A stretch of 63,932 nucleotides of DNA, counting the filler, from Nemertoderma westbladi (taxonomy: Eukaryota > Animalia > Xenacoelomorpha): NCBI GenBank assembly GCA_032718475.1. It is 3 parts of 3 records of this genome, joined end to end, with 100 filler letters (N's around TTAATTAATTAA, not from the genome) between each part and the next. Parts side by side here need not be neighbours in the genome. Positions count along the whole stretch, not along the records: positions 18,664 to 49,078 come from JAUCBJ010005257.1; 2 more parts are not named here. One strand, given 5' to 3'. How positions within the stretch are numbered: position 1 is the first letter of the stretch; every line of letters starts with the position of its first letter. Shown here piece by piece: positions 1 through 63,932 of this stretch. The notes beneath the pieces were generated by a model that was not told where the DNA came from, made no database searches, and saw only the letters and a list, made by a program, of their open reading frames with translations. Made by a program: the position numbers and the translations under genes.

Positions 1-7
1 GATACCG

Positions 8-203
8 ATGCACCACTGTCTGCACCACTGTCTGCACCACTGTCTGCACCACTGTCTTCACCACTGTCTGCACCACTGTCTGCACCACTGTCTGCAACAC
101 TGTCTGCACCACTGTCTGCACCACTGTCTGCACCACTGTCTGCACCGCTGTCTGCACCACAGTCTGCACCACTGCCTGCACCACTGTCTGCACCACTGTC
201 TGC
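8..203. repeat. 12-bp minisatellite (ctgcaccactgt)n, about 16 copies
   Basis: Direct tandem repeat; produces the spurious HHCL ORF; followed by tgcttaacgtttacaccc. Confidence 0.95.
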
Positions 204-269
204 TTAACGTTTACACCCATGATATAGCGACATTTATACATTCTGAGATAACTAATGGGTCAGCCAGAC

Positions 270-1120
270 TTATATGATATCGAATGATGCACACCCGTTG
301 CTTGGAACATGGCTTGAAAGTCCGAAAAGAGGATGTACGTTTGATACTCTGGTAGTTGGATCTTGAGAGTATCGATTGGAGGCAATCTCGTAGATTAACC
401 AGGAGAGAAAGAAAGAACTCCAGAAAGACCAAAATTTTGACAGTTAACTTTGAAAGCCCTCAGCAAGTCTCTGATCTGATGAGCATAAGCTCAAAAGATG
501 GTATGCTTGAGCATGTTGATAACTTCTGTTACCTGGGATCATGGATCCGGAAGTCAGGTGAGGACCTTCGAATACTAAGGGAAAGGCATGGGCAGCCTTG
601 AATAGGCTTTCCGGGATTAGGAATGCACCGAGAATTAATCGGAAACTTAAGGTCCGATTATTTAGAGCAGCAGTAGTTCCAGTACTCCTCTATGGGAGTC
701 CATGCTGGGCTCTAACTGCTGAGGACACCAAATCTCTGGATGCCACATTCACAAGAATGCTACGCCGGGTTCATTGTGTCAAGTACAATGCACACATCTC
801 CAACCAGACACTATATAACATTGGAGGTGTCTCATTGGTTCCCCCAAGCTTGACACTAGAACAAAATCGCCTCCGCTTTGCAGGACATTGCTTTCGCCGT
901 GAGGACCAGCCAGTGCATAATCTTGTACTTTGGCAGCCTCATGGAGTGAATAAGCATGGTGTACAGCTCATGACTTTCTTGAGACGCATCTTAAAGGACA
1001 CTGGCCTTGAAGATGCGGATGATCTAGCAAATGTCATGGGTGTTAGGGAGTTGTGGCGGTGCAATTTTGTCGATAAGCCGACACAGCATTCTTAAAAATG
1101 CAGCTGCAATGCAGCATGCC
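270..1120 (+). mobile_element. Degenerate 3' part of a non-LTR retrotransposon (RTE-like) ORF
   Basis: ORFs 356-601 and 598-1095 contain FCYLGS, KVRLFRAAVVPVLLYGS and RLRFAGHCFRR, typical of the region after RT; frameshifted; related copies at 54560-55040 and 55580-56440 on the minus strand. Confidence 0.85.
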
Positions 1121-1129
1121 GATCCTAGT

Positions 1130-1230
1130 AGGAGAGAATATTTCGCAAAGGGACCCAACTACATACGGCACCTGGACGGCTACGATAAGCTCACTCAAGC
1201 CTTACGGTATATGTGTCCTATTATGCAGGA
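1130..1230 (+). mobile_element. Short integrase/transposase-like remnant
   Basis: Translation RREYFAKGPNYIRHLDGYDKL resembles the GPNxxWHxDGYDKL motif I recall from metazoan integrase-core transposon proteins; very short. Confidence 0.45.
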
Positions 1231-2454
1231 CACCAGCATAACCACGCAGGACCTAACAGCCTATCGAGTAAGGACCACTCACAGAACCTAATGATGCTTT
1301 TTTACCCACTTTCAGGACTGACTGACTGGAAAGTCTGCCTGGCACTGGTAGTAAATCGCTGAGCAAGAAGGTATGGTGAGGTGTCTTCCACAGATGAAAT
1401 AATTACTGAATTATGAATTATAGCGTTATAGGCTAACCACAGAATAACCTAATTCATATAGCTTTATAGTCTCTTGCTAGCTAGTATGTAATACTGGAGT
1501 AGAACTTAATTAAACCTCTAAAAAGGACACCGACCAATAACATGACAAGTCTTCTAATTCAATATATTGAGTTAGCGAGCATGTGTCTTCTGACTCAATA
1601 TATTGAGTTAGCGGACATGTGTCTTCTCTAACTCAACAAGTAAAAAAAAGAGGATTTCATGTCCTCTAAGGGGCTCCGTAGTTAAGTGATGTTTTCTAAG
1701 ATATTATTAATTCAATCCATTGAATTTTACATTATATTATATCGTATTTCAAATAGGTTAATTGTTGTTATGTAAGCCGTGAAGTTGCATTACTATATGT
1801 CTTCACCATCACCATTATCATTATGCACAGATCCATACTTTAGGCCTACTTAGTAAAGAAACTTGATTTTTTCATTTATCTAAACAGCGGATGGTAACGT
1901 ATATTATTGTATTGCCAAGGCGATTTAAAACTATGTAAATTTATAAGATATTTTTACTTTCATCAAATAACTAACTTTTTGAAAAATATTTCAGAAACAA
2001 CATGATTGAATGTTCTAACTTTTTGCACAATAAGAGGTTTACATGACACACTCTATGACGACTTGAGATTTTCACTCTCATGCTCCCTTCAACCTAATCA
2101 CATAATATTATAACTGCATCGATCGTTATTTTTTAATCAATTTATACTATTAATATTTATGTAATAGTATACAACTACACAACATACTAGTATATACATA
2201 GATACATACATACATACACAATACACATATATAGACAAACCTGAAAGGGATACTGCTGTACTTGGGAGAAACGAAGTTGCGAAAACTATTGAAAAGTGGG
2301 AAGCCTGGAAGGACCTCATTTCAACTGTCTGTGCTCAGTTGACCTAGTTAGTGGTAGTAGTATAATTTGACACATGCATGCTACTGATTCACACCCATGC
2401 TATAATTATCATTGGGAATTATAAAGTCGCCCACCCTTTAAATTTCTAAATGAT

Positions 2455-2545
2455 AAACATATATCAGTTAAACATATATCATATTTCATATCAGTTGAAC
2501 ATATATTATATTTCATATCAGTTGAACATATATCATATTTCAGTT
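2455..2545. repeat. About 27-bp tandem repeat, 3 copies
   Basis: catatcagtt(g/a)aacatatatcatattt repeated. Confidence 0.8.
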
Positions 2546-3645
2546 CATAATCTATCTTAGTGAATTTGAATAGGTTCGGAGATTTAAATTTGACGACAGT
2601 AGTGAAAAATTAATTTCTTGACCAATTAATGTGTGTCGTGTAAACCTCATGCCATCAGAAGATTTCATTATGTACAGAAATTGGCGCATTTAAAGCAAAA
2701 CATAATTTATGTCTTGCAACAACTGAAATGTAAAGCGAAACTAAGTTTAATGCTACGGTTATGGGAAATGACTGCCAATGGTCATTCTTAAAACTTATCT
2801 CATCATGGAATTCATGGGCATTTGCTTCCAACGCATCAACCAAAAGAATGAAAGCAAAAATATAAATTCTGACTCAACCAGTAAGGAGGATGGAGATGGT
2901 AATATAACCGTTTCAATTTCATGCAATCCCATAAGATTTGTAGATAAATTTGGGGGGTCACTAAATTAGGACACTATATTTCGGGGCATGGTGTATAGTT
3001 AATAGACCTCTAAGTATTCTTAAAACTATTTTTATTTTAATATTTGTGTATACTTTGAGTGCATATATATAAAGTAGTGTGGTAGTTGTAGTTGTAATGT
3101 AATAAATAATTTTACTTTAATAAATTGTTTAATGTGTTGGTATTACATATTTATTTACTAGGCCCAAGTTCGACTTCATTTTTTGGATATATTTTACATT
3201 TCCATAATCGGTTCAAAAACACCCTGTAATAAATATAATTCATCACAATTCATGTTTTAAATAATGGTAAAGTTGATGGCGTTGCACAAATGCCCATGAT
3301 AACAAATTCATCAGTAACAACACACTGTAATTCCCTATACTAATATCTATTTACAAACATACTCATCAGTTACCCAACCATATACTCTATACATGATAAT
3401 ATCCCAGGAATCCACAGGAATGATGTGTAATGATAAGCAGCTAGGAATGGGAGCCCCAATTCGTTATCAAGATGACCAGGGGCACTCACTAGTAGTGCTA
3501 CCGGTAACTAACAACACAGTATCAGTATGATATTTACACCAGTCGTGTCACATACAGAATGACAATCAGAACTCGACCTTTCCTTTCTATGAGATTAAGA
3601 TTACTCGCTTCTTCATATAAATATTACTGAATTTAATTAGCATTA

Positions 3646-4019
3646 GGGGCCGTCCAAGTATGACGTCAGCACTTTAGGGGGCGGGGGGTTGGGAAAATCT
3701 GATGACGTGCTGAAGAGGGGAGGGGAGAGGGTCAGCCAAAATCTGACGTCAGCATGTTCATTTATAGGTGCTAGAAGAGAAATAGCAGAAGAGTAAATAG
3801 CTTGCCTATTTTAATTGTTCGAAGCCCCCGAAGGCCCGTAGCACGACCTTCTGTTTCAGTTACCAGTCACCATGTTTCAGTGATTAGGACGCGAAAATTT
3901 TTTTAATTTGATTTAGGGGAGGGGGGGGGGGTCAACGCCTATCTGACGACATCTGATTTAGGGGAGGGAGGGGGTCAACATTTTGGGGAAAAGTGCAGAC
4001 GTCATACTTGGACGGCCCC
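3646..4019. mobile_element. MITE, PIF/Harbinger (Tourist)-like
   Basis: About 30-bp terminal inverted repeats ggggccgtccaagtatgacgtc...gacgtcatacttggacggcccc flanked by TTA on both sides (3643-3645, 4020-4022). Confidence 0.88.
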
Positions 4020-4633
4020 TTACAACACAACAAACAGCCTTTACGAAACACTGCCTAAGTGTAAACTAAGATATTAGGCCATCACAACCACGGATCGAAA
4101 CTTACGACATATCATAACGGCACCACCGTATTAAGCAGTCCAAACTGTAAACTAGACTTAATATTAAGCCCATATGAAACTCTCCACCAACCCTCCACAA
4201 ACTAGTCCATTTACAAAAGTACAAACAAACTTACTTTTTGCTAAATAGCTGAATTTCTCATGTAGCATCATTACGCAGATACAAGAACGCAAAATAACAC
4301 GAACATGTGGAACGTGGCGTGGCGTGGAACATGGCGTGGACAACACCAAATATATGTGTATGATGTGACATGATGTGACACACTTCTGACCAATTTTGAC
4401 AACAGTTGTTGCAGGAGTAGTGGTCGTGTTGACTAAGTATATTTTTTTTAATGAATAAATTTTATCTTTAATTAAAAATGTGCTGAAAATCTATTCACTG
4501 TGACTTTCCTTACCAAATAAGAGATATATTGTACAGAAACGTATAATAATTTTTATCGTTTTTGTAGCGTATTTATCTGTTATAGTGATTAACATCGTAT
4601 TATTTTCATTTCTAAACTATTAATTTTATGCAG

Positions 4634-4958
4634 TATAACCCTAAAGGTGTGGATAATGAGTACTACCAGCCCTCCAGTGAGTGGTTTGTAGAAACCGCAT
4701 ATGCCGATGAAGACGAATCACAATCTAAGGCTCGGATCATTTTAACTCTAAAAATAACTCGTAAATCCACCTTCTTCACATTTAACCTGATCCTCCCCTG
4801 CGGTCTGCTCACCGCTGTTATTGTCTTTTGCCAATATCTGCCTTGCACGTCGGGCCCACCAAAGGTACAAATAATCGTTTCATTATTTATGGCCATGGCG
4901 GTTTTTCTGTTGTTACTCAATGAAATTATGCCTAGTTCTGACGATCTACCGATTATTG
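4634..4958 (+). CDS. Cys-loop (nAChR-type) receptor subunit, alternative exon A: end of ligand-binding domain, M1, M2, M2-M3 loop
   Basis: Acceptor ttttatgcag|, donor G|GTAAGT; translation SSEW...LKITRKSTFFTFNLILPC...LPCTSGPPKVQIIVSLFMAMAVFLLLLNEIMPSSDDLPIIG; starts in phase 0, ends in phase 1, 325 nt. The acceptor position is less certain than the donor. Confidence 0.85.
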
Positions 4959-5515
4959 GTAAGTATTCCCCCGCTGCCCTCGTCCGCACCAAGCATGTCT
5001 GCTGGTTGGCAGCCCATTCAGCCCAAAATGTACATGCATTACTGTCTGTGTCTGCTACTCAGTTATTCACCAAACGTTTCCGTCAAATTAAAGTAAAAAT
5101 ATTAAGAATTCCCTGAATCATATAAAACTTTCAATAAATTTTCCAATTATGGATAAAAGTACCGGTAGTATTACTAATATTCCAATATTGTTGAAGACCA
5201 TATTATTATTATCAAAGACAAACAATATACTGACATGTATAACTAAAGATATAAGAAAAGAATCTAAAAAAACATTAAGTAAGAAAACATGACCATTTTG
5301 CCATATTCCAATTATTGATTGAATAAGTATAAAATATACAAGTACTTTCGATGCCCAAGGTTTTTTTATTTCAAGTTGTTTTTGCTTTATACGTAATATT
5401 TTTGGGTGTTTCAGACAATAACATGGACAGAATGCGTATACAAATTGGATTTTTACTTTTCATTTAATTTATTGCTTGTTTCACGTTTGTTTTTGTTTAA
5501 TTTTGCATCATTTAG

Positions 5516-5846
5516 GTTGATATGGAAAACTTTATAACTAGTTCCGAATGGATATTACATAACGCCTTCACCACACCCATGGTGACCTTTTACAATGACA
5601 CGGATTTAGCCCCGTACTATGCCGTTTATTTGACACTAAAATTAGAACGAAAGTCCAAATTCTTCACCTACAACCTCATTGTTCCATGCACAATGCTAAC
5701 CATCCTCATTTTATTGTGCCAATTCCTACCATGCACCAGCGGCCCAGCCAAAGTTCAGATTATCGTGGCACTATTCATGGCGATGGCAGTTTTCCTGGTT
5801 CTAGTTGGGAACATGATGCCTAGCAGTGATAGTGTTCCTATCTTGG
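5516..5846 (+). CDS. Cys-loop (nAChR-type) receptor subunit, alternative exon B (paralogue of exon A)
   Basis: T-rich acceptor catcatttag|, donor G|GTACGT; VDMENFITSSEW...PYYAVYLTLKLERKSKFFTYNLIVPC...SGPAKVQIIVALFMAMAVFLVLVGNMMPSSDSVPILG; phase 0 to phase 1, 331 nt. Confidence 0.9.
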
Positions 5847-8794
5847 GTACGTTCTAGAATGTTTTAAAAGCATCCCCTCTATGGTGTTTAAAGCATCCCC
5901 TCTATGGTGTTTAAAGCATCCATCCACCCAGTTATTTGTGCGTGTAACCGTATTTTTGTATATATCCTATTTCGGCTGTGATATTGTCTGCATTTCTCTG
6001 CCGATCTTTCTGCTCTTCTGCACAACAGGAACGGACACATTGCATGACGTCCAGACGGTGTAACGCACCAAACAATGGCAAAGCCGGTGTAAATATGGCG
6101 GTGTAAATATGGCACTTCGGAAAATTGTTATAAAGGTTGGATTCCCTTTCCCGATAGCATGGACCATTGTTATATACCAAGTGATCGCCTGAAACTACTG
6201 AAAGATTTTTGTTTTCATTTGAAATTGCATCCTACCACATTTAATTGGGGTTACCCTGATGCTGATATTTCGTGAGATCACTTATGAATTTTATTAATTG
6301 ATGATGTTACTAGAGATTTCCGATCATTTTAGTTTTAATGCGATCCTTATAAATTTCATGCATCCATTTTAGATGTAGTAAAATAAAAATTAGAAAATGA
6401 TTTTTAAAGAGGAAATTTTCAAAAGAAACTTTGATAATTTCACATATTTAATTGTTGATTCATGAGGTGTTCTCTATTTAATTGTTCATTCATGATTTCA
6501 TGCGATCAAACAGCTCATGCTTCATGCTATAGTCGCGGTTGGAATACACCTTTACCCATAGACCAACACAATATTGAACGATTTCTATTGGTGATAATTG
6601 AATATAACATTTTCTAATAGATATACCTGTATTTATTCTTCAGCTATAAATTATTTAAAAAAACTACTTCGTAGCTTAATAATGACATAAAGACATTGGG
6701 TGGCATAGGTCGTGTGAAATGGGTGAGATATAAAAATATTGCACTCCTAATAAATTATTACAAACTTCATTCAGTAGTCGTTTGCAAACTTGGAAAATTT
6801 GAAATTTAATATTCATTAATAATAATAAGATTGATTTATATTAATTATTACTTTTTAAAACAAATTCTAAAATTATATAATTATGCTACCAATTTAATTT
6901 GAGAATTCAAATTATATTTATTATTTGACTGCAAAGAAAATTTAAACTCACCCATATTTTTTAATTAATATTTTGTAATAACCCGTTGAGTGTAAGCAAA
7001 ATTTTCGAACCAAATCAATACACATTACCCTTACCAAAGATGCAGGTGAAAGTAACATATACGGGTTTTTCTAACCAAAACAATAAACTAAATAATCAAT
7101 TAAATATTAGGAAAAAACTGCAGGCATAATGATCTTAAAACTACTGCATACTATATATTTTGTATTTTAAAAACATATAAGTTATAACGTTAATAAACAT
7201 AAAATCAATCATGTTTGATAAAGAAAATAGTCGGCAACAAATATAATGAAGTTTTCCCAAGAAATATTCAAACGCCAAAAAAAATTTATTCCTAAAATCT
7301 TTTTTCCTTTCAACACTTTTCCAAAAAAAAAGCAACTAAACCCAAATATACAGACAAAATTTGCCAAATTGACGGTAAGCATTTTATTATAATGTGACTG
7401 CCAAAGAAAACGTAAATTCACTGAACAATTCACTCAAAACTTTGTCTGAAAAAAAATATTTTAGTAATACCAGGGGGAATATATCTGGTTAATTAATGCT
7501 AAATTTTGTTGACGATTCGTGATTTGAATAATGAATTTTGTGGCGCTCCACGAGAAAAGGGACCTTAACCGGTTTTTTCGAAATTTGAGTTAGGGGTTGA
7601 TTCAGATAGATAATATTTTTGACAGCATTTTGAAAAAAAATCTTTCGAATTGGTCAACTATTCGCAAAGTTATTCTAACTTATGTAAATGGTATCTGGTT
7701 AATAGCAAATTTTCAGAAACTGAGAAAAAGCACTTTAAAGTTCTACATCTTTTTTATCTTTTTATCAGTCTGTATGAATGTCTGTATGTCTGTCAAAAAA
7801 TAGGAAATGCTGACCAATTAACTGAAATTTACGCCCTTGGGGATTTCTCTAGTCGCTGATTTCATTTCCGATGTCAGTGTTCACATTTTATATAATGTAG
7901 ACTGTCTACATCACTAATTTATTTAAAAATGATGATAGCCCTACATTGTTAATGGTATAATCTTATATTTATAGCTGAATGAATGAATACCTGTAATAGG
8001 TTTGGTTAGTTTGAGGGAAGAGGGAAGATCGAGCTATTTTGGGGTGTTACACCGGGTATATTTTGTTATGGCAGCTGGTGTGTAGCCCAGAAATTTATGA
8101 CATAGACTCGCACCATCATGATCTCTTATTATAGTAGGCCATGGCACCATCTATGCTTTTAGTTTTCAATGTTGGATGTTCACGTAAATATTAATATTAT
8201 TTTTCTCAAATAGAATATATAACATAATATTATATAAATCGATAACTTATAATTAGTTCGAAAAAATATATCTATTTTTATATCCATTTCAATTTCTAAA
8301 ATATAAATATTCATATAATTTATATTTGCATGGTGAGGCATGATCTGCGTGAAATGAATTATAAAGTGCATCTCTCGAAATCGCACCTTCTCTGAAGTTT
8401 CAAAGAATAATGGGACATTCTAAAACCTCGGTAAACATATTCTAGTCAAAACCCACTTCTGAAATAAAAGCACAATTTCATATGTCTTTATAAATTCTGT
8501 CGGAATGAAACTAAACATCATCACGAATTTTTAACACTGTCCTGTTCACAGACTAGTACTCAGTCAGTCTAGTCGTAAGGCAATAATTTCATTGATCTAC
8601 GTGATAAGTTGAAGTCTAACGTACAATAACTAAGAAATAGCTGGATTTAGTAATATTCTCCCCTCTTGCTGTAAAACTGCCCGATCTTGTAGTAATGAAC
8701 CGATTGTGCAGACCTTTACTGTAATTTACCCTTTAATTGTCACGTCACAACAATCCTGTAAGCAACTGATTAATATTCACTTTTACGCAGGAGG

Positions 8795-8896
8795 CAAGCA
8801 GGACGCAGCGGTATGCAGGACGCAGCGGCATGCATTAGGCAGCGGCATGCAGGACGCAGCGGCATGCATTAGGCAGCGGCATGCAGGACGCAGCAG
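8795..8896. repeat. Short GC-rich tandem repeat (gcaggacgcagcggcat and variants)
   Basis: About 6 imperfect 16-17 bp units. Confidence 0.75.
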
Positions 8897-10439
8897 AGAA
8901 CAACTTACGCGAGATAGGAAAGAAAATTTGATAATCTGCATTTTGAGTTGAGCGCCATTTTACTGCTGCAATTGGCCAAAACTTTTTTATATCAAGGGGA
9001 TGGCAAAACACATTCTTAAAATATTCTTTACTTTCATATGAAATTTCCATCATATTAATTCACGTTGGGCATTTATTTATTTCACTTCACATGTATGATT
9101 TAATGTATCAAATAATATGTTTTATACTAACATGGTTGTTTGCTGTTGCTTGCTAATAACTGTTGAATGGGTAGGCCTATCTATAAATTTATGATCTGTA
9201 ATTAATTACATGTTAATATATTCTAACAAGTACTATTAAGATGGCCAACTGTAATGATAATATTGATTGGAGAAAATTACGAATAAATAAAAATTTAAGT
9301 AAAATATAAATAATCAAACGACCGATAGTATTGGTCATGGTCATTGGGCATGACCGACATTTTAATACCGGTCTGGGAGGTCGGGTCCCCCCAGAGCCCT
9401 GCACCATCCCCCAAGGTGAGCGCCCTCCTTGGCCGTCGCCCGCCGCACAGGCATAGCGAGTTGGAGCGAAGGAGCGCGAACTGTATGTGACAGAGGAAAT
9501 ATTTATTGTCTAAATGAAATATTTATACCAAATCACTATAAATATAGAGCAGGTCAATCATTCATTGAACTCATAACATTGTTTGCTCACCTGTATTTGT
9601 AATAATTTGATTGAGTATTATCTCGGGAACCTCATTGTTCAGTCCCTCATCCGTTACTTTGGTTTCCACCACTACCGGTGACCTGGCTGGTTACTGGATG
9701 GAGTCTTCTCTACTCATATAATTAATATGGAATGTCTTGGAATTCTATTGAATTGCTTTGGCTAACAATTTGAATAATCATTTAAATATATCGGAAACAC
9801 TGTTGGATTATATAGTGTTTTCGATAATTAATTCAGCTGCTAATTATGTAAGACAATGTCCTGATTCTCAAAACAATAATGTTAATTTACAATATTAATA
9901 GTTATATATTTATGTTGTTAAGAATTATTGTTTATTTTTTTGAATTTTGATAAAAATTTCATTCAGTTTAACAACAGGATGCTTGGAAAGACGATGAAGG
10001 GCCAATTAATTATTATTAAACAGTAAATAAAGTAAGCTTTATTTAACGCTAGTCCCGAGATTATTTACCGAACAATAGTGAAGAGAGTCAATAAGGAAAA
10101 TAAATTATAATTATAAAATATTATCCTAATTAATAAAAATACGCATTGTTCATTATATCCCTTCGCGAGACATTGTGTGCTATTCATATCCCGGCAGGAT
10201 GTAATGTGTCGAATATCATCCATGTGAATTACTACTACAGTATATATCCCGTAAGCGTAAACTGAATTTTGACGAATAGCAGATGTGCCAAGCAGATACT
10301 GTCCAATGTGGGGACTTTCGGACATTACTTTATTATACTCTTTAATTCGGACTAGCCGACAATACGGTCAATAAAATTTACAACATACATTTACAATTAA
10401 TTCACAATGAAAGTAGATTAATCACGACATAGAGCGTGA

Positions 10440-11930
10440 AATGAATAAAAACAATTGAATTAAAGTTATTGAATATTCCGAATAAAATGATCTGGCTAAA
10501 AAAGCAGTAAAAATCGATCTAAAACCGATTAAAATACGACTAAATGATGGCATAAAATTCCTTTAATCGTTTCAGTTTTTCCATTATGTGACCTCTGGTG
10601 ACCTCCAGTTTGGTATTGGTATTGAAACTAGCTTGACTAAATTAAAATACGTCCTTCAATGATATGATATAAAATGGCAAACAAATGAATTAAAACAATT
10701 GAATTACAGTTATTGGATATTCCGAATAAAATGATCTGGCTAAAAAAGCAGTAAAAATCGATCTAAATCCGATTAAAATACGACTAAATGATGGCATAAA
10801 ATTCCTTTATTCGTTTCAGTTTTTCCCGCAATGTTAGCGATTGGAGGTCGAAGCAGGCCGCAATGAAATCAGCGTTCCCAATATCTGTGAAGGTCGGCGC
10901 GCCCATAACCATCCGGTTTAAGATGGAGTCCTTCGCGTAGCGGTATATTAGAATGGACTCGAGCCGTGGTAGAGGGTGCTCGGTGGAGGCCGCTCTGTAG
11001 CCGCCGAGAACCCCTGGGTAGGAGCCTCTCCCCCGTCTCCCGGACAGGCTGGCGATTGCCAGGGGATGCAAACGCGCTCTGGAGGGCTTTGTTGGGGCAC
11101 TCGTTGTACCGCACGAGTGTACCAACCGATAGCCGGAAAGCCTCCAGCGAGATGGGTTTCAGCTGGGTTAGGTGGTAGAGTGTTGAGTTCCCAATGTACG
11201 GTCCAACACACAGCAGACTCCTGAGGGCGTTCCTGTAAACCACGTCGAGTTTTCCCAATTCAGTTTGAGTGAACGCCCCGATGTTGAGTTTCAATGAGTA
11301 CAGGGCAGCCGGTAGAGCGACGGCGCGCCACAGGTTGGCAACGGTCGCCACCGGCAGCCACCGGGTCGTCCAGCCCTTCGCCTGGAACATCCGTGCGAGG
11401 GCGATTATCTTCTGGGCCGAGGCGCCCAGAGGGTTGGTCTGCGACTGGGCCAGGTTATAGCCGAGGAAGGTCCAGGATTTACTGCGCGGGAACAGCGGTT
11501 TGCCAAGCCGGAGGAAGGACGGTTGGTGGCAATTCCTTTGGTTTGAAAATACCGTCCACTTAATTTTGCTAGATTCGACCGACAGTTTTATATCATTGGC
11601 GGACTTGCTGAAGACCATAAATAGAGTTTCCATATCTTTTGGATTGTTCGTCATTAGTAAGAAATCGTCCGCATATGATATGGCTCCCAACCAGATTGAA
11701 TTGATTGTATATCCCACATGGGATTCGTCTAGGTTGTCCAGTATGCTTCTTGTGTACAGGTTGAATAGGATCGGTGATAACAAGGATCCCTGTTTAACGC
11801 CTCGTCGAACAGAGATTCCGTCACGATCGATCAGGCCGTCGAACTTTAGGTACAAGGTGCTGGCCATGTAGTAATTGAGCACGGTGGCGACGATGTGAGG
11901 GTTAACGAACTCCATCATCTTCCGACCCAA
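10440..11930 (-). mobile_element. 5'-truncated non-LTR retrotransposon in the receptor intron
   Basis: ORF 10869-11930 has RT motifs GVKQGSLLSPILFNLY and YADD; probably continues by frameshift into ORF 10784-11125; GC-rich compared with flanks; about 140 bp at the 3' end is duplicated (10441-10582 vs 10687-10826). Confidence 0.85.
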
Positions 11931-11989
11931 TGTTAATTACTCCTGCAATCCTACCAAAGCATTAATTAAGCAATTTAGAAAATGAATGG

Positions 11990-12235
11990 GAAAATCTTTT
12001 AGGCTCGTTAAGCCAAGGAATGCCTGTTCACCACCATGGGTGATCTTCCACAATAAACCCTTCCACTCTGTTTCACAAGTTGCCTTGGTTCCCATTTACC
12101 AACCATCCAAGGATGAAAGCCAGGGTTGGGCTAGACTGCAGCATGTATAGCACTGTGCCCAAATAGTACTGCTCCATCTAGGGATCGAACCAGGGCTCCC
12201 AAATTGGAAGTCATGAATTTATAAATTTAAGCGAA
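11990..12235 (-). mobile_element. Degenerate tRNA-derived SINE-like fragment
   Basis: Minus strand has a B-box-like ggttcgatccc (12181-12191) followed by non-tRNA body sequence. Confidence 0.45.
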
Positions 12236-12239
12236 TGTA

Positions 12240-12638
12240 GTGTTGCTTAAGTTCCACCTTGGTGCTGTTTAAGTTCCACCTTGGTGTTGCTAAGTTCCAC
12301 CTTGGTGTTGCTTAAGTTCCACTTTGGTGTTGCTTAAGTTCTAACTTTGTGCTGCTTAAGTTCCACTTTGGTGTTGCTTAAGTTCCACTTTGGTGTTGCT
12401 TAAGTTCCACCTTGGTGTTGCTTAAGTTCCACTTTGGTGTTGCTTAAGTTCTAACTTGGTGCTGCTTAAGTTCCACTTTGGTGTTGCTTAAGTTCCACTT
12501 GGGTGTTGCTTAAGTTCTAACTTGGTGTTGCTTAAGTTCCACCTTGGTGCTGCTTAAGTTCTAACTTGGTGTTGCTTAAGTTCCACCTTGGTGTTGCTTA
12601 AATTCCACTTTGGTGTTGCTTAAGTTCCACCTTGGTGT
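12240..12638. repeat. 22-bp minisatellite (gcttaagttccactttggtgtt), about 18 copies
   Basis: Direct tandem repeat with ccac/ctaa variants. Confidence 0.95.
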
Positions 12639-13166
12639 CACTCGGCTGGTTGATTTGAATTCACATCTTATCGGAAGTCGTGGGTTCACCGCTCCTGATT
12701 ATCACAAAAGCTGAGCCTCGGTGGTTTGTCGCTCAAGTCGCAGATTACTAATACTAGAGTCGGCGATATTTTATTTCAGGAATGAAATTTCATATTATAT
12801 AGAAATAAAATAAGCTTTATATCCCGATATCTCTAAGCAAATTATGCAGTATATCCGGGTTCGGCGGGATTTAAAGCACTATTTTATGTTATCAATAATT
12901 ATTCTTCAACTTTACCTTATCGGCCCTCGGTCTTACTTATTGAGCTCACTCGTTAGGCTCGTTCGGTAAATAAGAGATGACTTTTTATTTGATTTTGGAC
13001 AAGCGGTATATAAAGACTTTTATCTACTGTACAATAAATAGTTAAATAATATATCGAACGACAGCACCCATTTTCGAAAATTTAAAAGAACTGTAATATT
13101 GTTTATGAGATACATACAGCGCCATACAGCGTTAATACACCGCCACCATTTTGCAATTTATTTTAG

Positions 13167-13783
13167 GTCTCTATTATGGTGCTAATATCCTACTGATTCT
13201 CATCGCAACAGCGATTAACGTTATCGTATTGAACATATGCAAGATGGACTGCGCGATGCCCCGGTGGGTTCGGGTGGTATTCCTGCACTACTTCGCGACT
13301 CTAACTCTCTACCCAAAACGGGCGAAGATTCCGCCGAAACAGAGTCGACATCACGTAAACTCTTCCGGGCGATGGGGCGACTCGCCGATCGCTTCCGACT
13401 CGATTCGGTTGCGGAACTTCTCCGGCGCAAACCGCGGCAATTCCTTCGACATCCACGGCAATGTGACCACGTCCTCGGCGATAGACTCGAGTCCGTTGCT
13501 AGGTGACGATAACTTCTACCTTATACAGAACATGCTGGACCAGATTCTGATGCATTTAGAACGATTTAACGCTAAACAAGCAAAGAAAGAAGAGAAGGCA
13601 GAGATCATTTCTGAGTGGGTTGATGTAGCGATTATAACGAATCGCTTGTTATTGTTTGCCTTTACTGTATTCGCGATAGCAATGACCGCTACCGTATTTC
13701 TCGGTTTCCCTCGAGAGTTAATTAACAATCAACAATCTGTGGAATTTAAAGAAAGAGACTTTAATGACACTAATAGTTTATAA
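13167..13783 (+). CDS. Cys-loop (nAChR-type) receptor subunit, terminal exon: M3, intracellular loop, M4
   Basis: Acceptor ttattttag| in phase 1, compatible with both exon A and exon B; LYYGANILLILIATAINVIVLNI (M3), MPRWVRVVFL, and EWVDVAIITNRLLLFAF (M4) match nAChR architecture; stop at 13781-13783. The N-terminal exons were not found in this window. Confidence 0.9.
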
Positions 13784-15480
13784 AAAAAAGAGTAATAAGC
13801 TCGTCGATTGTCACACTCAATTTATTAAGCGCGTTATTTTTTTTAAATAAATGTCTCGAATTAATTAGAATATTACGTATTATTATATTAATTATTTATT
13901 AGTTCATTTTTAGATATATAGGTTTTATTGTGAAACTAGTTTGAATACAACTTGTGCAGCTAATTGTCTAAAAATTAAACAATCTTGAATGTTATATAAA
14001 CAAAGATTTCGATTATGAAAATCAGGAAATTAGAACCACTGGAGTCAATAGCACAGGTTACAGTTTCATTTTTGTGCTCCTCTCACCCCCAGGGGCGGAT
14101 CCAGACGCGGTGAAAAGGGGGGGGGGGGGGCAAGTGTTCCGCCCCATCACCCCCAGGGGCGTATCCAGACGGGGAGAACACCCCCCCCCCCCCCCCCCTA
14201 CTGCACAGTATAAAACAGGGATTTTGACTAATGAGAAAAATATTAATGAACAAGTTCATGTCTATTTAAAAATACTTATTCCGATGCCGGTTGCCATTGA
14301 TAGTTAACAGCACTATGGGTGATTTATGGAGAGGAATTATGAAATTTTTTACATTTTTGAAAAATATAGCTATTTTTCAATAACTAAAATTGGATACGCA
14401 AAGGTATTGCTTAGGGGGTCATAATAAGTAATTCACAACCGTGACTTGGGGTCATGTTATACTTTCGTAAAAATCAATAATATTAATAGCTAAGTATGTA
14501 GGAGCTACTGTATCTATTCAATACAAGAACAATATCGCATGTATTATGAGTAAGAAAATACATTGTGGGAAATGACATTATGATTCACCCTCGTGCTGAA
14601 CACTTTTATTATTATTACCTTAACAAAGATACAATCAATGAAAGATAATAATTAGCTACTACCTACAAACAATTATTGCTTGTAAAGTAGTAGAGTTCCT
14701 TTAGAGCATTTTTCATCAACTCGAAATTTAATGAAATAATGTACCACTTTATAATTTAATTGCAATATGGTAATGAACAGTAAATAAATTATAATCCGGT
14801 ACCAGTAGGCATCTACCTGTTTTTAATGTATATGCCTGTATGTATAGATATTACATTAAAATAATATTGATATTTGTTTATATTCGGGCGGTATATCATA
14901 AGCCACTCCTTTAGGGATTCGACCAACGGCCATTGACCATTGGACAGAAACCAAAAGGGACATTGATGAGGGACAATAAATAATAAATAGGCATAGAGGA
15001 CTAACATAATATGAAGTCTAACACGCTGTAAAATATTATAAACCAATTGAAACCATTTTAATTAATTTGAATTTGATTTAATCAGATACTTCTGATATAT
15101 CGTGCGCGCCGCGGCGCAGGGCGCCCCAATGCAATGTTACTGGTACCATGAATTCAATCCTGTATTTTTATTTTTAAGAATTTAAAGGCGGAATCGAATT
15201 ATCAAGATTTTCATCTCATTATTGTAGTGATACGAACTCGCCACACTAAATGGCTCGCCCCATACCAGCAGATACTCAGGGACTGCGGTAATGTAGGGAT
15301 GACTCACGATGAGTCATGGACGACGCCCTGACACAGACTCGGGATACTACCTACCGGCTACCGAGTGGACAGGACAGCAGTTAGGTCTAGTCAGGATACT
15401 CACTACCGGTCATAGGGCACACTGCAAGACAGACGGCCCAGCACTATTGTTTGTACTTAGTCTAAGTATATATTTCAGAT

Positions 15481-15713
15481 AGGGGGGGAAACTGGACGCA
15501 ATAAAAATTCATCACTCTCCAGGGGAAATTGGACGCAAGTAACAGCTGATTATTCTCAAAAATAAAACTGTAACCTGTTCTATTGTGTTTAGTTTATTGT
15601 TTTGGTTAAAATAACGTCCCATTGTAACCTGCTTCTTTCCCTAAATTGAGAATTTAACATTGAGGCGGGATATTAATTCGCCAAGGCGGGATTTGCGTCC
15701 AGTTTCCCCCCCT
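15481..15713. mobile_element. MITE-like element with 20-bp inverted termini
   Basis: aggggggaaactggacgca...tgcgtccagtttcccccct; related internal sequence (ggacgcaa, ctgtaacctg) recurs near 14040-14075, 32090-32350 and 34390-34530. Confidence 0.7.
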
Positions 15714-17061
15714 GTCTCACCTACCAAGTAGACTGGACAGCAGTAGTTACTGTCTGTATAGCTAGTCATATATATTTGATACAGACAGCCCAGCACTATT
15801 GTTTATACTTGCTCTGACAATATATATTTGATATTATTCCAGACGGCCCAGCACTATTGTTTGTACTTGGTCTGACTATATTATATTTGTTATTCCAGCT
15901 CTATCATATATATATTCGTGACCTCCATACCATTATTAGTTTCATATCAGCGATATTATTGCTAAGGTATTTAACTGAATATTATTAGTGAAATGCTCTG
16001 ATTTTATGACGACGAAAATGGTAGTAAGTTACGGGAAATCGTATCACGCACTCCAATCACGTGGATAATGAATAATTGCACGCAAATTTTCTGACACCCA
16101 CCCCGCAGAAACTTTATTTCCCGCAGAAACTTTATTTAATTATGATATATATGCATTAATGAATACCCCGCATCTCTGAATACAGTCTCTGTAATTATAT
16201 AGATTCTACATCAAGGGAATACATCAGTATTAATGTAAGAATTGTTTAAAAGTAAGTAATTTTCAAACGCTACTCCGTTTTAATCATATCGCTAAAATAA
16301 TCATAATCAGCTCTTATTTGCGTCCATTTTTCCCCAGAGATGAATTAATATCTATGTTTAACCATGCTAGTGATGTTTTATCATTTCTTCTATAACTGTA
16401 TTGAATATTATTATTAAATGAGTCCATAGAGCTCAATATATTAATCAATTGCTTGTCATGATTATAATAGGGTTTTATCTCGAATTATACAAGCGGCATT
16501 ATAAAATCTGCAAGTCTATTAGGAACTCTACAGCTTGAAGAGAGCCAGCCTACGCACGCATGAGACAGGACTGTTACGCCGCTATAAACCATGGCGTGGA
16601 TAGGAATTAATACGCATTAGTTGAGCATACCCCAGAGCAATCTGTAGGAACCAGATGGGCCTAATAATCGGGTATATATGATAAGTGGGCAAAAATATAT
16701 AAGAAATTGTCTTTGACAAGAATAAATAACTCGTATTAGAATCTTTTCTGCTGTAAATAATGTGCTGTGTATGTAACTCGTTCTCACAAGGTTGGGTTGT
16801 AGTTAAATCATATTTTAATATTAAAATAGTTCACTATTGTTGGAGTATATATATTTTCAGTTTATTAGTTCCAGTTATAAATCATATTATATTTTCACTT
16901 TTCGAGATTTTTTTCCTTACACACCAAATTTGTAAACATTATTCTTTCAGAATAATTTTTCTTTAGCACCATTGTATGGTTTTTCTCTTGTCTTAATTTT
17001 ATTCTAACGCACTATAATTATTTATTTTATTATTTTTGATATTTGTTAAAATATTTAAATA

Positions 17062-18015
17062 ATGTCATTCAATGAAAGTAACCTTCATCCACGGTTGTTT
17101 TGGAAGCTTATATATGTTATCAGTTTGGCATACTCACTGACACTGTTGTATATCTTATGGCAAGACATAGAGACAGTAAGGGCTTTGTTGTCACGTGTGG
17201 AGTTTACCGCAGACATAACTGAGAAAAACCATCAACATGGTTTCTTCACTGTAAATGATGGCGCTGATGACTGCAACAACGTAACTTGGCAACGAATTTT
17301 CGCGAATATCGATATTTTCGCGGTAAGTCACGCTGGTGGATGGTTGATCGTCGCACTATTCTTAAGAAATATTTACGTTTCCTTGACTTTGAGTGTAACT
17401 TGGGAAGTAACGGAAATAATATTTTCGCATCTGGTTCCAATATTCCCGGAATGTTGGTGGGATAAAGTTATATTTGATTGCCTTCTATGTAACGGGTGTG
17501 CTATTTATTTAGCCACATTTATTTCTCGCAAGCTTCACTTAACATCGTACGACTGGTCGAGAGTTGAAACTGCAAAACGCAAAGTGACGATATTTAACAT
17601 TCTCGGATTTTCATCACAATTGAAAGGACGTAGTTTAGAAATTATTTCGTTATTCCAGATATACGTGCTTTTGGAAACTTCCCAATTATGTATATGTATT
17701 TTACAAGTTGTTTTAGATTTTCCCGTAAACCACGGATTCCTTTTAGCTAGGTATATTCTCGTCATGTTAACGGGCGCCCCTGCAGCAGAAGGATTTTATC
17801 GCTATTACTCTGATAACAATTGCAAAAACATTGGCAAACAGGCGTCAGTTTTAATAACATTGCTTGCGCTAGAAATCGCAATATGCCTAAGACACGGACA
17901 CCATCTGTTTACGTTTTTTGATATAGGTTATGTAATTGTTTGGTTATCTATGCTGATGTGTGCCGCTTGTCTAACAGTCTACGCCACAAGCAGTAACATG
18001 CACGTAACATTTTAG
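17062..18015 (+). CDS. Phosphatidylserine synthase (PTDSS1-like base-exchange enzyme), divergent, single ORF, 317 aa
   Basis: Motifs HP..FW, DIFAVSHAGGW, TWEVTE and FPECWWDKVIFDCLLCNG align with PTDSS1 (DIFAFGHFWGW, TWELTE, NFAECWWDQVILDILLCNG); several hydrophobic segments; no introns within the ORF. Confidence 0.85.
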   Translation: MSFNESNLHPRLFWKLIYVISLAYSLTLLYILWQDIETVRALLSRVEFTADITEKNHQHGFFTVNDGADDCNNVTWQRIFANIDIFAVSHAGGWLIVALFLRNIYVSLTLSVTWEVTEIIFSHLVPIFPECWWDKVIFDCLLCNGCAIYLATFISRKLHLTSYDWSRVETAKRKVTIFNILGFSSQLKGRSLEIISLFQIYVLLETSQLCICILQVVLDFPVNHGFLLARYILVMLTGAPAAEGFYRYYSDNNCKNIGKQASVLITLLALEIAICLRHGHHLFTFFDIGYVIVWLSMLMCAACLTVYATSSNMHVTF

Positions 18016-18563
18016 TCGTAGGTATTAATAATTACAATTAGGTAGAGGTAGGTCAATGTTTATTTATGTTGTGTTCAGATTGTATACGAAATATTGTAAT
18101 ATTTCCGAAACTAAAGAAAAAGTATCTAACGCCTATAGGTGGTAGGGCCTACTAATGATAATTTTTCTTTGTCCAGACTATATTTATTAAAATGGTTGCC
18201 AGTCGTTCCCATTACAGCATAAGAAGAGACACCAGGAAAGGTATTGTTAAACCACTTCAGCTAAGGTATAAAGTACTACCAACAACGGGTGTGTTTGTGG
18301 GGGGAATTACAAAAGTAAACATATACTCAATAAAAATATTTATACACATATATACAACGTAAATAAATATATGTAACACATATATTAAACGTATATAAAA
18401 TATATGTAAATGTAACAGCCATGATGATTTCATTCCTGATATTATAAATTATGTTATGAAAATGTTGTGTTTTCGTCCAATATTTATCGGGAGAAAGAAA
18501 ATGAAAGTAAATGACCATTAAAATCCTGTCATAATAAATATCATATTGGTTTAATCGCATCAA

Positions 18564-18663
18564 NNNNNNNNNNNNNNNNNNNNNNNNNNNNNNNNNNNNN
18601 NNNNNNNTTAATTAATTAANNNNNNNNNNNNNNNNNNNNNNNNNNNNNNNNNNNNNNNNNNNN
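18564..18663. other. Assembly gap with synthetic TTAATTAATTAA linker
   Basis: 44 N + ttaattaattaa + 44 N = 100 bp; identical structure at 49079-49178. Confidence 0.97.
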
Positions 18664-20385
18664 CGCAGTCTTTTAGTTCTGTTGGCATTTCGAATCACTA
18701 ATTCGCAATACCTTGCGGGATTTGTTCCTTCCATTATCTAAAATAACGTTTTGATCGTGAGGATGTCGAAAAAAATGTACTAACAGTAAAGTAATATCAA
18801 TATCCCCAGAAGGAGAACGTATTAGTATTGGTGAATAGCCAAGTTTTAAAGCATCTTGAGTGTGTGTAGAATGATTTTAGTATCTGCCTCCTCCTGATTG
18901 CTTTGCAAGTACTCAACTTCGTTAACAGAATCTTTATCAATCTTACTACATGAACAGTACTTTGAAAATATATAAATTTACATTGGAGGTCATCAATTAT
19001 TCTCTCTTTGTTGGATACTACAGTATATGTTCTTGTATGATATCAATTTTATATTCAATATACAGTATAACTGTTCTAAAAATAATATCAGCTATTTTTT
19101 AACAGTTCAGCATAGCACTACATTTTTATAACATAAGTCACTGTTACCATGGCAACATTTTAGAGTTCTAGAACACAAAATATATAATATACACTATTCT
19201 AGAACATAAATAATATAAAAAATATAACGTTCTAGAATATATAGCTTGTTATTTTTCGAATTTAAAATAGCTACTATAAAGATATACAATTAATATAAAA
19301 AAAATTTGTTCTAGAACAAAATTGTTATATTAAATTAATACATAATATGTTCTAGAACATTAAAAGTAATATAAACTAGCTAGTATAACAAATTTGGGGG
19401 GGGGGGGGGGGTGTGCACAAAACACACTAGTACCACCATCCACGGTGGACGGCCTTCACATACGATCGCTGCGAATATAAGTATTAAATAGCTAACATTT
19501 TTAAGAACATCGGCGGTACATACTGTAAACTACTAACTCTTATTAAAAAAAACACAGGGGGCTGCTTTAAAACGACTTGATTGTGCCTGCGTGTTTAGTG
19601 TATACAGTCAGTCGCCTAGAAACTACACAACGCCAGGTAATACCATGTAAAGGGAGTGCCGTTCACAGAATAGTTAGTTACCTTAGTAACTGTAGTAAAT
19701 ATTTCCAAATGTCAGAGAGTATACTTTCTCTGAATATTCTCTGATTATCGTTTCCCCGATAATAATCGGGCTAATTGACTAGGAGGATTTAGTACTCATC
19801 CAAAATGAGTTGCATGGGTGAATGCAGAAATAATTAGCGCAAATTTTGATACATGTTTGAACTGTTAAACCAAAGTAGCTACATTTTATGGCAGTTAATG
19901 TAAATGTTGGTTTCTTAAAAAAAGTGAAAGTATTTTGTTCTCATGTAAATTTATCGCATTTAAAAAATAAAAGTGGCGATATATTTGTATTTAAATTAAT
20001 CGCCGGTCTTCCCTCTATAAGAAAAATGTTCATTTGAAAAAATTGATTGCATTTATATTCAACCAGAGGAGCCCAACATAGAGTTAGGTAGTGGGTCGGC
20101 TAGCTAGCTTGTTTTTGGCCTGTAATTCTAGAATGCAAATTAGCTATACCGATCACCAACTGTATTCTGACGTCTAACATGGTCCTCCATCCAAAAATAA
20201 TAGTCTCGTTAATTTACCGAAGGTATTGCGCTTAACGCCGCCAGAGCCCGTACTAAACAGGTTAAATATAGGATACCAAGAAAACCAAAAGAAAAAAAAT
20301 AATACACAATACAGTGAAAAACATTAATAATAATAGCACACACATTAATACCGGTCTAAAAGTTTATGTGTTGGACATGTGCTGG

Positions 20386-20645
20386 TCATATAGAGACTTG
20401 AAGCTGTCGACGGTCGTTCGTAGCACTCTTAATCTTGTCAGGTAATGAGTTCCAGTTACGGACACATCTGATACTATAAAACTTGTCGCGAATGTCTAGA
20501 TGAGGAGGAGGTTTAATGAAATTTAGATCGTGAGAGGCAAGTCGTGTGGTACGCTGGCTGATATCCTGCATCAAATTAAACCAGGTATTAGGAATACTGG
20601 CAGTCTTGTTATGAATAAACTTCCTCGAGAATAGTGATAAAAGTT
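20386..20645 (-). mobile_element. 3' remnant of a CR1/L2-type LINE
   Basis: RDKFYSIRCVRNWNSLPDKIK matches the C-terminal F..R....WN.LP motif of this group. Confidence 0.65.
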
Positions 20646-20663
20646 CGTAATCATGGCCTTTAA

Positions 20664-20867
20664 GGCCATGATACACCACAGGAGCGGCAGCGGCGAGCGG
20701 CCGCGACAAGCGGCCGCTTTTTAAAAATATAACACATTATTTTCTATGGGTGAATATGCACCACAAATGGCTGCTCTGCCGCTCGCCGCTCCTATAGTGT
20801 ATCATACTAAAAGTCGCCGCTCGCCGCGGCCGCCCGCCGCTCGCCGCTCCTGTGGTTTATCATGGCC
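20664..20867. mobile_element. Palindromic MITE (Harbinger-like termini)
   Basis: ggccatgatacaccacaggagcggc...gccgctcctgtggtttatcatggcc inverted termini with internal gccgctc subrepeats. Confidence 0.8.
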
Positions 20868-20879
20868 TTTGGCCTTAAA

Positions 20880-21045
20880 GATTGAAGCAAAAATAAAAAT
20901 TAAGTCTCACCCACGGAGGAGAAATTGACTGAAACTATATCTATTTCAAATTTAATCTCATAAAGATTATGTAGAAATTTTTTTTTTTTGGGGGGGGGGG
21001 GGGATCATGTACCAGAATAACGACACTATATTCCAGGACATGGTG
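20880..21045. mobile_element. Right-end fragment of the same MITE family as 46121-47048
   Basis: Ends in atgtaccagaataacgacactatattccaggacatggtg followed by TA, after a G run, as at 47010-47050. Confidence 0.8.
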
Positions 21046-22283
21046 TATTATTAAATTAATATTTTAATGATTTATAAATATATTAATTTAAATAATATTT
21101 AATGAATTAACTATACTAATGAAAAACGAATTTAAAATTTATTAGATAAAACATGACATTAACCTCCACAACCTTTTATCCTCAGCGGACAGTGGAGGAA
21201 GTGAAGGGTGTTGCATGGAATTCGGAGTTCATGAGAAGGATGGTATGATGTGACGTAGCGCGGCAAATTGTTATTATAAGGAACAACCGAAGGTTTATTG
21301 GTCAATCTTCGCAATAAAGATAGCCGTAAACTTTTAATAATAAATAAGATTGTTTGAAAATTATACTTACCGCTAAATACATGTGACAATTAATATTTAT
21401 TCTTAAATAAAAAACTTTCATAAATTGACAGCGCGCTGATTTTTAGACATAACATAATAACTGTATTCTAAACACCTTCATGTATATTGTGAAACAACTC
21501 GGCCAGTTGAGTTGAAGGAAATTCATAAAGCCAACCATATGCTTATTGTATTACAACCGTATGCTCCACATAGCTGCATGGCTCGCCCCAAATCACAAAA
21601 TGATTGAGATAACTTCATATAGTGAACATAACACTTTCATACACATCTAACAAGTATGAAATTATTATCACATGACATTAATTTATACAGAAAGAGAACA
21701 GACAACTCATGCAGCAGATGACATTGAAACGATAATAGAACATTTTATGTATGATAAAGTATCCCTCATGTACGTACATGGTAAGATGAACAATTGCAGT
21801 TCTCAAAAGGGAATCTCGAAAAATTCCGAGGAAAAATGTAATCCATAGATCCATGGAAAATAGTGTAAAGCAGAAGCTTAGCAAAAAATGGATGAGGTGG
21901 GAACTGGGATCGAACTAGGGACCTCCAGGTTGGAAATCTGATGCTTCAGCCATTCCGATAGTGTATGTGATATGTGAAAAGCGCAGGTTTGTGGGGCTGC
22001 TTACGATGTCTTAACATATTTATACTTCGCATGACGAGGTCTAAAGTTACTCTCTAGTTAATAACATAATTATATTTATATATACTGCTAAACCTAAGTA
22101 AATAATCTACAACAGTGAGAAACAGGGACAGATAATAAATGAAACGATAGAAATAGACTAACACGGTGGCCACAACAGCTAGATTAAATAAATTCCGTTA
22201 AATAAATTAAATAAACGAAATGAAACAGGGCGAAATAGTTTCTCCAACACAAAACCGTTTTATCCTACAACAGAGATGTACGT

Positions 22284-22425
22284 AGGTCAGTGACCTGTTC
22301 TGTGTCCTACGTGACACAAAATGCTCGTTACAGTGAGTCATGACGTCACGCACTACTTGAAGATAAGTCATCGGAATATTGTTCATTGAGTGATGACGTA
22401 ACGCTTCGTTCTTCCCATTGGTTGT
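22284..22425. promoter_or_regulatory. Cluster of transcription-factor consensus motifs
   Basis: Perfect IR1 AGGTCAgTGACCT (22284-22296), abutting TGAGTCA and TGACGTCA (22334-22348), TGACGTAA (22394-22401), reverse CCAAT (22417-22421). Function is inferred only. Confidence 0.45.
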
Positions 22426-22613
22426 CTCCTTTCAGTCCGTTTGATTCGACCGTTGCATTTAAAAACTATAATTTATATCAACTAACTTCGTTCCATCAAC
22501 TGTAAAAACAAATACAACGGCGAAAAGAAGAAGTTTATTGCAAAAAGTCAAAGGAAACCCCCAAAACATGATCAAAATAAATTTCTGTAAAACGACTCCG
22601 TTAAATCCAACCG

Positions 22614-23610
22614 CTAGGAACTGGGAAGATCTTCTACTCGGATGGTAGTGGCGTTGCTAGGGAGGTCAGCGTTACTAGGGGGGGCGGAGCTGCTAGGAGG
22701 GATAGCGATAGCGCCACCTGCTGGGAATCCGGACGGTAGCACTATAACTTGGGCGCTGGGGGCGATGGTGCCACCCTGGGCGAGGACAGCGGCAGTGGCG
22801 GCGGTCCAGGCCGCGCCACCGGGCTCCAATACCGCCGCCGCGTTAAGTGGCGCTGTAGTAATCTGCTGCTCGGTGGCGTTCACTGTTGGCGCCGCCGGGG
22901 CAGGGTGCGCCACAGCCGCCGGTGCTGTGCCACTGTCCACGAACCGCGGTATGTCCTCGGGCAGCGGCAGTGCGGCCGCCTCTCGCAGCGGGAGCGCGTA
23001 CTCCGGCAGCGGGTCCGTCTGGGACAGCGTAGACGTGACCATGACGTGATCCACCAGAGCCCAGCCACCCATGTTCTTCCGCCGCCGACCGGGCGACAAC
23101 TTCTGCCCGTGGAACGCGTGCAGATGGTGTTTGAGAGCGCTCTTAGAGCAAAGAATCTTCTCGCAGGTGGGACAACGACACGCGGAACGCTGCTTAAACA
23201 ACAGACGTTCCTCTTCCGTGCCGTGATCCTTAATCACATGATCCTTTAGTTGTTGCTGAACGCGATACGATTTATCGCAGACTTCGCACGAGAAGGGTCG
23301 CTCGCCACTGTGGATACGCAGGTGGCTTGTCATGTGACGCAGCTGCTCGCAACTGTAGTTACAGAAACCGCACTGGTGGTGCTTCTGTCCCTTGTGAGTC
23401 TCGAGATGGGTGAGCAATGAATATCGATCGGAGAACTGGGTGTCACAGAACTTACACTTCATTGGGACCACGGACGTGTGGAGTTTAAGGATGTGCTGCT
23501 TGAGGTCGGACTTCCGACCACAGGTTGTATCGCAGTACTCACACTGGTAACGCGGTTTATTCCCGGTGTGGCCCATTAAGTGCTGCTTCATGCTGCCATT
23601 CTGCGTGAAC
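22614..23610 (-). CDS. CTCF: CTCF coding exon 2 (second half of ZF6 through ZF11, Ala/Pro-rich tail)
   Basis: Acceptor tttgtttcag| ends at 23611; reads (R)[44 protein letters not shown] and so on, matching CTCF fingers; phase 2 agrees with exon 1; stop at 22614-22616. Confidence 0.93.
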
Positions 23611-24065
23611 CTGAAACAAACGAGTTACAGTTACAAAATGTATGACGTTGGAATATTCGGCGTACTCTTCGGTATTAAATTCTTCGCTAAGATAGAAGTT
23701 CCCCGGAGAAAGTAAGTAAGGGACGTCTTAATTTGTGACCAAAATAGATAATTACCTGGAAATAAACCTATAAAACTATGAAACAAAATAGAAAATATTA
23801 CTTAGAAAGGAGAAGTAAAAAAAATGTTCTGACGTGATGTGGATTGAGACGAGGTAACATAATGATTGGATTGGATCAAAAGGCGTAGCATCGCTGAGTT
23901 TCTCACTAATTTATGATCATTATGGTGACTATTGCAATTAAACAACTTTGTTTAAGTTTCGTATCTGATTCTCAATAATTAAACGTAAATGTTAACCACT
24001 GTGTACCCGGTATATAACTACCAACGCTGAGTTTATGCAGCTTGTGGAGTGGAAACAGTGTTGGT

Positions 24066-26043
24066 ACACCGGACACTGGTACGGTTTAACTTACCTCGCG
24101 TGACATACCGGACACTGGTACGGTTTAACTTACCTCGCGTGACACACCGGGCACTGGTGTACGGTTTAACTTACCTCGCGTGACACAACGAGCACTGGTG
24201 TACGGTTTAACTTACCTCGCATGACACACCCGACACTGGTACGGTTTAACTTAGCTCGCGTGACATACCGGACACTGGTACGGTTTAACTTACCTCGCGT
24301 GACATACCGGACACTGGTACGGTTTAACTTACCTCGCGTGACACAACGAGCACTGGTGTACGGTTTAACTTACCTCGCATGACACACCCGACACTGGTAC
24401 GGTTTAACTTACCTCGCGTGACACAACGAGCACTGGTGTACGGTTTAACTTACCTCGCATGACACACCCGACACTGGTACGGTTTAACTTACCTCACGTG
24501 ACACACCGGGCACTGGTGTACGGTTTAACTTACCTCGCGTGACACAACGAGCACTGGTGTACGGTTTAACTTACCTCGCGTGACACACCCGACACTGGTA
24601 CGGTTTAACTTACCTCGCGTGACACATCGGGCACTGGTGTACGGTTTAGCCTACCTCGCGTGACACACCGGGAACTGGTGTACGGTTTAACTTAACTCGC
24701 GTGACACACCGGGAAGTGGTGTACGGTTCAACTTAACTCGCGTGACACAACGAGCAGTGGTGTACGGTTCAACTTAACTCGCGTGACACACAGGGCAGTG
24801 GTGTACGGTTCAACTTAACTCGCGTGACACAACGAGCACTGGTGTACGGTTTAACTTAAAACTCGCGTGACATACCGGACACTGGTACGGTTTAACTTAC
24901 CTCGCGTGACACACCGGGCACTGGTGTACGGTTTAACTTAACTCGCGTGACACACCGGGCAGTGGTGTACGGTTTAACTTACCTCGCGTGACACACCCGA
25001 CACTGGTACGGTTTAACTTACCTCGCGTGACACAACGGGCACTGGTGTGCGGTTTAACTTAACTCGCGTGACATACCTAACACTGGTACGGTTTAACTTA
25101 CCTCGCGTGACACACCGGGCACTGGTGTACGGTTCAACTTAACTCGCGTGACACAACGGGCACTGGTGTACGGTTTAACTTAACTCGCGTGCCACACCCG
25201 AACCTGGTGTACGATTTAACCTACCTCGCGTGACACACCGGACACTAGTACGGTTTAACTTACCTCGCGTGACACACCGGACACTGGTACAGTTTAACTT
25301 AACTCTCGTGACACAACGGGCACTGGTGTACGGTTCAACTTAACTCGAGTGACACACACGACACTGGTACCATTTAACTTACCTCGCGTGACACGCCCGA
25401 CACTGGTACGGTTTAACTTACCTCGCGTGACACACCGGGCACTGTTGTACGGTTTAACTTAACTCGCGTGACTCACCCGACACTGGTGTACGATTTAACC
25501 TACCTCGCGTGACACACCGGACACTAGTACGATTTAACCTACCTCGCGTGACAACACTAGTACGGTTTAACTTACCCCGCGTGACACACCGGGCACTGGT
25601 GTACAGTTTAACTTAACTCTCGTGACACAACGGGCACTGGTGTACGGTTCAACTTAACTCGCGTGACACACCCGACACTGTTACCATTTAACTTACCTCG
25701 CGTGACACACCCGACACTGGTACGGTTTAACTTACCTCGCGTGACACACCGGGCACTGGTGTAAGGTTTAGCCTACCTCGCGTGACAAACTGGGCAACGG
25801 TGTACGATTTAACCTACCTCGCGTGACACACCCGACACTAGTATGGTTTAACTTACCTCGCGTGACACAACGAGCACTGGTGTACGGTTTAACTTTACTC
25901 GCGTGACACACCGGACACTGGTACGGTTTAACTTACCTCGCGTGATACACCGGACACTGGTACGGTTTAACTTACCTCGCGTGACACACCGGACACTGGT
26001 ACGGTTTAACTTACCTGGCCTGACACACAGGACACTGGTACGG
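24066..26043 (-). repeat. 39/41-bp tandem array, about 48-50 units, copying the CTCF exon 1 end plus splice donor
   Basis: Minus-strand unit gtaagttaaaccgtaccagtgtccggtgtgtcacgcgag; continuous with the real junction ...CCGTACCAGTGTCCTGTGTGTCAGGCCAG|GTAAGTT at 26015/26014. Confidence 0.95.
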
Positions 26044-27177
26044 CTTCTCTCCGGTGTGGGTTTTCAAATGTCGCTTCAGTTTAAAGTTATCGGCGCAGGA
26101 ATACGAGCAGAGATCGCATTTAAACGGCCGATCGCCAGTGTGGCTGCGTAGATGCCGCTTCAGCTTACTGATTTCCACACTCGCGTACTCACAGTGGGTG
26201 CACTTGTGCGGCTTGTAGAGCGTGTGTCTGTAGCGCTGATGGCGCGTCAACTCCCCTTTGGTAACGAAAGCCTGCACGCAGTGCTCGCAGCGGTGCGGCT
26301 TGGAGCCGGTGTGGATGTGCATGTGCTGGTAGAGAAGGGATTGGAAGCGGAAAGTGCGGTCGCAGTTGGGACACTTGTGCGGCCGTTCTCGGTAGTGGGA
26401 TCGGAGGTGTTTCTCTAAGGTCTCCTGACTAAGGGCCGCGTAGTTGTTGCAGATCTCGCATTGGAAGACCTGTGAGTGGTTGGCAGCGTCGATGTCGTTG
26501 TGAATCTGCTTATAAACATCGTAACGGATTTCTTTACGGATTCCAACATCTTCTTCTTCTTCTTCCTCTTCTCCCGATCCCTCATTGTCGCTGCTGTTAT
26601 TACCGGTTTCGTCGACTTCCGCCGCACCTTCCGTCTCCTCGTCTGGTTCATCGTCGGGGAACTCGTAGATCTCGGCGTTGGCTGTTACGGACGGAGTCGG
26701 AGGCGGTTCGTCTTTAACGCGAACGTCAGTGGCAACGTTCGCCGAACTGTGGCCGCCAGGAGGCGCTGACAGTCTGTCTTGTTGCAGCTGGGAGCCCAGC
26801 AACCCCCCGGCCGTGATGCTGGCCACCGGTATGTTAACGACCCGGCCCTCCGTATCCACCATGACCAGACTGAGGACCTCTCCCTCCCCGGTCACAGTGC
26901 CCACCTGGGGCTGCAGCACGATCGGTTGGTTGGAGCCGTCGACCCCAGAGATCTGGATGGGAGTGCCGAGAGTAAAGCTAGACCCGATCCCCAGCGAGGT
27001 CGCGTCCACGGTCGACATAGAGAAAGCGACAGGCGGTGGGGACGCAGACGGTAGCGGGCCAACCTCTTCATTGTCCACCAAGTAAGCGCCTTGCGGTAAC
27101 TGGTTGGAAAATGTTTCAAGGAAATTGTTAACATCAATTCCTTGGTATGTAGGATCACCTCCGGTTGATTCAGCCAT
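26015..27177 (-). CDS. CTCF: CTCF coding exon 1 (N-terminus, ZF1-5, first half of ZF6)
   Basis: AFVTKGELTRHQRYRHT, YASVEISKLKRHLRSHTG and FKLKRHLKTHTGEKPY are CTCF ZF3-5 signatures; acidic YEF motif corresponds to the cohesin-binding YxF; donor AG|GTAAGT. Spliced CDS is 2160 nt (719 aa) with 11 C2H2 fingers. Confidence 0.95.
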
Positions 27178-28849
27178 TGATAAATACTAGGCCTATCTAT
27201 TAATTCAGTTTAAATTGTATTACAAGTATTAGGATGTTAGCAGGTTAGGCCTACGATAAACCAGAATGTATGTATGTATATACCGTGTTATATACTGATA
27301 AAAGATCCAGGGATCAGTCAGACAGTCCGTACCGGTACTCACTACTCAGTTAGTCTGTAGATCAGTAGATAGTACTGTAGTGTAGTAGTATGATGTTGAT
27401 AAGTAAAAACAAATGCTAATCCAAATAAAGTAGGTAGTAGAACAAACAAGCAGACAAGAGTTAAACATTTTTTTTTATTTAAGTACCGCTAATTATATTG
27501 AAATTGAATCCATTACAAATACGAACAAGGCGTTTTAGCACCCGTTGGTCCGATTATGCAGTAAATAAACGAATTATTATGCACACGCAAACTGGCAAAA
27601 TTAAGTGAAATTTCAGAATTAGTTATATATGTATAAAAAATAAGTAGAAAGAAAAAATAAAAATAGATTACGACCTTAGCAGATTAAGTCAATTCAGTAA
27701 AAACAAATTTTAACGAGTTTAAAAAATATTTCCATAAAATTAAAATTAAGTACCTACCGCGCTACCGGTAATTGTTATATACATAAAAAATACGAACGTG
27801 GCGCTATAAATTAATATTAGGCCTAAACCGGTAGTCAGGCAGTCAGGTAGTGGGTATTTATTGCTGTTACCTTATTGCTACCAGGACCAGCTACCACAAC
27901 GACGGATAACATTTCAATGGTAAATTTTTAATGTTTAATGTTTTATAATTTACGGGTGTAGAAAGAAATATCTTATAAGGCACCCACTAACAAAATACAA
28001 GTTATCGGAAGTCGTCATAGTACCAAGTAAAAATAATGAACACCAACATAGATACACAACGATATATTTACCACGTTCACAAAATTTATATAATAAAACT
28101 ACAGTAGTGTTGCTACAGTGTTCAGTATTACGTGTAACCTAAAATGGATATAAATGTTTATGTGTACAGTAGATTAAAAACGGCAATAGTAACGTATATA
28201 CTGTGGAGTGAGCAATGAGTAAAACCAACATAAATACAAATAAAAAATAATAAAAATTAAAATAATAGGCCTATATTCTAAACATATTGCGTCAGTAGTA
28301 CGGTACTGTATATTAATTTTAAAGCAAATTTTGATATTAATTTTTTGTGTAAAGATAGATTAAAACATCAATACTACATGACTACATGTAGAGAAATCAA
28401 ATAATAAACCCAACATCATACTGTATATTTACAATATAATAAGATTACAAATTAAAAAATAAATTTAAAAATTTTAAAAACTTTATTGCGATAGTATAAA
28501 ATAGGCTAAAAATTATATGAACATAATTGTTACAGTAGATTAAAACATCATTATATACATTCGATAATAGTAAGAGATACGACGGTATATAGTGGAAGCA
28601 ATAAAAACCAACATACAATATAATATTTACTAATTCACGAAACTTAATTACACTAGTATAAAATAATGCAAAGTAATTCTAAAAGGGTTGAGACAATTAA
28701 TATAGAAAATAAAAACTAAAATATGACACATTAAATAAAATATCTGCTATGAAACATTCAAATATTGATGTGTGGAGAGACGAGAGAGAGTTAGTGAAAT
28801 AAAATATGGCATTGATTAAATAAAATATAATACAGTAAATTTAAGGGCC

Positions 28850-30085
28850 TTGTCCATGAAACAATAAATAAATAGTGATGTATGAAAGGATTAGACAGAC
28901 CACTGGACCACCATGAAGGGATAAACTTTAAGGGGTAAACAGAATCAAATAGGTTCAAATTGTGCTTGAAAGAGTCCAGTGAGGGAGACATCACTACAGT
29001 TTCTGACAGCGCATTCCAGGCTGCCAGGGGTCAATGACTCTGAAATGGAATGTGGATTGTCTCGAAAGCAAACGCGCCCGTGGTTTAAGTAGTTTCATCG
29101 AGTGTCCACATCGGCTGCTGGTATCTAATGAGAAATACTGGCGGTAGTCTACATTATCCAATCCTTTAAGCAACCGATAGACGATAGACCTGGACTAAAT
29201 CCGCTCGGTGGCGCCGATATTCCAATGTGGGAAGTCCGAGTCTTCGAAGGCGATTTGGATAGGATAAAGGCCAAAGGCGGGGTAGCTCAGTTGGTTGAGC
29301 GCCGGGCCAGCAATCTATGGTTGTAGGTTCAGCCCCACCAGGGTCCACTCAGCCTTTCATCCACTGGGGTCGATGAAATGAGTACCGGTACCAGTTAAAT
29401 AACTGGGAGCAAATCTTGGGATAGGAGTAGCACCCACCCCTACCCTCGGGTAGCAGCTATCGAAAGAGGAGCCTTCGGGTCGCCTCCGGCTTCGGCCGAC
29501 TGTTTGCTTTGCTTGCTAAATCCGCTCGGTGGCGCCGATACTCCAATGTCTGAATGTGGGAAGTCCGAGTCTTCGAAGGCGATTTGGATAGGATAAGTCT
29601 TGGAACCAAAGTGGCAATCTCGTCGCTCTACGCTGAACACTCTCGAGTAAGCGAATTTCACCAACTCTAGGCGACCAAACAGGTGAGCTGTATCCTACTT
29701 AATTACTATGGCTGTATGGGGCGAACCGATTGATTTATATAAACTAATAAACATAATGTCATCAAGGTGTTTAAAGCTTCGATAAATGAGTCCCAGAGTG
29801 CGATTTGCTTTTTTAGTTACCGGTCTGCCGGTACTGCAGCAATACAGCAATATGTTTTGTAAATTTCAGGTTATTCTCATTCTGAAATATAACTCCAAGA
29901 TCTTTCTCCCAAGTTGTAGTTTATAATCCAGAACCTCCCAAGTGGTAAGTGTGTTGTGGATTGTTGTATCCAAGATGCATACTTTTACATTTATCTTGCA
30001 GTCTTGATTATAAAGCAGTTGCCATGTTAAACTCCATTGGTAAAGTCTGTCGAGATCAGGTTGAAGTGGACCAATTGCAGTAACA
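28850..30085 (-). mobile_element. Degenerate CR1-type LINE 3' part, interrupted by a SINE
   Basis: LQPDLDRLYQWSLTWQL, LSYPNRLRRLGLPTLEYRRHRADLVQVY and SLDSFKHNL are CR1-like motifs in broken frames. Confidence 0.8.
29268..29515 (+). mobile_element. tRNA-derived SINE, apparently full length
   Basis: A box tagctcagttgg, B-box-like ggttcagccc, central actcagcctttcatcc...ggtcgatgaaatgagtacc, (tttgc)-like tail; flanked by a long direct duplication; a 3' fragment recurs near 61157-61180. Confidence 0.8.
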
Positions 30086-30087
30086 GA

Positions 30088-30663
30088 CCGACGAATCTGT
30101 ACAAAAAAGTATAAAATACTATGCAGTGGGTAGATAAAACTCCTATAACTGAGACTCAAAATGTAGGTCATAGTCTTAAAGTAGCCCATATACTGAAGGT
30201 GAAGGATATACTGTATGCTACATTATGTAGGCTATGCAGCTATTTATGTCTGTATACGTACGCCTCTATCTGCAACTTTATTGAGTTCTCCCTCTGCACT
30301 TTTGCGGTCTTGGGGCCGTTTTTTGTGTTTTTTTGAACACAAAGGGCTGCATTAAAACTCATAAGATTGTATTGTAATCGGGGCCTACTCTCTGACTGCT
30401 AGATCAGCCCCCGCTCAATGCATGGCTCGCCCCACAATCAGACAATGCTTTGTTTTATTTTGCACATCATGCAGTCATGTGCGCCCCTCTAAACGATTTG
30501 AACTACACTTGGATACACGTTTTGCAAGCGTTTCTCACTCGTTTGTACTCTTTTGTACTATTTTTGCACTCTTTTATACTATTTTTGCACTTTATTGTAC
30601 TCTTTTGTATTCTTTTGTACTATATTGTACTATTTTGTATTTTTTTGTACAAATTCGTCGGAC
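30088..30663. mobile_element. Element with inverted termini and ttttgtac subrepeats
   Basis: ccgacgaatctgtacaaaaaagtataaaata is the inverse of tattttgtattttttgtacaaattcgtcgg. Confidence 0.6.
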
Positions 30664-30769
30664 CCGCAACAGGAGAGAGGGTGAAAATTATGCTAGCCTT
30701 TGAACGGGCTGCCGGGCGCGTCTTGCGCTATGTAACGATACCGTTAGCTTTCGAGTAATTGACGACAGT

Positions 30770-31120
30770 AACCGTTTAACCGAAACTGTAGTTTCATCCC
30801 CAGATCCCCGGCTCTCAACGCATTTAAATCAAGGCTCAATGTACACTTAACAACTCATCGATGTTATCTATAATTGGTGTAGCTGTAGAGCTCTTGACAC
30901 ATCAATCGGTGGATGTGGCATACTTAGATTTCAGAAAGGCATTTGACAGTTTGACTCAGTACCACACAAACGTCTCATTGATAAAATACGTGCGCTCGGT
31001 GTCTCTATATGGTAATCTACTTCGGTGGTTGACTTATTTTTTATCAGGGCGCAAACAATGAACAACGAGTAGTCGTAGCTGGAGAACACTCAGAATGGCT
31101 GCCAGTTCTTAGTGGATGGC
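30770..31120 (+). mobile_element. CR1-type RT fragment
   Basis: VDVAYLDFRKAFD and GNLLRWLTYFLSGRKQ motifs. Confidence 0.75.
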
Positions 31121-31250
31121 TCTTTCCGGTTTCAGGGGCACTGAATTTTTAACAACTGCAGTATTTTACTGTCAACTGTTATTTATTGTACCGGTTCACC
31201 AGTATTGGTGTACTGTAGGTACAGGTGTATAAACATAACCTGGCGGTACC

Positions 31251-31798
31251 GGTACATGCTAAAAAGTAGAATGATCTAGAATGACCTAGAATGAGCTAGA
31301 ATGACCTAAGAATGGGCTATGAGAATATGATAGAATGCAAGAATGATCTAGAATTATCTAGAATGACATAAGAATCACCTAGAACAAACTCTGTTGAGAT
31401 GATAGAATGCAATACCGACCTATACCGAGCTATAACAAGATAAGAATCACCTAGAATGAGCTATTATTATTAGTAATACTATTATTTGTAGTAAATATGC
31501 TCGCTTAGAAGAATGCTGCTTACTACCGCTTGTTTATGTCCGGCACTAATAGGCTTCCGGTATGTAGTATCCAAAACCGAAGCGCTGTAAGTAAAGAACT
31601 TATCCACTACCTGCTCTTTACTAGAAATCGCCATACTACGGCATATTGCTGGCTCTCGGAAAAACGATTCATTTTATATTGCATTCTATCATATCCTCAT
31701 AGCTCATTCTAGGTGATTCTTAGGTCATTCTAGCTCATTCGAGGTCATTCTAGATCATTCTAGCTCATTCTAGCTCATTCCACTTTTTAGCATGTACC
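31251..31798. mobile_element. Foldback-type element with 11-bp subrepeats in its arms
   Basis: ggtacatgctaaaaagt...actttttagcatgtacc inverted termini; (agaatgacct/agaatgagct)n on the left is mirrored by (tcattctag)n on the right. Confidence 0.8.
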
Positions 31799-34599
31799 TA
31801 ACTGGCACCTGGCAACAGCTTCCATCAGTCCATTATGTAGTCTCAGACGCAGACCACACACTGACAAACTCATGTTGGCTGCAGTACCTGTAATAACTAT
31901 ACTTGCTGGTATTGTTACTTTGGGGATCGTCTGACCGTCCCTTAAAACACTTATCTACTTATATATATATTTATATATACAGATATAGGCCTACACAGCT
32001 ATACGGTACCATGTTTATGAAACACTTTTTACAATTTTTTTCATTAACATTTTTTTTTCTACCGACTGTCTGACCATATGGTTTCCCTCAATTAGTAATG
32101 TGATCGTTTATTGTATTGGTTAGAAAAGTCCGCATCTGTAACCTGCTCCTTTCTCTCAATTGGTAAACTGGCTGTTTATTGTTTTGGAGTTTGGTAAAGC
32201 CAGAAAGCAGTAAAGTGATCGTATATTGTTTTGGTTAGAAAAGCCCGCCTCTGCAACCTGCTCCTTTCCCACAATTGGTAAAGAGCGGCCGTTTATTGTT
32301 TTGGTTAGAAAAGCCTGTCTAAAGTAACCCTGTACTGTAACCTGCTGCTTTGTATTGTTTAATACTCGTACCGGTATTTCTATTTTATTATACTTCAGAT
32401 TTTGCGGTTATGTAGCCTATAATAAAAATATTGATTGAGAACCATGTTTATAATAATTTATATAATAATTTTTTTTCCATAATTTTTGGGAAAATTTTTG
32501 AGTAGGGTCTGCATCATTGTCCAGAATAGGGTGTTTCCCTTCACTTCTATGGGGCTTTCTATTATTCCTTCCTGTCCCAAATACGTCGTGTAATGATTTC
32601 CAACCTGTCCAATATAGGGGCATCCAATCAAATCATCATATGAGCCAACTCCTCATCATCGGACCAATACCAACATTCCTAAAGTTAGGCATCTCCCTTA
32701 TTGGCTATATAATGTAAAGGTTAATGGAAAATTCCACTGATATATAATCCAAGTGTCAGCTATGAATCCGGGGCTCATTATAACAACCTATACTGGACAG
32801 AGCAACGTATTTGGGACAAGAGCTGGTTGAAGTATATGTACAGTGGAAATTCCCATTCTAAATAAGGGCATTTGGAATACATGTTCCCTAGTTATGGTTA
32901 AAGATATACTGTGGGTGCCTTGCAAATGGCCTGTAAGACTGTGATGCATTATAGGCTATAGTGTCATCATAGTCACGTTGTTTCATTTCATGTTGTGCAA
33001 TTTATTCATATTGTGTAATTTATTCATGTTGTTCAATTTATTCATTGTGCAATTTATTCATGTGGTGCAATTTATTCACTTATAATAAATCTAAATACAT
33101 CCGTATAATAATAATTAAATGACAATCAAATTAGTGATATCGAAACCTCCTCCCCCAGACTCAACTTCATCCCAAATAGTGATTAATAAGTCTTAAATTT
33201 GACTCAAATAGGTTGCTTGTGTCCCATATAGGGTGTTTGTGTCTGAAGGCATTCCAGAAAGCGACCAGTAAGCAAGCAAGCAACAGCGACAACATGAACA
33301 AAAATATGAATTTTTTTTAGTTACATTTTTTTTTTATTTACATTTTTTAGTTGTAAACATGTTATATACTGTAGTTGTGGTATGCAGTAAAATTCATGTA
33401 ATTCTGACCAGAACTACACTGTTGTCCCATGATATATCAAACCTCACTGCTTTGAGGTGACACAATGCGGCCCAAGCCGACAATGTAGGGTGCATGTTGG
33501 GACTAGTTCTCATAACTTTGACTTGATTTTTTTTTGTCCTATCAACTTTTTTCAGTTTTGTTACATATTAAACACTGTCAGAAAATCAAAATTAAAAAAA
33601 AACTTTTTTTGGACCACCCTAATATTATATGTTAATAAATTCACAAAGAAGGACAGGACAGACTGACACGACGGTTTTCAATATCTGTGCGAATGTTTAT
33701 TCCCTTAACATTCTCATTGCTGCTTCTATCAGTCTATACTACTATGTTAGTGCCATATACTGTAGCAACCAACAACATTCTATAGCCAGGTTGGTGGAAA
33801 AACAGTTCAAAAATAAATCACGGTTGGTTAGTTTTCCAAGCGGCGTCAAGAAGAGTTAACTGGTTAATACAGTAGGTACTGCACGGCTGGCGCATCCCGG
33901 GGCTGGCGGAAACCGGCTGTCACTCATCCTGGACCTGTCCTGTATTGTTTATTTGACATAAGGTAGTGGCAGCCACACCTTTAAATCACTTAGCTTTAAC
34001 TAGGCCTACCTGTCTTCAGTCTGCATGCGTGCTGTACATATCTTACTGGTCCGCAATGCCTAATCTCTAAAATCACATACGGATTATTCTCCGTAGGAAT
34101 CCATTACATTTACATACGCACATACGCGTATGTACATACGGATACGGCAAATGCATACGATACGGATACGGCGAAAAGTTATACCCGAATCCCATATAAT
34201 GATAGTATGCTGAACATACGTTAGCGAGAGACCGAATCAAAGGCTTTGAAGAAGTCAACAAAGATAACAGCCAGATGTCTGTCTTTCTTTTTTGATTTCA
34301 ATTATCCTACTGTATAAGTGCCAAAATGGGTTCCATGGTCCCACGACCGACGACATTTACGGAACCAATTTTGCTTTTCAGATAAGGGGGGGGGGGGGGG
34401 GGGGGGGGGGAGGACTGGGCGCAATAAAAATGCATATCTCCTCCAAGGGAAATTGGACGCAAATAACAGCTGATTACTCTCAAAAATAAAACTGCAACCT
34501 GTTCTATTGTGTTTAGATTATTGTTTTTGTTGTAGACCAAGTGTATACAACTATAATACCGGTATCGGTATTGTAAGAACAACCATGATAATACAAATC

Positions 34600-35796
34600 T
34601 ACATCAATACTCCCCCTAAAAATAATTGAGACATATACATATGTAGAAACAATTTTCAATAGGAGTTAATAGTCAGGGCGTTAACTATAAGTATACAATC
34701 CTGACTTAGTTCAAATTTAAATGTAAGAAATTTAAATTTAAGTAGATAAATTCTAATCTAAGTTGTAAGTAGATTCAATTCTATTCAAGGTTCTTGAATT
34801 AATCACTATGAGTAGTTTACAGCGAACCACGTTTTTTGCGCTGAGGAACTTTACAGTCGGTCTGGTGGCTTTCCCCGATTTGATCGCTGTGGGTATCTTT
34901 TAACAGTTGCTGGGGTAACCAATGACGTCACTTGCGATTCCACAGTTTGACTAGAACCACCAATCGGAATAACAGGCATCGATGATGGATGACCAGAGCT
35001 TTGCTCAGTAGTAAGGGTAGAAGCTCCAGGATTTGGAGGGATATCCCCATCAGATGATGAATACATAGCCCTACAGTAGGCCGGGGTGGTGGAGATTGGG
35101 CATTGGGCTATACTGTAGCATCATGTTCACCACTCACCATATCTGGAAAATCGCGTGATAAGGGAGTTTCTCTCACCTTTAATTGGTCAATATGACGGCG
35201 AACCGCTACATCACCGACTCTAACACGGAACATCGTTGGAGATATCTGACTTTCAATTCGACCAGCTTCTCAGCCAGACCATCTGGGACCGAACGAAACT
35301 TGTAAGAATATACAGTATCATATCGGATGGTGACTTGTTATCTAGACAACGTCGTGGAGCGCTTCGAAAATCGATTGACAGCGGATGTAATATTAGTGCT
35401 TGCAGCTGTCATGATCTTCCTCAACCCCTTTTTAGTATACTGTACTTGTCGCTCAGCAGCTCCAGTTGAATTTGGGTGGTAAGGAGCTGGATTATCATCA
35501 TGAGCAATACCATAATGTTTGCAAAACAAGTTAAATTCAGTCGAAGCAAATTGTGGACCATTATCAGAAAATAACATGTTGCAAATACCATAAGTTGCAA
35601 TAAATCTCTTCATCAGCTGTACAACTCGAGAGGAGTTTGCTGTTGGGCCACACACATGAACTTCAGGCCACAACGAAAATGAATCAACACAGACTAGAAT
35701 CTGCTTACTACATATTTCACCAAGGTCAATATGAACTCGCTCAAATGGTTTGGTGGTTTGAAATAATGCCTTTCTGTAGAACGTTCTGTTGGCCAA
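34600..35796 (-). mobile_element. Gypsy/Ty3 LTR-retrotransposon integrase remnant
   Basis: PFERVHIDL, VDSFSLWPEV, SDNGPQFAS.EF and PYHPNSTGAAER integrase-core motifs; C-terminal RYPQRSNRGKPPDRL; purine tract agggggag near 34610; frameshifted. Confidence 0.85.
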
Positions 35797-35878
35797 GGCC
35801 TTAAAATAATGTGGACCACCGCACCGTATGAATTAATATCATCAGTGAACATGAATCCGGAACATCGTCATGTCATGA

Positions 35879-35925
35879 GGCGGGAAATTTAATTGTTAAA
35901 TGTGTTCAAATAGGCGGGGGCGGGA
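35879..35925 (+). promoter_or_regulatory. Candidate TTF2 promoter elements (E2F-like site and GC box)
   Basis: GGCGGGAAA at 35879-35887 and ggcgggggcggg at about 35913-35924, about 310-350 bp upstream of the ATG. Confidence 0.4.
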
Positions 35926-36234
35926 CATACTGACATAACACAACCAGATTAATTCAGGCTGCCCTTGAACTGTTGAAACAGCCTACTGCTGTACTGGCCT
36001 AGCACCTCAGCACCTTGTACCGTCAGACCGTAATCTGTAATCAGGTAATCAATAGCAGAATAGTGGCAGTCTATTTCAGTATTGTTACCGGTAAGCAGAG
36101 CAGCAGAGGGCTAGGGCCTACTCCTTAATTGGTGTAATTGGTTGTTTATAGCTGTGAGCTCTGGAGCTGCATGCGACAGTGCGATAATACAGTAATACTG
36201 TACTGCTGTAATTGGTAATACAAAAGACGGAAAG

Positions 36235-37443
36235 ATGGAAGTGAAACTTTGTAAAGGTCACGGAAAGCCTTGCCTCCTAAAGACCGGAGTCAAGGATGGG
36301 CCTAACAAAGGCCTCAGTTTCTATATGTGCAGTCAGAAAGAAAGTTGTTCGTTTGTTACTGAAGCGCGTGGTTACGAGAAATCAATTTCCTGCCCAGTTC
36401 ACCCACAAAATATCGTGGAGATGCAAGCCTTCGTCAGGAGCGAGACTTCGCAAGACTTCCAACATTATTTCCGTTGTATATTATCAAAACAAATTGGTAA
36501 GAAATGGTGTGGCTCTTCGCCGCTTTCAGAACCGCTAAAAATTCAACTAAATAAACCGGTGAAACCGAATCCCGGAGGAGATATAACCAATACTTACAGA
36601 GGCTCATCGACCTCCTGGGATAAATCGGTGCCGCAACACGGTGCTGCACCGAACCGCAACGAGTTTAGGCCTATAAGACCGGAACAACCTCATGTGAAGG
36701 AATCGGGAGGTCCGGATTCTGCTGCTGGTAAGTCTGAAGACGATGTTATATTTTTACCAGCGGAACCAGTTCGAATCGGACTAAATGTCAACGCGAAGGA
36801 GTTTAAACCTCGGGATAGACAACCTTTAAATAAACCCAAACCGAAGTCGGTTCCGTTAAATTCTACCTCGGTTGGAACGCAGGGTGGTGCTTGGCTCGAC
36901 GAGTGGGGCGCTGCTGATGGGTTCAAGAAAGACGACAAGGATGATAGCGTGCGGATTCTGGAGCCGCATTCGGGTTACTACCCGATGTTTAAGGAGCAGT
37001 TGAGTTCGCAACTACACCGGGTGTTTACCTGGGGTGTCAGCCAGTTCTCCGCGGGAGGGGAACACGCGAGTAAGCTGAATCTACCCGCGAGTAAACTCTA
37101 CGGGGGTACGATGTCGCAAGCGCGGTCTCGGGAAGTGACCACGGTTACCATGGAGAGTATAGCCCGTCTACACGGGTCATTAGAGAATCGGCCAACCAAA
37201 GAGAGTGAGTTACCGGACCCGGGGGGGTTGAAGGTCACGTTGATGTCTCATCAGCGACAGGCTTTGGCGTGGTTGACATGGCGGGAGAACCAGCACCCGT
37301 TGGGCGGGATTCTGGCCGACGATATGGGACTCGGGAAGACTTTGACGATGATAGCGCTGCATCTCAAGTGGTCAGAGTTGGTCGTCCAGGCAAATAAAGA
37401 GGCCAAGACGGAGTCTAACGATGAAGCTGATAGCGACTTTAAG
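36235..37443 (+). CDS. TTF2: TTF2/lodestar SNF2-family ATPase, exon 1
   Basis: N-terminal GRF-type zinc finger CKGHGKPCLLKTGVKDGPNKGLSFYMC; HQRQALAWL and GGILADDMGLGKT (motif I); phase-0 donor AAG|GTTACC is weak but frame-compatible. Confidence 0.9.
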
Positions 37444-37751
37444 GTTACCTACCCTAAAGGAGTTACTATTACATTATATAATAAACATACCGCCAGTTAG
37501 ATAGTTAGGTTCATCACATAATTAATATAATAATAACTTCGATAAATATTGAGAACAAATAGGTTTTGATATTTCAAATAAAAAAATGTACTAATTATTA
37601 ATAATTAATTAATATTGCAAAAAACTAATTTAATTTAACCATCCTATTATCCTATCATTACTGCATTAAACTAATTATTGTTACTTCCTTTATTCAAATT
37701 AGAACTATCACTAATATCATTGGTAATAATAATAATTAATTGTTTAATCAG

Positions 37752-39155
37752 GTCAACTCAGATTCCTCCAAAACCTCCTCTTCTATGGGCGACTGGTTGT
37801 CTAAGAAGTCCCCCGCTGTACCCCTAACCTCCACCGCGACCCTCATTGTCTGTCCCGCCTCCGTTCTCCACCAATGGCATCGCGAGATAGAACGTCGTGT
37901 GGACGTCGGCCTCCTACGAACCTACATCTACCACGGCTCGGCTCGCGAAACCAACGCGAAACGACTCGCCTCCAACGACATGGTGCTAACGACCTACGGA
38001 ACGGTGGCCGCCGAGATGAAACCGGTGACGGAACGCTCCATAGCGGAACAGCGTTACTACGAACCGGCTGGGGACATTCCGGAAGGTTCCGGGGAGCTTC
38101 CGGTCCTCGGAAAGGTCCGCTGGGATCGGATAGTGTTGGACGAAGCTCACACCATAAAGAATCCCAAGAGTCAGGCGGCTATAGCGGTGACGTCATTGCG
38201 TAGTCGAGCGCGTTGGGCGGTGACCGGCACCCCGATACACAACAAACTCTTAGACATGTACTCCTTGCTGCGGTTCCTTCGCTGCTCCCCGTTCGACGAG
38301 TACAAGTTGTGGAAACGGCAGGTGGATAACTCGTCGGAGCTCGGCCGCAATCGGTTGGAGACTGTGGTTAAAGCCGTGCTCCTCCGACGGACTAAAAGCG
38401 AACTGGGTGTGGATAACAAGCCGTTGGTAACTCTACCGGAGAAGGTTGTTATCGAGCACAAGGTTGAGTTGTCGGCCGATGAGCGGGCCGTTTACGATGT
38501 CATGTTCACTCACTCGACGAGCGTTATGTCAAATTATCTTCAAGATAAAAATGATCCTGGGTCGTTGTCGAGTGGGTCTGCTGGTCGGGTCGCCTCTGGG
38601 TCGGCTGGTCGGGTCGCCTCTGGGTCTGCTGGTGGGGTCGCCTCTGGGTCTGCTCTCTCGGTGACTCACACTGGCGGCGCCGACACCGCCTGGGTCGATA
38701 AATTCTACGCCACGATGAACCAACACGGGGGCATCGCTTTTATCCTCGTCCTTCTGTTGCGTCTCCGACAGATCGCCACCCATATGGGTCTCCTCAAGGA
38801 AGTTATAGACGCCAACGACGTGGAAGAAGACGCCGACAAACAGGCGGGTATAGACCTCGCGGATAAACTCTTGGAGATGAGTATCTGCGAAGATTCTTCT
38901 AAGAAAACTTGGCAATCCAATAAGATGAGTTCCAAGTTAACGTTGTTGATGGAAAAGGTAACTGAGATCCGTTGTAGATCAGTTGAAGCCGGTAGGAAGA
39001 TCGTCATTGTCTCCCAGTGGAAGAAACTCCTCCATATAATAGCCGTCGAGTTGACTTCGCGACGCTTAAAGTATTTCATTATTGAGGGTTGTGTTACTGC
39101 GAAGGCGAGGGCTGATGCTATAGACGACTTTAATGATAATCCCAATGGAATTCAG
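37752..39155 (+). CDS. TTF2: TTF2 exon 2
   Basis: Acceptor tttaatcag|; TLIVCPAS, RIVLDEAH, RWAVTGTPIHN, LLRLRQ, KIVIVSQW; donor CAG|GTTAGA in phase 0. Confidence 0.93.
38572..38655 (+). repeat. In-frame 24-bp coding repeat (GSAGRVAS, about 3.5 copies)
   Basis: tgggtctgctggtcgggtcgcctc tandem copies inside TTF2 exon 2. Confidence 0.85.
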
Positions 39156-39239
39156 GTTAGAATATATTTCTTCTGTAATGCGAAGGTATTGTTTGTTGCT
39201 TTTTGTTTGTTTTAGAACATGTTTGTATCTCTTTGTGGG

Positions 39240-40030
39240 GCCACGCAGTAAAGGCGGGCCTTGGCGCACAATTATAATTAGTAAATAAGGCAAAATTTCA
39301 TGTCCGTCTGTCTGTCTGTCTGACGGTCTGTCTGTAATGAAAAATTCATTCGTAAATAACTTTTGAAGATTTTAACCATTTTCAACATTGAAGTTACGGG
39401 CAAATACCTCTCGAACTTTTGACTCCAGATCAAATCGAACTTGCTCAATTTCGCGTGCTGCGCGACGCCCCACGAACGTGGTAATTTATGGTTTAATTTT
39501 TGTCCTAAACACCTTACTTTGTGCTCTTTATTAGTTGCTGAGTTTATATCGTGACCATAGAGCCAGAACAACAAATACCACAATTTTTCAAAATTACTCA
39601 AGATGGCGTTCTACATCTTATGTTAGAATCCTAGACTTGTATGTCAGTCCGTTTAGGAGATATGGAAAACCAGAACAACCCTCACAACATAAAAGTTGAA
39701 AACCGTTAGAGGTAAAACAACACACACAGACTAGAGTTAATGTTAAATTTCAGTTTGTGTTGTTTTGCCTCTTTGGAAAATAACGAAAAAAACAGTTTTT
39801 TTCATTAACAAAATTCATTCTGAATGCTAGCCACTATTATAAAATGTGTCATTGTATCTTCCCAGACCTCTGTCGAAAATATTAGGAGACGGGATACATA
39901 TAGAGGGAAATGAGAAGGTTTTTTCATTTTTCTCGAAACCACAATTTTTGGTGAGTGTTGTTCTGGCTCTTTGGTTACGATATAATCTGTTCTCTTTAGT
40001 TCCCATTTTTGACGGTCATTCAATAATTAT
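39240..40030. mobile_element. Probable Helitron/Helentron-type non-autonomous element in TTF2 intron 2
   Basis: (gtct)n microsatellite followed by a taacttt motif, an arrangement resembling DINE-1-like elements; boundaries uncertain. Confidence 0.4.
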
Positions 40031-40172
40031 TGGCTCTACTTAGTCTGCCTGTAGTGCTAATGTTGTTTCGGTAACTTACCTGAACTGAAGGCCTCTACTA
40101 GAGGCAGAAAGCTTGTAACTGTCACTTTATCTTTTGTTTGTGGGGGTCTGCCTTTCTGTATGTATCTTTCTA

Positions 40173-43100
40173 TGTTTGTATCTGTTTGTTTTAGGTAATG
40201 CTTGTATCTGTTTGTTTTAGGTAATGTTTGTATCTGTTTGTTTTAGGTAATGCTTGTATCTGTTTGTTTTAGGTAATGCTTGTATCTGTTTGTTTTAGGT
40301 AATGCTTGTATCTGTTTGTTTTAGGTAATGTTTGTATCTGTTTGTTTTAGGTAATGCTTGTATCTGTTTGTTTTAGGTAATGCTTGTATCTGTTTGTTTT
40401 AGGTAATGCTTGTATCTGTTTGTTTTAGGTAATGCTTGTATCTGTTTGTTTTAGGTAATGCTTGTATCTGTTTGTTTTAGGTAATGTTTGTATCTGTTTG
40501 TTTTAGGTAATGCTTGTATCTGTTTGTTTTAGGTAATGTTTGTATCTGTTTGTTTTAGGTAATGCTTGTATCTGTTTGTTTTAGGTAATGCTTGTATCTG
40601 TTTGTTTTAGGTAATGCTTGTATCTGTTTGTTTTAGGTAATGCTTGTATCTGTTTGTTTTAGGTAATGCTTGTATCTGTTTGTTTTAGGTAATGTTTGTA
40701 TCTGTTTGTTTTAGGTAATGTTTGTATCTGTTTGTTTTAGGTAATGCTTGTATCTGTTTGTTTTAGGTAATGCTTGTATCTGTTTTAGGTAATGCTTGTA
40801 TCTGTTTGTTTTAGGTAATGCTTGTATCTGTTTGTTTTAGGTAATGCTTGTATCTGTTTTAGGTAATGCTTGTATCTGTTTGTTTTAGGTAATGCTTGTA
40901 TCTGTTTGTTTTAGGTAATGTTTGTATCTGTTTGTTTTAGGTAATGCTTGTTTCTGTTTGTTTTAGGTAATGTTTGTATCTGTTTGTTTTAGGTAATGCT
41001 TGTATCTGTTTGTTTTAGGTAATGTTTGTATCTGTTTGTTTTAGGTAATGTTTGTATCTGTTTGTTTTAGGTAATGCTTGTATCTGTTTTAGGTAATGCT
41101 CGTATCTGTTTGTTTGAGGTAATGCTTGTATCTGTTTGTTTTAGGTAATGCTTGTATCTGTTTTAGGTAATGCTTGTATCTGTTTTAGGTAATGCTTGTA
41201 TCTGTTTGTTTTAGGTAATGCTTGTATCTGTTTGTTTTAGGTAATGCTTGTATCTGTTTTAGGTAATGCTTGTATCTGTTTGTTTTAGGTAATGCTTGTA
41301 TCTGTTTGTTTTAGGTAATGCTTGTATCTGTTTGTTTTAGGTAATGCTTGTATCTGTTTGTTTTAGGTAATGCTTGTATCTGTTTTAGGTAATGCTTGTA
41401 TCTGTTTGTTTTAGGTAATGCTTGTATCTGTTTGTTTTAGGTAATGCTTGTATCTGTTTGTTTTAGGTAATGTTTGTATCTGTTTGTTTTAGGTAATGTT
41501 TGTATCTGTTTGTTTTAGGTAATGTTTGTATCTGTTTGTTTTAGGTAATGTTTGTATCTGTTTGTTTTAGGTAATGCTTGTTTCTGTTTGTTTTAGGTAA
41601 TGTTTGTATCTGTTTGTTTTAGGTAATGCTTGTATCTGTTTGTTTTAGGTAATGCTTGTATCTGTTTGTTTTAGGTAATGCTTGTATCTGTTTGTTTTAG
41701 GTAATGTTTGTATCTGTTTGTTTTAGGTAATGCTTGTATCTGTTTGTTTTAGGTAATGCTTGTATCTGTTTGTTTTAGGTAATGCTTGTATCTGTTTTAG
41801 GTAATGCTTGTATCTGTTTGTTTTGGGTAATGCTTGTATCTGTTTGTTTTAGGTAATGCTTGTATCTGTTTTAGGTAATGCTTGTATCTGTTTGTTTTAG
41901 GTAATGCTTGTATCTGTTTGTTTTAGGTAATGTTTGTATCTGTTTGTTTTAGGTAATGCTTGTTTCTGTTTGTTTTAGGTAATGTTTGTATCTGTTTGTT
42001 TTAGGTAATGCTTGTATCTGTTTGTTTTAGGTAATGTTTGTATCTGTTTGTTTTAGGTAATGTTTGTATCTGTTTGTTTTAGGTAATGCTTGTATCTGTT
42101 TTAGGTAATGCTTGTATCTGTTTGTTTGAGGTAATGCTTGTATCTGTTTGTTTTAGGTAATGCTTGTATCTGTTTTAGGTAATGCTTGTATCTGTTTGTT
42201 TTAGGTAATGCTTGTATCTGTTTGTTTTAGGTAATGCTTGTATCTGTTTGTTTTAGGTAATGCTTGTATCTGTTTGTTTTAGGTAATGCTTGTATCTGTT
42301 TTAGGTAATGCTTGTATCTGTTTGTTTTAGGTAATGCTTGTATCTGTTTGTTTTAGGTAATGCTTGTATCTGTTTGTTTTAGGTAATGTTTGTATCTGTT
42401 TGTTTTAGGTAATGTTTGTATCTGTTTGTTTTAGGTAATGTTTGTATCTGTTTGTTTTAGGTAATGTTTGTATCTGTTTGTTTTAGGTAATGCTTGTTTC
42501 TGTTTGTTTTAGGTAATGTTTGTATCTGTTTGTTTTAGGTAATGCTTGTATCTGTTTGTTTTAGGTAATGCTTGTATCTGTTTTAGGTAATGCTTGTATC
42601 TGTTTGTTTTAGGTAATGCTTGTATCTGTTTGTTTTAGGTAATGCTTGTATCTGTTTTAGGTAATGCTTGTATCTGTTTGTTTTAGGTAATGCTTGTATC
42701 TGTTTGTTTTAGGTAATGTTTGTATCTGTTTGTTTTAGGTAATGCTTGTTTCTGTTTGTTTTAGGTAATGTTTGTATCTGTTTGTTTTAGGTAATGCTTG
42801 TATCTGTTTGTTTTAGGTAATGCTTGTATCTGTTTTAGGTAATGCTTGTATCTGTTTGTTTTAGGTAATGCTTGTATCTGTTTGTTTTAGGTAATGCTTG
42901 TATCTGTTTGTTTTAGGTAATGTTTGTATCTGTTTGTTTTAGGTAATGTTTGTATCTGTTTGTTTTAGGTAATGTTTGTATCTGTTTGTTTTAGGTAATG
43001 TTTGTATCTGTTTGTTTTAGGTAATGCTTGTATCTGTTTGTTTTAGGTAATGCTTGTATCTGTTTGTTTTAGGTAATGCTTGTATCTGTTTGTTTTAGGT

Positions 43101-44223
43101 AATGCTTGTATCTGTTTGTTTTAGGTAATGCTTGTATCTGTTTGTTTTAGGTAATGTTTGTATCTGTTTGTTTTAGGTAATGCTTGTATCTGTTTGTTTT
43201 AGGTAATGCTTGTATCTGTTTGTTTTAGGTAATGCTTGTATCTGTTTGTTTTAGGTAATGTTTGTATCTGTTTGTTTTAGGTAATGTTTGTATCTGTTTG
43301 TTTTAGGTAATGTTTGTATCTGTTTGTTTTAGGTAATGCTTGTATCTGTTTGTTTTAGGTAATGCTTGTATCTGTTTTAGGTAATGCTTGTATCTGTTTG
43401 TTTTAGGTAATGCTTGTATCTGTTTGTTTTAGGTAATGCTTGTATCTGTTTGTTTTAGGTAATGCTTGTATCTGTTTGTTTTAGGTAATGCTTGTATCTG
43501 TTTGTTTTAGGTAATGTTTGTATCTGTTTGTTTTAGGTAATGTTTGTATCTGTTTGTTTTAGGTAATGTTTGTATCTGTTTGTTTTAGGTAATGCTTGTA
43601 TCTGTTTGTTTTAGGTAATGTTTGTATCTGTTTGTTTTAGGTAATGCTTGTATCTGTTTGTTTTAGGTAATGTTTGTATCTGTTTGTTTTAGGTAATGCT
43701 TGTATCTGTTTGTTTTAGGTAATGCTTGTATCTGTTTGTTTTAGGTAATGCTTGTATCTGTTTTAGGTAATGCTTGTATCTGTTTGTTTTGGGTAATGCT
43801 TGTATCTGTTTGTTTTAGGTAATGCTTGTATCTGTTTGTTTTAGGTAATGCTTGTATCTGTTTGTTTTAGGTAATGTTTGTATCTGTTTGTTTTAGGTAA
43901 TGCTTGTATCTGTTTGTTTTAGGTAATGTTTGTATCTGTTTGTTTTAGGTAATGCTTGTATCTGTTTGTTTTAGGTAATGTTTGTATCTGTTTGTTTTAG
44001 GTAATGTTTGTATCTGTTTGTTTTAGGTAATGCTTGTATCTGTTTGTTTTAGGTAATGTTTGTATCTGTTTGTTTTAGGTAATGCTTGTATCTGTTTGTT
44101 TTAGGTAATGCTTGTATCTGTTTGTTTTAGGTAGTGCTTGTATCTGTTTGTTTTAGGTAATGCTTGTATCTGTTTGTTTTAGGTAATGTTTGTATCTGTT
44201 TGTTTTAGGTAATGCTTGTATCT
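40173..44223 (+). repeat. 26-bp (some 22-bp) tandem array, about 155-160 units, copying the TTF2 intron 2 acceptor plus exon 3 start
   Basis: Unit gtaatgcttgtatctgtttgttttag; the last copy is the real junction tgtttgttttag|GTAATGCTTGTATCTCTAAAG at 44208/44209. Confidence 0.97.
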
Positions 44224-44366
44224 CTAAAGGCTGGTGGCGTTGGAGTTAATCTCATTGGCGGTAGTCATTTATTTCTCACTGATATGCATTGGAACCCCCA
44301 ACTGGAGGAACAGGCCTGTGATAGAATATACCGAGTGGGTCAGACGAGGGAAGTTTTCATTCACAG
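44209..44366 (+). CDS. TTF2: TTF2 exon 3
   Basis: [45 protein letters not shown] (helicase motifs V and VI); phase-0 start; donor AG|GTGGGT in phase 2. Confidence 0.93.
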
Positions 44367-45006
44367 GTGGGTTTATGTTTTATTTAATACCCCGTTCGTC
44401 TGTTAATCCGCGCAGATAATGGGCGCAAAGTTATACGTCATTCCTATAAATAGAAACATGTTGAATGTTATTAATACAACGCCTAATGGAAGTCAGTTGA
44501 AATAACTTTCCTTAAAGGTAAACACAATTAATTACAACGTGTGTCGCCCCCTAATGGAAGTCTGTTGAAATAACTTTCCTTAAAGGTAAACACAATTACG
44601 TCTTATACCCCATTAACTACAAAAAAATAATAGAATTAGGACCCTCTAAAACCCCCGCCATACACTAAATGATACCGGTAATAAACTGCACGAAAGCTAA
44701 GTCTATATTCTATAAGAAAATATATGACAATTTTGTCGCCGGGAAAGGGGGTCTAGGACAAAAATAATTAATTTGTGAAAAAATGTTATCTTCTTCTTTC
44801 AATATCTGGCCAAGCATTTTTCATATTATAAATTATGCGTTCAATCACTCAGTCGAACATGTTGCTTTTAAGATAGATTTCTTAGGCGAATACGCATCTA
44901 TCCGAGGGCTTTGTTACACTTTGTGGCTAGCTCCGTACGAAATGTTTAATACTTAATGGAATTTTACTAACTTTCAGTTTTCAGTAATTAAATGAAATTC
45001 TTATAG

Positions 45007-45151
45007 ATTCGTTGTTACTGACACTGTGGAGGAGAAAATACTGCAACTTCAGCAGAAGAAGATGGATTTAGCTAGTGGAGTTCTATCAGGTTCCAAAGTT
45101 ACCGCACATAAACTGTCGTTACAAGACTTGCGGTTATTGTTTGGTGTCTAA
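45007..45151 (+). CDS. TTF2: TTF2 exon 4 (terminal; absent from the ORF track)
   Basis: Acceptor ttcttatag|; (R)[47 protein letters not shown] matches the TTF2 C-terminus; the four exons total 2916 nt (971 aa). Confidence 0.92.
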
Positions 45152-45449
45152 TTCATTCTAAAACTATTTAATTTCCTCTAGAATATCGTTGTTTCCTTGG
45201 TTACCATATGCAATATTTAAATGATTTTGTGCTAATAATGTTATATTTTCTTAAAAAAAAAACTTTGAATTCATATAAAATCAAAATTTAACGGGACACT
45301 GGCAATAAGACATCAATAACCGGAATCGCAAATGCCGGAATATTCCGGCCGGAACTGAAATTTTCATAACATAAAGCCTGGGTCTCATACGATCCAGGAA
45401 ATAGACATTACGGCTTACATTTTATTGCTTTAATATTTTATTTGCAACA

Positions 45450-47800
45450 TTCAGTCATTATTACAATAATTATTGTTTACAAATAAAAAGATAGGTTTTC
45501 CATCGGTAGGATACGGGAAACCCTAGCCTCACAGTTAGAGAGAATGTTACCGATTATTGGAGTGGACGATGCACGTAATCGCTTAAAAAGACTGCCGATT
45601 GCAACTGCACGAATATGTATAAAAGTTGGAATTCCAAATTTGCTACACGTAAGAGAGATATTGTTTGGCTAATGGTTCGTCATTCTGGGAATTTTGAAAA
45701 GCATCCTAATACTGTTATTGTAATCTACTTGTACTTTACAGAATACACGATCTGAAAATTTGAATCTAGACCAAACAGCATTTCAATATAAAGATGAACA
45801 AAACGCTTTAAAAACTTTAATTTTAACTGAAAGTGAACAAGAACCGAATTCCCTAACGAGTGTATTACACCGTGCGTATAGGGTGGCAGTCTGACGCTTT
45901 ATATCAAAATCATCATCAGTTGTTAAGTGAAATACGTGGCCTAAGTAAATATATTTATCTACAATATCCAAGTACTCACTATTAATATAAACTTTAATTG
46001 GTATAACTGCACAATTCTTTGGTAAAAAATATATACTGTTCGATTTTTTCAAATTAAATAACATCGAATTAGTACCCGCGAATTCAACACAAATATTAAT
46101 AAAATGTTGTAACCCAAATACACCATGTCCTGGAATATAGTGTCGTTATTCTGGTACATATGCCCCCCCCCCCCCCAATTTTTTTCTACAAATCTTAATG
46201 AGATTGCATAAAATTTGAAACAGAGATAGTTTCAACTCCCTCCTCCTTACTGGATGAGCCAGAATTTTTATTTTCTCTTTCGTTCTTTAGCTACAAACTT
46301 TAAAAAAAAAAGGTGTCTCCGGTGATATATTGCACCAGTTACAACAGTTATTCTTCAACCTTATAGTGATTTGTAGATACTAGTGGAAAGCTGGTCGCGC
46401 AAGGATTCCAAATATGTAAAAATATTTAAATTTGGTTGGGAAATAGCTGAGCTATGGACATTCGAGTGTTGCATGTATGTGCTTCTGCTGCTGCCCATAT
46501 TTATTATATTTAATAAATAGACAATGTTCTAGAACATTTTGCATATGTAGGATTATCCATATACTAGTATTGTATTATCCATGGACTTCTAGAATGTGAT
46601 TTATATTTATGTTATTTATAGGTATAAATTAATATTCTAGAAGTCCATGTATTATCATGTAGGCATTGGATTGTTGCCAAGCTACTTATGAGATAATTAA
46701 AGATAAGATAATTGAGATTATTAAAGCGCTATTTCCCAACCAAAATCAAATATTTTTACATATTTTGAATCCTTGCGCGACCAGCTTTCCATTAGTACCT
46801 ATAAATCACTAGAAGAATAACTATGGTGTATCTGGTGTACTATCGCTAGAGACACTTTTTTAAACGTTTGTAGCTAAAGAACGAAAGCGGAAATAAAAAT
46901 TTTGGCTCACCCAGCTAGGAGGAGGGAGGTGAAACTATCTCTGTTTCATTTTTTAGATTTAGATCTCAGATTTTTAAAACAAATTGGGGGGGGGGGGGGG
47001 GGGGGGGGCATGTACCAGAATATCGACACCATATTCCAGGACATGGTGTAATGAGTGAGAAAATAACCCTTAATCATCAGCGTAACCTAAGTGATTGGTT
47101 CGTTGACTACCAATACGGCACCCGGTATCCGAATTATTTAAGGCCATGCTTAAGTCGTCAATGTAAATATTAAACAGAAAACGGCTCAACAAACCACCCT
47201 GTTTCGTACCATTGGTAACAAAAAAATTATCACAAATACAAGCACCCCATGATACATAAAGTATCTGATGACGATTACAATAAGCTATCAACCTAACCAT
47301 GATTGGTGTAGTACCAATATTAATTAACTTATTGAATAATATAAAATGGTTTACCCTGTCAAACGCTTTGCTTGCATCAAGCATACAGCAATAAACTGGT
47401 GTGTCGTTCTCTAAATAAAAGTTTACAAATTTTTTAAAAGCATAAATACAAAACTCCGTACCAGAGTTACTCTTAAAACCAAATTGGTTATCACTTGTGA
47501 TTAAATATATCTTAATACGACAGATAATAATTATTTCCAATATCTTAGATATACTAATACTGATCGCAATACCTCTATAATTGTCCATGTTAGTAACATC
47601 GCCCGTTTTATCCTTAATTAATGGAATAATCTTAGCTTCAATAATACTATCAGGTACGAACCCGTGAATAATACATAAATTAAATAATTGCGTTAAAAAT
47701 GTACATAATAAATAACTACAACTGTACTTAAAATGTTCAGCAGATGTACCAACAGCTTTACCAACTTTTAAGCTCGATATTGCCTCCATAGTGTAATATG
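45450..47800 (-). mobile_element. Non-LTR retrotransposon RT region, split by a MITE
   Basis: NYRGIAI, NQFGFK, LDASKAFDRV, GTKQGGLLS and YADD in ORF 47070-47852; continues as YIYLGH...KIKVFKAFC in 45783-46064. Confidence 0.88.
46121..47048. mobile_element. 928-bp foldback MITE with TA target duplication (Tc1/mariner-like)
   Basis: ta|caccatgtcctggaatat...atattccaggacatggtg|ta; the inverted similarity extends inward for several hundred bp. Confidence 0.9.
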
Positions 47801-48250
47801 GAATCGCATTGTAACAATTAACAAAGAATGCAATAGGGCCTTCGCGCAGCACGTGACTTAAATTTAATTTAAGTACTAATTCGAAAGTATTACTGTATTA
47901 GGATATTATTGGAATGTGGTGTGGAATGTTAGGAATGTATATGAATCAGCAGTCCGGTAGAGGTTTACATATTTAAAAGAACTGCCGAAATATAAGTTAT
48001 ATGAGTATTATTTGTTATGATTTCTACCATTATATTCTTCCACGCAAAGTTCCTAGTCCTATAGGTCCAATCAAAACATTCTGTATATTGCCAATGGTTC
48101 AACGTAATCAAAGAGACGACGCTAGACACGCACGCAGCCAATCCCAGTGAAAAATGCACGCAAATAAGTAGTCATAAGTGATAATTCTAGAAAGGCTTTT
48201 CTGCGAATGTAGGCTATTGTGTAATTCATTTCAGTACCGGTCTGCCTAAC

Positions 48251-48534
48251 TGTCTGCACCAGGTGTCTGCACCAGGTGTCTGCACCAGGTGTCTGCACCA
48301 GGTGTCTGCACCAGGTGTCTGCACTAGGTGTCTGCACCAGGTGTCTGCACCAGGTGTCTGCACCAGGTGTCTGCACCAGGTGTCTGCACCCACCAGGTGT
48401 CTGCACCAGGTGTCTGCACCAGGTGTCTGCACCAGGTGTCTGCACCAGGTGTCTGCACCAGGTGTCTGCACCAGGTGTCTGCACCAGTTGTCTGCACCAG
48501 GTGTCTGCACCAGGTGTCTGCACCAGGTGTCTGC
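48251..48534. repeat. 13-bp minisatellite (tgtctgcaccagg)n, about 21 copies
   Basis: Direct tandem repeat followed by tgcttaacgtttacaccc, the same anchor as the repeat at 8-203. Confidence 0.95.
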
Positions 48535-48659
48535 TTAACGTTTACACCCCAATTCCGCTTGGTTTATATCTTGATTATCAATAAAATAGTAACGTGAAAT
48601 ATTTATGGAGCGTATATTTGAGAATGTTGAAATAATGCGTTTAGTAGTGTGACCAGCGT

Positions 48660-49078
48660 CTTGAATTTCCGCTTACCTCTAGCGGCAGACTGGAGAAATG
48701 CAGATCGACCACCTTCCTCAGAAAGACGCAGCATGTGCTCTAGTACATATGCCAATATTCACTTTAAATAAATTAATATCAAGGAATTGGGGACAGTTAT
48801 ACATTTCGCCCTCTAGCGGCAGACTGGAGGACTCCAGACCGTTTACTGCCCACCAAAGACTCAGGCCGACTTCTACTACATATCTGCTACGTTTCAGCTT
48901 GAACGGATCATAAATAACGAGATGGGAGAAAGATTTCACTTTCAAACATTTCGCCCTCTAGCGGCAGACTGAAGAACTGCACACGGATTAGCCTTCAATT
49001 CAATTCAATTCAATTCCTTCTTTCAAAGTCACAGCTAATGGTCTAGTACATATCTGCCAAATTTCAGCTTAAACGGAT
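48660..49078. mobile_element. Fragment of the repeat family also at 62220-63555
   Basis: Shared ccctctagcggcagactggag, aaagtcacagctaatggtct and tttcagcttaaacggat blocks; 47835-47900 also matches 62222-62287. Confidence 0.8.
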
Positions 49079-49178
49079 NNNNNNNNNNNNNNNNNNNNNN
49101 NNNNNNNNNNNNNNNNNNNNNNTTAATTAATTAANNNNNNNNNNNNNNNNNNNNNNNNNNNNNNNNNNNNNNNNNNNN
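49079..49178. other. Assembly gap with synthetic TTAATTAATTAA linker
   Basis: Same 100-bp structure as 18564-18663. Confidence 0.97.
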
Positions 49179-49189
49179 AAATCTATTTT

Positions 49190-49965
49190 TGATTTACACC
49201 TGTTTTTTTGGTGTTTGCAATTAATGGAATTCATATAAATTAATTTAGAAATTTCAAACTTGCAAGGGTGGGCAAATTTTGGTGCCAGCACCAAATTTTT
49301 AAATATGCCAATTTTGTAAATTGATTGTTTGAACCTTTTTTTTTGATACGCAATAGGGGTTTTTTGGGGCTTGTTTTTTTGGGGTTTCGATGGAATATAA
49401 TATACGAGTTGCACCATGCGAATCAAACTTGTATTTTTCGGTGCTGTGTGCTAAATTTGGTGCCAGCACGAAATTTTGAAAATAATTTCAATAGTTCAAT
49501 CGCATGTGACAACTTATTTCTCGCGTTATAGAGGTTTATGGCGGTTCTTAATTCAGTGGATAAATAATTATTTAACTAGATATCTCAAACTTGTGTTTTT
49601 CAGAAGTGGGTGCAAAATTTGGTGCCTAGCACCAAATTTTGAAAACCACCAATTTTATCAATTGATTGTGTCACCTTGTTTCTTACGTTATACAGGTTTG
49701 TGAGGGTTCTGAATTTAATGGAATAAGTAAAAATTGCATAAGAGTTTTCAAACTTGTATCTTTCGCCGGTGGGTGAAAATTGTTGTGCCAGCACCAAATT
49801 TTTGAAAATAAGCAAATTGATTAATAGATATAATCATCTTGTTTCTTGCGTTATACGGGTTTATGGGGTCCTGAATCCGATGGAATCAATAAAAACAGCA
49901 CTGGACATCTCAAACTTGTACTTTTTGGTGATGGGTACGAAATTTGGTGCTATAGCACCAAAATT
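49190..49965. repeat. Diverged tandem units of roughly 170 bp (tcaaacttgt...ggtgccagcaccaaattt)
   Basis: The motif recurs near 49280, 49460, 49620, 49785 and 49945; probably the interior of a transposon. Confidence 0.65.
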
Positions 49966-52492
49966 TGCTATTTTACGCCGAAAAATACGAGTAGCAATGA
50001 TCTGGCAAATTAGAAATGAATTCCATTAGAATCAGCGCCCCAGAAAACCGGAAATGTGAATTTATTGCATCGTAAGGGAATTAAAAATGTTGTGTTCAAA
50101 CTGAAAAGTGCTGATTACTATGTTTTTTTCATTTACTGTATCTGCCTACGTAGAGGACTAAAACAGCCATTTATAGTAATCAGATCATTTTTAAACATTT
50201 ACCAAAAAAACCTGTATGGAAAAACAATTAGCCGAAAATTAACTTCAAAATTTATGAAAATTTTTCACTACTTGTAATTTTGGTGCTGCAATATAACCAA
50301 CCACCAGTACATTTTTTCGAAATTTTTTTTCGAAAATTCGAAATTCGAAAATTCATACCAGATAAATCTACCTACAAACAAAAAATCTGACGTTTTAGAT
50401 TTTAGAGGGGGGGGGGGGGGGTCAATACGATCCCCCCCCCCCCCCACCCTCCGGTATTTGTACAGCATTTTATAGCCTGGTACTTTAAGCACAGTTAGTT
50501 AATTTATCATCTACAGTATACTCTAAACCGGTTATATATTAATGACTGCAATAATGTTTCTGACATATATACTGTATATTCCTCTATAAATTGTTTTGAT
50601 TATACTCGAATATTCGGTGATAAACGGATCTGACCCTCACGCAGTTAATGGAGTGGGTTTAGTAACATAAATTAATTTAATTACACATTAAGGGAAGGGA
50701 GCAGGTTTCTGGGTCGGTGTTTTCTAACTAGGGTAAAACAATAAACGAAACTTTATTTCATTTGCGGTCAATTTACGCTGAAGATCACATTTTGTGCGCC
50801 ACGACCTGCATTCCGATATGGTTGTCAATATCACCCGAGGCGCTGTTACATGCAGCACAACAGAAGCCGCAACCAATAATAGCCCAATTACCAAAGTGTA
50901 TGAACAGTAACGAAGGAAGTCCTTCCGACTTCAAAGAAAGTACTTTATTTAGGCAAAGAACACGCGGTTATTTCGCATCTTATTAACCTAAATGTAATAG
51001 GGAACGGCACTCCGACACGTATACTGTAGTACTACCGTAGCATACTGCGTAAGCGATGTACTGTATACAACAAACACAATGTTTACCGGTATGGAAATTG
51101 ACTCGGCGCTCAAAGTTTACAATCTGAAGTAGTTTCATTGATACAGTACTAGCGAAGTGGTGCTCAAAGTGATAAGCAGAAGGGGGGGGGGGGGGGGGGG
51201 GGGGGGGAGGGGGCATGATTCATCGATTCGTAGTGTACCTCCCGTTCTGCACGATGTTGAATATAACTTTATTTTATTGTTTTATAGATTCATTTAGAAA
51301 TGATGTAGGCCCTATATTGCATTAAAATGTTTTCAGTTAAGGTAACCCAATCAACCATGCGATGGACCAAGGTTGATGATGAGAACTTCGATACTAAGAG
51401 TGCGTTCTTTAGAAAACGAGATTTGTTTTTATCGAGTTCTTTTAGATTTGAGAGTTTTAGGTATTTTTTTCCAATATTTTCATAGCAGTTTCTATCGAAA
51501 TTCGGTTTTTATTTAATTTAATTGCGCCGTGGGAGTGGCATTTCCAACCATTAAAATTAGTATTTAAAATTAATTAATTAATAAATAGTACAGCAATAAT
51601 AAAAAATGTTAAATATTCGCCTTTGTAGACTCGGCCTAATATGTGGTCGACTTAGTATTTTGGTTGCGGTTTAGAAGTTGGTATAATGGGGCCGGATCTC
51701 CGCAGAACCGACAAACACACTTCTCCATGTCGGGGGTGTGGAACCGCGCAATGGTGCAGATTTTATTGTGGGAACTGTAGACAGATACCATTGTTGCCAT
51801 GTGTCTGCTTGATTGGTTGTGTTGAGTCCACTTTCGGTTCTGGAACGCGGGCCTGTTCCAGAATTCTAAAGGAATTTCACGCTTTTTGGCAAGTTATGTC
51901 CGATCTGTCACTTCCGCAAGGCTGCCGTTTCATTTAAACGTTGTGGGCTAACGATGTCCTCTACGAAAGTTTCCTCGCCCCAGAGCGCTATAACTAAACG
52001 GTTACGAGTGGTCTTGTGCAAACCAAGAGTTTTCTTTAGGTAGTTGCATTTTATGCTGTCTATTTTATGCAGGTTTGTTGTAGTCAAATGCGGCCAGATT
52101 AGATGAATGTTATACTGTTGAATTCTACAACCATTGTATGCGTCAACCGTATGATGAATTATACTGTGTATTTATGAATTCGGTTCAGATTTCGTAAACA
52201 ACCATTAACGCCAAAAGATTTATCGTTTATTATGTGTTTTGTAAAACATAATCTACAGTAGGATCTAGGACACTTCCCCCCCCCCCCCCCCCGGACAGTT
52301 CCCCCCCGCCCAAGTAGGACACTTCACCCCCGGACACTTCCCCCCCAGTTAAAGTGTTACAATTAATCTGGGTGCACCAAAGCAATAAACAAAAGTTAAA
52401 GATGGTTACAGGACAAGTTGTATCTAGTCAAGTTTTTTCAAAATTATAAAAGAAACATTTTTATAGTCAAATTTTGTTTGTTTTTCTTTTAA

Positions 52493-52698
52493 TTGGGGGC
52501 TGCCGCCCCCAAACCCCCGCTTCTTAGGTTGGGGGCTGCAGCCCCCAAACCCCCGCTTCTTAGGTTGGGGGCTGCCGCCCCCAAACCCCCGCTTCTTAGG
52601 TTGGGGGCAGCCGCCCCCCAAAATCCGCTTCTTTGGTTGGGGTCTGTCGCCCCCAAACCCCCGCTTCTTTGGTTAGGGGCTGCCCTCCCCAAACCCCG
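52493..52698. repeat. 36-bp GC-rich minisatellite, about 5.5 copies, each with an internal hairpin
   Basis: ttgggggc-tgcc-gcccccaa-acccccgcttcttagg. Confidence 0.9.
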
Positions 52699-53689
52699 GC
52701 ATTCCCTGTGTGCCCGTGGTGAAAGACTTTGAGACCATTTTGAAATAATCAATTCATGTTTGTATCATCAGATAATAAATTGACTAAGTCTAAAGTAGGA
52801 GCTGTATTGAATGTTAACCAAATTAATATATAAATTACTACAATATTATATAAGTCAACAAAATCCTATTAAAAATATTTCAAGTAACCAGAAAATGTAA
52901 TTAATATTTCAATATTTAATGCTGAACACAGAATACAGGTCGACGCATGTCGATTTTACCCTGGAGAGGTATAGTTTTGATTGCAACAATAATATTCATC
53001 CCCATCTGCTACAATTTGAAGAAGACTATTACATAATAATACCTAGAATTAAAACAATTAATTATTATAATTCTATAGTTAATAAAAACAGTATATCATT
53101 CGGGGGATGGAATTTATAGGTCATCTAATTAATTGTTTAAAGATTAGCAAACAATACAATGTAATTGCATCGATAAAATCCATAAATAAAGTCCGCCTCA
53201 GGTAAACTAGTAATTCCTCTAACTCATCTACATGTCGCTCACCAATCTATCTCCGTGTTAGGACCTTTATTTTGGAACAGTCTACCAAACAATATTATAA
53301 ATATAAAATCCGCAACAATATTTAAACAAACATTAAAAAAACACCTGAAAGACAATATAACTTAAATAATATTAATATATAAATAAATAATTATAGTAAT
53401 AATATAATAAAATAATACAATCATATTTAAAAAATAAATATTAATCTATTAATGGTATGAATGTTGCGATAAAATAGGAGTCTTAGGGGCCGCATGGTAG
53501 GATACTATACTTTTGGATACTATTTAAAATTGACGAAATTAATTAAATACAATACAAATAATAATATAAATTCTGACAACCCGTGAGTACATATATTTTT
53601 ACTACCCCAAGCAAGCTTATGGAGCGCAACATTGCTACTACATACAGTACGACATACGATTTTCTAAGTCAATTCTAAGTTTAAAGTTT

Positions 53690-54170
53690 AACAAACGTCT
53701 ATCTGAACAGCAGTGTGGGTTCCTAAGTCCTTGAAAGTTCTTGATGACCGACGGTATATTGACATTGCATTTTAAGATTTCCGTAAAGCATTTGATTCAG
53801 TGCCACATCAACATCTCCTCTTCAAATTGAAGTCTTTGGGGATAACTGGGAATCTTTTATAAAGTGGATTGGGTCATTTTTATCTGGCAGGTAGGTAGGT
53901 ACCAACGAGTAGTAATTGGAGGCAAACATTATTCCACAAGGCTTCCCGTAGATAGCGGGGTTACCAAGGTTTGTGTTGATGGGGTGCTATTCTTCTTAGG
54001 ATTTGTGGATGACATCCCTGCACTGTTAAGGCATTTGTCATACTTGTTAACTTGTTTAGTGATGATTTAAAAGATTCTGCTATAGTCATCCCTTCTATCA
54101 AGCTAACAGAGGCACCTCTCCAAGCAGTTCTTGATATACTGGATTGGTGGAGCAAAACATGGCAACTATT
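53690..54170 (+). mobile_element. Degenerate CR1-type RT fragment
   Basis: gatttccgtaaagcatttgattcagtgccacat (DFRKAFDSVPH), YQRVVI and WSKTWQL in broken frames. Confidence 0.7.
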
Positions 54171-54559
54171 ATCGTCGGTAATTCGACAAAACCCCCTAAG
54201 TCGATTTTTGTAGTTTTGAGAAAAACGAAAAAAACTGAATATTTTAAGAAATCTTGAGTAATGCGATCTAATTTTTGACTAAATATAATCTAAAATAGCG
54301 TATAATTTGTTTGGGCACATATTTTTAGAGGTAGATCGCATTTTAGACCATTTAATTTGATATCTGTTGTTTTGCCAGATTGTGAAACCCAATAGTTAGG
54401 TTAGAACATACAATTAAGGGGGTTATCTTTAGCATTTTATCAGATACAGCCTGGCCCATTAAATGACTTATTGGTGGGTCTAAGGGTCCAACAAAGCAAT
54501 GCTCTTATATTAGAAACACTGTAATATTACCATTATTTTTATAATTACTACTTATACTA

Positions 54560-55040
54560 TCAGCATGCTGCATTGCAATTGCATTATTATGTATTACATA
54601 TATATTAATAATGCTGCGCCGGCTTGTCAACAAAATTGCGCTGTCACATCTCCCTACCACCCATGACATTTGCTAGATCATCCGCATCTTCAAGGCCAGT
54701 GTTTAGATGCGCCTTTAACAGGCGTCCCAAGAAAGGCATGGGCTGTCCATCATGTTTATTTATTCGCCAAAGCACAATATTATGCCCTGGCTGGTCCTCA
54801 CGGCGAAAGCAATGTCCTGCAAAGCGGAGGCGGTTCAGGTCAAGTGTCAAGCTAAGGAGGACTAATGGATGTTTCCTCCAATGTTGTATAGAGTCTGATT
54901 GGAGATGTGTTCATTGTACTTGACACAATGAACCCGGCGCATCATTCTTGTGAAAGTGCCATCCAGAGATTTGGAATCCTCTGCAGTTAGAAGCCAGCAT
55001 AGACTCCCATATACGAGTACTGGTTCTACTGCTGCTCTAA
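54560..55040 (-). mobile_element. RTE-like LINE 3' fragment (family of 270-1120)
   Basis: NRLRFAGHCFRREDQP and TGLEDADDLANVMG. Confidence 0.85.
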
Positions 55041-55579
55041 AGAGAATAGAACCTTTAGATTCCGTTTTATTCCATGGGACAGCCCAGACTCCCTATTTTT
55101 ATAACTGTTTGCGCTGTCTGGATCGTGGCCATCCTGCCACACCTGCTGTTGGAAACTAATTCATGTTCACCATCTTCCGTCAGCATTGATTGCTCGTCAT
55201 TTACCACGCATATTGATTGCCATAGAATCCGGTAGAGTATCATACTCAAGATTGATGCTATGAGAATCCGTAGGCCTAAGAGATAAAACAATCCCTTCTC
55301 AATTATTATTGGCTCAACACTTTCTACAATTACCGGCTGAAGTCCTGCTCCATCATCATCTCTGATATTGTTATTGTAGACTTCTAAAACAGATAAATCT
55401 CGATTTGTCATTGCTTCACCATGAACATCTTCAGCTACACTCACTTCTGATTGAACATCTCCAGCTAAACTCTATAATCGGCCTGCTGCTTTGAAACTGG
55501 TCATTGAGATGCTGGCTTAACAAAAATATTTTGCTACCACCATGCAATCCACAATTGACAAGCCCAATGCAGGGTGCAT

Positions 55580-56440
55580 TAAGAATGCTATGCCGGCTTA
55601 TCAACAAAGATTCACCGCTACAACTCCCTATCCCCCATGACTTTCGCGAGACTATTCGCATCTACAAAACCAGTGTTCTTTAAGAGACGTCTCACAAAAG
55701 TCATGGGTTGTCCACCATGCTTATTTTCTCCATGGGGCTGCCAAGGCACAAAATTGTGCCCGACACGGGCTGGTCCTCACTGCGAAAACAATCTCCTGCA
55801 AAACGGAGGCGAATTTGTTCTAGTGTCAAGCTTGGGGGAACCAATGAGACACCTCCAATGTTATATAGTGTCTGGTTGGAGATGTGTGCATTGTACTTGA
55901 CACAGTGACCCCGACGTAGCATTCTTGTAAATGTACAATCCAGAGATTTCGTGTCCTCAGCAGTTAGAGCCAGCATGGACTCCCATAGAGGAGTACTGGG
56001 ACTATTGCTGCTCTAAACAATCGGACCTAAGTTTCCGATTAATACTCTGTGACTTCCAAATCTTGGAAAGCCTATTCAAGGCTGCCCATGCCTTTCCCTT
56101 ACGTATTCGTAGGCCCTCACCTGACTTCCGGATCCATGATCCCAAGTAACAGCAGTCGTCCACATGCACAAGCATATGCACACGATCGCCTCAGGACTTT
56201 CAAAATTAACTGTTAAAATTTTGGCCTTCTTGGAGTTAACAAAAATACCAACACTAGAAGCATCCTGTTCTAATGAGCTGAGGACCAGTTGGGCTCCCTC
56301 TAGTGATTCTGAGAGTACTCCTAAGTCATCAACAAAGTCTAGATCAGTTAGGTACTTCGCAGGATTTCCTCGACTTCTGGAGCCATTAGGTGGAGTTACC
56401 ATCACCCCATCATCATTATGAGGATCTAAGGACATTAGTA
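55580..56440 (-). mobile_element. RTE-like LINE fragment (family of 270-1120) including the RT core
   Basis: YLTDLDFVDDL, ALTAEDTKSLD and RLRFAG; frameshifted. Confidence 0.85.
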
Positions 56441-56579
56441 GAAATAGTCAACCACAATTATGAACAAGAATGGCGCAAGTGTGAGTAAAGGGGCAGGTTA
56501 CAAAGGCGAGTTGAAACAATAACAATAAGGCCAAAACAATAAGCGAGAAATCAGGAATATTAGGCTAATATCTGAATAT

Positions 56580-57732
56580 TGTAGAATATGGCAGCTGTCG
56601 ATTGCAGCACACAAATGTACTGTAGTTTATGTGGGTAAAAACAATTGCAAACATGTGTACTACTTAAATGATAGCGTCCTCAGTGAAAGTTTATTTTGTA
56701 AAGATTTAGGCTTAACAGTAATGTCAGATCTCTCATTCGATCGGTACTGCAGCGACCAAGTAGCCAAAGCATGTAAAATTGTCAACATTCTGTTTCGGTG
56801 TATTCAAACGAAAAACATTAAAGCTCTCCTTATGGCATACAAAAGTATGGTCCGCCCATTACTTGAGTATTGTACTTCAGTATGGTCTCCATATAAAAAA
56901 AGCAGTATCAATCTTGTCGAGAGCGTACAGCATTACTTTACTAGGCGCTTATATGCAAGGTGCAATATTCCCTATACTTGTTATACAAACCGTTTAGATT
57001 TTCTGTTCTTACAACCGCTGGAACTACGTCGTATCATATTTGATTTAAAGTTAACCTACAGTATTGACAGAAACCTAGTTGATCTAGATGTAGATAAATA
57101 TTTTACAAGACAACCGCGTAGTGGTCTTCGAGGGCATTCTCGTAAATTATTTGTACCTAGGTGCAGACTCAATATGTGTAAAAACTCGTTTAAGCACAGA
57201 GTTGTTCCTATTTGGAACGAGTTACCTGGAGATCTTGTTGATGCTGTAAACCTAACCATTTTTACACGGGGTTTGTCAGGGGTTAACCTACTTAAATATT
57301 GCTCTTTTTCAAGAGACCAGGGTAATCCATGGTTTTTTCAGTAAAATGTATTTAATTTCGTTAGTATTGTTTTTATTTTTATTTTTTTCTATTTTTTCCA
57401 ATGGTCAAACTGGATATTTTCTCTTACTTTGAACCAATTATTTTAAATTTAATGTTCTTTTTAATTTTCTTCAACATTCCTTGTGTAATTTTAATTTTAA
57501 TTTCAATTTCAATATTCTTTTTTTCACATTAAAACTAATTATGGACCACCATAAGTGCTATATGCCTGGTAGGTATCCTCTCCCTCGAACCATATAATGT
57601 ATCTTATATCACAATTACAATATTTTACTTATATTTAGTAAATGTATTTCGTGTATAATTTTGTATTAATATCTGTTGCTTTGTTTTTTTTTTAAATTTG
57701 ATTTCGTGTTAATAAATAAATAAATAAATAGA
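56580..57732 (+). mobile_element. CR1/L2-type LINE 3' end with UTR and (taaa)n tail
   Basis: KDLG, YKSMVRPLLEYCTSVWSP, LELRRIIFDL, LRGHSRKL and FKHRVVPIWNELP; aataaataaataaataaata at about 57711-57730. Confidence 0.88.
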
Positions 57733-57950
57733 ATAGAAAAAAAAATTAAAAACTAATTTAATTGAGAATCAACTGTCACATGTACAGATGTATGTATACA
57801 GGTATAGGCCTACCGGAACTCTGAAAAGGCTGGAGGCCTCCAAACTGCCAAACCTGCAAACAGGCAGACAGGATAGAGCTTTCATTTGAGAGAAGTTGCA
57901 TGTTTATTCGGCTTAGGCCTATCCATTTATTAAGTTTTAATTTTTGAATT

Positions 57951-60330
57951 ATGGGTAAAAAAGGGAAATCTAAAATTAAAGTCACTAACAAATCTATGAA
58001 AGGGGTTAGTCGTCTCAGCAAGACGAAACGACGAGAAAAAAATGCAATTAGATCACAGATAATGAAACGGAAATCTGATGAGAGAAGTGGAGAAAGTCGA
58101 CAGATGGTCGATAAAGAAGTGGAAGTTAGCGACAATTCTGATATAGACGATTATATCGATAATATAGGGATTGGGGAGCCGGTGAATGTTTCAGCTAGGA
58201 AGGGAGACCGGAATGGTAAGAAACGGCGTCGTATAGAAACCCAATACCGGTACCCCTCTAGTTCCGAAGAGGAGTATGACAAATGGGATGAAAAGTTTTA
58301 TACTGTGGAAAGTAAATTCGTTACCGGAGAAACAACTTCCGTTGTTCCGTTACTTCCGGTTAAGTTTGGCAATAAACTTGTTCGTCAATCGATGGTTCTA
58401 CCCAATACGAAATGTACGAATGAAAGCGATGAAGACGCTGAAGGTGACGTCATTGAATCAGATGATGATGTCATCAATTCGGATGGTGACGTGATTAACT
58501 CCGATTGTAGCGAAGAATCGCCCATTGAACCCCGATCCGCCGTTGAACTCTACGCCGAACGAGTGCGGCAACTGGCTGACAGTAAATCCCGGATGGGTTG
58601 GCTCTGCTGCCAGATAACTCAGGACCCGGACAGCAGCGGGAAGAAACTGAAGGAGATGCGAGGCTTCCTGGGTGTCGTCGACCCCGTCCTCAGGGTCTCC
58701 TTAGCCAGACTGGCGGCTCTCTCGCTCTGCGAAGTCTTCAAGGACATTCTCCCGGATTACCGGATTATAAGTCCAAATTCCGGAGGGGAAAAACTCAGCA
58801 AAGATATTCGCGGTCTGCGGGACAGAGAGGCGAGTTTACTTAGGAACTATCAATTGTATCTGGGGAAACTGGATGTGTTTATACGGAGTGGGTTGGGTAA
58901 AGGTGTGGTGAAAGGGGATAGTAGGGGGTGGATGGATGGAGAAGGAGGGTATTAAACATGGTACCGGTAACGAGTCTCTGGCTATCTGTTCTGTGTTCTG
59001 TTTGTGCGAATTACTTAGAGATAAACCGCAGTTTAACTTCCGTAACAACATCGTATTAACCCTCGTCCCGATAACCGCTTCTAAATGCGCCGCGGCCGCT
59101 AATAAATCCCGAGAAACATTCGAGTTGATCTTCGCTGAGGATAAAAGCGGCGAGTTATCCCTGGAGGTTGTCCGAAACCTCGGTAAGTTTCTCAAGGATA
59201 AACACTTCGACGTAAATCCTCGGTGCCTTGACGTCTTCCTTAAACTCGACCTCCGGGATGCGGAGGCGCCGGGTTCGAATCCTGCTAAGCGCCGTAAAGA
59301 GGAGAAAGTCGGGTTGTCTAGGAGACAGAGACGGGAGCTGAAAGAGCGCAGTAAATGGGACGCCGAGTTATTGGAGATTGACGCCGAGGAGTCCGAGGAG
59401 AAGAAGTCGAGATTCCACGCCGAGATCGTCAAGCACTTGTTCTACACCTACTTCCGGGTCCTCCGAGCTCCTTCCCGGATACTCGTACCTTCCGCTCTCG
59501 AGGGTCTCGGTAAGTTCTCCCATCTCATCAACATCGACTTCTTCGACGATCTTCTATCTCTACTGAACAGTTTGGTTGAGTCGAGTGACTCATTTGAGTC
59601 GGGTCTATCAACTTCCGGTTTAAATCGACGGGATAGTTTGAACTGTTTATTAACTGTCTTCCGGATTCTCTCTGGGCAAGGTGAAGCGATTCTAGTAGAT
59701 CCAACTAACTTCTATAGACTTCTCTACAACATCTTGTTCAACTGCGGTGACAATGTGGATGACGTTGAACTCCTCGTGAAGGTGATGGACGCGATGTTTC
59801 TCCGTCGGATGAAACTAAACCCTCCCCCGCGTCTGTGCGCCTTCATTAAGAGACTATCATCGGTGGCGCTACACCAACCCCCACCCACCGCGCTGGTCTT
59901 CCTCTACCTAGGGCGATCGTTGTTGCTACGCAACTCTGCCACTCAGACACTATTGGACACGGACACCGAGTCGGCCGCTGGAGGGCGCTATCTTCCTTTG
60001 CTAGGAGACCCAGACCGTTGTGAGGCGGTCGCCACGGCGCTCTGGGAACTGGCGGCTCTGGAGCGGCATTGGGCCCCGTGCGTGCGCCCCCTAGCGGCGC
60101 ATATCGTACGTGGTTGTCCGACCCAGTCCCATGGCCGAGGGTCCCTACCCATAGCTATGTATTCCAAGTCTCCTTCCGAACTTCTGTTTGTTTACAGGAA
60201 CTACAATCGGGACGGTTTGCTGATGCGGGAATCTCAAAACCGTAAAACTTATCCGCGTGTTTGTAGAACCGATAATCGTGATTGGCTGAAGGAATATATG
60301 ACTCATACACTAGCATCGTTGATTGGGTAA
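57951..60330 (+). CDS. NOC3L: Nucleolar complex protein 3 homolog, present as two overlapping ORFs (57951-58955 and 58936-60330) separated by one frameshift
   Basis: LLPVK, SLCEVFKDILPDYRI, LCELL...FNFRNNI, YFRVL, LEGLGKFSHLINIDFFDDLL, RLCAFIKRL and ALWEL..L.RH are NOC3/CBF motifs; both halves are otherwise uninterrupted. Confidence 0.88.
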
Positions 60331-61535
60331 TTAGTAGAAAGTTTTATGTTACAAAAATAGTATTAAACCGCGCCAACACCAGATTAAATACGGTTCCTTT
60401 TGTTCTTTTTTTGATAGTATTCATTTACTTTTGTAATTAAAACTCGACCTTACTAAGGTGAGATAGCGCCGTTTAGACTTGGGCACATAAGTAAAGTGAT
60501 TCGTGAACTGGTGAATCACGAGTTATCAGTTATCGTCTTAGAGATTTCAGCTTAACGATACCTGGATGTTCCTTTTCTGGGGTTTGAACTCTCGACATTC
60601 CGATCGGAAGACCGACCCGCTAACCACCAGGACAACCAACCTGAACTATGGGTACATAACCAAAAACCATTGGATCGGTCCCTGCAGGCAGGCCTCCATA
60701 TTGAACCGGACCCCCCCCCCACCCACCCATAACTTAGCGATTGAAATATAGAAAATTAATGGATAAACTGAGTTTATCAGTTATCGATTGCTTTATTTTG
60801 TTTTGTGTATTAATTCCTCTAGTCTGACAGGATTTTGATGGAAATGCATTTCATTTGTCAATGAATAAACACCTAACCTTACTTCAAATTTTAGATTATT
60901 AATTATTTATTTGGAATGTTTTGAAACAAGGTTTTCCGGAAATTGGTACCAGCGGCAACTTTGCTAATATTTACCATTGTGTCGTTTAAGCACTTAAGAA
61001 GGATAATATTGGATACTCAATTGTCTTTTATTCCAAAATTGAGGCAGGGATAGGGTAGAGCTACTGACGCCAATTCTATAAAGGTATTTAACAATTACGG
61101 GAAATGCACATAGCAAGTTATTATAACCAAAACAATAGACAGAGGCATCATGGCAGGGGAGCCTTCAGGTCGCCTCCGGTATTTAGTATTTCCCGTTCAC
61201 ATATAACTTATTATTGTTGTGGCCTTATTATTGTGACCAAGAGGGCAAGTCAATGAGTAGCCCGATTTAAGGCTGGTTTTTTAAGTAGCATTTTTTAGGC
61301 TACTTGGTCTGCAACTAGAAACAGCGTTTTGAGCAAGTTAATACTTTTATTTACAGCAACTTCGTCAGCTACTGGCAGAGTTGCTGAAAAGGTTGCTCAA
61401 AATCTGTCACTTGTAATGTATGGTTTTGACGCTATGTTTTTGCTTATGGCAACCAAGTAAGGGTTGTTACAATTAGCTACTTGTCACTGGAGCTCTGCCC
61501 GGGTTCTTGCAGCTATTATTAGTTTGTTTGTGGCG

Positions 61536-61668
<133 letters not shown>

Positions 61669-61814
61669 AATAAGTCGGTCAATCATGGATGAAATGGAAC
61701 CAAACTTGGTACACATGAGTAGTCTATCAAAAGTTTAGAAATTCTAAACACTGGCAGACTTCATCGTGCTTAGGACGGTTTAATTAGATATAGAACTACA
61801 ATAATTACCCGTGA

Positions 61815-63902
61815 CAGGGATGGCATGACGAAACGAAAACGAAGCCAAGCATATTTGGCAATAACGTAACGAAAAAATATTAAACGAAACGAATTAAAAG
61901 TACATGCAAATAACGAAACTAAAAACAAACAATAAGTGTTTCGTTTCATTAAATTTTTCGTTCGATATAAATTTATTAATTAAACTAAATGAAAAATTAT
62001 AAATAATCAAAATAATGATGTTCTCTTAATTGTAGTAAATATAGTAAATTATTTTATTCAATGCGGCAACCGTTATTGCCCACCAGTTTCCGTTACCATT
62101 GCAATGCAATAGACTAGGGCCATGCTACATTAGAACTGTAATAAAGCCAAGGCGTCCTTTATATAGGACGCCTTGAATGAGGCACTAAGGCAATACTGAT
62201 AGTAAATTAATACACGAAGTGGGGCCTTCGCGCAGCACGTGACTTAAATTTAATTTAAGTACTAATTCGAAAGTATTACTGTATTAGCAAATTTTAAGCA
62301 GATTTCGCCTAATCACTTTTTACCTCTTTCATTTCTATTCAGACATTTCTGACTCTAGCGGTATAGTGAGAACTGAAGATGGATTAGGGTCTCCAGCCCC
62401 ACAAAGACACAGCCTATGGATGAATAGTACATACGTACATCGGCCAAGTTTCATCTTGAATAACGGATAACGAAATGAGAGACGGATCTCACTTTCAGAA
62501 ATTTCGTCGTATAGCGGCAGACCGATTAAATCTCCCCCCCCCCCCCCCCCCCCCCCACAAAGACGCAGCATGTGGTCCAGAATATATGGCAAGATTCAGC
62601 TTAAACTGATTAAAATCAATGAGACGGGAGAATCTATTCACTTTCAGGCATAAAGTAGTCCTATAGCGGGTGACTGTTGAACTGATTTTCAACAAAACAA
62701 ATTTTCAACTTGGCAGCTTTAAATTCGACAAAGTTATAAGCATGTCAATATCATAACGACGACAACGATTTCACTTTCAGACATTTGGCCCTCTAGCGGC
62801 AGACTGGAGAACTGCAGATGGATTCGCCTCCTTTGAAAGTCACAGCTAATGGTCTAATACATATCTGCCAAGTTTCAGCTTAAACGGATTAAAAGCAAAG
62901 AAATGGGAGGGCATTTAATGTTTAGACATGTGGCCCTCTAGCGGGAGACCATTGCACTGATGGTGTCTGAAAGTCTCTCAAAAATCTCAACTTTAGCTCA
63001 TATTGATACCTACAAATTTTCAACTTGGCAGCTTTAAATCCGACAAAGTTATTAGCATGTCAAAATCGTAACGACGACAACGATTTCACTTTCAGACCTT
63101 TGGCCCTCTAGCGGCAGACTGGAGAACTGCAGATGGATTCGCCTCCTTTGAAAGTCACAGCTAATGGTCTAATACATATCTGCCAAGTTTCAGCTTAAAC
63201 GGATTAAAAGCAAAGAAATGGGAGGGCATTTAATGTTTAGACATGTGGCCCTCTAGCGGGAGACCATTGCACTGATGGTGTCTGAAAGTCTCTCAAAAAT
63301 CTCAACTTTTGCTCATATTGATACCTACAAATTTTCAACTTGGCAGCTTTAAATCCGACAAAGTTATTAGCATGTCAAAATCGTAACGACGACGACGACG
63401 ACAACGACGACGACGACAACTATTTGCATAAATTGACCCACCCCCTAACAGTGTCAATTCGCTAAGGCTCCGCCAACTTCGTGGCTCGCCCCACATACAA
63501 TAGAGCAACTGGTATACCTGGCATTTCACGTGCCGGGACGTTACGTGTTACTAGTATACTGCATAGTGTATAAAACGCAAAAGGAGAACATACCTCAAAA
63601 AGTTAGGGGTAGTCAACACCTGTATATTGATAGAATTATAATGTTTTATTTTATAATATATTGATTGTATTGTACTAATATAGTGTTGGTATGGGGGGCG
63701 GTTATATTTAAAATTTTAATTTGATAAAATCAACATTTTTAGAAGAAATCGAAACGAAACGAAAAACGAATTTAAAATGTACGAAACGAAACGAAAATTT
63801 CAAAGATTGATGAAAAACCAAATGAAACGAAACGAGTATTTGATCGGATTTGTAAAAACGAAATTGGAATTTCTTTCGTTTCGTTTCGTTATGCCCTCCC
63901 TG
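61815..63902. mobile_element. Non-autonomous hAT-like element with a nested insertion
   Basis: Termini cagggatggcatgacgaaacg...cgtttcgttatgccctccctg; 8-bp flanks acccgtga and ccccctga (6/8 identical); subterminal acgaa repeats. Confidence 0.7.
62220..63554. mobile_element. Helitron-like repeat with an internal tandem duplication of about 315 bp
   Basis: Units start near 62701, 63017 and 63331; (acg)n microsatellite; short hairpin ctggca..tgccgg followed by CTAG|T at 63551-63555. Confidence 0.55.
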
Positions 63903-63932
63903 CCCCCTGATAATGATTAATTGTCATATCGT

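Follow-up and report, generated by a model that had tools for sequence, protein, structure and literature searches.

The window analysed here is a stretch of 63,932 nucleotides from the xenacoelomorph Nemertoderma westbladi, and the 3' portion of a Cys-loop receptor gene lies on the plus strand of its first part. Two paralogous exons, designated A and B, precede a single terminal exon C in the following arrangement.

4634–4958 (+): exon A, 325 nt; acceptor GCAG/TAT, donor TTG/GTAAGT; phase 0 to 1; end of loop F, beta9, short loop C, beta10, M1, linker SGPPK, M2 (Glu 20') and M2-M3 loop
4959–5515 (+): intron between A and B, 557 nt, GT-AG
5516–5846 (+): exon B, 331 nt; acceptor TTAG/GTT, donor TGG/GTACGT; phase 0 to 1; same span as exon A, with a full-length loop C, linker SGPAK and M2 (Asn 20')
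10869–11936 (-): reverse-transcriptase (LINE-like) remnant within the intron between B and C; not receptor sequence
13167–13783 (+): coding part of terminal exon C, single copy; M3, cytoplasmic loop, M4 and stop codon TAA (13781–13783)
13846–13851 (+): AATAAA, candidate polyadenylation signal

Exon anatomy and other features of the window

Exons A and B aligned at 56% identity over 111 columns (tblastn, E 4e-35), and no further copies of A, B or C were detected on either strand of the window (next best E 0.05). All three exons matched PF02932 (A, E 2e-6; B, 5e-6; C, 4e-5), with only A passing the curated cut-off. The lengths of A and B are both of the form 3n+1, and each exon is open in frame into the M3-M4 exon at 13167; when A, B and C are joined together, the first codon of B becomes a stop, which precedes the B/C junction by 326 nt. 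Assuming a phase-0 end of the upstream exon, skipping of both A and B would leave 9 out-of-frame residues followed by a stop. The sequence-only reading had described A and B as paralogous and intact, as running from phase 0 to phase 1 in frame onto 13167, and as breaking the frame when included together. Each of these points was borne out. The pair shows the hallmarks of mutually exclusive exons, namely adjacent paralogous exons, equal phases, intact splice sites and a frame-breaking double inclusion.

According to rough in-house scores for the region 200–13200, the acceptors of A and B ranked 5th and 4th among 647 AGs, and their donors 3rd and 22nd among 687 GTs. The 5' end of exon A carries 5 more residues than that of B, the conserved beta9 Trp being residue 17 in A and residue 12 in B. 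An alternative phase-1 acceptor inside A (4647) was rejected, as it ranked only 310th of the 647 AGs. A Pfam search of the 120 plus-strand intronic frames of at least 28 codons between 200 and 13166, including those of the A-B intron, gave no ligand-domain or channel match; therefore, the 5' exons are placed beyond the upstream edge of the window, at a distance of over 4.6 kb. The frame of exon A stays open for 52 codons further into the intron (4959–5116), probably by chance and with no Pfam match, and a MITE-like element with 31-nt terminal inverted repeats (3645–3675 and 3990–4020, 97%) flanking 314 nt lies upstream of exon A.

The genes of the window have few, large exons and few, long introns. 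An intronless phosphatidylserine synthase ORF (PF03034, E 4e-55) was found at 17059–18015. On the minus strand, an intron of a zinc-finger gene, which we take to be CTCF-like from its finger sequences (the Pfam match being C2H2 only) and which as such hints at a bilaterian host, begins with a 2-kb tandem array (24066–26045) with a unit of about 41 nt. This unit repeats the exon end with its 5' splice site, giving 26 intact AGGTAAGT donors, of which the true one is the first, and an in-frame stop follows in each repeat. On the plus strand, a 4-kb array (40172–44223) forms the end of an intron of a TTF2/lodestar-like SNF2 helicase gene. The 26-nt unit of this array is composed of the 3' splice site and the first exon bases; the array contains 154 copies of TTTAGGT, and the last copy enters the coding exon. 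Thus, one window holds two satellites born from splice junctions. A NOC3L-like gene (57948–60330) is present as two long frames that overlap; the frame changes near 58912–58955 in G-rich sequence, through either a sequencing error or a very small intron. The NOC3L-like protein has 37–42% identity to the best 120 matches, nearly all of them from vertebrates, in keeping with a host that has no close relative in the protein database.

Divergence of the two exons and selection on them

Identity between A and B was 12/29 from loop F to loop C, 19/28 in M1 and 17/23 in M2. The M2 segments differ at -1' (Pro in A, Ala in B), 6' (Ser, Ala), 16' (Leu, Val), 18', 19' and 20' (Glu, Asn), and have Gln2', Met9' and Val13' in common; positions -1', 6', 16' and 20' face the pore. 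The sequence-only reading was right that M1 and M2 are similar and loop C very different, but its claim that the pore lining differs holds only modestly. At the level of sequence, the change of the pore is modest and that of loop C is large.

Vicinal cysteines are absent from loop C of both A and B; since an alpha nAChR subunit is defined by these residues (as given in PMC2064938), neither copy qualifies as alpha. When B was aligned over its length to human alpha7, Tyr occupied both loop C aromatic places (C1- and C2-like), and loop C tyrosines are described as belonging to the aromatic box that binds agonist (PMC4006026). The hairpin of A is 7 residues shorter than that of B and lacks both tyrosines; B carries one N-glycosylation sequon, NDT. 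Between the beta9 Trp and the pre-M1 Arg, the spacing is 25 for A and 32 for B, as against 30–31 in the clade relatives described below. A spacing of 25 was seen in 8 of 171 pattern matches, 6 of which are repeats in two bivalve gene models. The PDB matches listed were all nAChR subunits (best E about 1e-12), the best for B being alpha7 and the best for A beta2 and beta4, and the loop of A is 3 residues shorter than that of beta2. Structures predicted for the isolated exon fragments have a hairpin and two helices in both A and B (pLDDT 77 and 80; pTM 0.46–0.47), with hairpin strands at 17–27 and 34–43 in A and at 12–24 and 34–45 in B; the model of A matches nAChR chains by fold, and exon A keeps the invariant residues of the family. 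The beta9-beta10 hairpin, the pre-M1 Arg, the M1 Pro and the similarity of M1-M4 to nAChRs place the gene in the nicotinic lineage of Cys-loop receptors. A and B are the stretch from the end of loop F through loop C and M1 to M2 of a nicotinic-lineage, non-alpha subunit.

Over 102 aligned codons, pS between A and B was 0.80 (saturated) and pN 0.29; for the 73 codons that align well, running from beta10 to the M2-M3 loop, pS was 0.719 and pN 0.232, corrected to a dS of about 2.4 and a dN of 0.28. In none of 2000 bootstraps did pN reach pS. Different codons are used for 39 of the 62 residues identical in A and B; in M2, 11 of the 17 residues that agree show purely synonymous differences. The longest identical run between the exons is 8 nt, on which ground gene conversion between them was rejected; this short run, together with flanking introns no more alike than shuffles, points to an old duplication with no recent conversion. 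With an assumed indel rate, a simulated neutral copy was still intact in 3–4% of cases after 0.1 substitutions per site and in at most 0.5% after 0.5, the former value being 20–24% with substitutions alone. The comparison of dN and dS that the sequence-only reading had proposed indicates purifying selection on both copies (pN 0.23 vs pS 0.72): saturated synonymous sites combined with low protein change suggest that both have been kept under selection. Both copies appear to have been translated for most of their history, a very recent silencing of one being possible. Relative-rate tests against four clade relatives (alignment A5) revealed neither copy to be significantly faster (chi2 ≤2.0). Against a distant outgroup, A had 13 unique changes and B 4 (chi2 4.76), and the branch lengths in the maximum likelihood tree were 1.12 for A and 0.28 for B; the longer branch and the 13 vs 4 changes allow for a relaxed constraint on A.

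Relatives and predicted ion selectivity

A HMMER search against 1.84 billion representatives gave 2527 matches at E ≤0.001. The best single-domain scores belonged to exon-sized ORFs from ENA contigs (P0122 and P0271, 106 bits; P0124, 94), and a second search added further such ORFs, P0173 and P0185. The tree comprised 54 rows and 114 columns, composed of the best full-coverage matches and named rows (P0271 was omitted as a near copy), and held no SmACC or Lymnaea sequence. A and B formed one branch (support 99/100), which sat with five exon-sized ORFs in a group supported at 98/98 and subject to a long-branch warning. The nearest named single-domain matches, alpha9/alpha10-like subunits of hemichordate and amphioxus, fell outside the A+B clade. 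Eight multi-domain gene models (P0121, P0123, P0125–P0127 and P0129–P0131), considered as fused-dimer relatives, were dropped, as they scored by summed repeats and are not close.

P0122, P0271, P0124, P0133, P0173 and P0185 resemble A and B in the stretch QYLPCxSG and in a loop C without vicinal Cys; in P0122, P0271, P0124 and P0133 this stretch continues, as in A and B, into KVQ and M2. P0124 has a Cys-loop. The clade relatives differ from A and B in the linker, which is Asp-Ala-Lys or Asp-Ser-Lys, and in their loop spacing of 30–31. Instead of the usual Leu9', the 9' gate residue is Met in A and B and Thr in P0122, P0124 and P0133, and the clade has Gln at 2'. Among the best 80 of 155 confirmed metagenome loci, no twin exon was found, each locus having one match and most contigs being short; the linker of the clade was likewise absent from the metagenome loci read, drawn from the same best 80 of 155. 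A word-index search of longer proteins with B alone confirmed none of 115 candidates, and matches in the Atlas fell only in generic neurotransmitter-gated channel clusters.

In the M1-M2 linker, B has Pro-Ala-Lys (Pro-2', Ala-1', Lys0') and A has Pro-Pro-Lys; in the HMMER alignment both show a one-residue insertion relative to alpha7 and beta2 and no Glu-1', so that in B Pro-Ala replaces Glu-1' in the manner of the anion motif. The linker was readable by pattern in 99 of 152 search matches: Glu stood at -1' in 91, Asp-Ala or Asp-Ser in four, which are the clade relatives, and Pro-Ala or Pro-Pro in none. Pro-Ala instead of Glu is reported to mark acetylcholine-gated chloride channels of Lymnaea and Schistosoma (PMC4055736), and the extra proline together with the loss of Glu-1' suggests that the channel is likely anion-selective. 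Against this stand the Val at 13' in both exons, since the anion conversion of alpha7 is described as needing the proline, E-1'A and V13'T or similar all together (PMC2233820), the Pro-Pro rather than Pro-Ala of A, and the Asp-Ala or Asp-Ser of the nearest relatives. Selectivity also hinges on partner subunits; non-alpha subunits are reported as able to form homomeric nAChRs (PMC7173930).

Exon choice, alternative explanations and known systems

Overall, we consider it quite probable that the locus is one non-alpha nicotinic-lineage gene with an old tandem exon duplication, in which B with its full loop C and A with a clipped one are likely spliced either-or, in what is likely an anion channel. 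Three observations favour mutually exclusive use: the anatomy, the frame logic and the fact that both copies have long been under selection. A and B are likely spliced in this way onto the M3-M4 exon. An ancient tandem duplication of an exon spanning loop C through M2 would have been followed by the retention of both copies; one upstream exon outside the window would be common to them, and each would be joined alternatively to the single M3-M4 exon. Exclusivity would follow mainly from the reading frame, as the early stop in transcripts with both A and B would lead to nonsense-mediated decay, and the skipping of both to the 9 wrong residues and stop noted above. Isoform B would present an aromatic principal-face loop C, and isoform A may bind agonist poorly or differently.

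Branch-point-like motifs lie 15 and 48 nt before the acceptor of B, more than 500 nt from the donor of A, and given this distance and the 557-nt intron, steric exclusion is unlikely. No clear RNA docking pair was seen among the inverted repeats, and a duplex scan for competing RNA pairing found nothing upstream. Downstream, it gave one site common to both exons at about 11050 (-34.9 and -36.7 kcal/mol; best of 12 block shuffles, -34.4), which lies inside the GC-rich retroelement and was judged to be a chance result. With no steric block and no credible RNA pairing, the frame-based removal of double inclusion would be the simplest safeguard.

One observation against our reading is that the start of A lies 5 codons further from the conserved Trp than the start of B does. 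Such a difference of 5' boundaries would fit a larger duplicated 5' block, with A and B having their own upstream exons or promoter and only the M3-M4 exon in common, that is, two genes with a common tail; moreover, the region that would hold such upstream exons lies beyond the window, and tandem nAChR arrays are described as common in some invertebrates (PMC6896357). We regard this arrangement as improbable, since A and B both begin in phase 0 and, with no ligand-domain match in the 120 frames examined, the exons of B would have to interleave upstream of A. A quite improbable alternative is that a single copy is in use at present, most likely B, and that A, functional for a long time, has become silent or very rare or is in decay. 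The loss of 7 residues and of both loop C tyrosines and the longer branch agree with such a fate, and some insect alpha6 alternative exons are reported to be hardly used (exon 8c in silkworm; PMC1919356). However, A is open, has the stronger donor (GTAAGT), keeps the invariant family residues and forms a hairpin in the predicted model, and the synonymous differences at identical M2 residues also speak against decay; any silencing would have to be recent.

The N stretches elsewhere in the window (18564–18663 and 49079–49178) raise the question of whether two alleles or loci have been joined wrongly by the assembly, but A and B, at 56% protein identity and with saturated synonymous sites, have diverged much further than alleles would, neither gap nor repeat lies between them, and their flanks are unrelated; such an artefact is extremely improbable. 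For the single gene with either-or exons, a more specific and in our view unlikely proposal is that it supplies its own heteropentamer, an inhibitory channel in which the alpha-like, tyrosine-bearing binding face would come from B, and A, with its clipped loop C, would serve as a beta-like structural subunit. The best PDB matches (alpha7 for B, beta2/beta4 for A) hint at this, although they may only reflect loop length. If true, this inhibitory channel would be a nicotinic-derived one from a clade not yet described, and the splicing ratio would determine its pore rings and how many agonist sites it has.

Known alternative exons of Cys-loop receptors alter either the pore or a portion of the binding domain. 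With the cassette described here, loop C and M2 would change together, and with them the beta10-M1 coupling stretch and the selectivity linker, the rest of the subunit being identical. No single cassette from loop C through M2 was found in the largely open-access literature searched on alternative exons of these receptors. A and B may be seen as a natural chimera pair for asking how gating and the role of a subunit are related to the length of loop C and to its aromatic residues. They also point to a little-sampled nicotinic-derived clade in which the linker is of the anion type, 2' is Gln and 9' is not Leu.

The 3' boundary of A and B, after the M2-M3 loop, is presumably at the same place as that of insect alpha6 exon 8, a short M2 cassette of about 87 nt. 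Tandemly duplicated exons spliced either-or are described for the insect nAChR genes alpha4 and alpha6, and the alpha6 exons 3a/3b and 8a/8b/8c are, like those found here, either-or tandem duplicates in a nicotinic subunit gene, exon 8 altering M2 residues including a conserved Glu (PMC1919356; PMC2064938). Exon 8 changes only M2 in a cation-type alpha subunit, whereas the 325/331-nt cassette comprises loop C, M1, the selectivity linker and M2, without vicinal cysteines. The anion-selective subunits of Lymnaea and Schistosoma (SmACC), as described in PMC4055736, belong to the nicotinic lineage and, like exon B, have Pro-Ala for the M1-M2 Glu; SmACC-1 has a YxCC motif absent from A and B, and A has Pro-Pro. 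The nematode gene avr-14/gbr-2, which encodes GluCl alpha3A and alpha3B, is a closer precedent, in that one Cys-loop gene gives two subunits with different channel parts; according to PMC9407656, these GluCl subunits have the same ligand domain and diverge in the C-terminal channel domain, whereas in the gene of N. westbladi loop C would change with the pore and M3-M4 would be common.

Follow-up and report, generated by a model that had tools for sequence, protein, structure and literature searches.

The only coding intron of the CTCF gene of Nemertoderma westbladi is filled, over about 81% of its length, by tandem copies of the end of the preceding exon and of its own 5′ splice site, and the one spliced transcript seen uses the genuine first donor. 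The array is most likely a minisatellite that arose by local tandem duplication across the exon 1 donor and expanded without a job of its own, and its copies are likely ignored, because the transcript seen is spliced at the first donor. The window referred to below is the whole stretch of 63,932 nucleotides that was analysed; positions count along it, and slashes in motifs mark splice junctions. Contigs of the DNA runs X1, X2 and X3, and of run X4, recorded as 'DNA?', were compared with it.

The CTCF gene and its single coding intron

A minus-strand gene of the window encodes a predicted protein of 719 aa with 11 C2H2 fingers in CTCF order and a YEF motif ahead of ZF1, for which human CTCF is the top solved-structure match (E 2e-56). 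In a 32-row tree (21 CTCF-type and 10 other zinc-finger proteins, picked out of 240 fetched) the CTCF clade holds this protein with support 100/99, on a long branch (1.22), and by these sequence criteria the gene is a CTCF orthologue. Coding exon 1 spans 27177-26015 and coding exon 2 spans 23610-22614, separated by an intron of 2,404 bp (26014-23611) that interrupts ZF6. The gene and the array within it are laid out as follows.

26015-27250, minus strand: CTCF exon 1, with the ATG at 27177, the N-terminus, the YEF motif, ZF1-5 and half of ZF6; recognised by its ORF and fingers and present in the X4 contig
26008-26046, minus strand: founder unit, the last 32 exon bases and the real donor CAG/GTAAGT, with the first intron base at 26014; junction seen in the X4 contig
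26011-26013, minus strand: in-frame TAA met by any transcript passing the first donor, giving a 388-aa product
24066-26007, minus strand: downstream copies of the exon end and donor, 48 full and one partial, 32 with GT and 16 without; repeat contigs in X1-X3
23611-24065, minus strand: unique 3′ part of the intron, with a pyrimidine tract and the acceptor TTTCAG/; spanned by single contigs in X1-X3
22614-23610, minus strand: CTCF coding exon 2, with the rest of ZF6, ZF7-11, the C-terminus and a TAG; its start is the loose end of the X4 contig

Exon 1 is long, at about 1.24 kb, and the size of the X4 contig suggests a 3′ UTR reaching down to about 21520. The protein shares with bilaterian CTCF the number and order of its fingers, the YxF motif before ZF1 and ZF4-7 helices close to those of vertebrate and protostome CTCF, but it differs in its long branch and its identity of at most 53% in the tree alignment, in a ZF1 with 13 instead of 12 residues from Cys to His, and in having one coding intron only. 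Identity to named CTCFs is at most 61%, with no close named relative among them, and the database search returned no full-length protein of the same gene or of a close relative. The gene looks intact and constrained, since 11 of the 12 coding differences among X1-X3 are synonymous. A second CTCF-like contig of X4 lies on window positions 26082-26171, with a depth of 52; it was not seen in the DNA runs and may derive from a paralogue or from another organism.

Layout of the donor array

The initial annotation had described the intron as filled by tandem copies of a 39/41-bp unit made of about 32 exonic and about 7 intronic nucleotides, and this description stands: Tandem Repeats Finder returns a period of 39/41 with 49.4 copies (24066-26039, score 2586), and the count by hand gives a unit of 32 exon bases followed by GTAAGTT, with 48 full copies and a 22-nt partial copy past the real donor. 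Its extent, initially given as 24066 to 26043, is right at the far end, but the array starts at 26046. The units run head to tail from a founder that lies across the genuine exon-intron boundary. Among the 48 copies, 26 carry a 2-base insertion (41 bp), and the 22 others comprise 20 of 39 bp, one of 33 bp and one with TT added. The splice signal is kept in many units, although not in all, as 26 copies read GTAAGT and six GTAGGT or GTAGGC, while the 16 that have lost the GT read TTAAGT (13 copies) or otherwise (three); these are the donor variants reported at the outset. The view of the copies as duplicates of the exon end is correct as far as the unit goes, but no copy is exactly identical to the real donor site, with G at −3 in 48/48 copies and C at the real donor only. 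Reading on past the first donor gives AGG TAA at once, as previously noted, and the resulting product is cut inside ZF6, after its two Cys.

At its far end (24045-24073, minus strand) the array closes in a partial unit whose last bases form, together with the unique intron, a short inverted repeat (CAGTGT ... ACACTG), and the original start of the intron may for this reason have been lost. Recursive splice sites, defined by a pyrimidine tract and YAG immediately 5′ of GT, were considered for the CTCF array and rejected, because its units read GAG/GT and lack a pyrimidine tract or acceptor-like sequence. Intron birth by AGGT duplication was also examined: the spliced CTCF junction reads AG/GT, and the acceptor region contains no junction copies.

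Contig support for the array

The array is backed by contigs of the DNA runs; support from raw reads had been named as a point on which its reality could fail. In X1, X2 and X3 there are contigs that run from exon 1 into the repeat and others that run from the last units through the unique intron into exon 2, with deep repeat contigs between the two array edges, and these rule out an assembly artefact. X1 is possibly the window's own source, whereas X2 and X3 come from a single sample of a different study. Because they depart from the window at several positions, they provide independent support; the GT-less, TT-insertion and 41-bp variants are also present in X2. The copy number of 48 is that of the assembly and lies beyond what short-read contigs can confirm, as repeat-to-flank depth ratios vary between runs, even between X2 and X3 of the same sample, and contig depth is not a copy number. 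DNA depth over ZF1-5 is flat in X1, X2 and X3 at 80% likeness, with no close CTCF paralogue seen.

Which donor is used

X4 appears to be RNA-derived, judging by its content: it contains 0.49 of the sampled words of 22300-27400, against an exons-only expectation of 0.499. The run search returned no run recorded as RNA that contains the locus, a result that carries no weight on expression. A single X4 contig of 3,330 nt, with a depth of 338, matches 26013-27250 with no differences and then runs on into the start of exon 2, which makes it the first-donor junction. The main transcript, as seen in one contig of this one RNA-like run, which is all the RNA evidence here, therefore uses the genuine first donor. 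The check proposed initially, for junctions from internal donors, thus finds the first donor in the sole spliced form seen; neither of the two X4 contigs at the locus contains repeat units or a repeat-donor junction, although contigs drop rare forms, filtering of matches can remove even the 3,330-nt contig, as it did in one comparison, and NMD would hide products of later donors.

The real donor is the only CAG/GTAAGT at the locus, and its predicted U1 duplex is the best one, at −12.1 kcal/mol, versus −10.7 for the commonest copy. RNA structure hiding the copies was considered and discarded: the array shows no stronger folding than shuffled sequences (z +0.69), and predicted openness gives the real donor no advantage, since 23, 23 and 9 of the 32 GT-bearing copies equal or exceed it for the three window sizes used.

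Known relatives of the array

The donor array in CTCF belongs to an already known class, the exon-intron-spanning minisatellites, which includes the 'mirages' of amphioxus and those of human F7, 6-16, CBS, LMNB2 and PDGF. The literature searched held no report of a minisatellite in a CTCF intron, and the available part of PMC10078293 contains nothing on junction-spanning repeats. Mirages are described, in the sections consulted of PMC3087553 and PMC3902484, in amphioxus Adh3, the globins BflGb6 and BflGb9, troponin C and PGBD5, where they leave splicing undisturbed; the Adh3 mirage is reported there to show length polymorphism and somatic instability. Like the CTCF array, they consist of tandem units that span an exon-intron boundary, with the splice signal in many but not all units, normal splicing and cluster edges outside homogenisation, and both donor and acceptor ends can be duplicated. 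The copy number differs, with 48 copies in N. westbladi CTCF versus 3 and 6 in the BflGb6 haplotypes of those accounts.

The human donor-spanning VNTRs, as presented in the portions consulted of PMC1557585, are those of F7 intron 7 (37 bp, 5-9 units), 6-16 (25 pseudo-sites), CBS intron 13 (15-20), LMNB2 and PDGF. They resemble the CTCF array in having a first unit that lies across the donor, further pseudo-donors within the intron, and use of the most upstream site; in F7, with its 5-9 identical donors, splicing takes only the most upstream one, and stronger sites further down compete with it only if they are perfect. The CTCF unit is mostly exon (32/39 bp), whereas theirs are mostly intron, and the F7 pseudo-sites are equal to their real site and weak (CV 74; same source), in contrast to CTCF copies that are near-consensus, differ at −3 and lack the GT in a third of cases. 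By analogy, the CTCF array would share a layout that is known to do no harm to lancelet genes or to human F7, LMNB2 and PDGF.

Variation among the copies

The CTCF donor copies do not look maintained, and nothing in their sequence points to a function, although the tests on array variation treat the copies as independent, which they are not, and are indicative only. Minor alleles are distributed evenly among codon positions (11:10:12 distinct ones), and the donor columns vary about as the rest of the unit does (mean minor count 3.25 vs 3.58), so that in this within-array test of one species the donor positions are not conserved above their surroundings, the criterion used for AS-NMD. The G at +1, lost in 16/48 copies, is the second most variable of the 39 columns. 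Both unit types include copies with T at +1 (10/26 long and 5/22 short units), which points to mixing between units. Shared variants and mosaic units, together with the occurrence of the exon bases at −30, −6 and −3 in 0/48 copies, show that the boundary copy has been left out of this turnover. A concentration of donor loss near the exon was also considered and rejected, as units with an intact GT are spread over the array without a trend (rho 0.09, p 0.55); copies 1, 2 and 4-8 keep the GT.

Third-position divergence of the exon end

At −30, −15, −6 and −3 the end of exon 1 departs from the consensus of the array, and all four are third codon positions. The probability of such third-position-only divergence is 0.006 for 4/4 and 0.024 for the three fixed sites, both values being post hoc, and with a spread of 5.5-7.3% among copies, fewer than three fixed changes in 10 third positions would be expected (binomial p 0.015-0.03). 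At −15 the array base persists in the exon of X2 and X3, and at −6 the array codes for His, the commonest residue there (64/124 motif matches, against 11 with Gln, in the 240 fetched zinc-finger proteins, not all of them CTCF). For these two reasons the array likely keeps the older exon end, and the exon itself may have changed afterwards; the array base looks older at −6 and −15, while −30 and −3 give no direction. Pure neutrality does not account for the third-position-only pattern, given its post hoc probabilities; it may reflect selection for an exon end distinct from the decoys, a higher mutation rate next to the unstable repeat, or chance.

A mirror acceptor array and its surroundings

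The largest array in the window lies 14 kb from that of CTCF and mirrors it at an acceptor.

40172-44223, plus strand: acceptor array of a TTF2-like SNF2 helicase gene, about 158 copies of a 26-bp unit spanning the acceptor, the last of which (AG at 44207-44208) opens a coding exon (44209-44366); known from sequence only

The unit consists of a pyrimidine tract, an AG and then GTAATG, which is the layout of a recursive splice site (pyrimidine tract and YAG before GT), and the upstream copies lead to a stop. The last acceptor is identical to 85 of the 156 copies scored. Splicing to an early copy would rebuild CAG/GTAATG, with slightly better predicted U1 pairing than the intron's real donor (−8.1 vs −7.1 kcal/mol), and a wrong acceptor choice might for this reason be correctable by re-splicing. 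A lone decayed copy of the acceptor and exon start lies at 39200-39232 (plus strand), about 60 bp past the donor at 39156 and 1 kb ahead of the array; this copy may be the trace of an older form of the intron, which was short.

The window as a whole is repeat-rich, with 13 arrays of at least 100 bp making up 14% of its bases. Two of seven junctions scanned have junction copies, the CTCF donor and the TTF2-like acceptor, in a scan in which the donor of TTF2 intron 3 was placed one base off and its acceptor only roughly. One of the 12 other arrays would cover a splice site by chance with a probability of roughly 5-10%, so a genome-wide tendency to junction-spanning arrays is hinted at, not shown.

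Elsewhere in the window, a NOC3-like gene (57948-60327, plus strand) is read in two frames that overlap, with a G-rich stretch near 58880-58960 linking them, which may be a short intron, an insertion or an assembly slip. Transmembrane exons of a ligand-gated ion channel lie at 4616-5854 and 13136-13780 (plus strand); the first transmembrane part occurs in two similar copies, separated by about 900 bp, which would be either a duplicated exon or two genes. A phosphatidylserine synthase ORF at 17059-18015 (plus strand) is apparently intronless and has no database match at 1e-40, in line with a fast-evolving, intron-poor genome.

Explanations for the array

The model that we favour proposes that a 39-bp duplication of the exon end and donor put an extra copy in the intron and left the reading frame intact, and that slippage and unequal exchange then amplified and mixed the units, with the exon end staying outside this mixing. 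The spliceosome would commit to the first donor that it meets, helped by the best U1 match of that site, and the rare use of a later donor would lead to the same stop in ZF6, its products being likely removed by NMD from copy 2 on. Among the options offered by the initial annotation, mere tolerance is thus favoured by the first donor seen in the transcript, the unconserved donor columns and the harmless precedents, whereas dosage control through NMD and a five-finger isoform are much less likely. Some observations sit less well with a tolerated array: its 32 GT-bearing copies are near-consensus donors, stronger than the F7 pseudo-sites, and the long exon 1 may weaken exon definition. According to the portions consulted of PMC1557585, human 6-16 and CBS use two pseudo-sites each, and in F7 minigenes with perfect downstream sites the weaker first site lost 70-90% of splicing. 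The RNA evidence comes from the contigs of one 'DNA?' run, from which rare forms are dropped, and NMD would conceal products of later donors.

It could instead be argued that the array burdens splicing and that the exon end was selected to differ from it, the silent changes, above all the C at −3, keeping the real donor the best partner of U1 and lowering its identity to the repeat, while donor-dead units spread. This is what the restriction of all four differences to third codon positions would suggest, with exon bases found in no copy at −30, −6 and −3, array bases that look older at −6 and −15, fixed changes in excess of the spread among copies and a +1 position second in variability; but the numbers are small, the tests post hoc and −30 and −3 without direction, and a similar picture would be given by an old array with a recent expansion, or by a higher mutation rate next to an unstable repeat, with coding constraint acting as a filter. 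Intact donors, moreover, are not depleted beside the exon, and the last TTF2-like acceptor, identical to so many of its copies, indicates that a sequence advantage may be unneeded. We regard such selection as rather unlikely. The same low standing, that of an outside chance, is given to its boldest form, in which the array would preserve an older CTCF exon end like a fossil and burden the gene permanently with 32 strong donors in competition with the real one; the exon would have escaped them through silent changes, with its C at −3 giving the sole perfect match to U1, so that repeat-born decoys would drive synonymous evolution of a zinc-finger exon and a small leak to copy 1 would yield a five-finger CTCF.

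Regulated unproductive splicing is less probable still and would be a surprise here: later donors, used at a set rate, would tune the CTCF dose via NMD, or copy 1 would yield a stable 388-aa five-finger protein with the YxF motif. All later donors do converge on one stop, folding leaves the copies exposed, with a predicted openness like that of the real site, and human 6-16 and CBS use nearby pseudo-sites (PMC1557585, portions consulted). The NMD rule, as given in the sections consulted of PMC8339359, places the junction 50-55 nt past the stop; copies 1 and 2 lie on either side of it, and if this animal follows the rule, copy 2 onward would fall under it, at 75 nt or more past the stop, whereas copy 1, at 36 nt, would not. 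However, the same sections state that a long 3′ UTR can trigger decay without a junction complex, so that copy 1 products may be unstable, and the 388-aa product is without ZF6-7, part of the core-binding set ZF4-7 (PMC4840295, in the part consulted). No such junction occurs among the contigs seen, the donor columns are not conserved, one alternative donor would suffice, to which 48 copies add nothing obvious, and the literature searched held no report of truncated CTCF isoforms with NMD. Most improbable of all is an origin of the unit in a diverged CTCF paralogue, from which conversion or recombination at the junction common to both would have brought it in. Differences confined to third positions are typical of paralogues, and the second CTCF-like contig of X4 (347 nt, 16 differences in 90 aligned bases, with a loose end that reads as ZF4) could represent one, but it may belong to another organism, the flat depth over ZF1-5 in X1-X3, at 80% likeness, shows no close paralogue in the DNA runs, the array adjoins the exon in exact register, and the base at −15 is common to the array and to living alleles of the exon.

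Significance

With its long first exon, its 32 near-consensus donors in competition with the real one and one stop that marks every error, the CTCF locus offers a natural test of 5′ splice-site choice. The presence of two junction-spanning arrays within 20 kb suggests that this genome may be rich in them and could make it fit for a genome-wide count. Within CTCF, the third-position pattern is the one point worth following: if the silent changes at the exon end were selected, they would provide a rarely seen example of synonymous sites in a key chromatin gene being shaped by a repeat.

Follow-up and report, generated by a model that had tools for sequence, protein, structure and literature searches.

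The two longest tandem arrays in the window, by which we mean the whole 63,932-nucleotide stretch of Nemertoderma westbladi DNA that was analyzed, each straddle an exon-intron border of a conserved gene, and they are new, unusually large examples of the known mirage-type repeats. One spans the donor of the first coding exon of CTCF and comprises approximately 49 copies; the other spans the acceptor of exon 3 of TTF2 and comprises approximately 158. Both are probably border-spanning 'mirage' minisatellites that were born by slippage, grew by unequal exchange and have been carried near-neutrally, with no targeting of splice junctions.

Two junction-spanning arrays in conserved genes

Tandem Repeats Finder output for the window contained 55 rows, which resolved into 33 distinct arrays once overlaps had been merged and two poly-G rows removed; the longest two extend over 24066-26039 and 40172-44223. 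Two of the 33 touch a splice junction and the other 31 touch none, and 11 of the 13 junctions in the window are free of any array. A 23-nt array at 5853-5921 was excluded from the junction class since it begins 7 nt past a donor and carries no exon sequence, as were the 12- and 13-nt arrays at 9-203 and 48251-48534, which have a flank in common and look element-borne. Of eight sequencing runs listed, none recorded as RNA, five contain this stretch, and four of these (X1-X4) were compared with the window through their assembled contigs, a comparison that spans 2-3 units per array. X1 is recorded as 'DNA?' and was taken as spliced RNA from its contigs alone, and contig depth was read neither as copy number nor as expression level.

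The identity of the two genes rests on protein matches. For CTCF, the best match among solved structures is human CTCF (E 5e-69), and named CTCF matches stand at 53-59% over the zinc fingers, ranked below many multi-finger proteins. For TTF2, the top named matches are almost all TTF2, at 39-44%, and the gene encodes GRF, SNF2 and Helicase_C domains. Use of the exon-proximal sites yields a single open frame in each gene, of 720 codons in CTCF and 972 in TTF2, stop counted. The window also holds NOC3L, with named matches at 37-42% and a frame break.

A preliminary description of this DNA had placed the two largest arrays across the CTCF donor and the TTF2 acceptor, and the unit anatomy and spliced contigs presented here bear this out. 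Its statement that the exon-proximal copy alone is in frame likewise holds, the decoys all leading to an early stop. The array sequences, which it had called unrelated, are not wholly so, as an AG|GTAA core is common to both units.

The CTCF donor array

CTCF lies on the minus strand. Its first coding exon (26015..27177, with an X1 contig across it) ends ...CCT GTG TGT CAG GCC AG at the real donor CAG|GTAAGT, in phase 2, and the intron that follows measures 2404 nt, 81% of it array, with 484 nt left when the array is removed. The array itself (24066..26043) is made up of the exon copy and 48 donor copies in units of 39 or 41 nt, representing 37 unit types; each unit consists of 29 nt of exon end followed by GTAAGTTAAA (the donor plus 10 nt of intron) and has no pyrimidine tract. 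One of the 49 donor positions is the true site (CAG|GTAAGT, 26015/26014); among the other 48, the decoys, GT is kept in 32 and lost in 16, with GAG|GTAAGT present in 25. Reading through beyond the first donor meets TAA immediately. We do not claim an excess of decay at the decoy GT, as variants spread via copying and other positions are equally variable. The unique part of the intron (23611..24065) ends at the real acceptor TTTCAG|GTTC and leads into the second coding exon (22614..23610), which encodes the remaining zinc fingers and the C-terminus and agrees at 23579-23608 with the X1 contig's loose end. Folding found no strong hairpin in the array units, and a candidate remnant of a further copy within the unique intron sequence fell short of significance (P 0.12). 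A hairpin with a 6-bp stem is predicted at approximately 24056-24078, at the truncated last unit of the array (-4.2 kcal/mol in an uncontrolled DNA fold).

Comparison of the exon copy with its own array revealed differences at positions -15, -6 and -3, all of them third-codon positions (chance 0.023). None of the 48 decoys carries the exon letter at -6 or at -3, and two carry that at -15; position -15 is polymorphic, with the array's letter present in X3 and X4. The array codes for CHAR and the exon for CQAR; human CTCF has CHAR, which is the commonest form among homologues (15 of the 37 that match the motif among 120 matches, with CQAR in six of the 37). Two fixed differences in nine third positions exceed the 1.7-2.1% divergence between the TTF2 alleles (P ~0.01), suggesting that the CTCF array likely predates the present alleles and preserves an earlier state of the exon end. 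Such apparent retention of CHAR would provide a small internal clock. The change at -3 makes the real donor the sole 9-of-9 consensus match among the 49 positions and, as a single site, may represent compensation or drift.

The TTF2 acceptor array

TTF2 lies on the plus strand. The coding part of exon 1 (36235..37443) is followed in X1 by a GT..AG joint of 308 nt; exon 2 (37752..39155) ends CAG|GTTAGA; and exon 3 (44209..44366) starts with VMLVS in phase 0 at the acceptor TTTTAG|GTAATG, with an X1 loose end that matches from 44211. VMLVS at the start of exon 3 is shared by 104 of 116 matching homologues (among 120 matches). The last coding exon (45007..45151) is predicted from frame and GT-AG.

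The array (40172..44223) comprises 157 decoy units plus the exon copy, with a 26-nt unit that occurs in 8 types (20 subtypes were not seen). Each unit joins 11 nt of intron end to the first 15 nt of exon 3 and reads TTTGTTTTAG|GTAATG, that is, a pyrimidine tract and AG with a donor directly behind it. The AG is kept in 155 of the 157 decoys and GTAATG in nearly all, and for every one of the 157 upstream copies a stop codon lies 9-25 codons past exon 2. No YTRAY-type branch motif lies ahead of the first TTF2 acceptor, and the unit contains none either; branch position is therefore uninformative on which AG is used.

Intron 2 extends over 5053 nt, 80% of which is array; removal of the array leaves 1039 nt, and removal of a high-copy repeat insertion as well leaves 134 nt. 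This insertion (39241..40136) is bordered on both sides by the 9-nt duplication TTTGTGGGG (39232-39240 and 40137-40145). Very many contigs were placed on it, with loose ends at 39240 and a joint 39507-40104 in X2-X4, and a nested piece likely lies inside it at 39508-40103. Thirty nucleotides past the intron 2 donor is a stranded, decayed copy of the acceptor unit (39186..39232, TTTTAG|AACATG...), the sole match outside the array, with a local score of 51 against a maximum of 39 in 500 plain shuffles. The insertion separates this copy from the array. From the decayed copy and the residual intron of ~134 nt, we infer that an earlier, small duplication probably took place at the same acceptor border.

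Arrays in the sequencing runs and splicing of the mature mRNAs

Array units, together with their joins to the exon and to the unique intron flanks, are present in X2, X3 and X4, which are three DNA runs from two samples. X2, a possible source of the window, has 23 differences from the window in TTF2. The arrays are thus real and common to the samples.

The mature mRNA of both genes is without an extra unit, as read from one contig per gene in a single run from which rare isoforms are dropped. In CTCF, the one X1 contig covers 26013-27250, carries the exon copy's letters, exits at the first donor (26013-26015) and continues in exon 2, the most upstream donor being the one used. In TTF2, the X1 contig skips intron 1 at GT..AG and passes directly from exon 2 to exon 3, the 15 nt being present once. 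An exon 2-to-array joint is absent among the 15 TTF2 joints listed of 23, in contigs that drop rare forms. X1 contigs also cover some positions of the TTF2 array. They show no cover on the CTCF array units examined, on TTF2 intron 1 or on the start of intron 2, where the absence of a contig is uninformative.

Two arrays at junctions and the chance expectation

For the chance test, each array was reduced to one unit and at least 3 nt were required on either side of a junction; the junction set numbered 13, six of them backed by X1 and seven predicted. With all 33 arrays set against the 13 junctions, the probability of two or more junction-spanning arrays is 0.023, for a window chosen after the fact. 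Within classes that are themselves post hoc, the value is 0.007 for the six arrays that touch introns and 0.0002 for the six large arrays. Given one array per short intron, the probability that both span a border is 0.005-0.037, with a 13% chance for an array arising in the CTCF intron and 4-28% for one arising in the TTF2 intron. The preliminary description had judged the coincidence non-random; the low probability under each null (0.0002-0.04) agrees with this, but the post hoc setting makes it suggestive only. The side-by-side occurrence of the arrays is most likely owed to a genome prone to repeats (33 arrays across 64 kb), short introns and the post hoc choice of window, not to junction targeting. 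Tolerance alone cannot make junction arrays commoner than other intronic arrays: purely intronic arrays are equally tolerated, so survival predicts no excess, and only a mutational bias would yield enrichment.

Probable origin, growth and tolerance of the arrays

Each array would have begun as a short border-spanning duplication, slipped or unequal, at matching words on both sides. Such words are ATG(T/C)TTGTATCT, 26 nt apart in TTF2, and AA(G/A)CCGTACCA, 39 nt apart in CTCF. The TTF2 word has T in the intron and C in the exon, and both states run through the array, the plain T type accounting for 46 of the 157 units; with the exon C conserved, this pattern would fit a first misalignment at that word. 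Alternatively, these microhomologies may be truncated end units rather than seeds. Growth would have proceeded by unequal exchange in blocks of units. A 17-unit string recurs in the TTF2 array, where 200 shuffles averaged 9.2 and never exceeded 15, and substitutions amount to 0.41 per 26-nt unit.

In the contigs of the one run, the mature mRNA is correct. The site nearest the exon would win by position, and errors with an early stop would be degraded. In TTF2, a wrong acceptor would rebuild the donor CAG|GTAATG, which matches the consensus at 7 of 9 positions, equal to the real intron 2 donor, and could be spliced again. Direct use of the last AG and use of the first AG followed by re-splicing would yield the same TTF2 mRNA, so the exon-nearest rule is not established for TTF2. 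Several observations count against the account favored here: the coincidence is improbable under each null, and it is the two largest arrays that lie at junctions; the decayed TTF2 copy hints at recurrent events at one border; X1 contigs cover TTF2 array positions; and the ABCA7 array, which is similar, disturbs splicing. The earlier idea that the copies fall into the intron, are tolerated there and expand fits the sequence, the spliced contigs and introns that are ~80% array. The mode of intron growth that had been put forward as distinctive is not new, however, as repeats of this type are already described in amphioxus ('mirages') and in human F7 and ABCA7.

A mutational bias of this lineage that favors the formation or growth of short duplications at exon-intron borders, especially AG|GT borders, from which the duplicate is removable by splicing, is possible, although we think it unlikely. 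Composition steps, low-complexity pyrimidine tracts and transcription- or splicing-coupled breaks would be its candidate routes. The presence of two junction-spanning arrays among the six large (P 0.0002) and among the six intron-touching (P 0.007) arrays is in its favor, as are AG|GTAA in both units, the older stranded copy at the TTF2 acceptor and the suggestion, made for amphioxus, that the phenomenon is general there (PMC3087553). Set against this are a post hoc sample of two and the 11 of 13 junctions that are array-free; moreover, GT follows the AG at 5 of the window's 7 acceptors, so AG|GT at these arrays is not telling. As for the coupled breaks that the preliminary description had invoked, the window contains no break or repair signature beyond microhomology. 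A bolder reading holds that AG|GTAA borders in this lineage are enriched for kilobase-sized mirages because these mend their own splicing errors by re-splicing, which would make them a main route of intron growth, and that host exons compensate: in CTCF, a silent G-to-C substitution later than the array would have created the only perfect donor among 49. Taken jointly, this set of claims strikes us as improbable.

That the arrays are put to use, the TTF2 array as a recursive AG|GT ladder or both as a source of unproductive, decay-bound isoforms that tune TTF2 or CTCF dose by array length, seems very unlikely. The kept AG in 155 of 157 TTF2 decoys and GTAATG in nearly all, a rebuilt donor that matches the consensus at 7 of 9 positions like the real one of intron 2, the X1 contigs on TTF2 array positions and the length-dependent splicing of ABCA7 (PMC5954066) would all be expected of such a role; yet recent expansion predicts high unit identity in any case (0.41 substitutions per unit), GT is lost in a third of the CTCF decoys, the 15 joints listed of 23 include none from exon 2 to the array, and at both junctions the mRNA contigs continue without interruption. 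It is scarcely credible that a small repeat was over-expanded or misplaced at the junctions during assembly. Gaps in the window, the NOC3L frame break and copy numbers beyond the contig check could be cited for such artefacts, but units and flank joins recur in X2, X3 and X4, which represent two samples and carry haplotypes distinct from that of the window, and the 37 CTCF unit types and ordered TTF2 blocks are unlike collapse or stutter. Slip-born, near-neutral minisatellites that happen to span a border remain the account that we favor, which also agrees with the loss of GT from 16 of the 48 CTCF decoys and with the like arrangement and outcome in F7 and amphioxus. In their present form, the two genes offer large, clean natural tests of splice-site choice, the true TTF2 acceptor facing 155 identical decoys and the true CTCF donor facing 32, and they demonstrate that a border-born repeat can form 80% of the intron of a core gene.

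Comparison with known systems

Earlier work on amphioxus mirages is reportedly that of Canestro et al. 2002. 'Mirage' minisatellites are described in amphioxus in Adh3, the globins BflGb6 and BflGb9, troponin C and PGBD5 (PMC3087553, PMC3902484); they span either border, leave the mRNA normal and are called unclear in origin (PMC3087553). Like them, the CTCF and TTF2 arrays have units that span a donor or an acceptor, with AG or GT kept in many copies and not in all, and the two sets also share normal mRNA, edge units that escape homogenization and a unit length within 10-160 bp. Four attributes of a mirage are found here: a border-spanning unit, a splice dinucleotide kept in many units but not all, regular mRNA and concerted turnover with the edge unit left out, the last seen in the recurrent 17-unit TTF2 block and in three differences that are private, or nearly so, to the CTCF exon copy. 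The arrays differ in size, with 49 and 158 copies here and 2-7 in the amphioxus text (PMC3087553, PMC3902484), although the supplementary alignments of PMC3087553 may show more. A published genome-wide test of junction-spanning arrays was not found in the literature searched, which lay mostly outside subscription journals.

Human minisatellites provide parallels on the donor side. In the 37-bp VNTR of F7 intron 7, the first unit spans the exon end and the donor, and the most upstream donor alone is used; in experiments, that donor wins unless the decoys are perfect (PMC1557585). The CTCF array is alike in its first unit and in the use of its most upstream donor. F7 has 5-9 sites and a modest donor, whereas CTCF has 48 decoys, 25 of them one base off a perfect consensus, and a real site that alone is perfect. 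The 25-bp VNTR of ABCA7 intron 18 begins at the donor and runs to 12-427 units (PMC5954066). It resembles the present arrays in unit length and size range, and in that use of the next unit leads to a frameshift and an early stop (PMC5954066). Its unit starts at GT and not inside the exon, and it differs from the TTF2 array, which lies at an acceptor. An effect on splicing has been demonstrated for ABCA7 (PMC5954066), whereas the CTCF and TTF2 contigs are normally spliced.

New details at the present arrays are the three third-codon differences at the CTCF exon end, one of which gives the only perfect donor, and the nature of the TTF2 units, each of which, by its sequence (AG|GTAATG), is a candidate for both roles, acceptor as well as donor, so that a wrong choice could be re-spliced. 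Intron gain through tandem duplication of AG|GT is known as the Rogers model, and the clean removal of such a duplicate by splicing has been shown by Hellsten et al. 2011 (PMC3265369); recursive splice sites are defined in PMC13196383. The present arrays resemble both in that the duplicated AG|GT is removable and in that the TTF2 unit has the order expected of a recursive site, a pyrimidine tract and AG followed by a donor. If a genome-wide excess at AG|GT were true, it would link mirages, Rogers-type intron gain and recursive splicing, and would answer the question of mirage origin. In AG|GT intron gain, the coding duplication itself makes both new intron ends, which is the case in neither of these introns; unlike such gain, the duplicates in CTCF and TTF2 extend an intron whose unique sequence persists and whose other splice site is independent of the array.

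Splice junctions and intron content

Contigs from X1, a run labelled 'DNA?' whose contigs are spliced and behave as RNA, cover positions of the acceptor-spanning TTF2 array within 40118-40246. This cover could come from unspliced or mis-spliced RNA, from DNA carry-over, or from an identical unit elsewhere, contig depth not being decisive among them.

Among the 13 exon-intron junctions of the window, a small sample, GT directly follows the acceptor in five of seven cases and AG directly precedes the donor in four of six, and three introns have AG/GT (the slash marking the junction) at both ends.

Other genes, repeats and joins

A phosphatidylserine synthase-like gene occupies a single frame at 17062-18015 (PF03034, E 4e-55). 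A ligand-gated ion channel gene has two similar tandem exons (4634-4958 and 5516-5846) that encode the same membrane region, both matching positions 1-56 of PF02932, with a third exon downstream at 13167-13783; the tandem exons are a candidate mutually exclusive pair. Fragments resembling LINE reverse transcriptases and an integrase were recognized by eye at 10869-11936, 47070-47897, 56529-57344 and 35338-35832, and one of these lies within the ion-channel intron. The 12-nt and 13-nt arrays (9-227 and 48236-48553) look like a minisatellite borne by a dispersed element, because their related units end in a common flank. Two 100-letter gaps with the TTAATTAATTAA spacer, at 18565-18664 and 49080-49178, are scaffold joins.

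NOC3L is divided between two overlapping frames, 57948-58955 and 58912-60330, at a G-rich stretch (58900-58990); a misassembly or a short intron probably accounts for the split. Coding introns number one in CTCF (22614-27177), three in TTF2 (36235-45151) and at most one in NOC3L (57951-60330). Vertebrates carry far more introns in these three genes, and by this comparison the lineage looks intron-poor.

Follow-up and report, generated by a model that had tools for sequence, protein, structure and literature searches.

The last nucleotides of the first coding exon of a CTCF gene in Nemertoderma westbladi are repeated over and over in the intron that follows, and the exonic copy differs from the adjacent repeat at four third codon positions, one of which exchanges Gln for His. 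Which of the two sequences has changed? A sequence-only reading had proposed that the array keeps an ancestral or alternative state of the exon, and that the exon diverged from it, possibly under selection. The locus was analysed within a stretch of 63,932 nucleotides, filler included, from assembly GCA_032718475.1, hereafter the window.

A CTCF gene interrupted inside zinc finger 6

The two coding exons (Table 1), once joined, translate to 719 amino acids with 11 C2H2 fingers, which translation and PDB searching place in the same order as in CTCF. The best PDB match of exon 1 is human CTCF (PDB 7w1m chain H, E 1.5e-70), and that of exon 2 is the segment 416-548 of human CTCF (E 4.9e-56). By its eleven ordered fingers and these best matches, the minus-strand gene is assigned to CTCF. 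Upstream of ZF1, the Tyr-x-Phe motif that contacts cohesin reads YEF in exon 1, and YDF or YNF is present at a like place, compared by position and not by an alignment tool, in P0084, P0104 and P0042. No second CTCF copy was found over exon 1 at 85% likeness, and each DNA run gave one flat, single-contig depth there.

The finger order is common to the window protein, human CTCF (PDB 7w1m chain H) and insect-like sequences (P0084, P0104 and a subset of L001-L080), and the signature residues of ZF3-ZF7 are retained. Nevertheless the protein is highly divergent, with no CTCF seen scoring above 57% against it. Compared to the panel it deviates at 57 of 145 columns that are near-invariant and at 48 of 86 that are moderately conserved, and its branch length is 2.95 in a CTCF tree built from insect-like sequences with no non-CTCF outgroup. 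The gene also has two coding exons only, and its intron splits the Arg codon of ZF6, a point at which each of the 17 outside loci examined reads through. Four of these 17 are apparently genomic and carry an intron a few codons on. This ZF6 intron may be a lineage-specific gain. It stands in an AG/GT context within the Arg codon (26014-26015 / 23610-23611, minus strand; slashes within motifs mark splice junctions). Intron gain by duplication of the repeat unit was considered and rejected, the intron part of the unit matching the start of exon 2 no further than GT. The repeat array occupies the first 1949 nt of the intron; the final 455 nt are unique, with a pyrimidine tract and a CAG acceptor. 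At the other end of exon 1, run X1 carries a 6-nt deletion allele at 27187, directly 5' of the ATG.

Contigs of four of the five runs that contain the locus were aligned to positions 25960-27250. X1 and X3 come from sample S1, and X2, which showed 0 differences and may be the source of the window, was not counted as independent. X4 is marked 'DNA?' and was treated as RNA-derived, one of its contigs lacking the intron exactly and leaving the array uncovered. This contig covers exon 1 and passes from the first donor straight into exon 2, showing 0 differences; its loose end at 26013 matches the beginning of exon 2. The exon contigs of X1, X2 and X3 extend to 25987 and show no difference at 26020 or 26017. 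CQAR is read at the first donor in genomic contigs of two samples and in the spliced contig of a third. The main transcript thus reads CQAR and is spliced at the first donor, as given by one spliced contig, contigs being prone to hide rare forms. The cDNA comparison of CQAR with CHAR suggested beforehand comes out in favour of CQAR for the major form.

The same data bear on the explanation that the array edge is misassembled or that a downstream donor gives rise to CHAR transcripts. Repeat edges are error-prone and contigs drop rare variants, but genomic and spliced contigs all read CQAR, which refutes an error for the major form. In the exon frame the donor reads AGG TAA, and splicing at a downstream donor would give a stop right after Arg388, in the middle of ZF6; any use of a decoy therefore meets this stop before the His codon. 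We give this explanation next to no weight.

Table 1. Positions of the features discussed, counted along the window
Feature	Position	Strand	Description
CTCF coding exon 1	26015..27177	-	ORF; ATG to phase-2 junction inside Arg388; N-terminus, ZF1-5, first half of ZF6
CTCF coding exon 2	22614..23610	-	Second half of ZF6 to stop
CTCF intron	23611..26014	-	2404 nt, GT..AG
CTCF intron minisatellite	24066..26007	-	48 full units and one 22-nt partial unit
Exon copy of unit	26008..26046	-	32 exon nt and 7 intron nt; 4 substitutions from unit 1 by alignment
Unit 1	25969..26007	-	39-nt root type, centre of unit tree; KPYQCPVCHA in exon frame
Authentic donor CAG/GTAAGT	26009..26017	-	Only donor with C at -3; used in X4
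Lys third position	26044	-	Left edge of unit; similarity ends 2 nt further upstream; homology uncertain
Pro383 third position	26029	-	T in window, S2 and S3; G (array base) in S1 exon contigs X1 and X3; synonymous
Gln386 third position	26020	-	Exon G; array C (45 units) or T (3), never G
Ala387 third position, donor position -3	26017	-	Exon C; G in 48/48 units
Second junction array	40172-44223	+	About 157 copies of a 26-nt unit

Structure and turnover of the junction arrays

Each unit of the CTCF array consists of the last 32 nt of exon 1 followed by the 7-nt donor GTAAGTT. Unit lengths range from 33 to 43 nt and are chiefly 39 or 41. A 29-nt core, allowed up to three mismatches, was matched 20 times, compared to 0 in 100 shuffles. 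The array is present in three DNA runs, with depth ratios of about 84, 43 and 15, which are not copy numbers. An array-less allele, to which loose ends at 25986 might have pointed, was rejected: the exon contigs end at 25987 and the loose ends come from other records. A donor-like GT site ends 32 of the 48 units, 25 of them in the form GAG/GTAAGT, and the GT is lost in 16.

The 33 distinct substitutions found in the array are spread evenly over codon positions 1, 2 and 3 (11/10/12, p=0.80), 27 of the 48 units are frameshifted and five contain stops. The array is therefore non-coding, as the sequence-only reading had taken it to be. The alternative of an array of coding cassettes would involve coding constraint and in-frame splicing of units; neither was found in the array, and there is no codon bias. 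Only 11 of 48 units would yield an in-frame finger that keeps both cysteines together with a GT donor, and only three the root peptide.

A tree of the units together with the exonic copy, as had been suggested, placed unit 1 at the root, with the exon copy joining there by 4 steps and the units lying 0-9 steps away. With only 39-43 nt per unit its resolution is low. Unit depth is 7.4% per site. Internal turnover is visible in variant families common to many units and in repeated pairs (units 36-38 resemble units 45-47, for example), and the commonest variant is present in 26 of 48 units. Every unit junction reads AG/GT (24066-26014, minus strand), like zero-length recursive splice points, yet with GAG and no pyrimidine tract. 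The array stops 22 nt into a unit, which suggests a later deletion or a 22-nt seed repeat. An origin by hairpin or template switch was rejected after four folds, with z from -0.66 to 1.30. The first unit spans the exon-intron boundary, as the spliced contig shows.

The window contains a second array of this kind, in a helicase gene that we take to be TTF2-like. Its 26-nt unit is built from the 11 nt that close an intron and the 15 nt that open the following exon, and it is from the last copy (44209) that the reading frame runs on. Each unit reads TAG/GTAATG, acceptor-like and donor-like together, and the exon copy is identical to the majority unit (80 of 153 pieces). A degenerate copy of the acceptor unit is located at 39190-39235 (plus strand), about 950 nt upstream of the array and near the start of the same intron. 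A 24-nt coding repeat of about 3.4 copies, encoding GSAGRVAS, lies within the large helicase exon at 38572-38654 (plus strand).

Elsewhere on the plus strand, long intron-poor ORFs are found at 17059-18015 and 57948-60330. The first encodes a 318-aa membrane protein, presumably resembling phosphatidylserine synthase. The second, a NOC3-like gene, runs in two overlapping frames near 58912-58955, which corresponds to a short intron or a frameshift. Exons at 4616-5857 and 13136-13783 resemble those of ligand-gated ion channel subunits and apparently belong to two or more tandem genes. Further minisatellites are located at 9-203, 8793-8894, 12240-12638, 48251-48534 and 52493-52697.

Four third-position differences and their direction

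The exon ends in AAG CCG TAC CAG TGT CCT GTG TGT CAG GCC AG (26046-26015, minus strand), then GTAAGTT (26014-26008), and the corresponding part of unit 1 (26007-25976, minus strand) reads AAA CCG TAC CAG TGT CCG GTG TGT CAC GCG AG. The pattern noted in the sequence-only reading is confirmed: the differences, at 26044, 26029, 26020 and 26017, all fall on third positions, three being synonymous and one exchanging Gln and His. The chance of a third-position-only pattern is 0.006 when all four differences in the 32 sites are counted, 0.023 without AAG/AAA at the edge, and 0.074 when the polymorphic Pro site is also left out. At 26020, 26017 and 26044, the bases of the exon (G, C and G, respectively) are carried by none of the 48 units; the exon copy therefore stands outside array turnover, with no recent exchange between the two. 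CpG deamination was rejected as the cause, three of the changes being transversions and the window showing no CpG depletion (o/e 0.92); the exon copy contains one CpG and unit 1 contains four.

Variation within the exon bears on one site. Four SNPs were seen in exon 1, all synonymous and at third positions, so the exon is constrained; the chance of one of four landing in these 32 nt is 0.11. At Pro383, the CCG allele of sample S1 could be a retained older state, or could have been copied in from the array by conversion; two array units, too, show the G-to-T change in this column. Among the other haplotypes, proposed as a source of evidence, S1 carries CCG at the Pro site; at the Gln/His site all exon contigs read CQAR.

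At the Gln/His site, human CTCF carries His (KPYECYICHA), in accordance with the vertebrate residue given in the sequence-only reading. Of 80 metagenome loci, 23 matched a CTCF signature, and ZF6 was readable in 17; these are insect-like sequences and not relatives of the species under study. The residue is His in 12 of them (two with identical DNA there), Gln in three (CQARFTQ), Arg in one and Pro in one. Only three CTCF-like proteins occur among the 120 protein matches listed, two with His and one with Asn. The His described as conserved is a majority state and not an invariant one. In a poorly resolved tree, two of the three Gln loci form a group (97/86) that leaves out the third. His is likely the deep ancestral state at this site. 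Gln is the commonest substitute, and it could have been present in this lineage long before the array arose, since other CTCFs carry it and the window protein has lost many conserved columns.

Protein searches returned mostly poly-zinc-finger matches and no close relative that could polarise the sites. The N-terminus gave no match, another protein search gave 2 unrelated matches of 4 candidates, and none of the 150 representative proteins listed, at 49% identity or less, matches the whole exon. A single generic linker match came from the runs of organism B, and none from those of organism C. The direction was weighed with a rough model of four scenarios, in which the priors, the constraint and the mutation rate of the array were assumed. 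Across 24 settings the probability of His in the exon at the birth of the array ranged from 0.16 to 0.93. Taking these results together, we lean slightly towards His having stood in the exon at that time.

The reading that we prefer, by the slightest of inclinations, is that the array passively preserves exon sequence from the time of its origin and that the exon copy has drifted at tolerated positions. A local duplication of the exon end and its donor would have seeded the array, which would then have grown by slippage or unequal exchange. The exon copy, as the edge unit, would lie outside homogenisation, as reported for the edge units of amphioxus mirages (PMC3087553). Only changes tolerated by the protein would have survived in the exon copy, hence their restriction to third positions. 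His-to-Gln would count among these changes, the residue being variable in CTCFs, although its direction leans only slightly towards a change in the exon. The decoy donors are probably harmless because the most upstream donor would win.

Several observations are compatible with this passive preservation. The differences are concentrated at third positions (p 0.006-0.074, depending on the sites counted), compared to an array free of codon bias; the S1 exon allele CCG equals the array state; His is the majority in the outside loci (12/17) and the human residue; and Gln is tolerated at the site in 3 of 17 outside loci. Against it stand the long protein branch and the chance that the S1 allele is a conversion product. 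Pure drift also faces a shortfall: at 7.4% unit depth, about 0.4-0.7 surviving exon changes are expected, and at least three has p 0.006-0.03. The excess may stem from an array of greater age than its units suggest, from a change in the founding unit or from selection. The proposal that the array preserves an older allele is plausible; it finds support at the Pro site and is left in near balance at the Gln/His site, and AAG/AAA, at the unit edge, may not be homologous.

A change in the founding unit is the basis of the main alternative, which we retain as a tentative one. Gln would be old and the His of the repeat coincidental: the founding unit would have mutated from CAG to CAC, perhaps together with GCC to GCG in one clustered event during the duplication, before spreading to all units. 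Gln does occur in other CTCFs, and about half of the comparable conserved residues are missing from the window protein. A third-position change of CAG yields His in two cases out of three. Moreover, the two fixed differences are 3 nt apart, the chance that both fall on third positions being 0.074, and the model gave 'array changed Gln to His' a share of 0.07-0.84. However, the exon state is kept by no unit, unit 1 included, and no other of the 33 distinct array substitutions is fixed, the commonest reaching 26 of 48 units. Fixed array changes would also be expected mostly at first and second positions, where there are none.

The change count above the drift expectation would suit selection on the exon to differ from its copies. 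The C at -3 gives a full U1 match and would beat the 25 near-perfect decoys, whose use would truncate CTCF, while mismatches would damp recombination with units that are mostly broken. The exon donor is indeed the sole CAG/GTAAGT among 49, and few units would be usable as a finger, by the 11 of 48 and the three root peptides given above. Downstream sites of perfect consensus captured about 70-90% of splicing in F7 minigenes (PMC1557585). On the other hand, in the same system decoys with a consensus value of up to 91 did not compete with the first site (PMC1557585). Units 1 and 2 have intact donors, and the GT shows about three distinct changes over two sites compared to about one per site elsewhere, which is no clear excess. 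The S1 allele removes one of the mismatches. Finally, divergence of the exon copy is not required, because the TTF2 exon copy equals the majority unit. Selection against decoys appears unneeded, the F7 result leaving room for a benefit without requiring one, and we consider such selection unlikely. A fuller version is a shade less likely still: the exon end would have been driven off its own 48 decoy copies, through His-to-Gln and G-to-C at -3, until the true donor was the sole perfect one, and the array would be a dated record of a repeat-caused protein change.

Seeding of the array from a CTCF paralog or retrocopy reading CHAR would explain the coding-like pattern of differences without any change in the exon. 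Such a source is very improbable given the flat single-contig depth over exon 1 in each DNA run, with no second copy at 85% likeness, and given that the unit includes the gene's own intron donor in place.

Relation to known splice-junction minisatellites

Donor-spanning minisatellites have been described in human F7, IFI6 (6-16), CBS, LMNB2 and PDGF (Borensztajn et al. 2006, PMC1557585). The layout seen here is known and common, and the CTCF array is a real further case of a splice-junction minisatellite of the F7 or mirage type. A literature search found no published CTCF case of an exon-intron minisatellite. If relatives carry His, the minisatellite would act as an archive of a core chromatin gene, keeping an older allele of it; if the change at -3 is needed for splicing, a junk repeat would have forced a compensatory change in a coding exon. 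Otherwise the array is a harmless oddity, and a natural test case, in an invertebrate, of how the first donor is chosen over 25 near-consensus decoys.

The closest parallel is the 37-bp VNTR of human F7 intron 7, whose first unit spans the exon/intron boundary, whose donor is reiterated in the intron and whose most upstream donor is used, as is the case here (PMC1557585). The F7 repeat has 5-9 units, includes only 4 exon nt and has pseudo-sites identical to the true site (PMC1557585). In contrast, the CTCF array has 48 units and 32 exon nt readable as protein, and its true donor is unlike all decoys at -3. The amphioxus mirages of Adh3, globins, TnC and PGBD5 are minisatellites of 10-160 bp that span donor or acceptor junctions, with normal splicing and a concerted evolution from which edge units are excluded (PMC3087553, PMC3902484). 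The window likewise contains both a donor and an acceptor array. The mirage papers are not known to report a codon-patterned difference between exon copy and array, or to draw on one to infer an older protein state (PMC3087553, PMC3902484). What the CTCF array adds to these systems is a unit long enough to be read as protein, so that the array can serve as a built-in outgroup for its own exon.

Follow-up and report, generated by a model that had tools for sequence, protein, structure and literature searches.

Intron 2 of a TTF2-like gene of Nemertoderma westbladi contains 157 complete tandem copies of the 3′ splice site that closes this same intron, and the dominant TTF2 transcript uses the last acceptor of the series, as read from the contigs of one run, in which minor forms are dropped. 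Repeats of this type are known in lancelets and in human genes, and the present array is a large one. We regard it as most likely a passive minisatellite, a large counterpart of the "mirages" of lancelet genes; its terminal acceptor would be selected by exon context, and the products of leaky selection would be degraded. Positions are those of the window, i.e., the whole stretch of 63,932 nucleotides that was analysed (Table 1).

Table 1. Coordinates of the features of the TTF2-like and CTCF-like genes in the window
Feature	Position	Strand	Evidence
CTCF-like donor array, 39/41-bp copies of exon end plus donor	24066..26039	-	TRF, sequence
TTF2 exon 1, coding part (GRF zinc finger, SNF2 start)	36235..37443	+	ORF, Pfam, spliced X2 contig
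TTF2 intron 1, 308 nt, GT..AG	37444..37751	+	Skipped by X2 contig, joint 37441-37750 "cut +2"
TTF2 exon 2 (SNF2 domain), CAG at end	37752..39155	+	Pfam, homologues, X2 contig
TTF2 intron 2, 5053 nt, donor CAG/GTTAGA	39156..44208	+	X2 contig leaves genome after 39157, continues as 44211-44240
Older separate acceptor copy	39204..39232	+	25/29 identity to terminal acceptor
High-copy interspersed repeat(s), ~0.9 kb, between older copy and array	39240..40104 (ends approximate)	.	Summed depth
Decayed array edge, first intact AG at 40193-40194	40110..40194	+	Local alignment to array, above all 500 shuffles
Minisatellite; unit, end of intron 2 and initial 15 nt of exon 3	40172..44223	+	TRF, unit splitting
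TTF2 exon 3, 158 nt, Helicase_C, acceptor 44208/44209, donor CAG/GTGGGT	44209..44366	+	Pfam, X2 contig, homology
TTF2 intron 3	44367-45006	+	Modelled
TTF2 exon 4, coding part up to stop	45007..45151	+	Modelled from frame and homology

Origin and structure of the repeat

The host gene was identified as TTF2-like by its Pfam domains (GRF zinc finger, SNF2, and Helicase_C) and by its best named homologues, which are TTF2 proteins (40 to 44% over exon 2). The modelled protein comprises 971 residues encoded by four exons, and exon 3 displays a median identity of 81% to 119 homologues. Unit splitting and comparison with the homologues upheld the proposal of the initial annotation that the repeat unit consists of the end of the intron and the first 15 nt of exon 3. 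The tandem unit spans the genuine exon-intron boundary of TTF2, the extra copies sit in the intron, and the authentic acceptor is the last, exon-proximal copy. The 15 exon bases of the unit encode VMLVS, and VMLVSL is common to 106 of 120 homologues, indicating that the repeat derived from the gene rather than the gene from the repeat.

TRF applied to the window reported a single array at this location (period, 26; 158.5 copies; 94% matches; score, 7222). Cutting the array at the unit starts, of which there are 158 between 40195 and 44209, gave 157 complete units, within the range of about 155 to 160 copies first put forward. Complete units are 26 bp (n = 140) or, as a result of a 4-bp deletion, 22 bp long (n = 17), and eight types were distinguished, namely, the main type GTAATGCTTGTATCTGTTTGTTTTAG (n = 84), a C>T variant at position 7 (n = 46), the 22-bp type (n = 17), and rarer variants (n = 10). 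The order of the types holds a duplicated block of ~36 to 40 units (score of 22, whereas 100 shuffles reached at most 19), as expected from unequal exchange; the longest exact repeat in that order, 17 units, is by itself matched by a shuffle. Folding of four array units, run without a shuffle control, revealed nothing distinctive.

The junctions proved less uniform than the ttttag/gtaatg sequence to which all of them had been assigned. Unit starts are preceded by AG in 156 of 158 cases (154 TTTAG and 2 TTGAG) and by GG in the other 2, and one unit begins with GTAGTG. The AG/GT junctions therefore comprise 155 decoys and the authentic site; with AG ahead of 155 of the 157 decoy starts, many copies retain the splice signal. 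Each unit also carries a TAAT adenosine located 23 nt upstream of its AG.

Presence of the array in DNA

Four public runs, those with most of the query among the eight listed, were compared on both flanks of the array. Three of them (X1, X3, and X4) are DNA-like, X1 and X4 coming from the same sample and X3 from a separate study. For the two final units, X1 gave a summed contig depth of 1674 to 1896, X3 one of 3037 to 3133, and X4 one of 610 to 692, for single-copy exon depths of 19, 15 to 21, and 5 to 14, respectively. The corresponding ratios (86 to 98, 142 to 213, and 44 to 144) vary among the runs, and array copies elsewhere in the genome would raise them; summed contig depth gives no copy number and hence no allele length. 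The high depth nevertheless indicates, in agreement with the initial annotation, that the array was not expanded by the assembler, since a few units could not yield such values. Expansion of a few units during assembly would fit the fact that no read or contig was seen to span the array, but it is made highly improbable by unit depths of 44 to 213 times the single-copy value in three runs and by the presence of eight unit types in a nonrandom, block-duplicated order.

Position 44201 is the start of DNA contigs in both X1 and X3. Alleles with a 22-bp last unit could account for this coincidence, which is too indirect a sign to define them.

Use of the terminal acceptor

The remaining run, X2, has no RNA record and was taken as cDNA on two grounds: two GT..AG introns are missing from its contig, and none of its contigs lies in intron 1; formally, the contig could instead be a retrocopy in DNA. 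This contig (3341 nt; depth, 763.8) lacks intron 1, and its exon 2 is spliced directly to the terminal acceptor: the letters after exon 2 are those of 44211 to 44240, 17 of which fall outside the repeat unit and occur only in exon 3. One spliced contig in one run thus shows that the regular TTF2 mRNA is still made. No joint to an internal copy was present among the contigs, which drop rare forms. Between the two possibilities raised by the initial annotation, choice of the last acceptor or a ratchet through the array, the contig bears out the former as regards the acceptor used. It does not decide the route, since the mature joint is identical for one-step and multistep removal. At the 3′ end of the gene, no run had contigs over 45032 to 45206, and the X2 mRNA contig is absent from exons 3 and 4 there; such gaps are uninformative.

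The reading frame singles out the same site. As initially proposed, 44209 is the sole array acceptor that gives an open frame: none of the 55 in-frame internal starts is open, and most of them read VM(L/F)VSVCFR followed by a stop, in keeping with the VMLVSVCFR peptide originally read from an upstream unit. The region lost to this early stop is what we take to be helicase motifs V and VI.

Array units were represented in X2 by two contigs of 51 nt (depth, 640.5 and 1021.4). Relative to X1, array RNA amounts to about 2 to 4% of the mRNA level per base, as against 0.02 to 0.37% on the same measure for nine bins of interspersed repeats, the RNA/DNA ratio of which it exceeds 5 to 180 times. RNA containing the array exceeds the background, and its level is usual for an intron that has yet to be spliced out. 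Such RNA may come from transcripts that are unspliced, spliced in part, or mis-spliced, and decay would conceal more of it.

The upstream flank of the array

Two features of intron 2 were missed by the initial annotation, an older acceptor copy and an interspersed repeat of ~0.9 kb that separates it from the array. The match of the older copy to the terminal acceptor takes in two exon bases beyond the repeat unit. Its AG (39214 to 39215) is located 60 nt from the intron 2 donor, would close a 60-nt intron, and is followed by AAC where GTA is expected. Splicing to this site would lead to NMFVSLCGATQ-stop, i.e., to termination after 11 codons. The pyrimidine tract is as good as that of the terminal acceptor (0.80 versus 0.75), and purine content downstream of the acceptor did not separate the terminal copy from the older one (0.53 versus 0.57). 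The older copy was found in contigs of X1, X3, and X4, and no joint to it at 39215 was detected among the contigs of the four runs. A rule of the "first suitable AG" would lose the TTF2 transcript at this copy.

The summed depth on the insert reaches 316,000, versus ~19 on single-copy exons. Its flanks on both sides align to the array with scores above those of all 500 shuffles. Terminal inverted repeats were not found at the insert ends; TTTGTGGGG, present at 39232 and 40137, may be a candidate target-site duplication.

Possible stepwise removal of the array

Splicing between any two junctions would remove whole units and remake an AG/GT joint, so that all routes would reach the mature mRNA unless one or two units remained. 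Removal by such steps, whether recursive or piecemeal, could draw on the 156 AG/GT junctions of the array, on the TAAT adenosine ahead of each AG, and on a regenerated donor whose pairing with U1 (-8.1 kcal/mol) is slightly stronger than that of the authentic donor of intron 2 (-7.1 kcal/mol). Array RNA exceeds background in the spliced run, where the unique parts of intron 2 lack contigs, although missing contigs carry no proof. By sequence, an acceptor adjoins a donor able to remake a 5′ splice site, as in a recursive site. However, the ratchet is not open at the first acceptor of the intron. The older copy reads AG/AAC at 39215, and it cannot regenerate a donor since it lacks GT, making it a dead end for a first-AG ratchet; this dead end is present in three runs. 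The ratchet that the initial annotation had set beside last-acceptor choice thus lacks support as the principal route when started from the first acceptor. Furthermore, AG/GT is an ordinary acceptor context here (see below), the donor array of CTCF requires no ratchet, and the mature joint bears the same regenerated donor and yet exon 3 is retained.

Ratchet points proper occur singly, in long introns, and are strongly conserved (PMC8605326). The array resembles the ratchet points of Drosophila and vertebrates in that an acceptor adjoins a donor and a first step would remake a usable donor. Those ratchet points were demonstrated by splicing intermediates, whereas the TTF2 copies are known from their sequence, are units of a repeat, and begin with a copy devoid of GT. 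Taking these points together, it is rather unlikely that stepwise removal carries a material share of the flux. A more elaborate scheme treats the array as a self-similar substrate, which would be entered cotranscriptionally at internal copies and cleared by a ratchet of several steps through the 4 kb; the process would be self-correcting, and allele length would set the loss of TTF2 to one- and two-unit dead ends. We consider this scheme unlikely.

Splice site context and age of intron 2

The AG/GT junction is not peculiar to the array: AG/GT closes three of the four introns modelled in TTF2 and CTCF. The initial annotation also named tandem duplication across an AGGT site as a proposed route to intron gain. 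According to this hypothesis, the array would be a by-product of a tandem duplication across an exonic AGGT, a route demonstrated in other systems (PMC3265369), and TTF2 intron 2 is indeed flanked by CAG/GT at both ends. Such an origin predicts exon sequence on both sides of AG/GT within the unit. This was not found: the 5′ half of the unit is GTTTGTTTTAG, a pyrimidine-tract intron sequence, whereas the end of exon 2 is GGAATTCAG. In addition, one of the 119 homologues, a fish isoform (P0116), diverges from the family precisely where exons 2 and 3 meet, which hints weakly and indirectly that intron 2 may occupy an old position. Intron gain therefore appears highly improbable as the source of the array.

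A mirror array in the neighboring CTCF gene

The neighboring gene was identified as CTCF-like by BLAST: among the 120 hits of a homologue search crowded with long zinc finger proteins, the best ones, P0237 and P0221, are named CTCF. Its array repeats the donor instead of the acceptor. The authentic donor (26015/26014), assigned by reading frame, is the first copy, and reading continued past it leads to an immediate stop. Among the downstream complete copies, GT is kept in 31 of 47 and lost in 16 of 47.

The occurrence of such arrays in two adjoining regulatory genes, the premature stop that follows every TTF2 decoy, and the high identity among the units could be taken to indicate a selected rheostat, in which array length would set the share of unproductive, decay-bound TTF2 transcripts. 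High identity is, however, the outcome of minisatellite turnover in any case, the 5′ edge of the TTF2 array has decayed and a transposon lies inside it, and a third of the CTCF copies have lost GT. We judge selection for this role to be very unlikely.

Relationship to known boundary repeats

Lancelet mirages are tandem copies of exon-intron borders that occur at both 5′ and 3′ boundaries, are unstable in length, and leave regular splicing undisturbed in the cases described (PMC3087553, PMC3902484). Their hosts in amphioxus include the genes for Adh3, the globins BflGb6 and BflGb9, troponin C, and PGBD5 (PMC3087553, PMC3902484), and the reason for mirage-type repeats at exon edges has been called unclear (PMC3087553). 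The TTF2 and CTCF arrays share with the mirages described there the location of tandem boundary copies in introns and the involvement of both 3′ and 5′ boundaries, and the TTF2 array further shares a splice signal in many but not all copies, a regular mRNA, and a decayed edge. It differs by its 157 copies of 26 bp, in comparison to 3 to 7 copies of 60 to 160 bp for the described globin and PGBD5 mirages; as the comparison covers these hosts, no record is claimed. It also differs from them by AG/GT at the junctions (155 of 157 decoys) and by its host, an animal that is poor in introns and for which the homologues included no close relative of TTF2. Outside lancelets, the limited literature consulted offered no natural acceptor-type repeat beyond the mirage papers, which is not to claim that none is in print.

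Human minisatellites made of donors are located in F7 intron 7 (37 bp), the interferon-inducible 6-16 gene, CBS intron 13, LMNB2, and PDGF intron 4 (PMC1557585). In these repeats of 5 to 25 copies, splicing uses either the first site or, for 6-16 and CBS, the first site and the two nearest copies (PMC1557585). As in TTF2, the edge unit spans the exon border, the pseudo-sites match the real site, and the exon-proximal site is used. The CTCF array is the direct counterpart of these repeats. Unlike them, the TTF2 array repeats the acceptor, and the real site is therefore transcribed last, after 4 kb of decoys.

The behavior of a duplicated 3′ splice site is known from the beta-globin minigene wt14, in which an upstream acceptor with a short stretch of exon behind it competes with a downstream acceptor that precedes the full exon. 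The downstream site was preferred by 6:1 to 25:1; with transcription-coupled splicing, the duplicated acceptor accounted for 1 in 7 events (PMC1450099). The TTF2 arrangement is analogous, with 155 genomic decoys that also carry a donor-like GT instead of a single decoy studied in vitro (PMC1450099).

A passive minisatellite as the most probable explanation

Passive persistence, which we favor, would have started from a short ancestral intron of ~60 nt, the acceptor of which was duplicated together with the first exon bases. The copies would then have expanded and been homogenised by slippage and unequal exchange, and the 5′ edge would have decayed before being split by the insertion of a transposon. 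Expansion would be tolerated solely on the intron side of the boundary, which would make the real site the last copy in TTF2 and the first copy in CTCF.

In such an intron, only the terminal acceptor would precede the full exon 3, with its putative enhancers and the strongest nearby donor (U1 pairing of -11.4 kcal/mol for the exon 3 donor versus -6.5 and -6.7 kcal/mol for internal junctions). This combination would let the terminal acceptor win, the upstream copies being likely ignored because each is followed by only 15 exon bases. Occasional use of an upstream copy would lead to a stop within ~10 codons and to nonsense-mediated decay. The exon junction complex, which suppresses regenerated splice sites (PMC8184009), would hide the donor remade where exons 2 and 3 meet. 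The older copy speaks for passive persistence, since it has a good tract and lies 60 nt from the donor and yet shows neither a contig joint nor an ability to be respliced. The stronger pairing of the regenerated donor with U1 speaks against it. The 155 decoys could also leak heavily, masked by decay; a leak of that size is conceivable because in the minigene 1 in 7 events already went to a single duplicated acceptor. Copies located 26, 52, and 78 nt upstream would form exons of ordinary size, and exon definition alone fails to exclude them.

The locus offers a natural test of splice site choice: in a conserved helicase gene, 155 near-identical acceptors are transcribed up to 4 kb ahead of the authentic one. 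CTCF next door, with 31 intact donors after the real one, offers a companion test. Simple first-come choice predicts heavy mis-splicing, and the size of the leak would show how far exon context and the exon junction complex overrule the order of synthesis. Stepwise removal, if true, would be a new way of tolerating a repeat.

The two boundary arrays are the two longest in the window, in which no near copies of the remaining six modelled splice sites were found. The chance of finding one of the eight other arrays no more than 30 nt from a splice site is roughly 6 to 11%, which makes the second case suggestive at most.

Repeats within the TTF2-like and CTCF-like genes

Approximately 49 tandem copies of the neighbouring exon end and donor fill the CTCF-like intron. 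GT is retained in 31 of the 47 complete downstream copies, and among the copies of the array, only the first donor keeps the reading frame of the gene.

Use of an older acceptor copy in TTF2 intron 2 would give an intron of 60 nt. This copy has lost the GT that follows the AG, and the spliced contig joining exon 2 to the terminal acceptor (run X2) contained no joint to it. Further into the intron, a 10-nt stretch, complementary at 9 of its 10 positions to the exon 2 donor region (39151-39160), would, on the minus strand, resemble a strong donor; the complementarity is probably due to chance or to a piece of the inserted high-copy interspersed repeat. Exon 2 itself contains 3.4 copies of a 24-bp coding repeat (GSAGRVAS-like), at which X4, a public DNA-like sequencing run, displayed sequence differences and a dip in depth, perhaps reflecting a copy-number allele.

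Positions of the features in the window
Feature	Position	Strand	Location
Exon end-plus-donor tandem copies	24066-26039	-	CTCF-like intron
Older acceptor copy	39204-39232	+	TTF2 intron 2
Donor-complementary stretch	40075-40084		TTF2 intron 2
24-bp coding repeat	38573-38654	+	TTF2 exon 2
Similar adjacent exons	4616-5116; 5516-5857	+	Nicotinic receptor-like gene
Frame change	58900-58960	+	NOC3-like gene
Phosphatidylserine synthase ORF	17059-18015		
12/13-bp arrays	9-203; 48251-48534		
36-bp array	52493-52697		

Other genes and tandem arrays

Genes across the whole window are intron-poor, with four exons in TTF2, two in CTCF, and an ORF that runs for 318 codons in the case of phosphatidylserine synthase. 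The two similar exons of the nicotinic receptor-like gene, one ending in IG|GT and the other in LG|GT, are a tandem exon duplication, and mutually exclusive splicing of the pair is conceivable. In the NOC3-like gene, a purine-rich stretch separates two long ORFs at a frame change, which points either to an atypical intron of very small size or to an indel in the assembly.

No exon adjoining the 36-bp array was found; some of its copies contain a pyrimidine run followed by AG|GT. The two related 12/13-bp arrays end in an identical flank and are likely the cargo of a mobile element.
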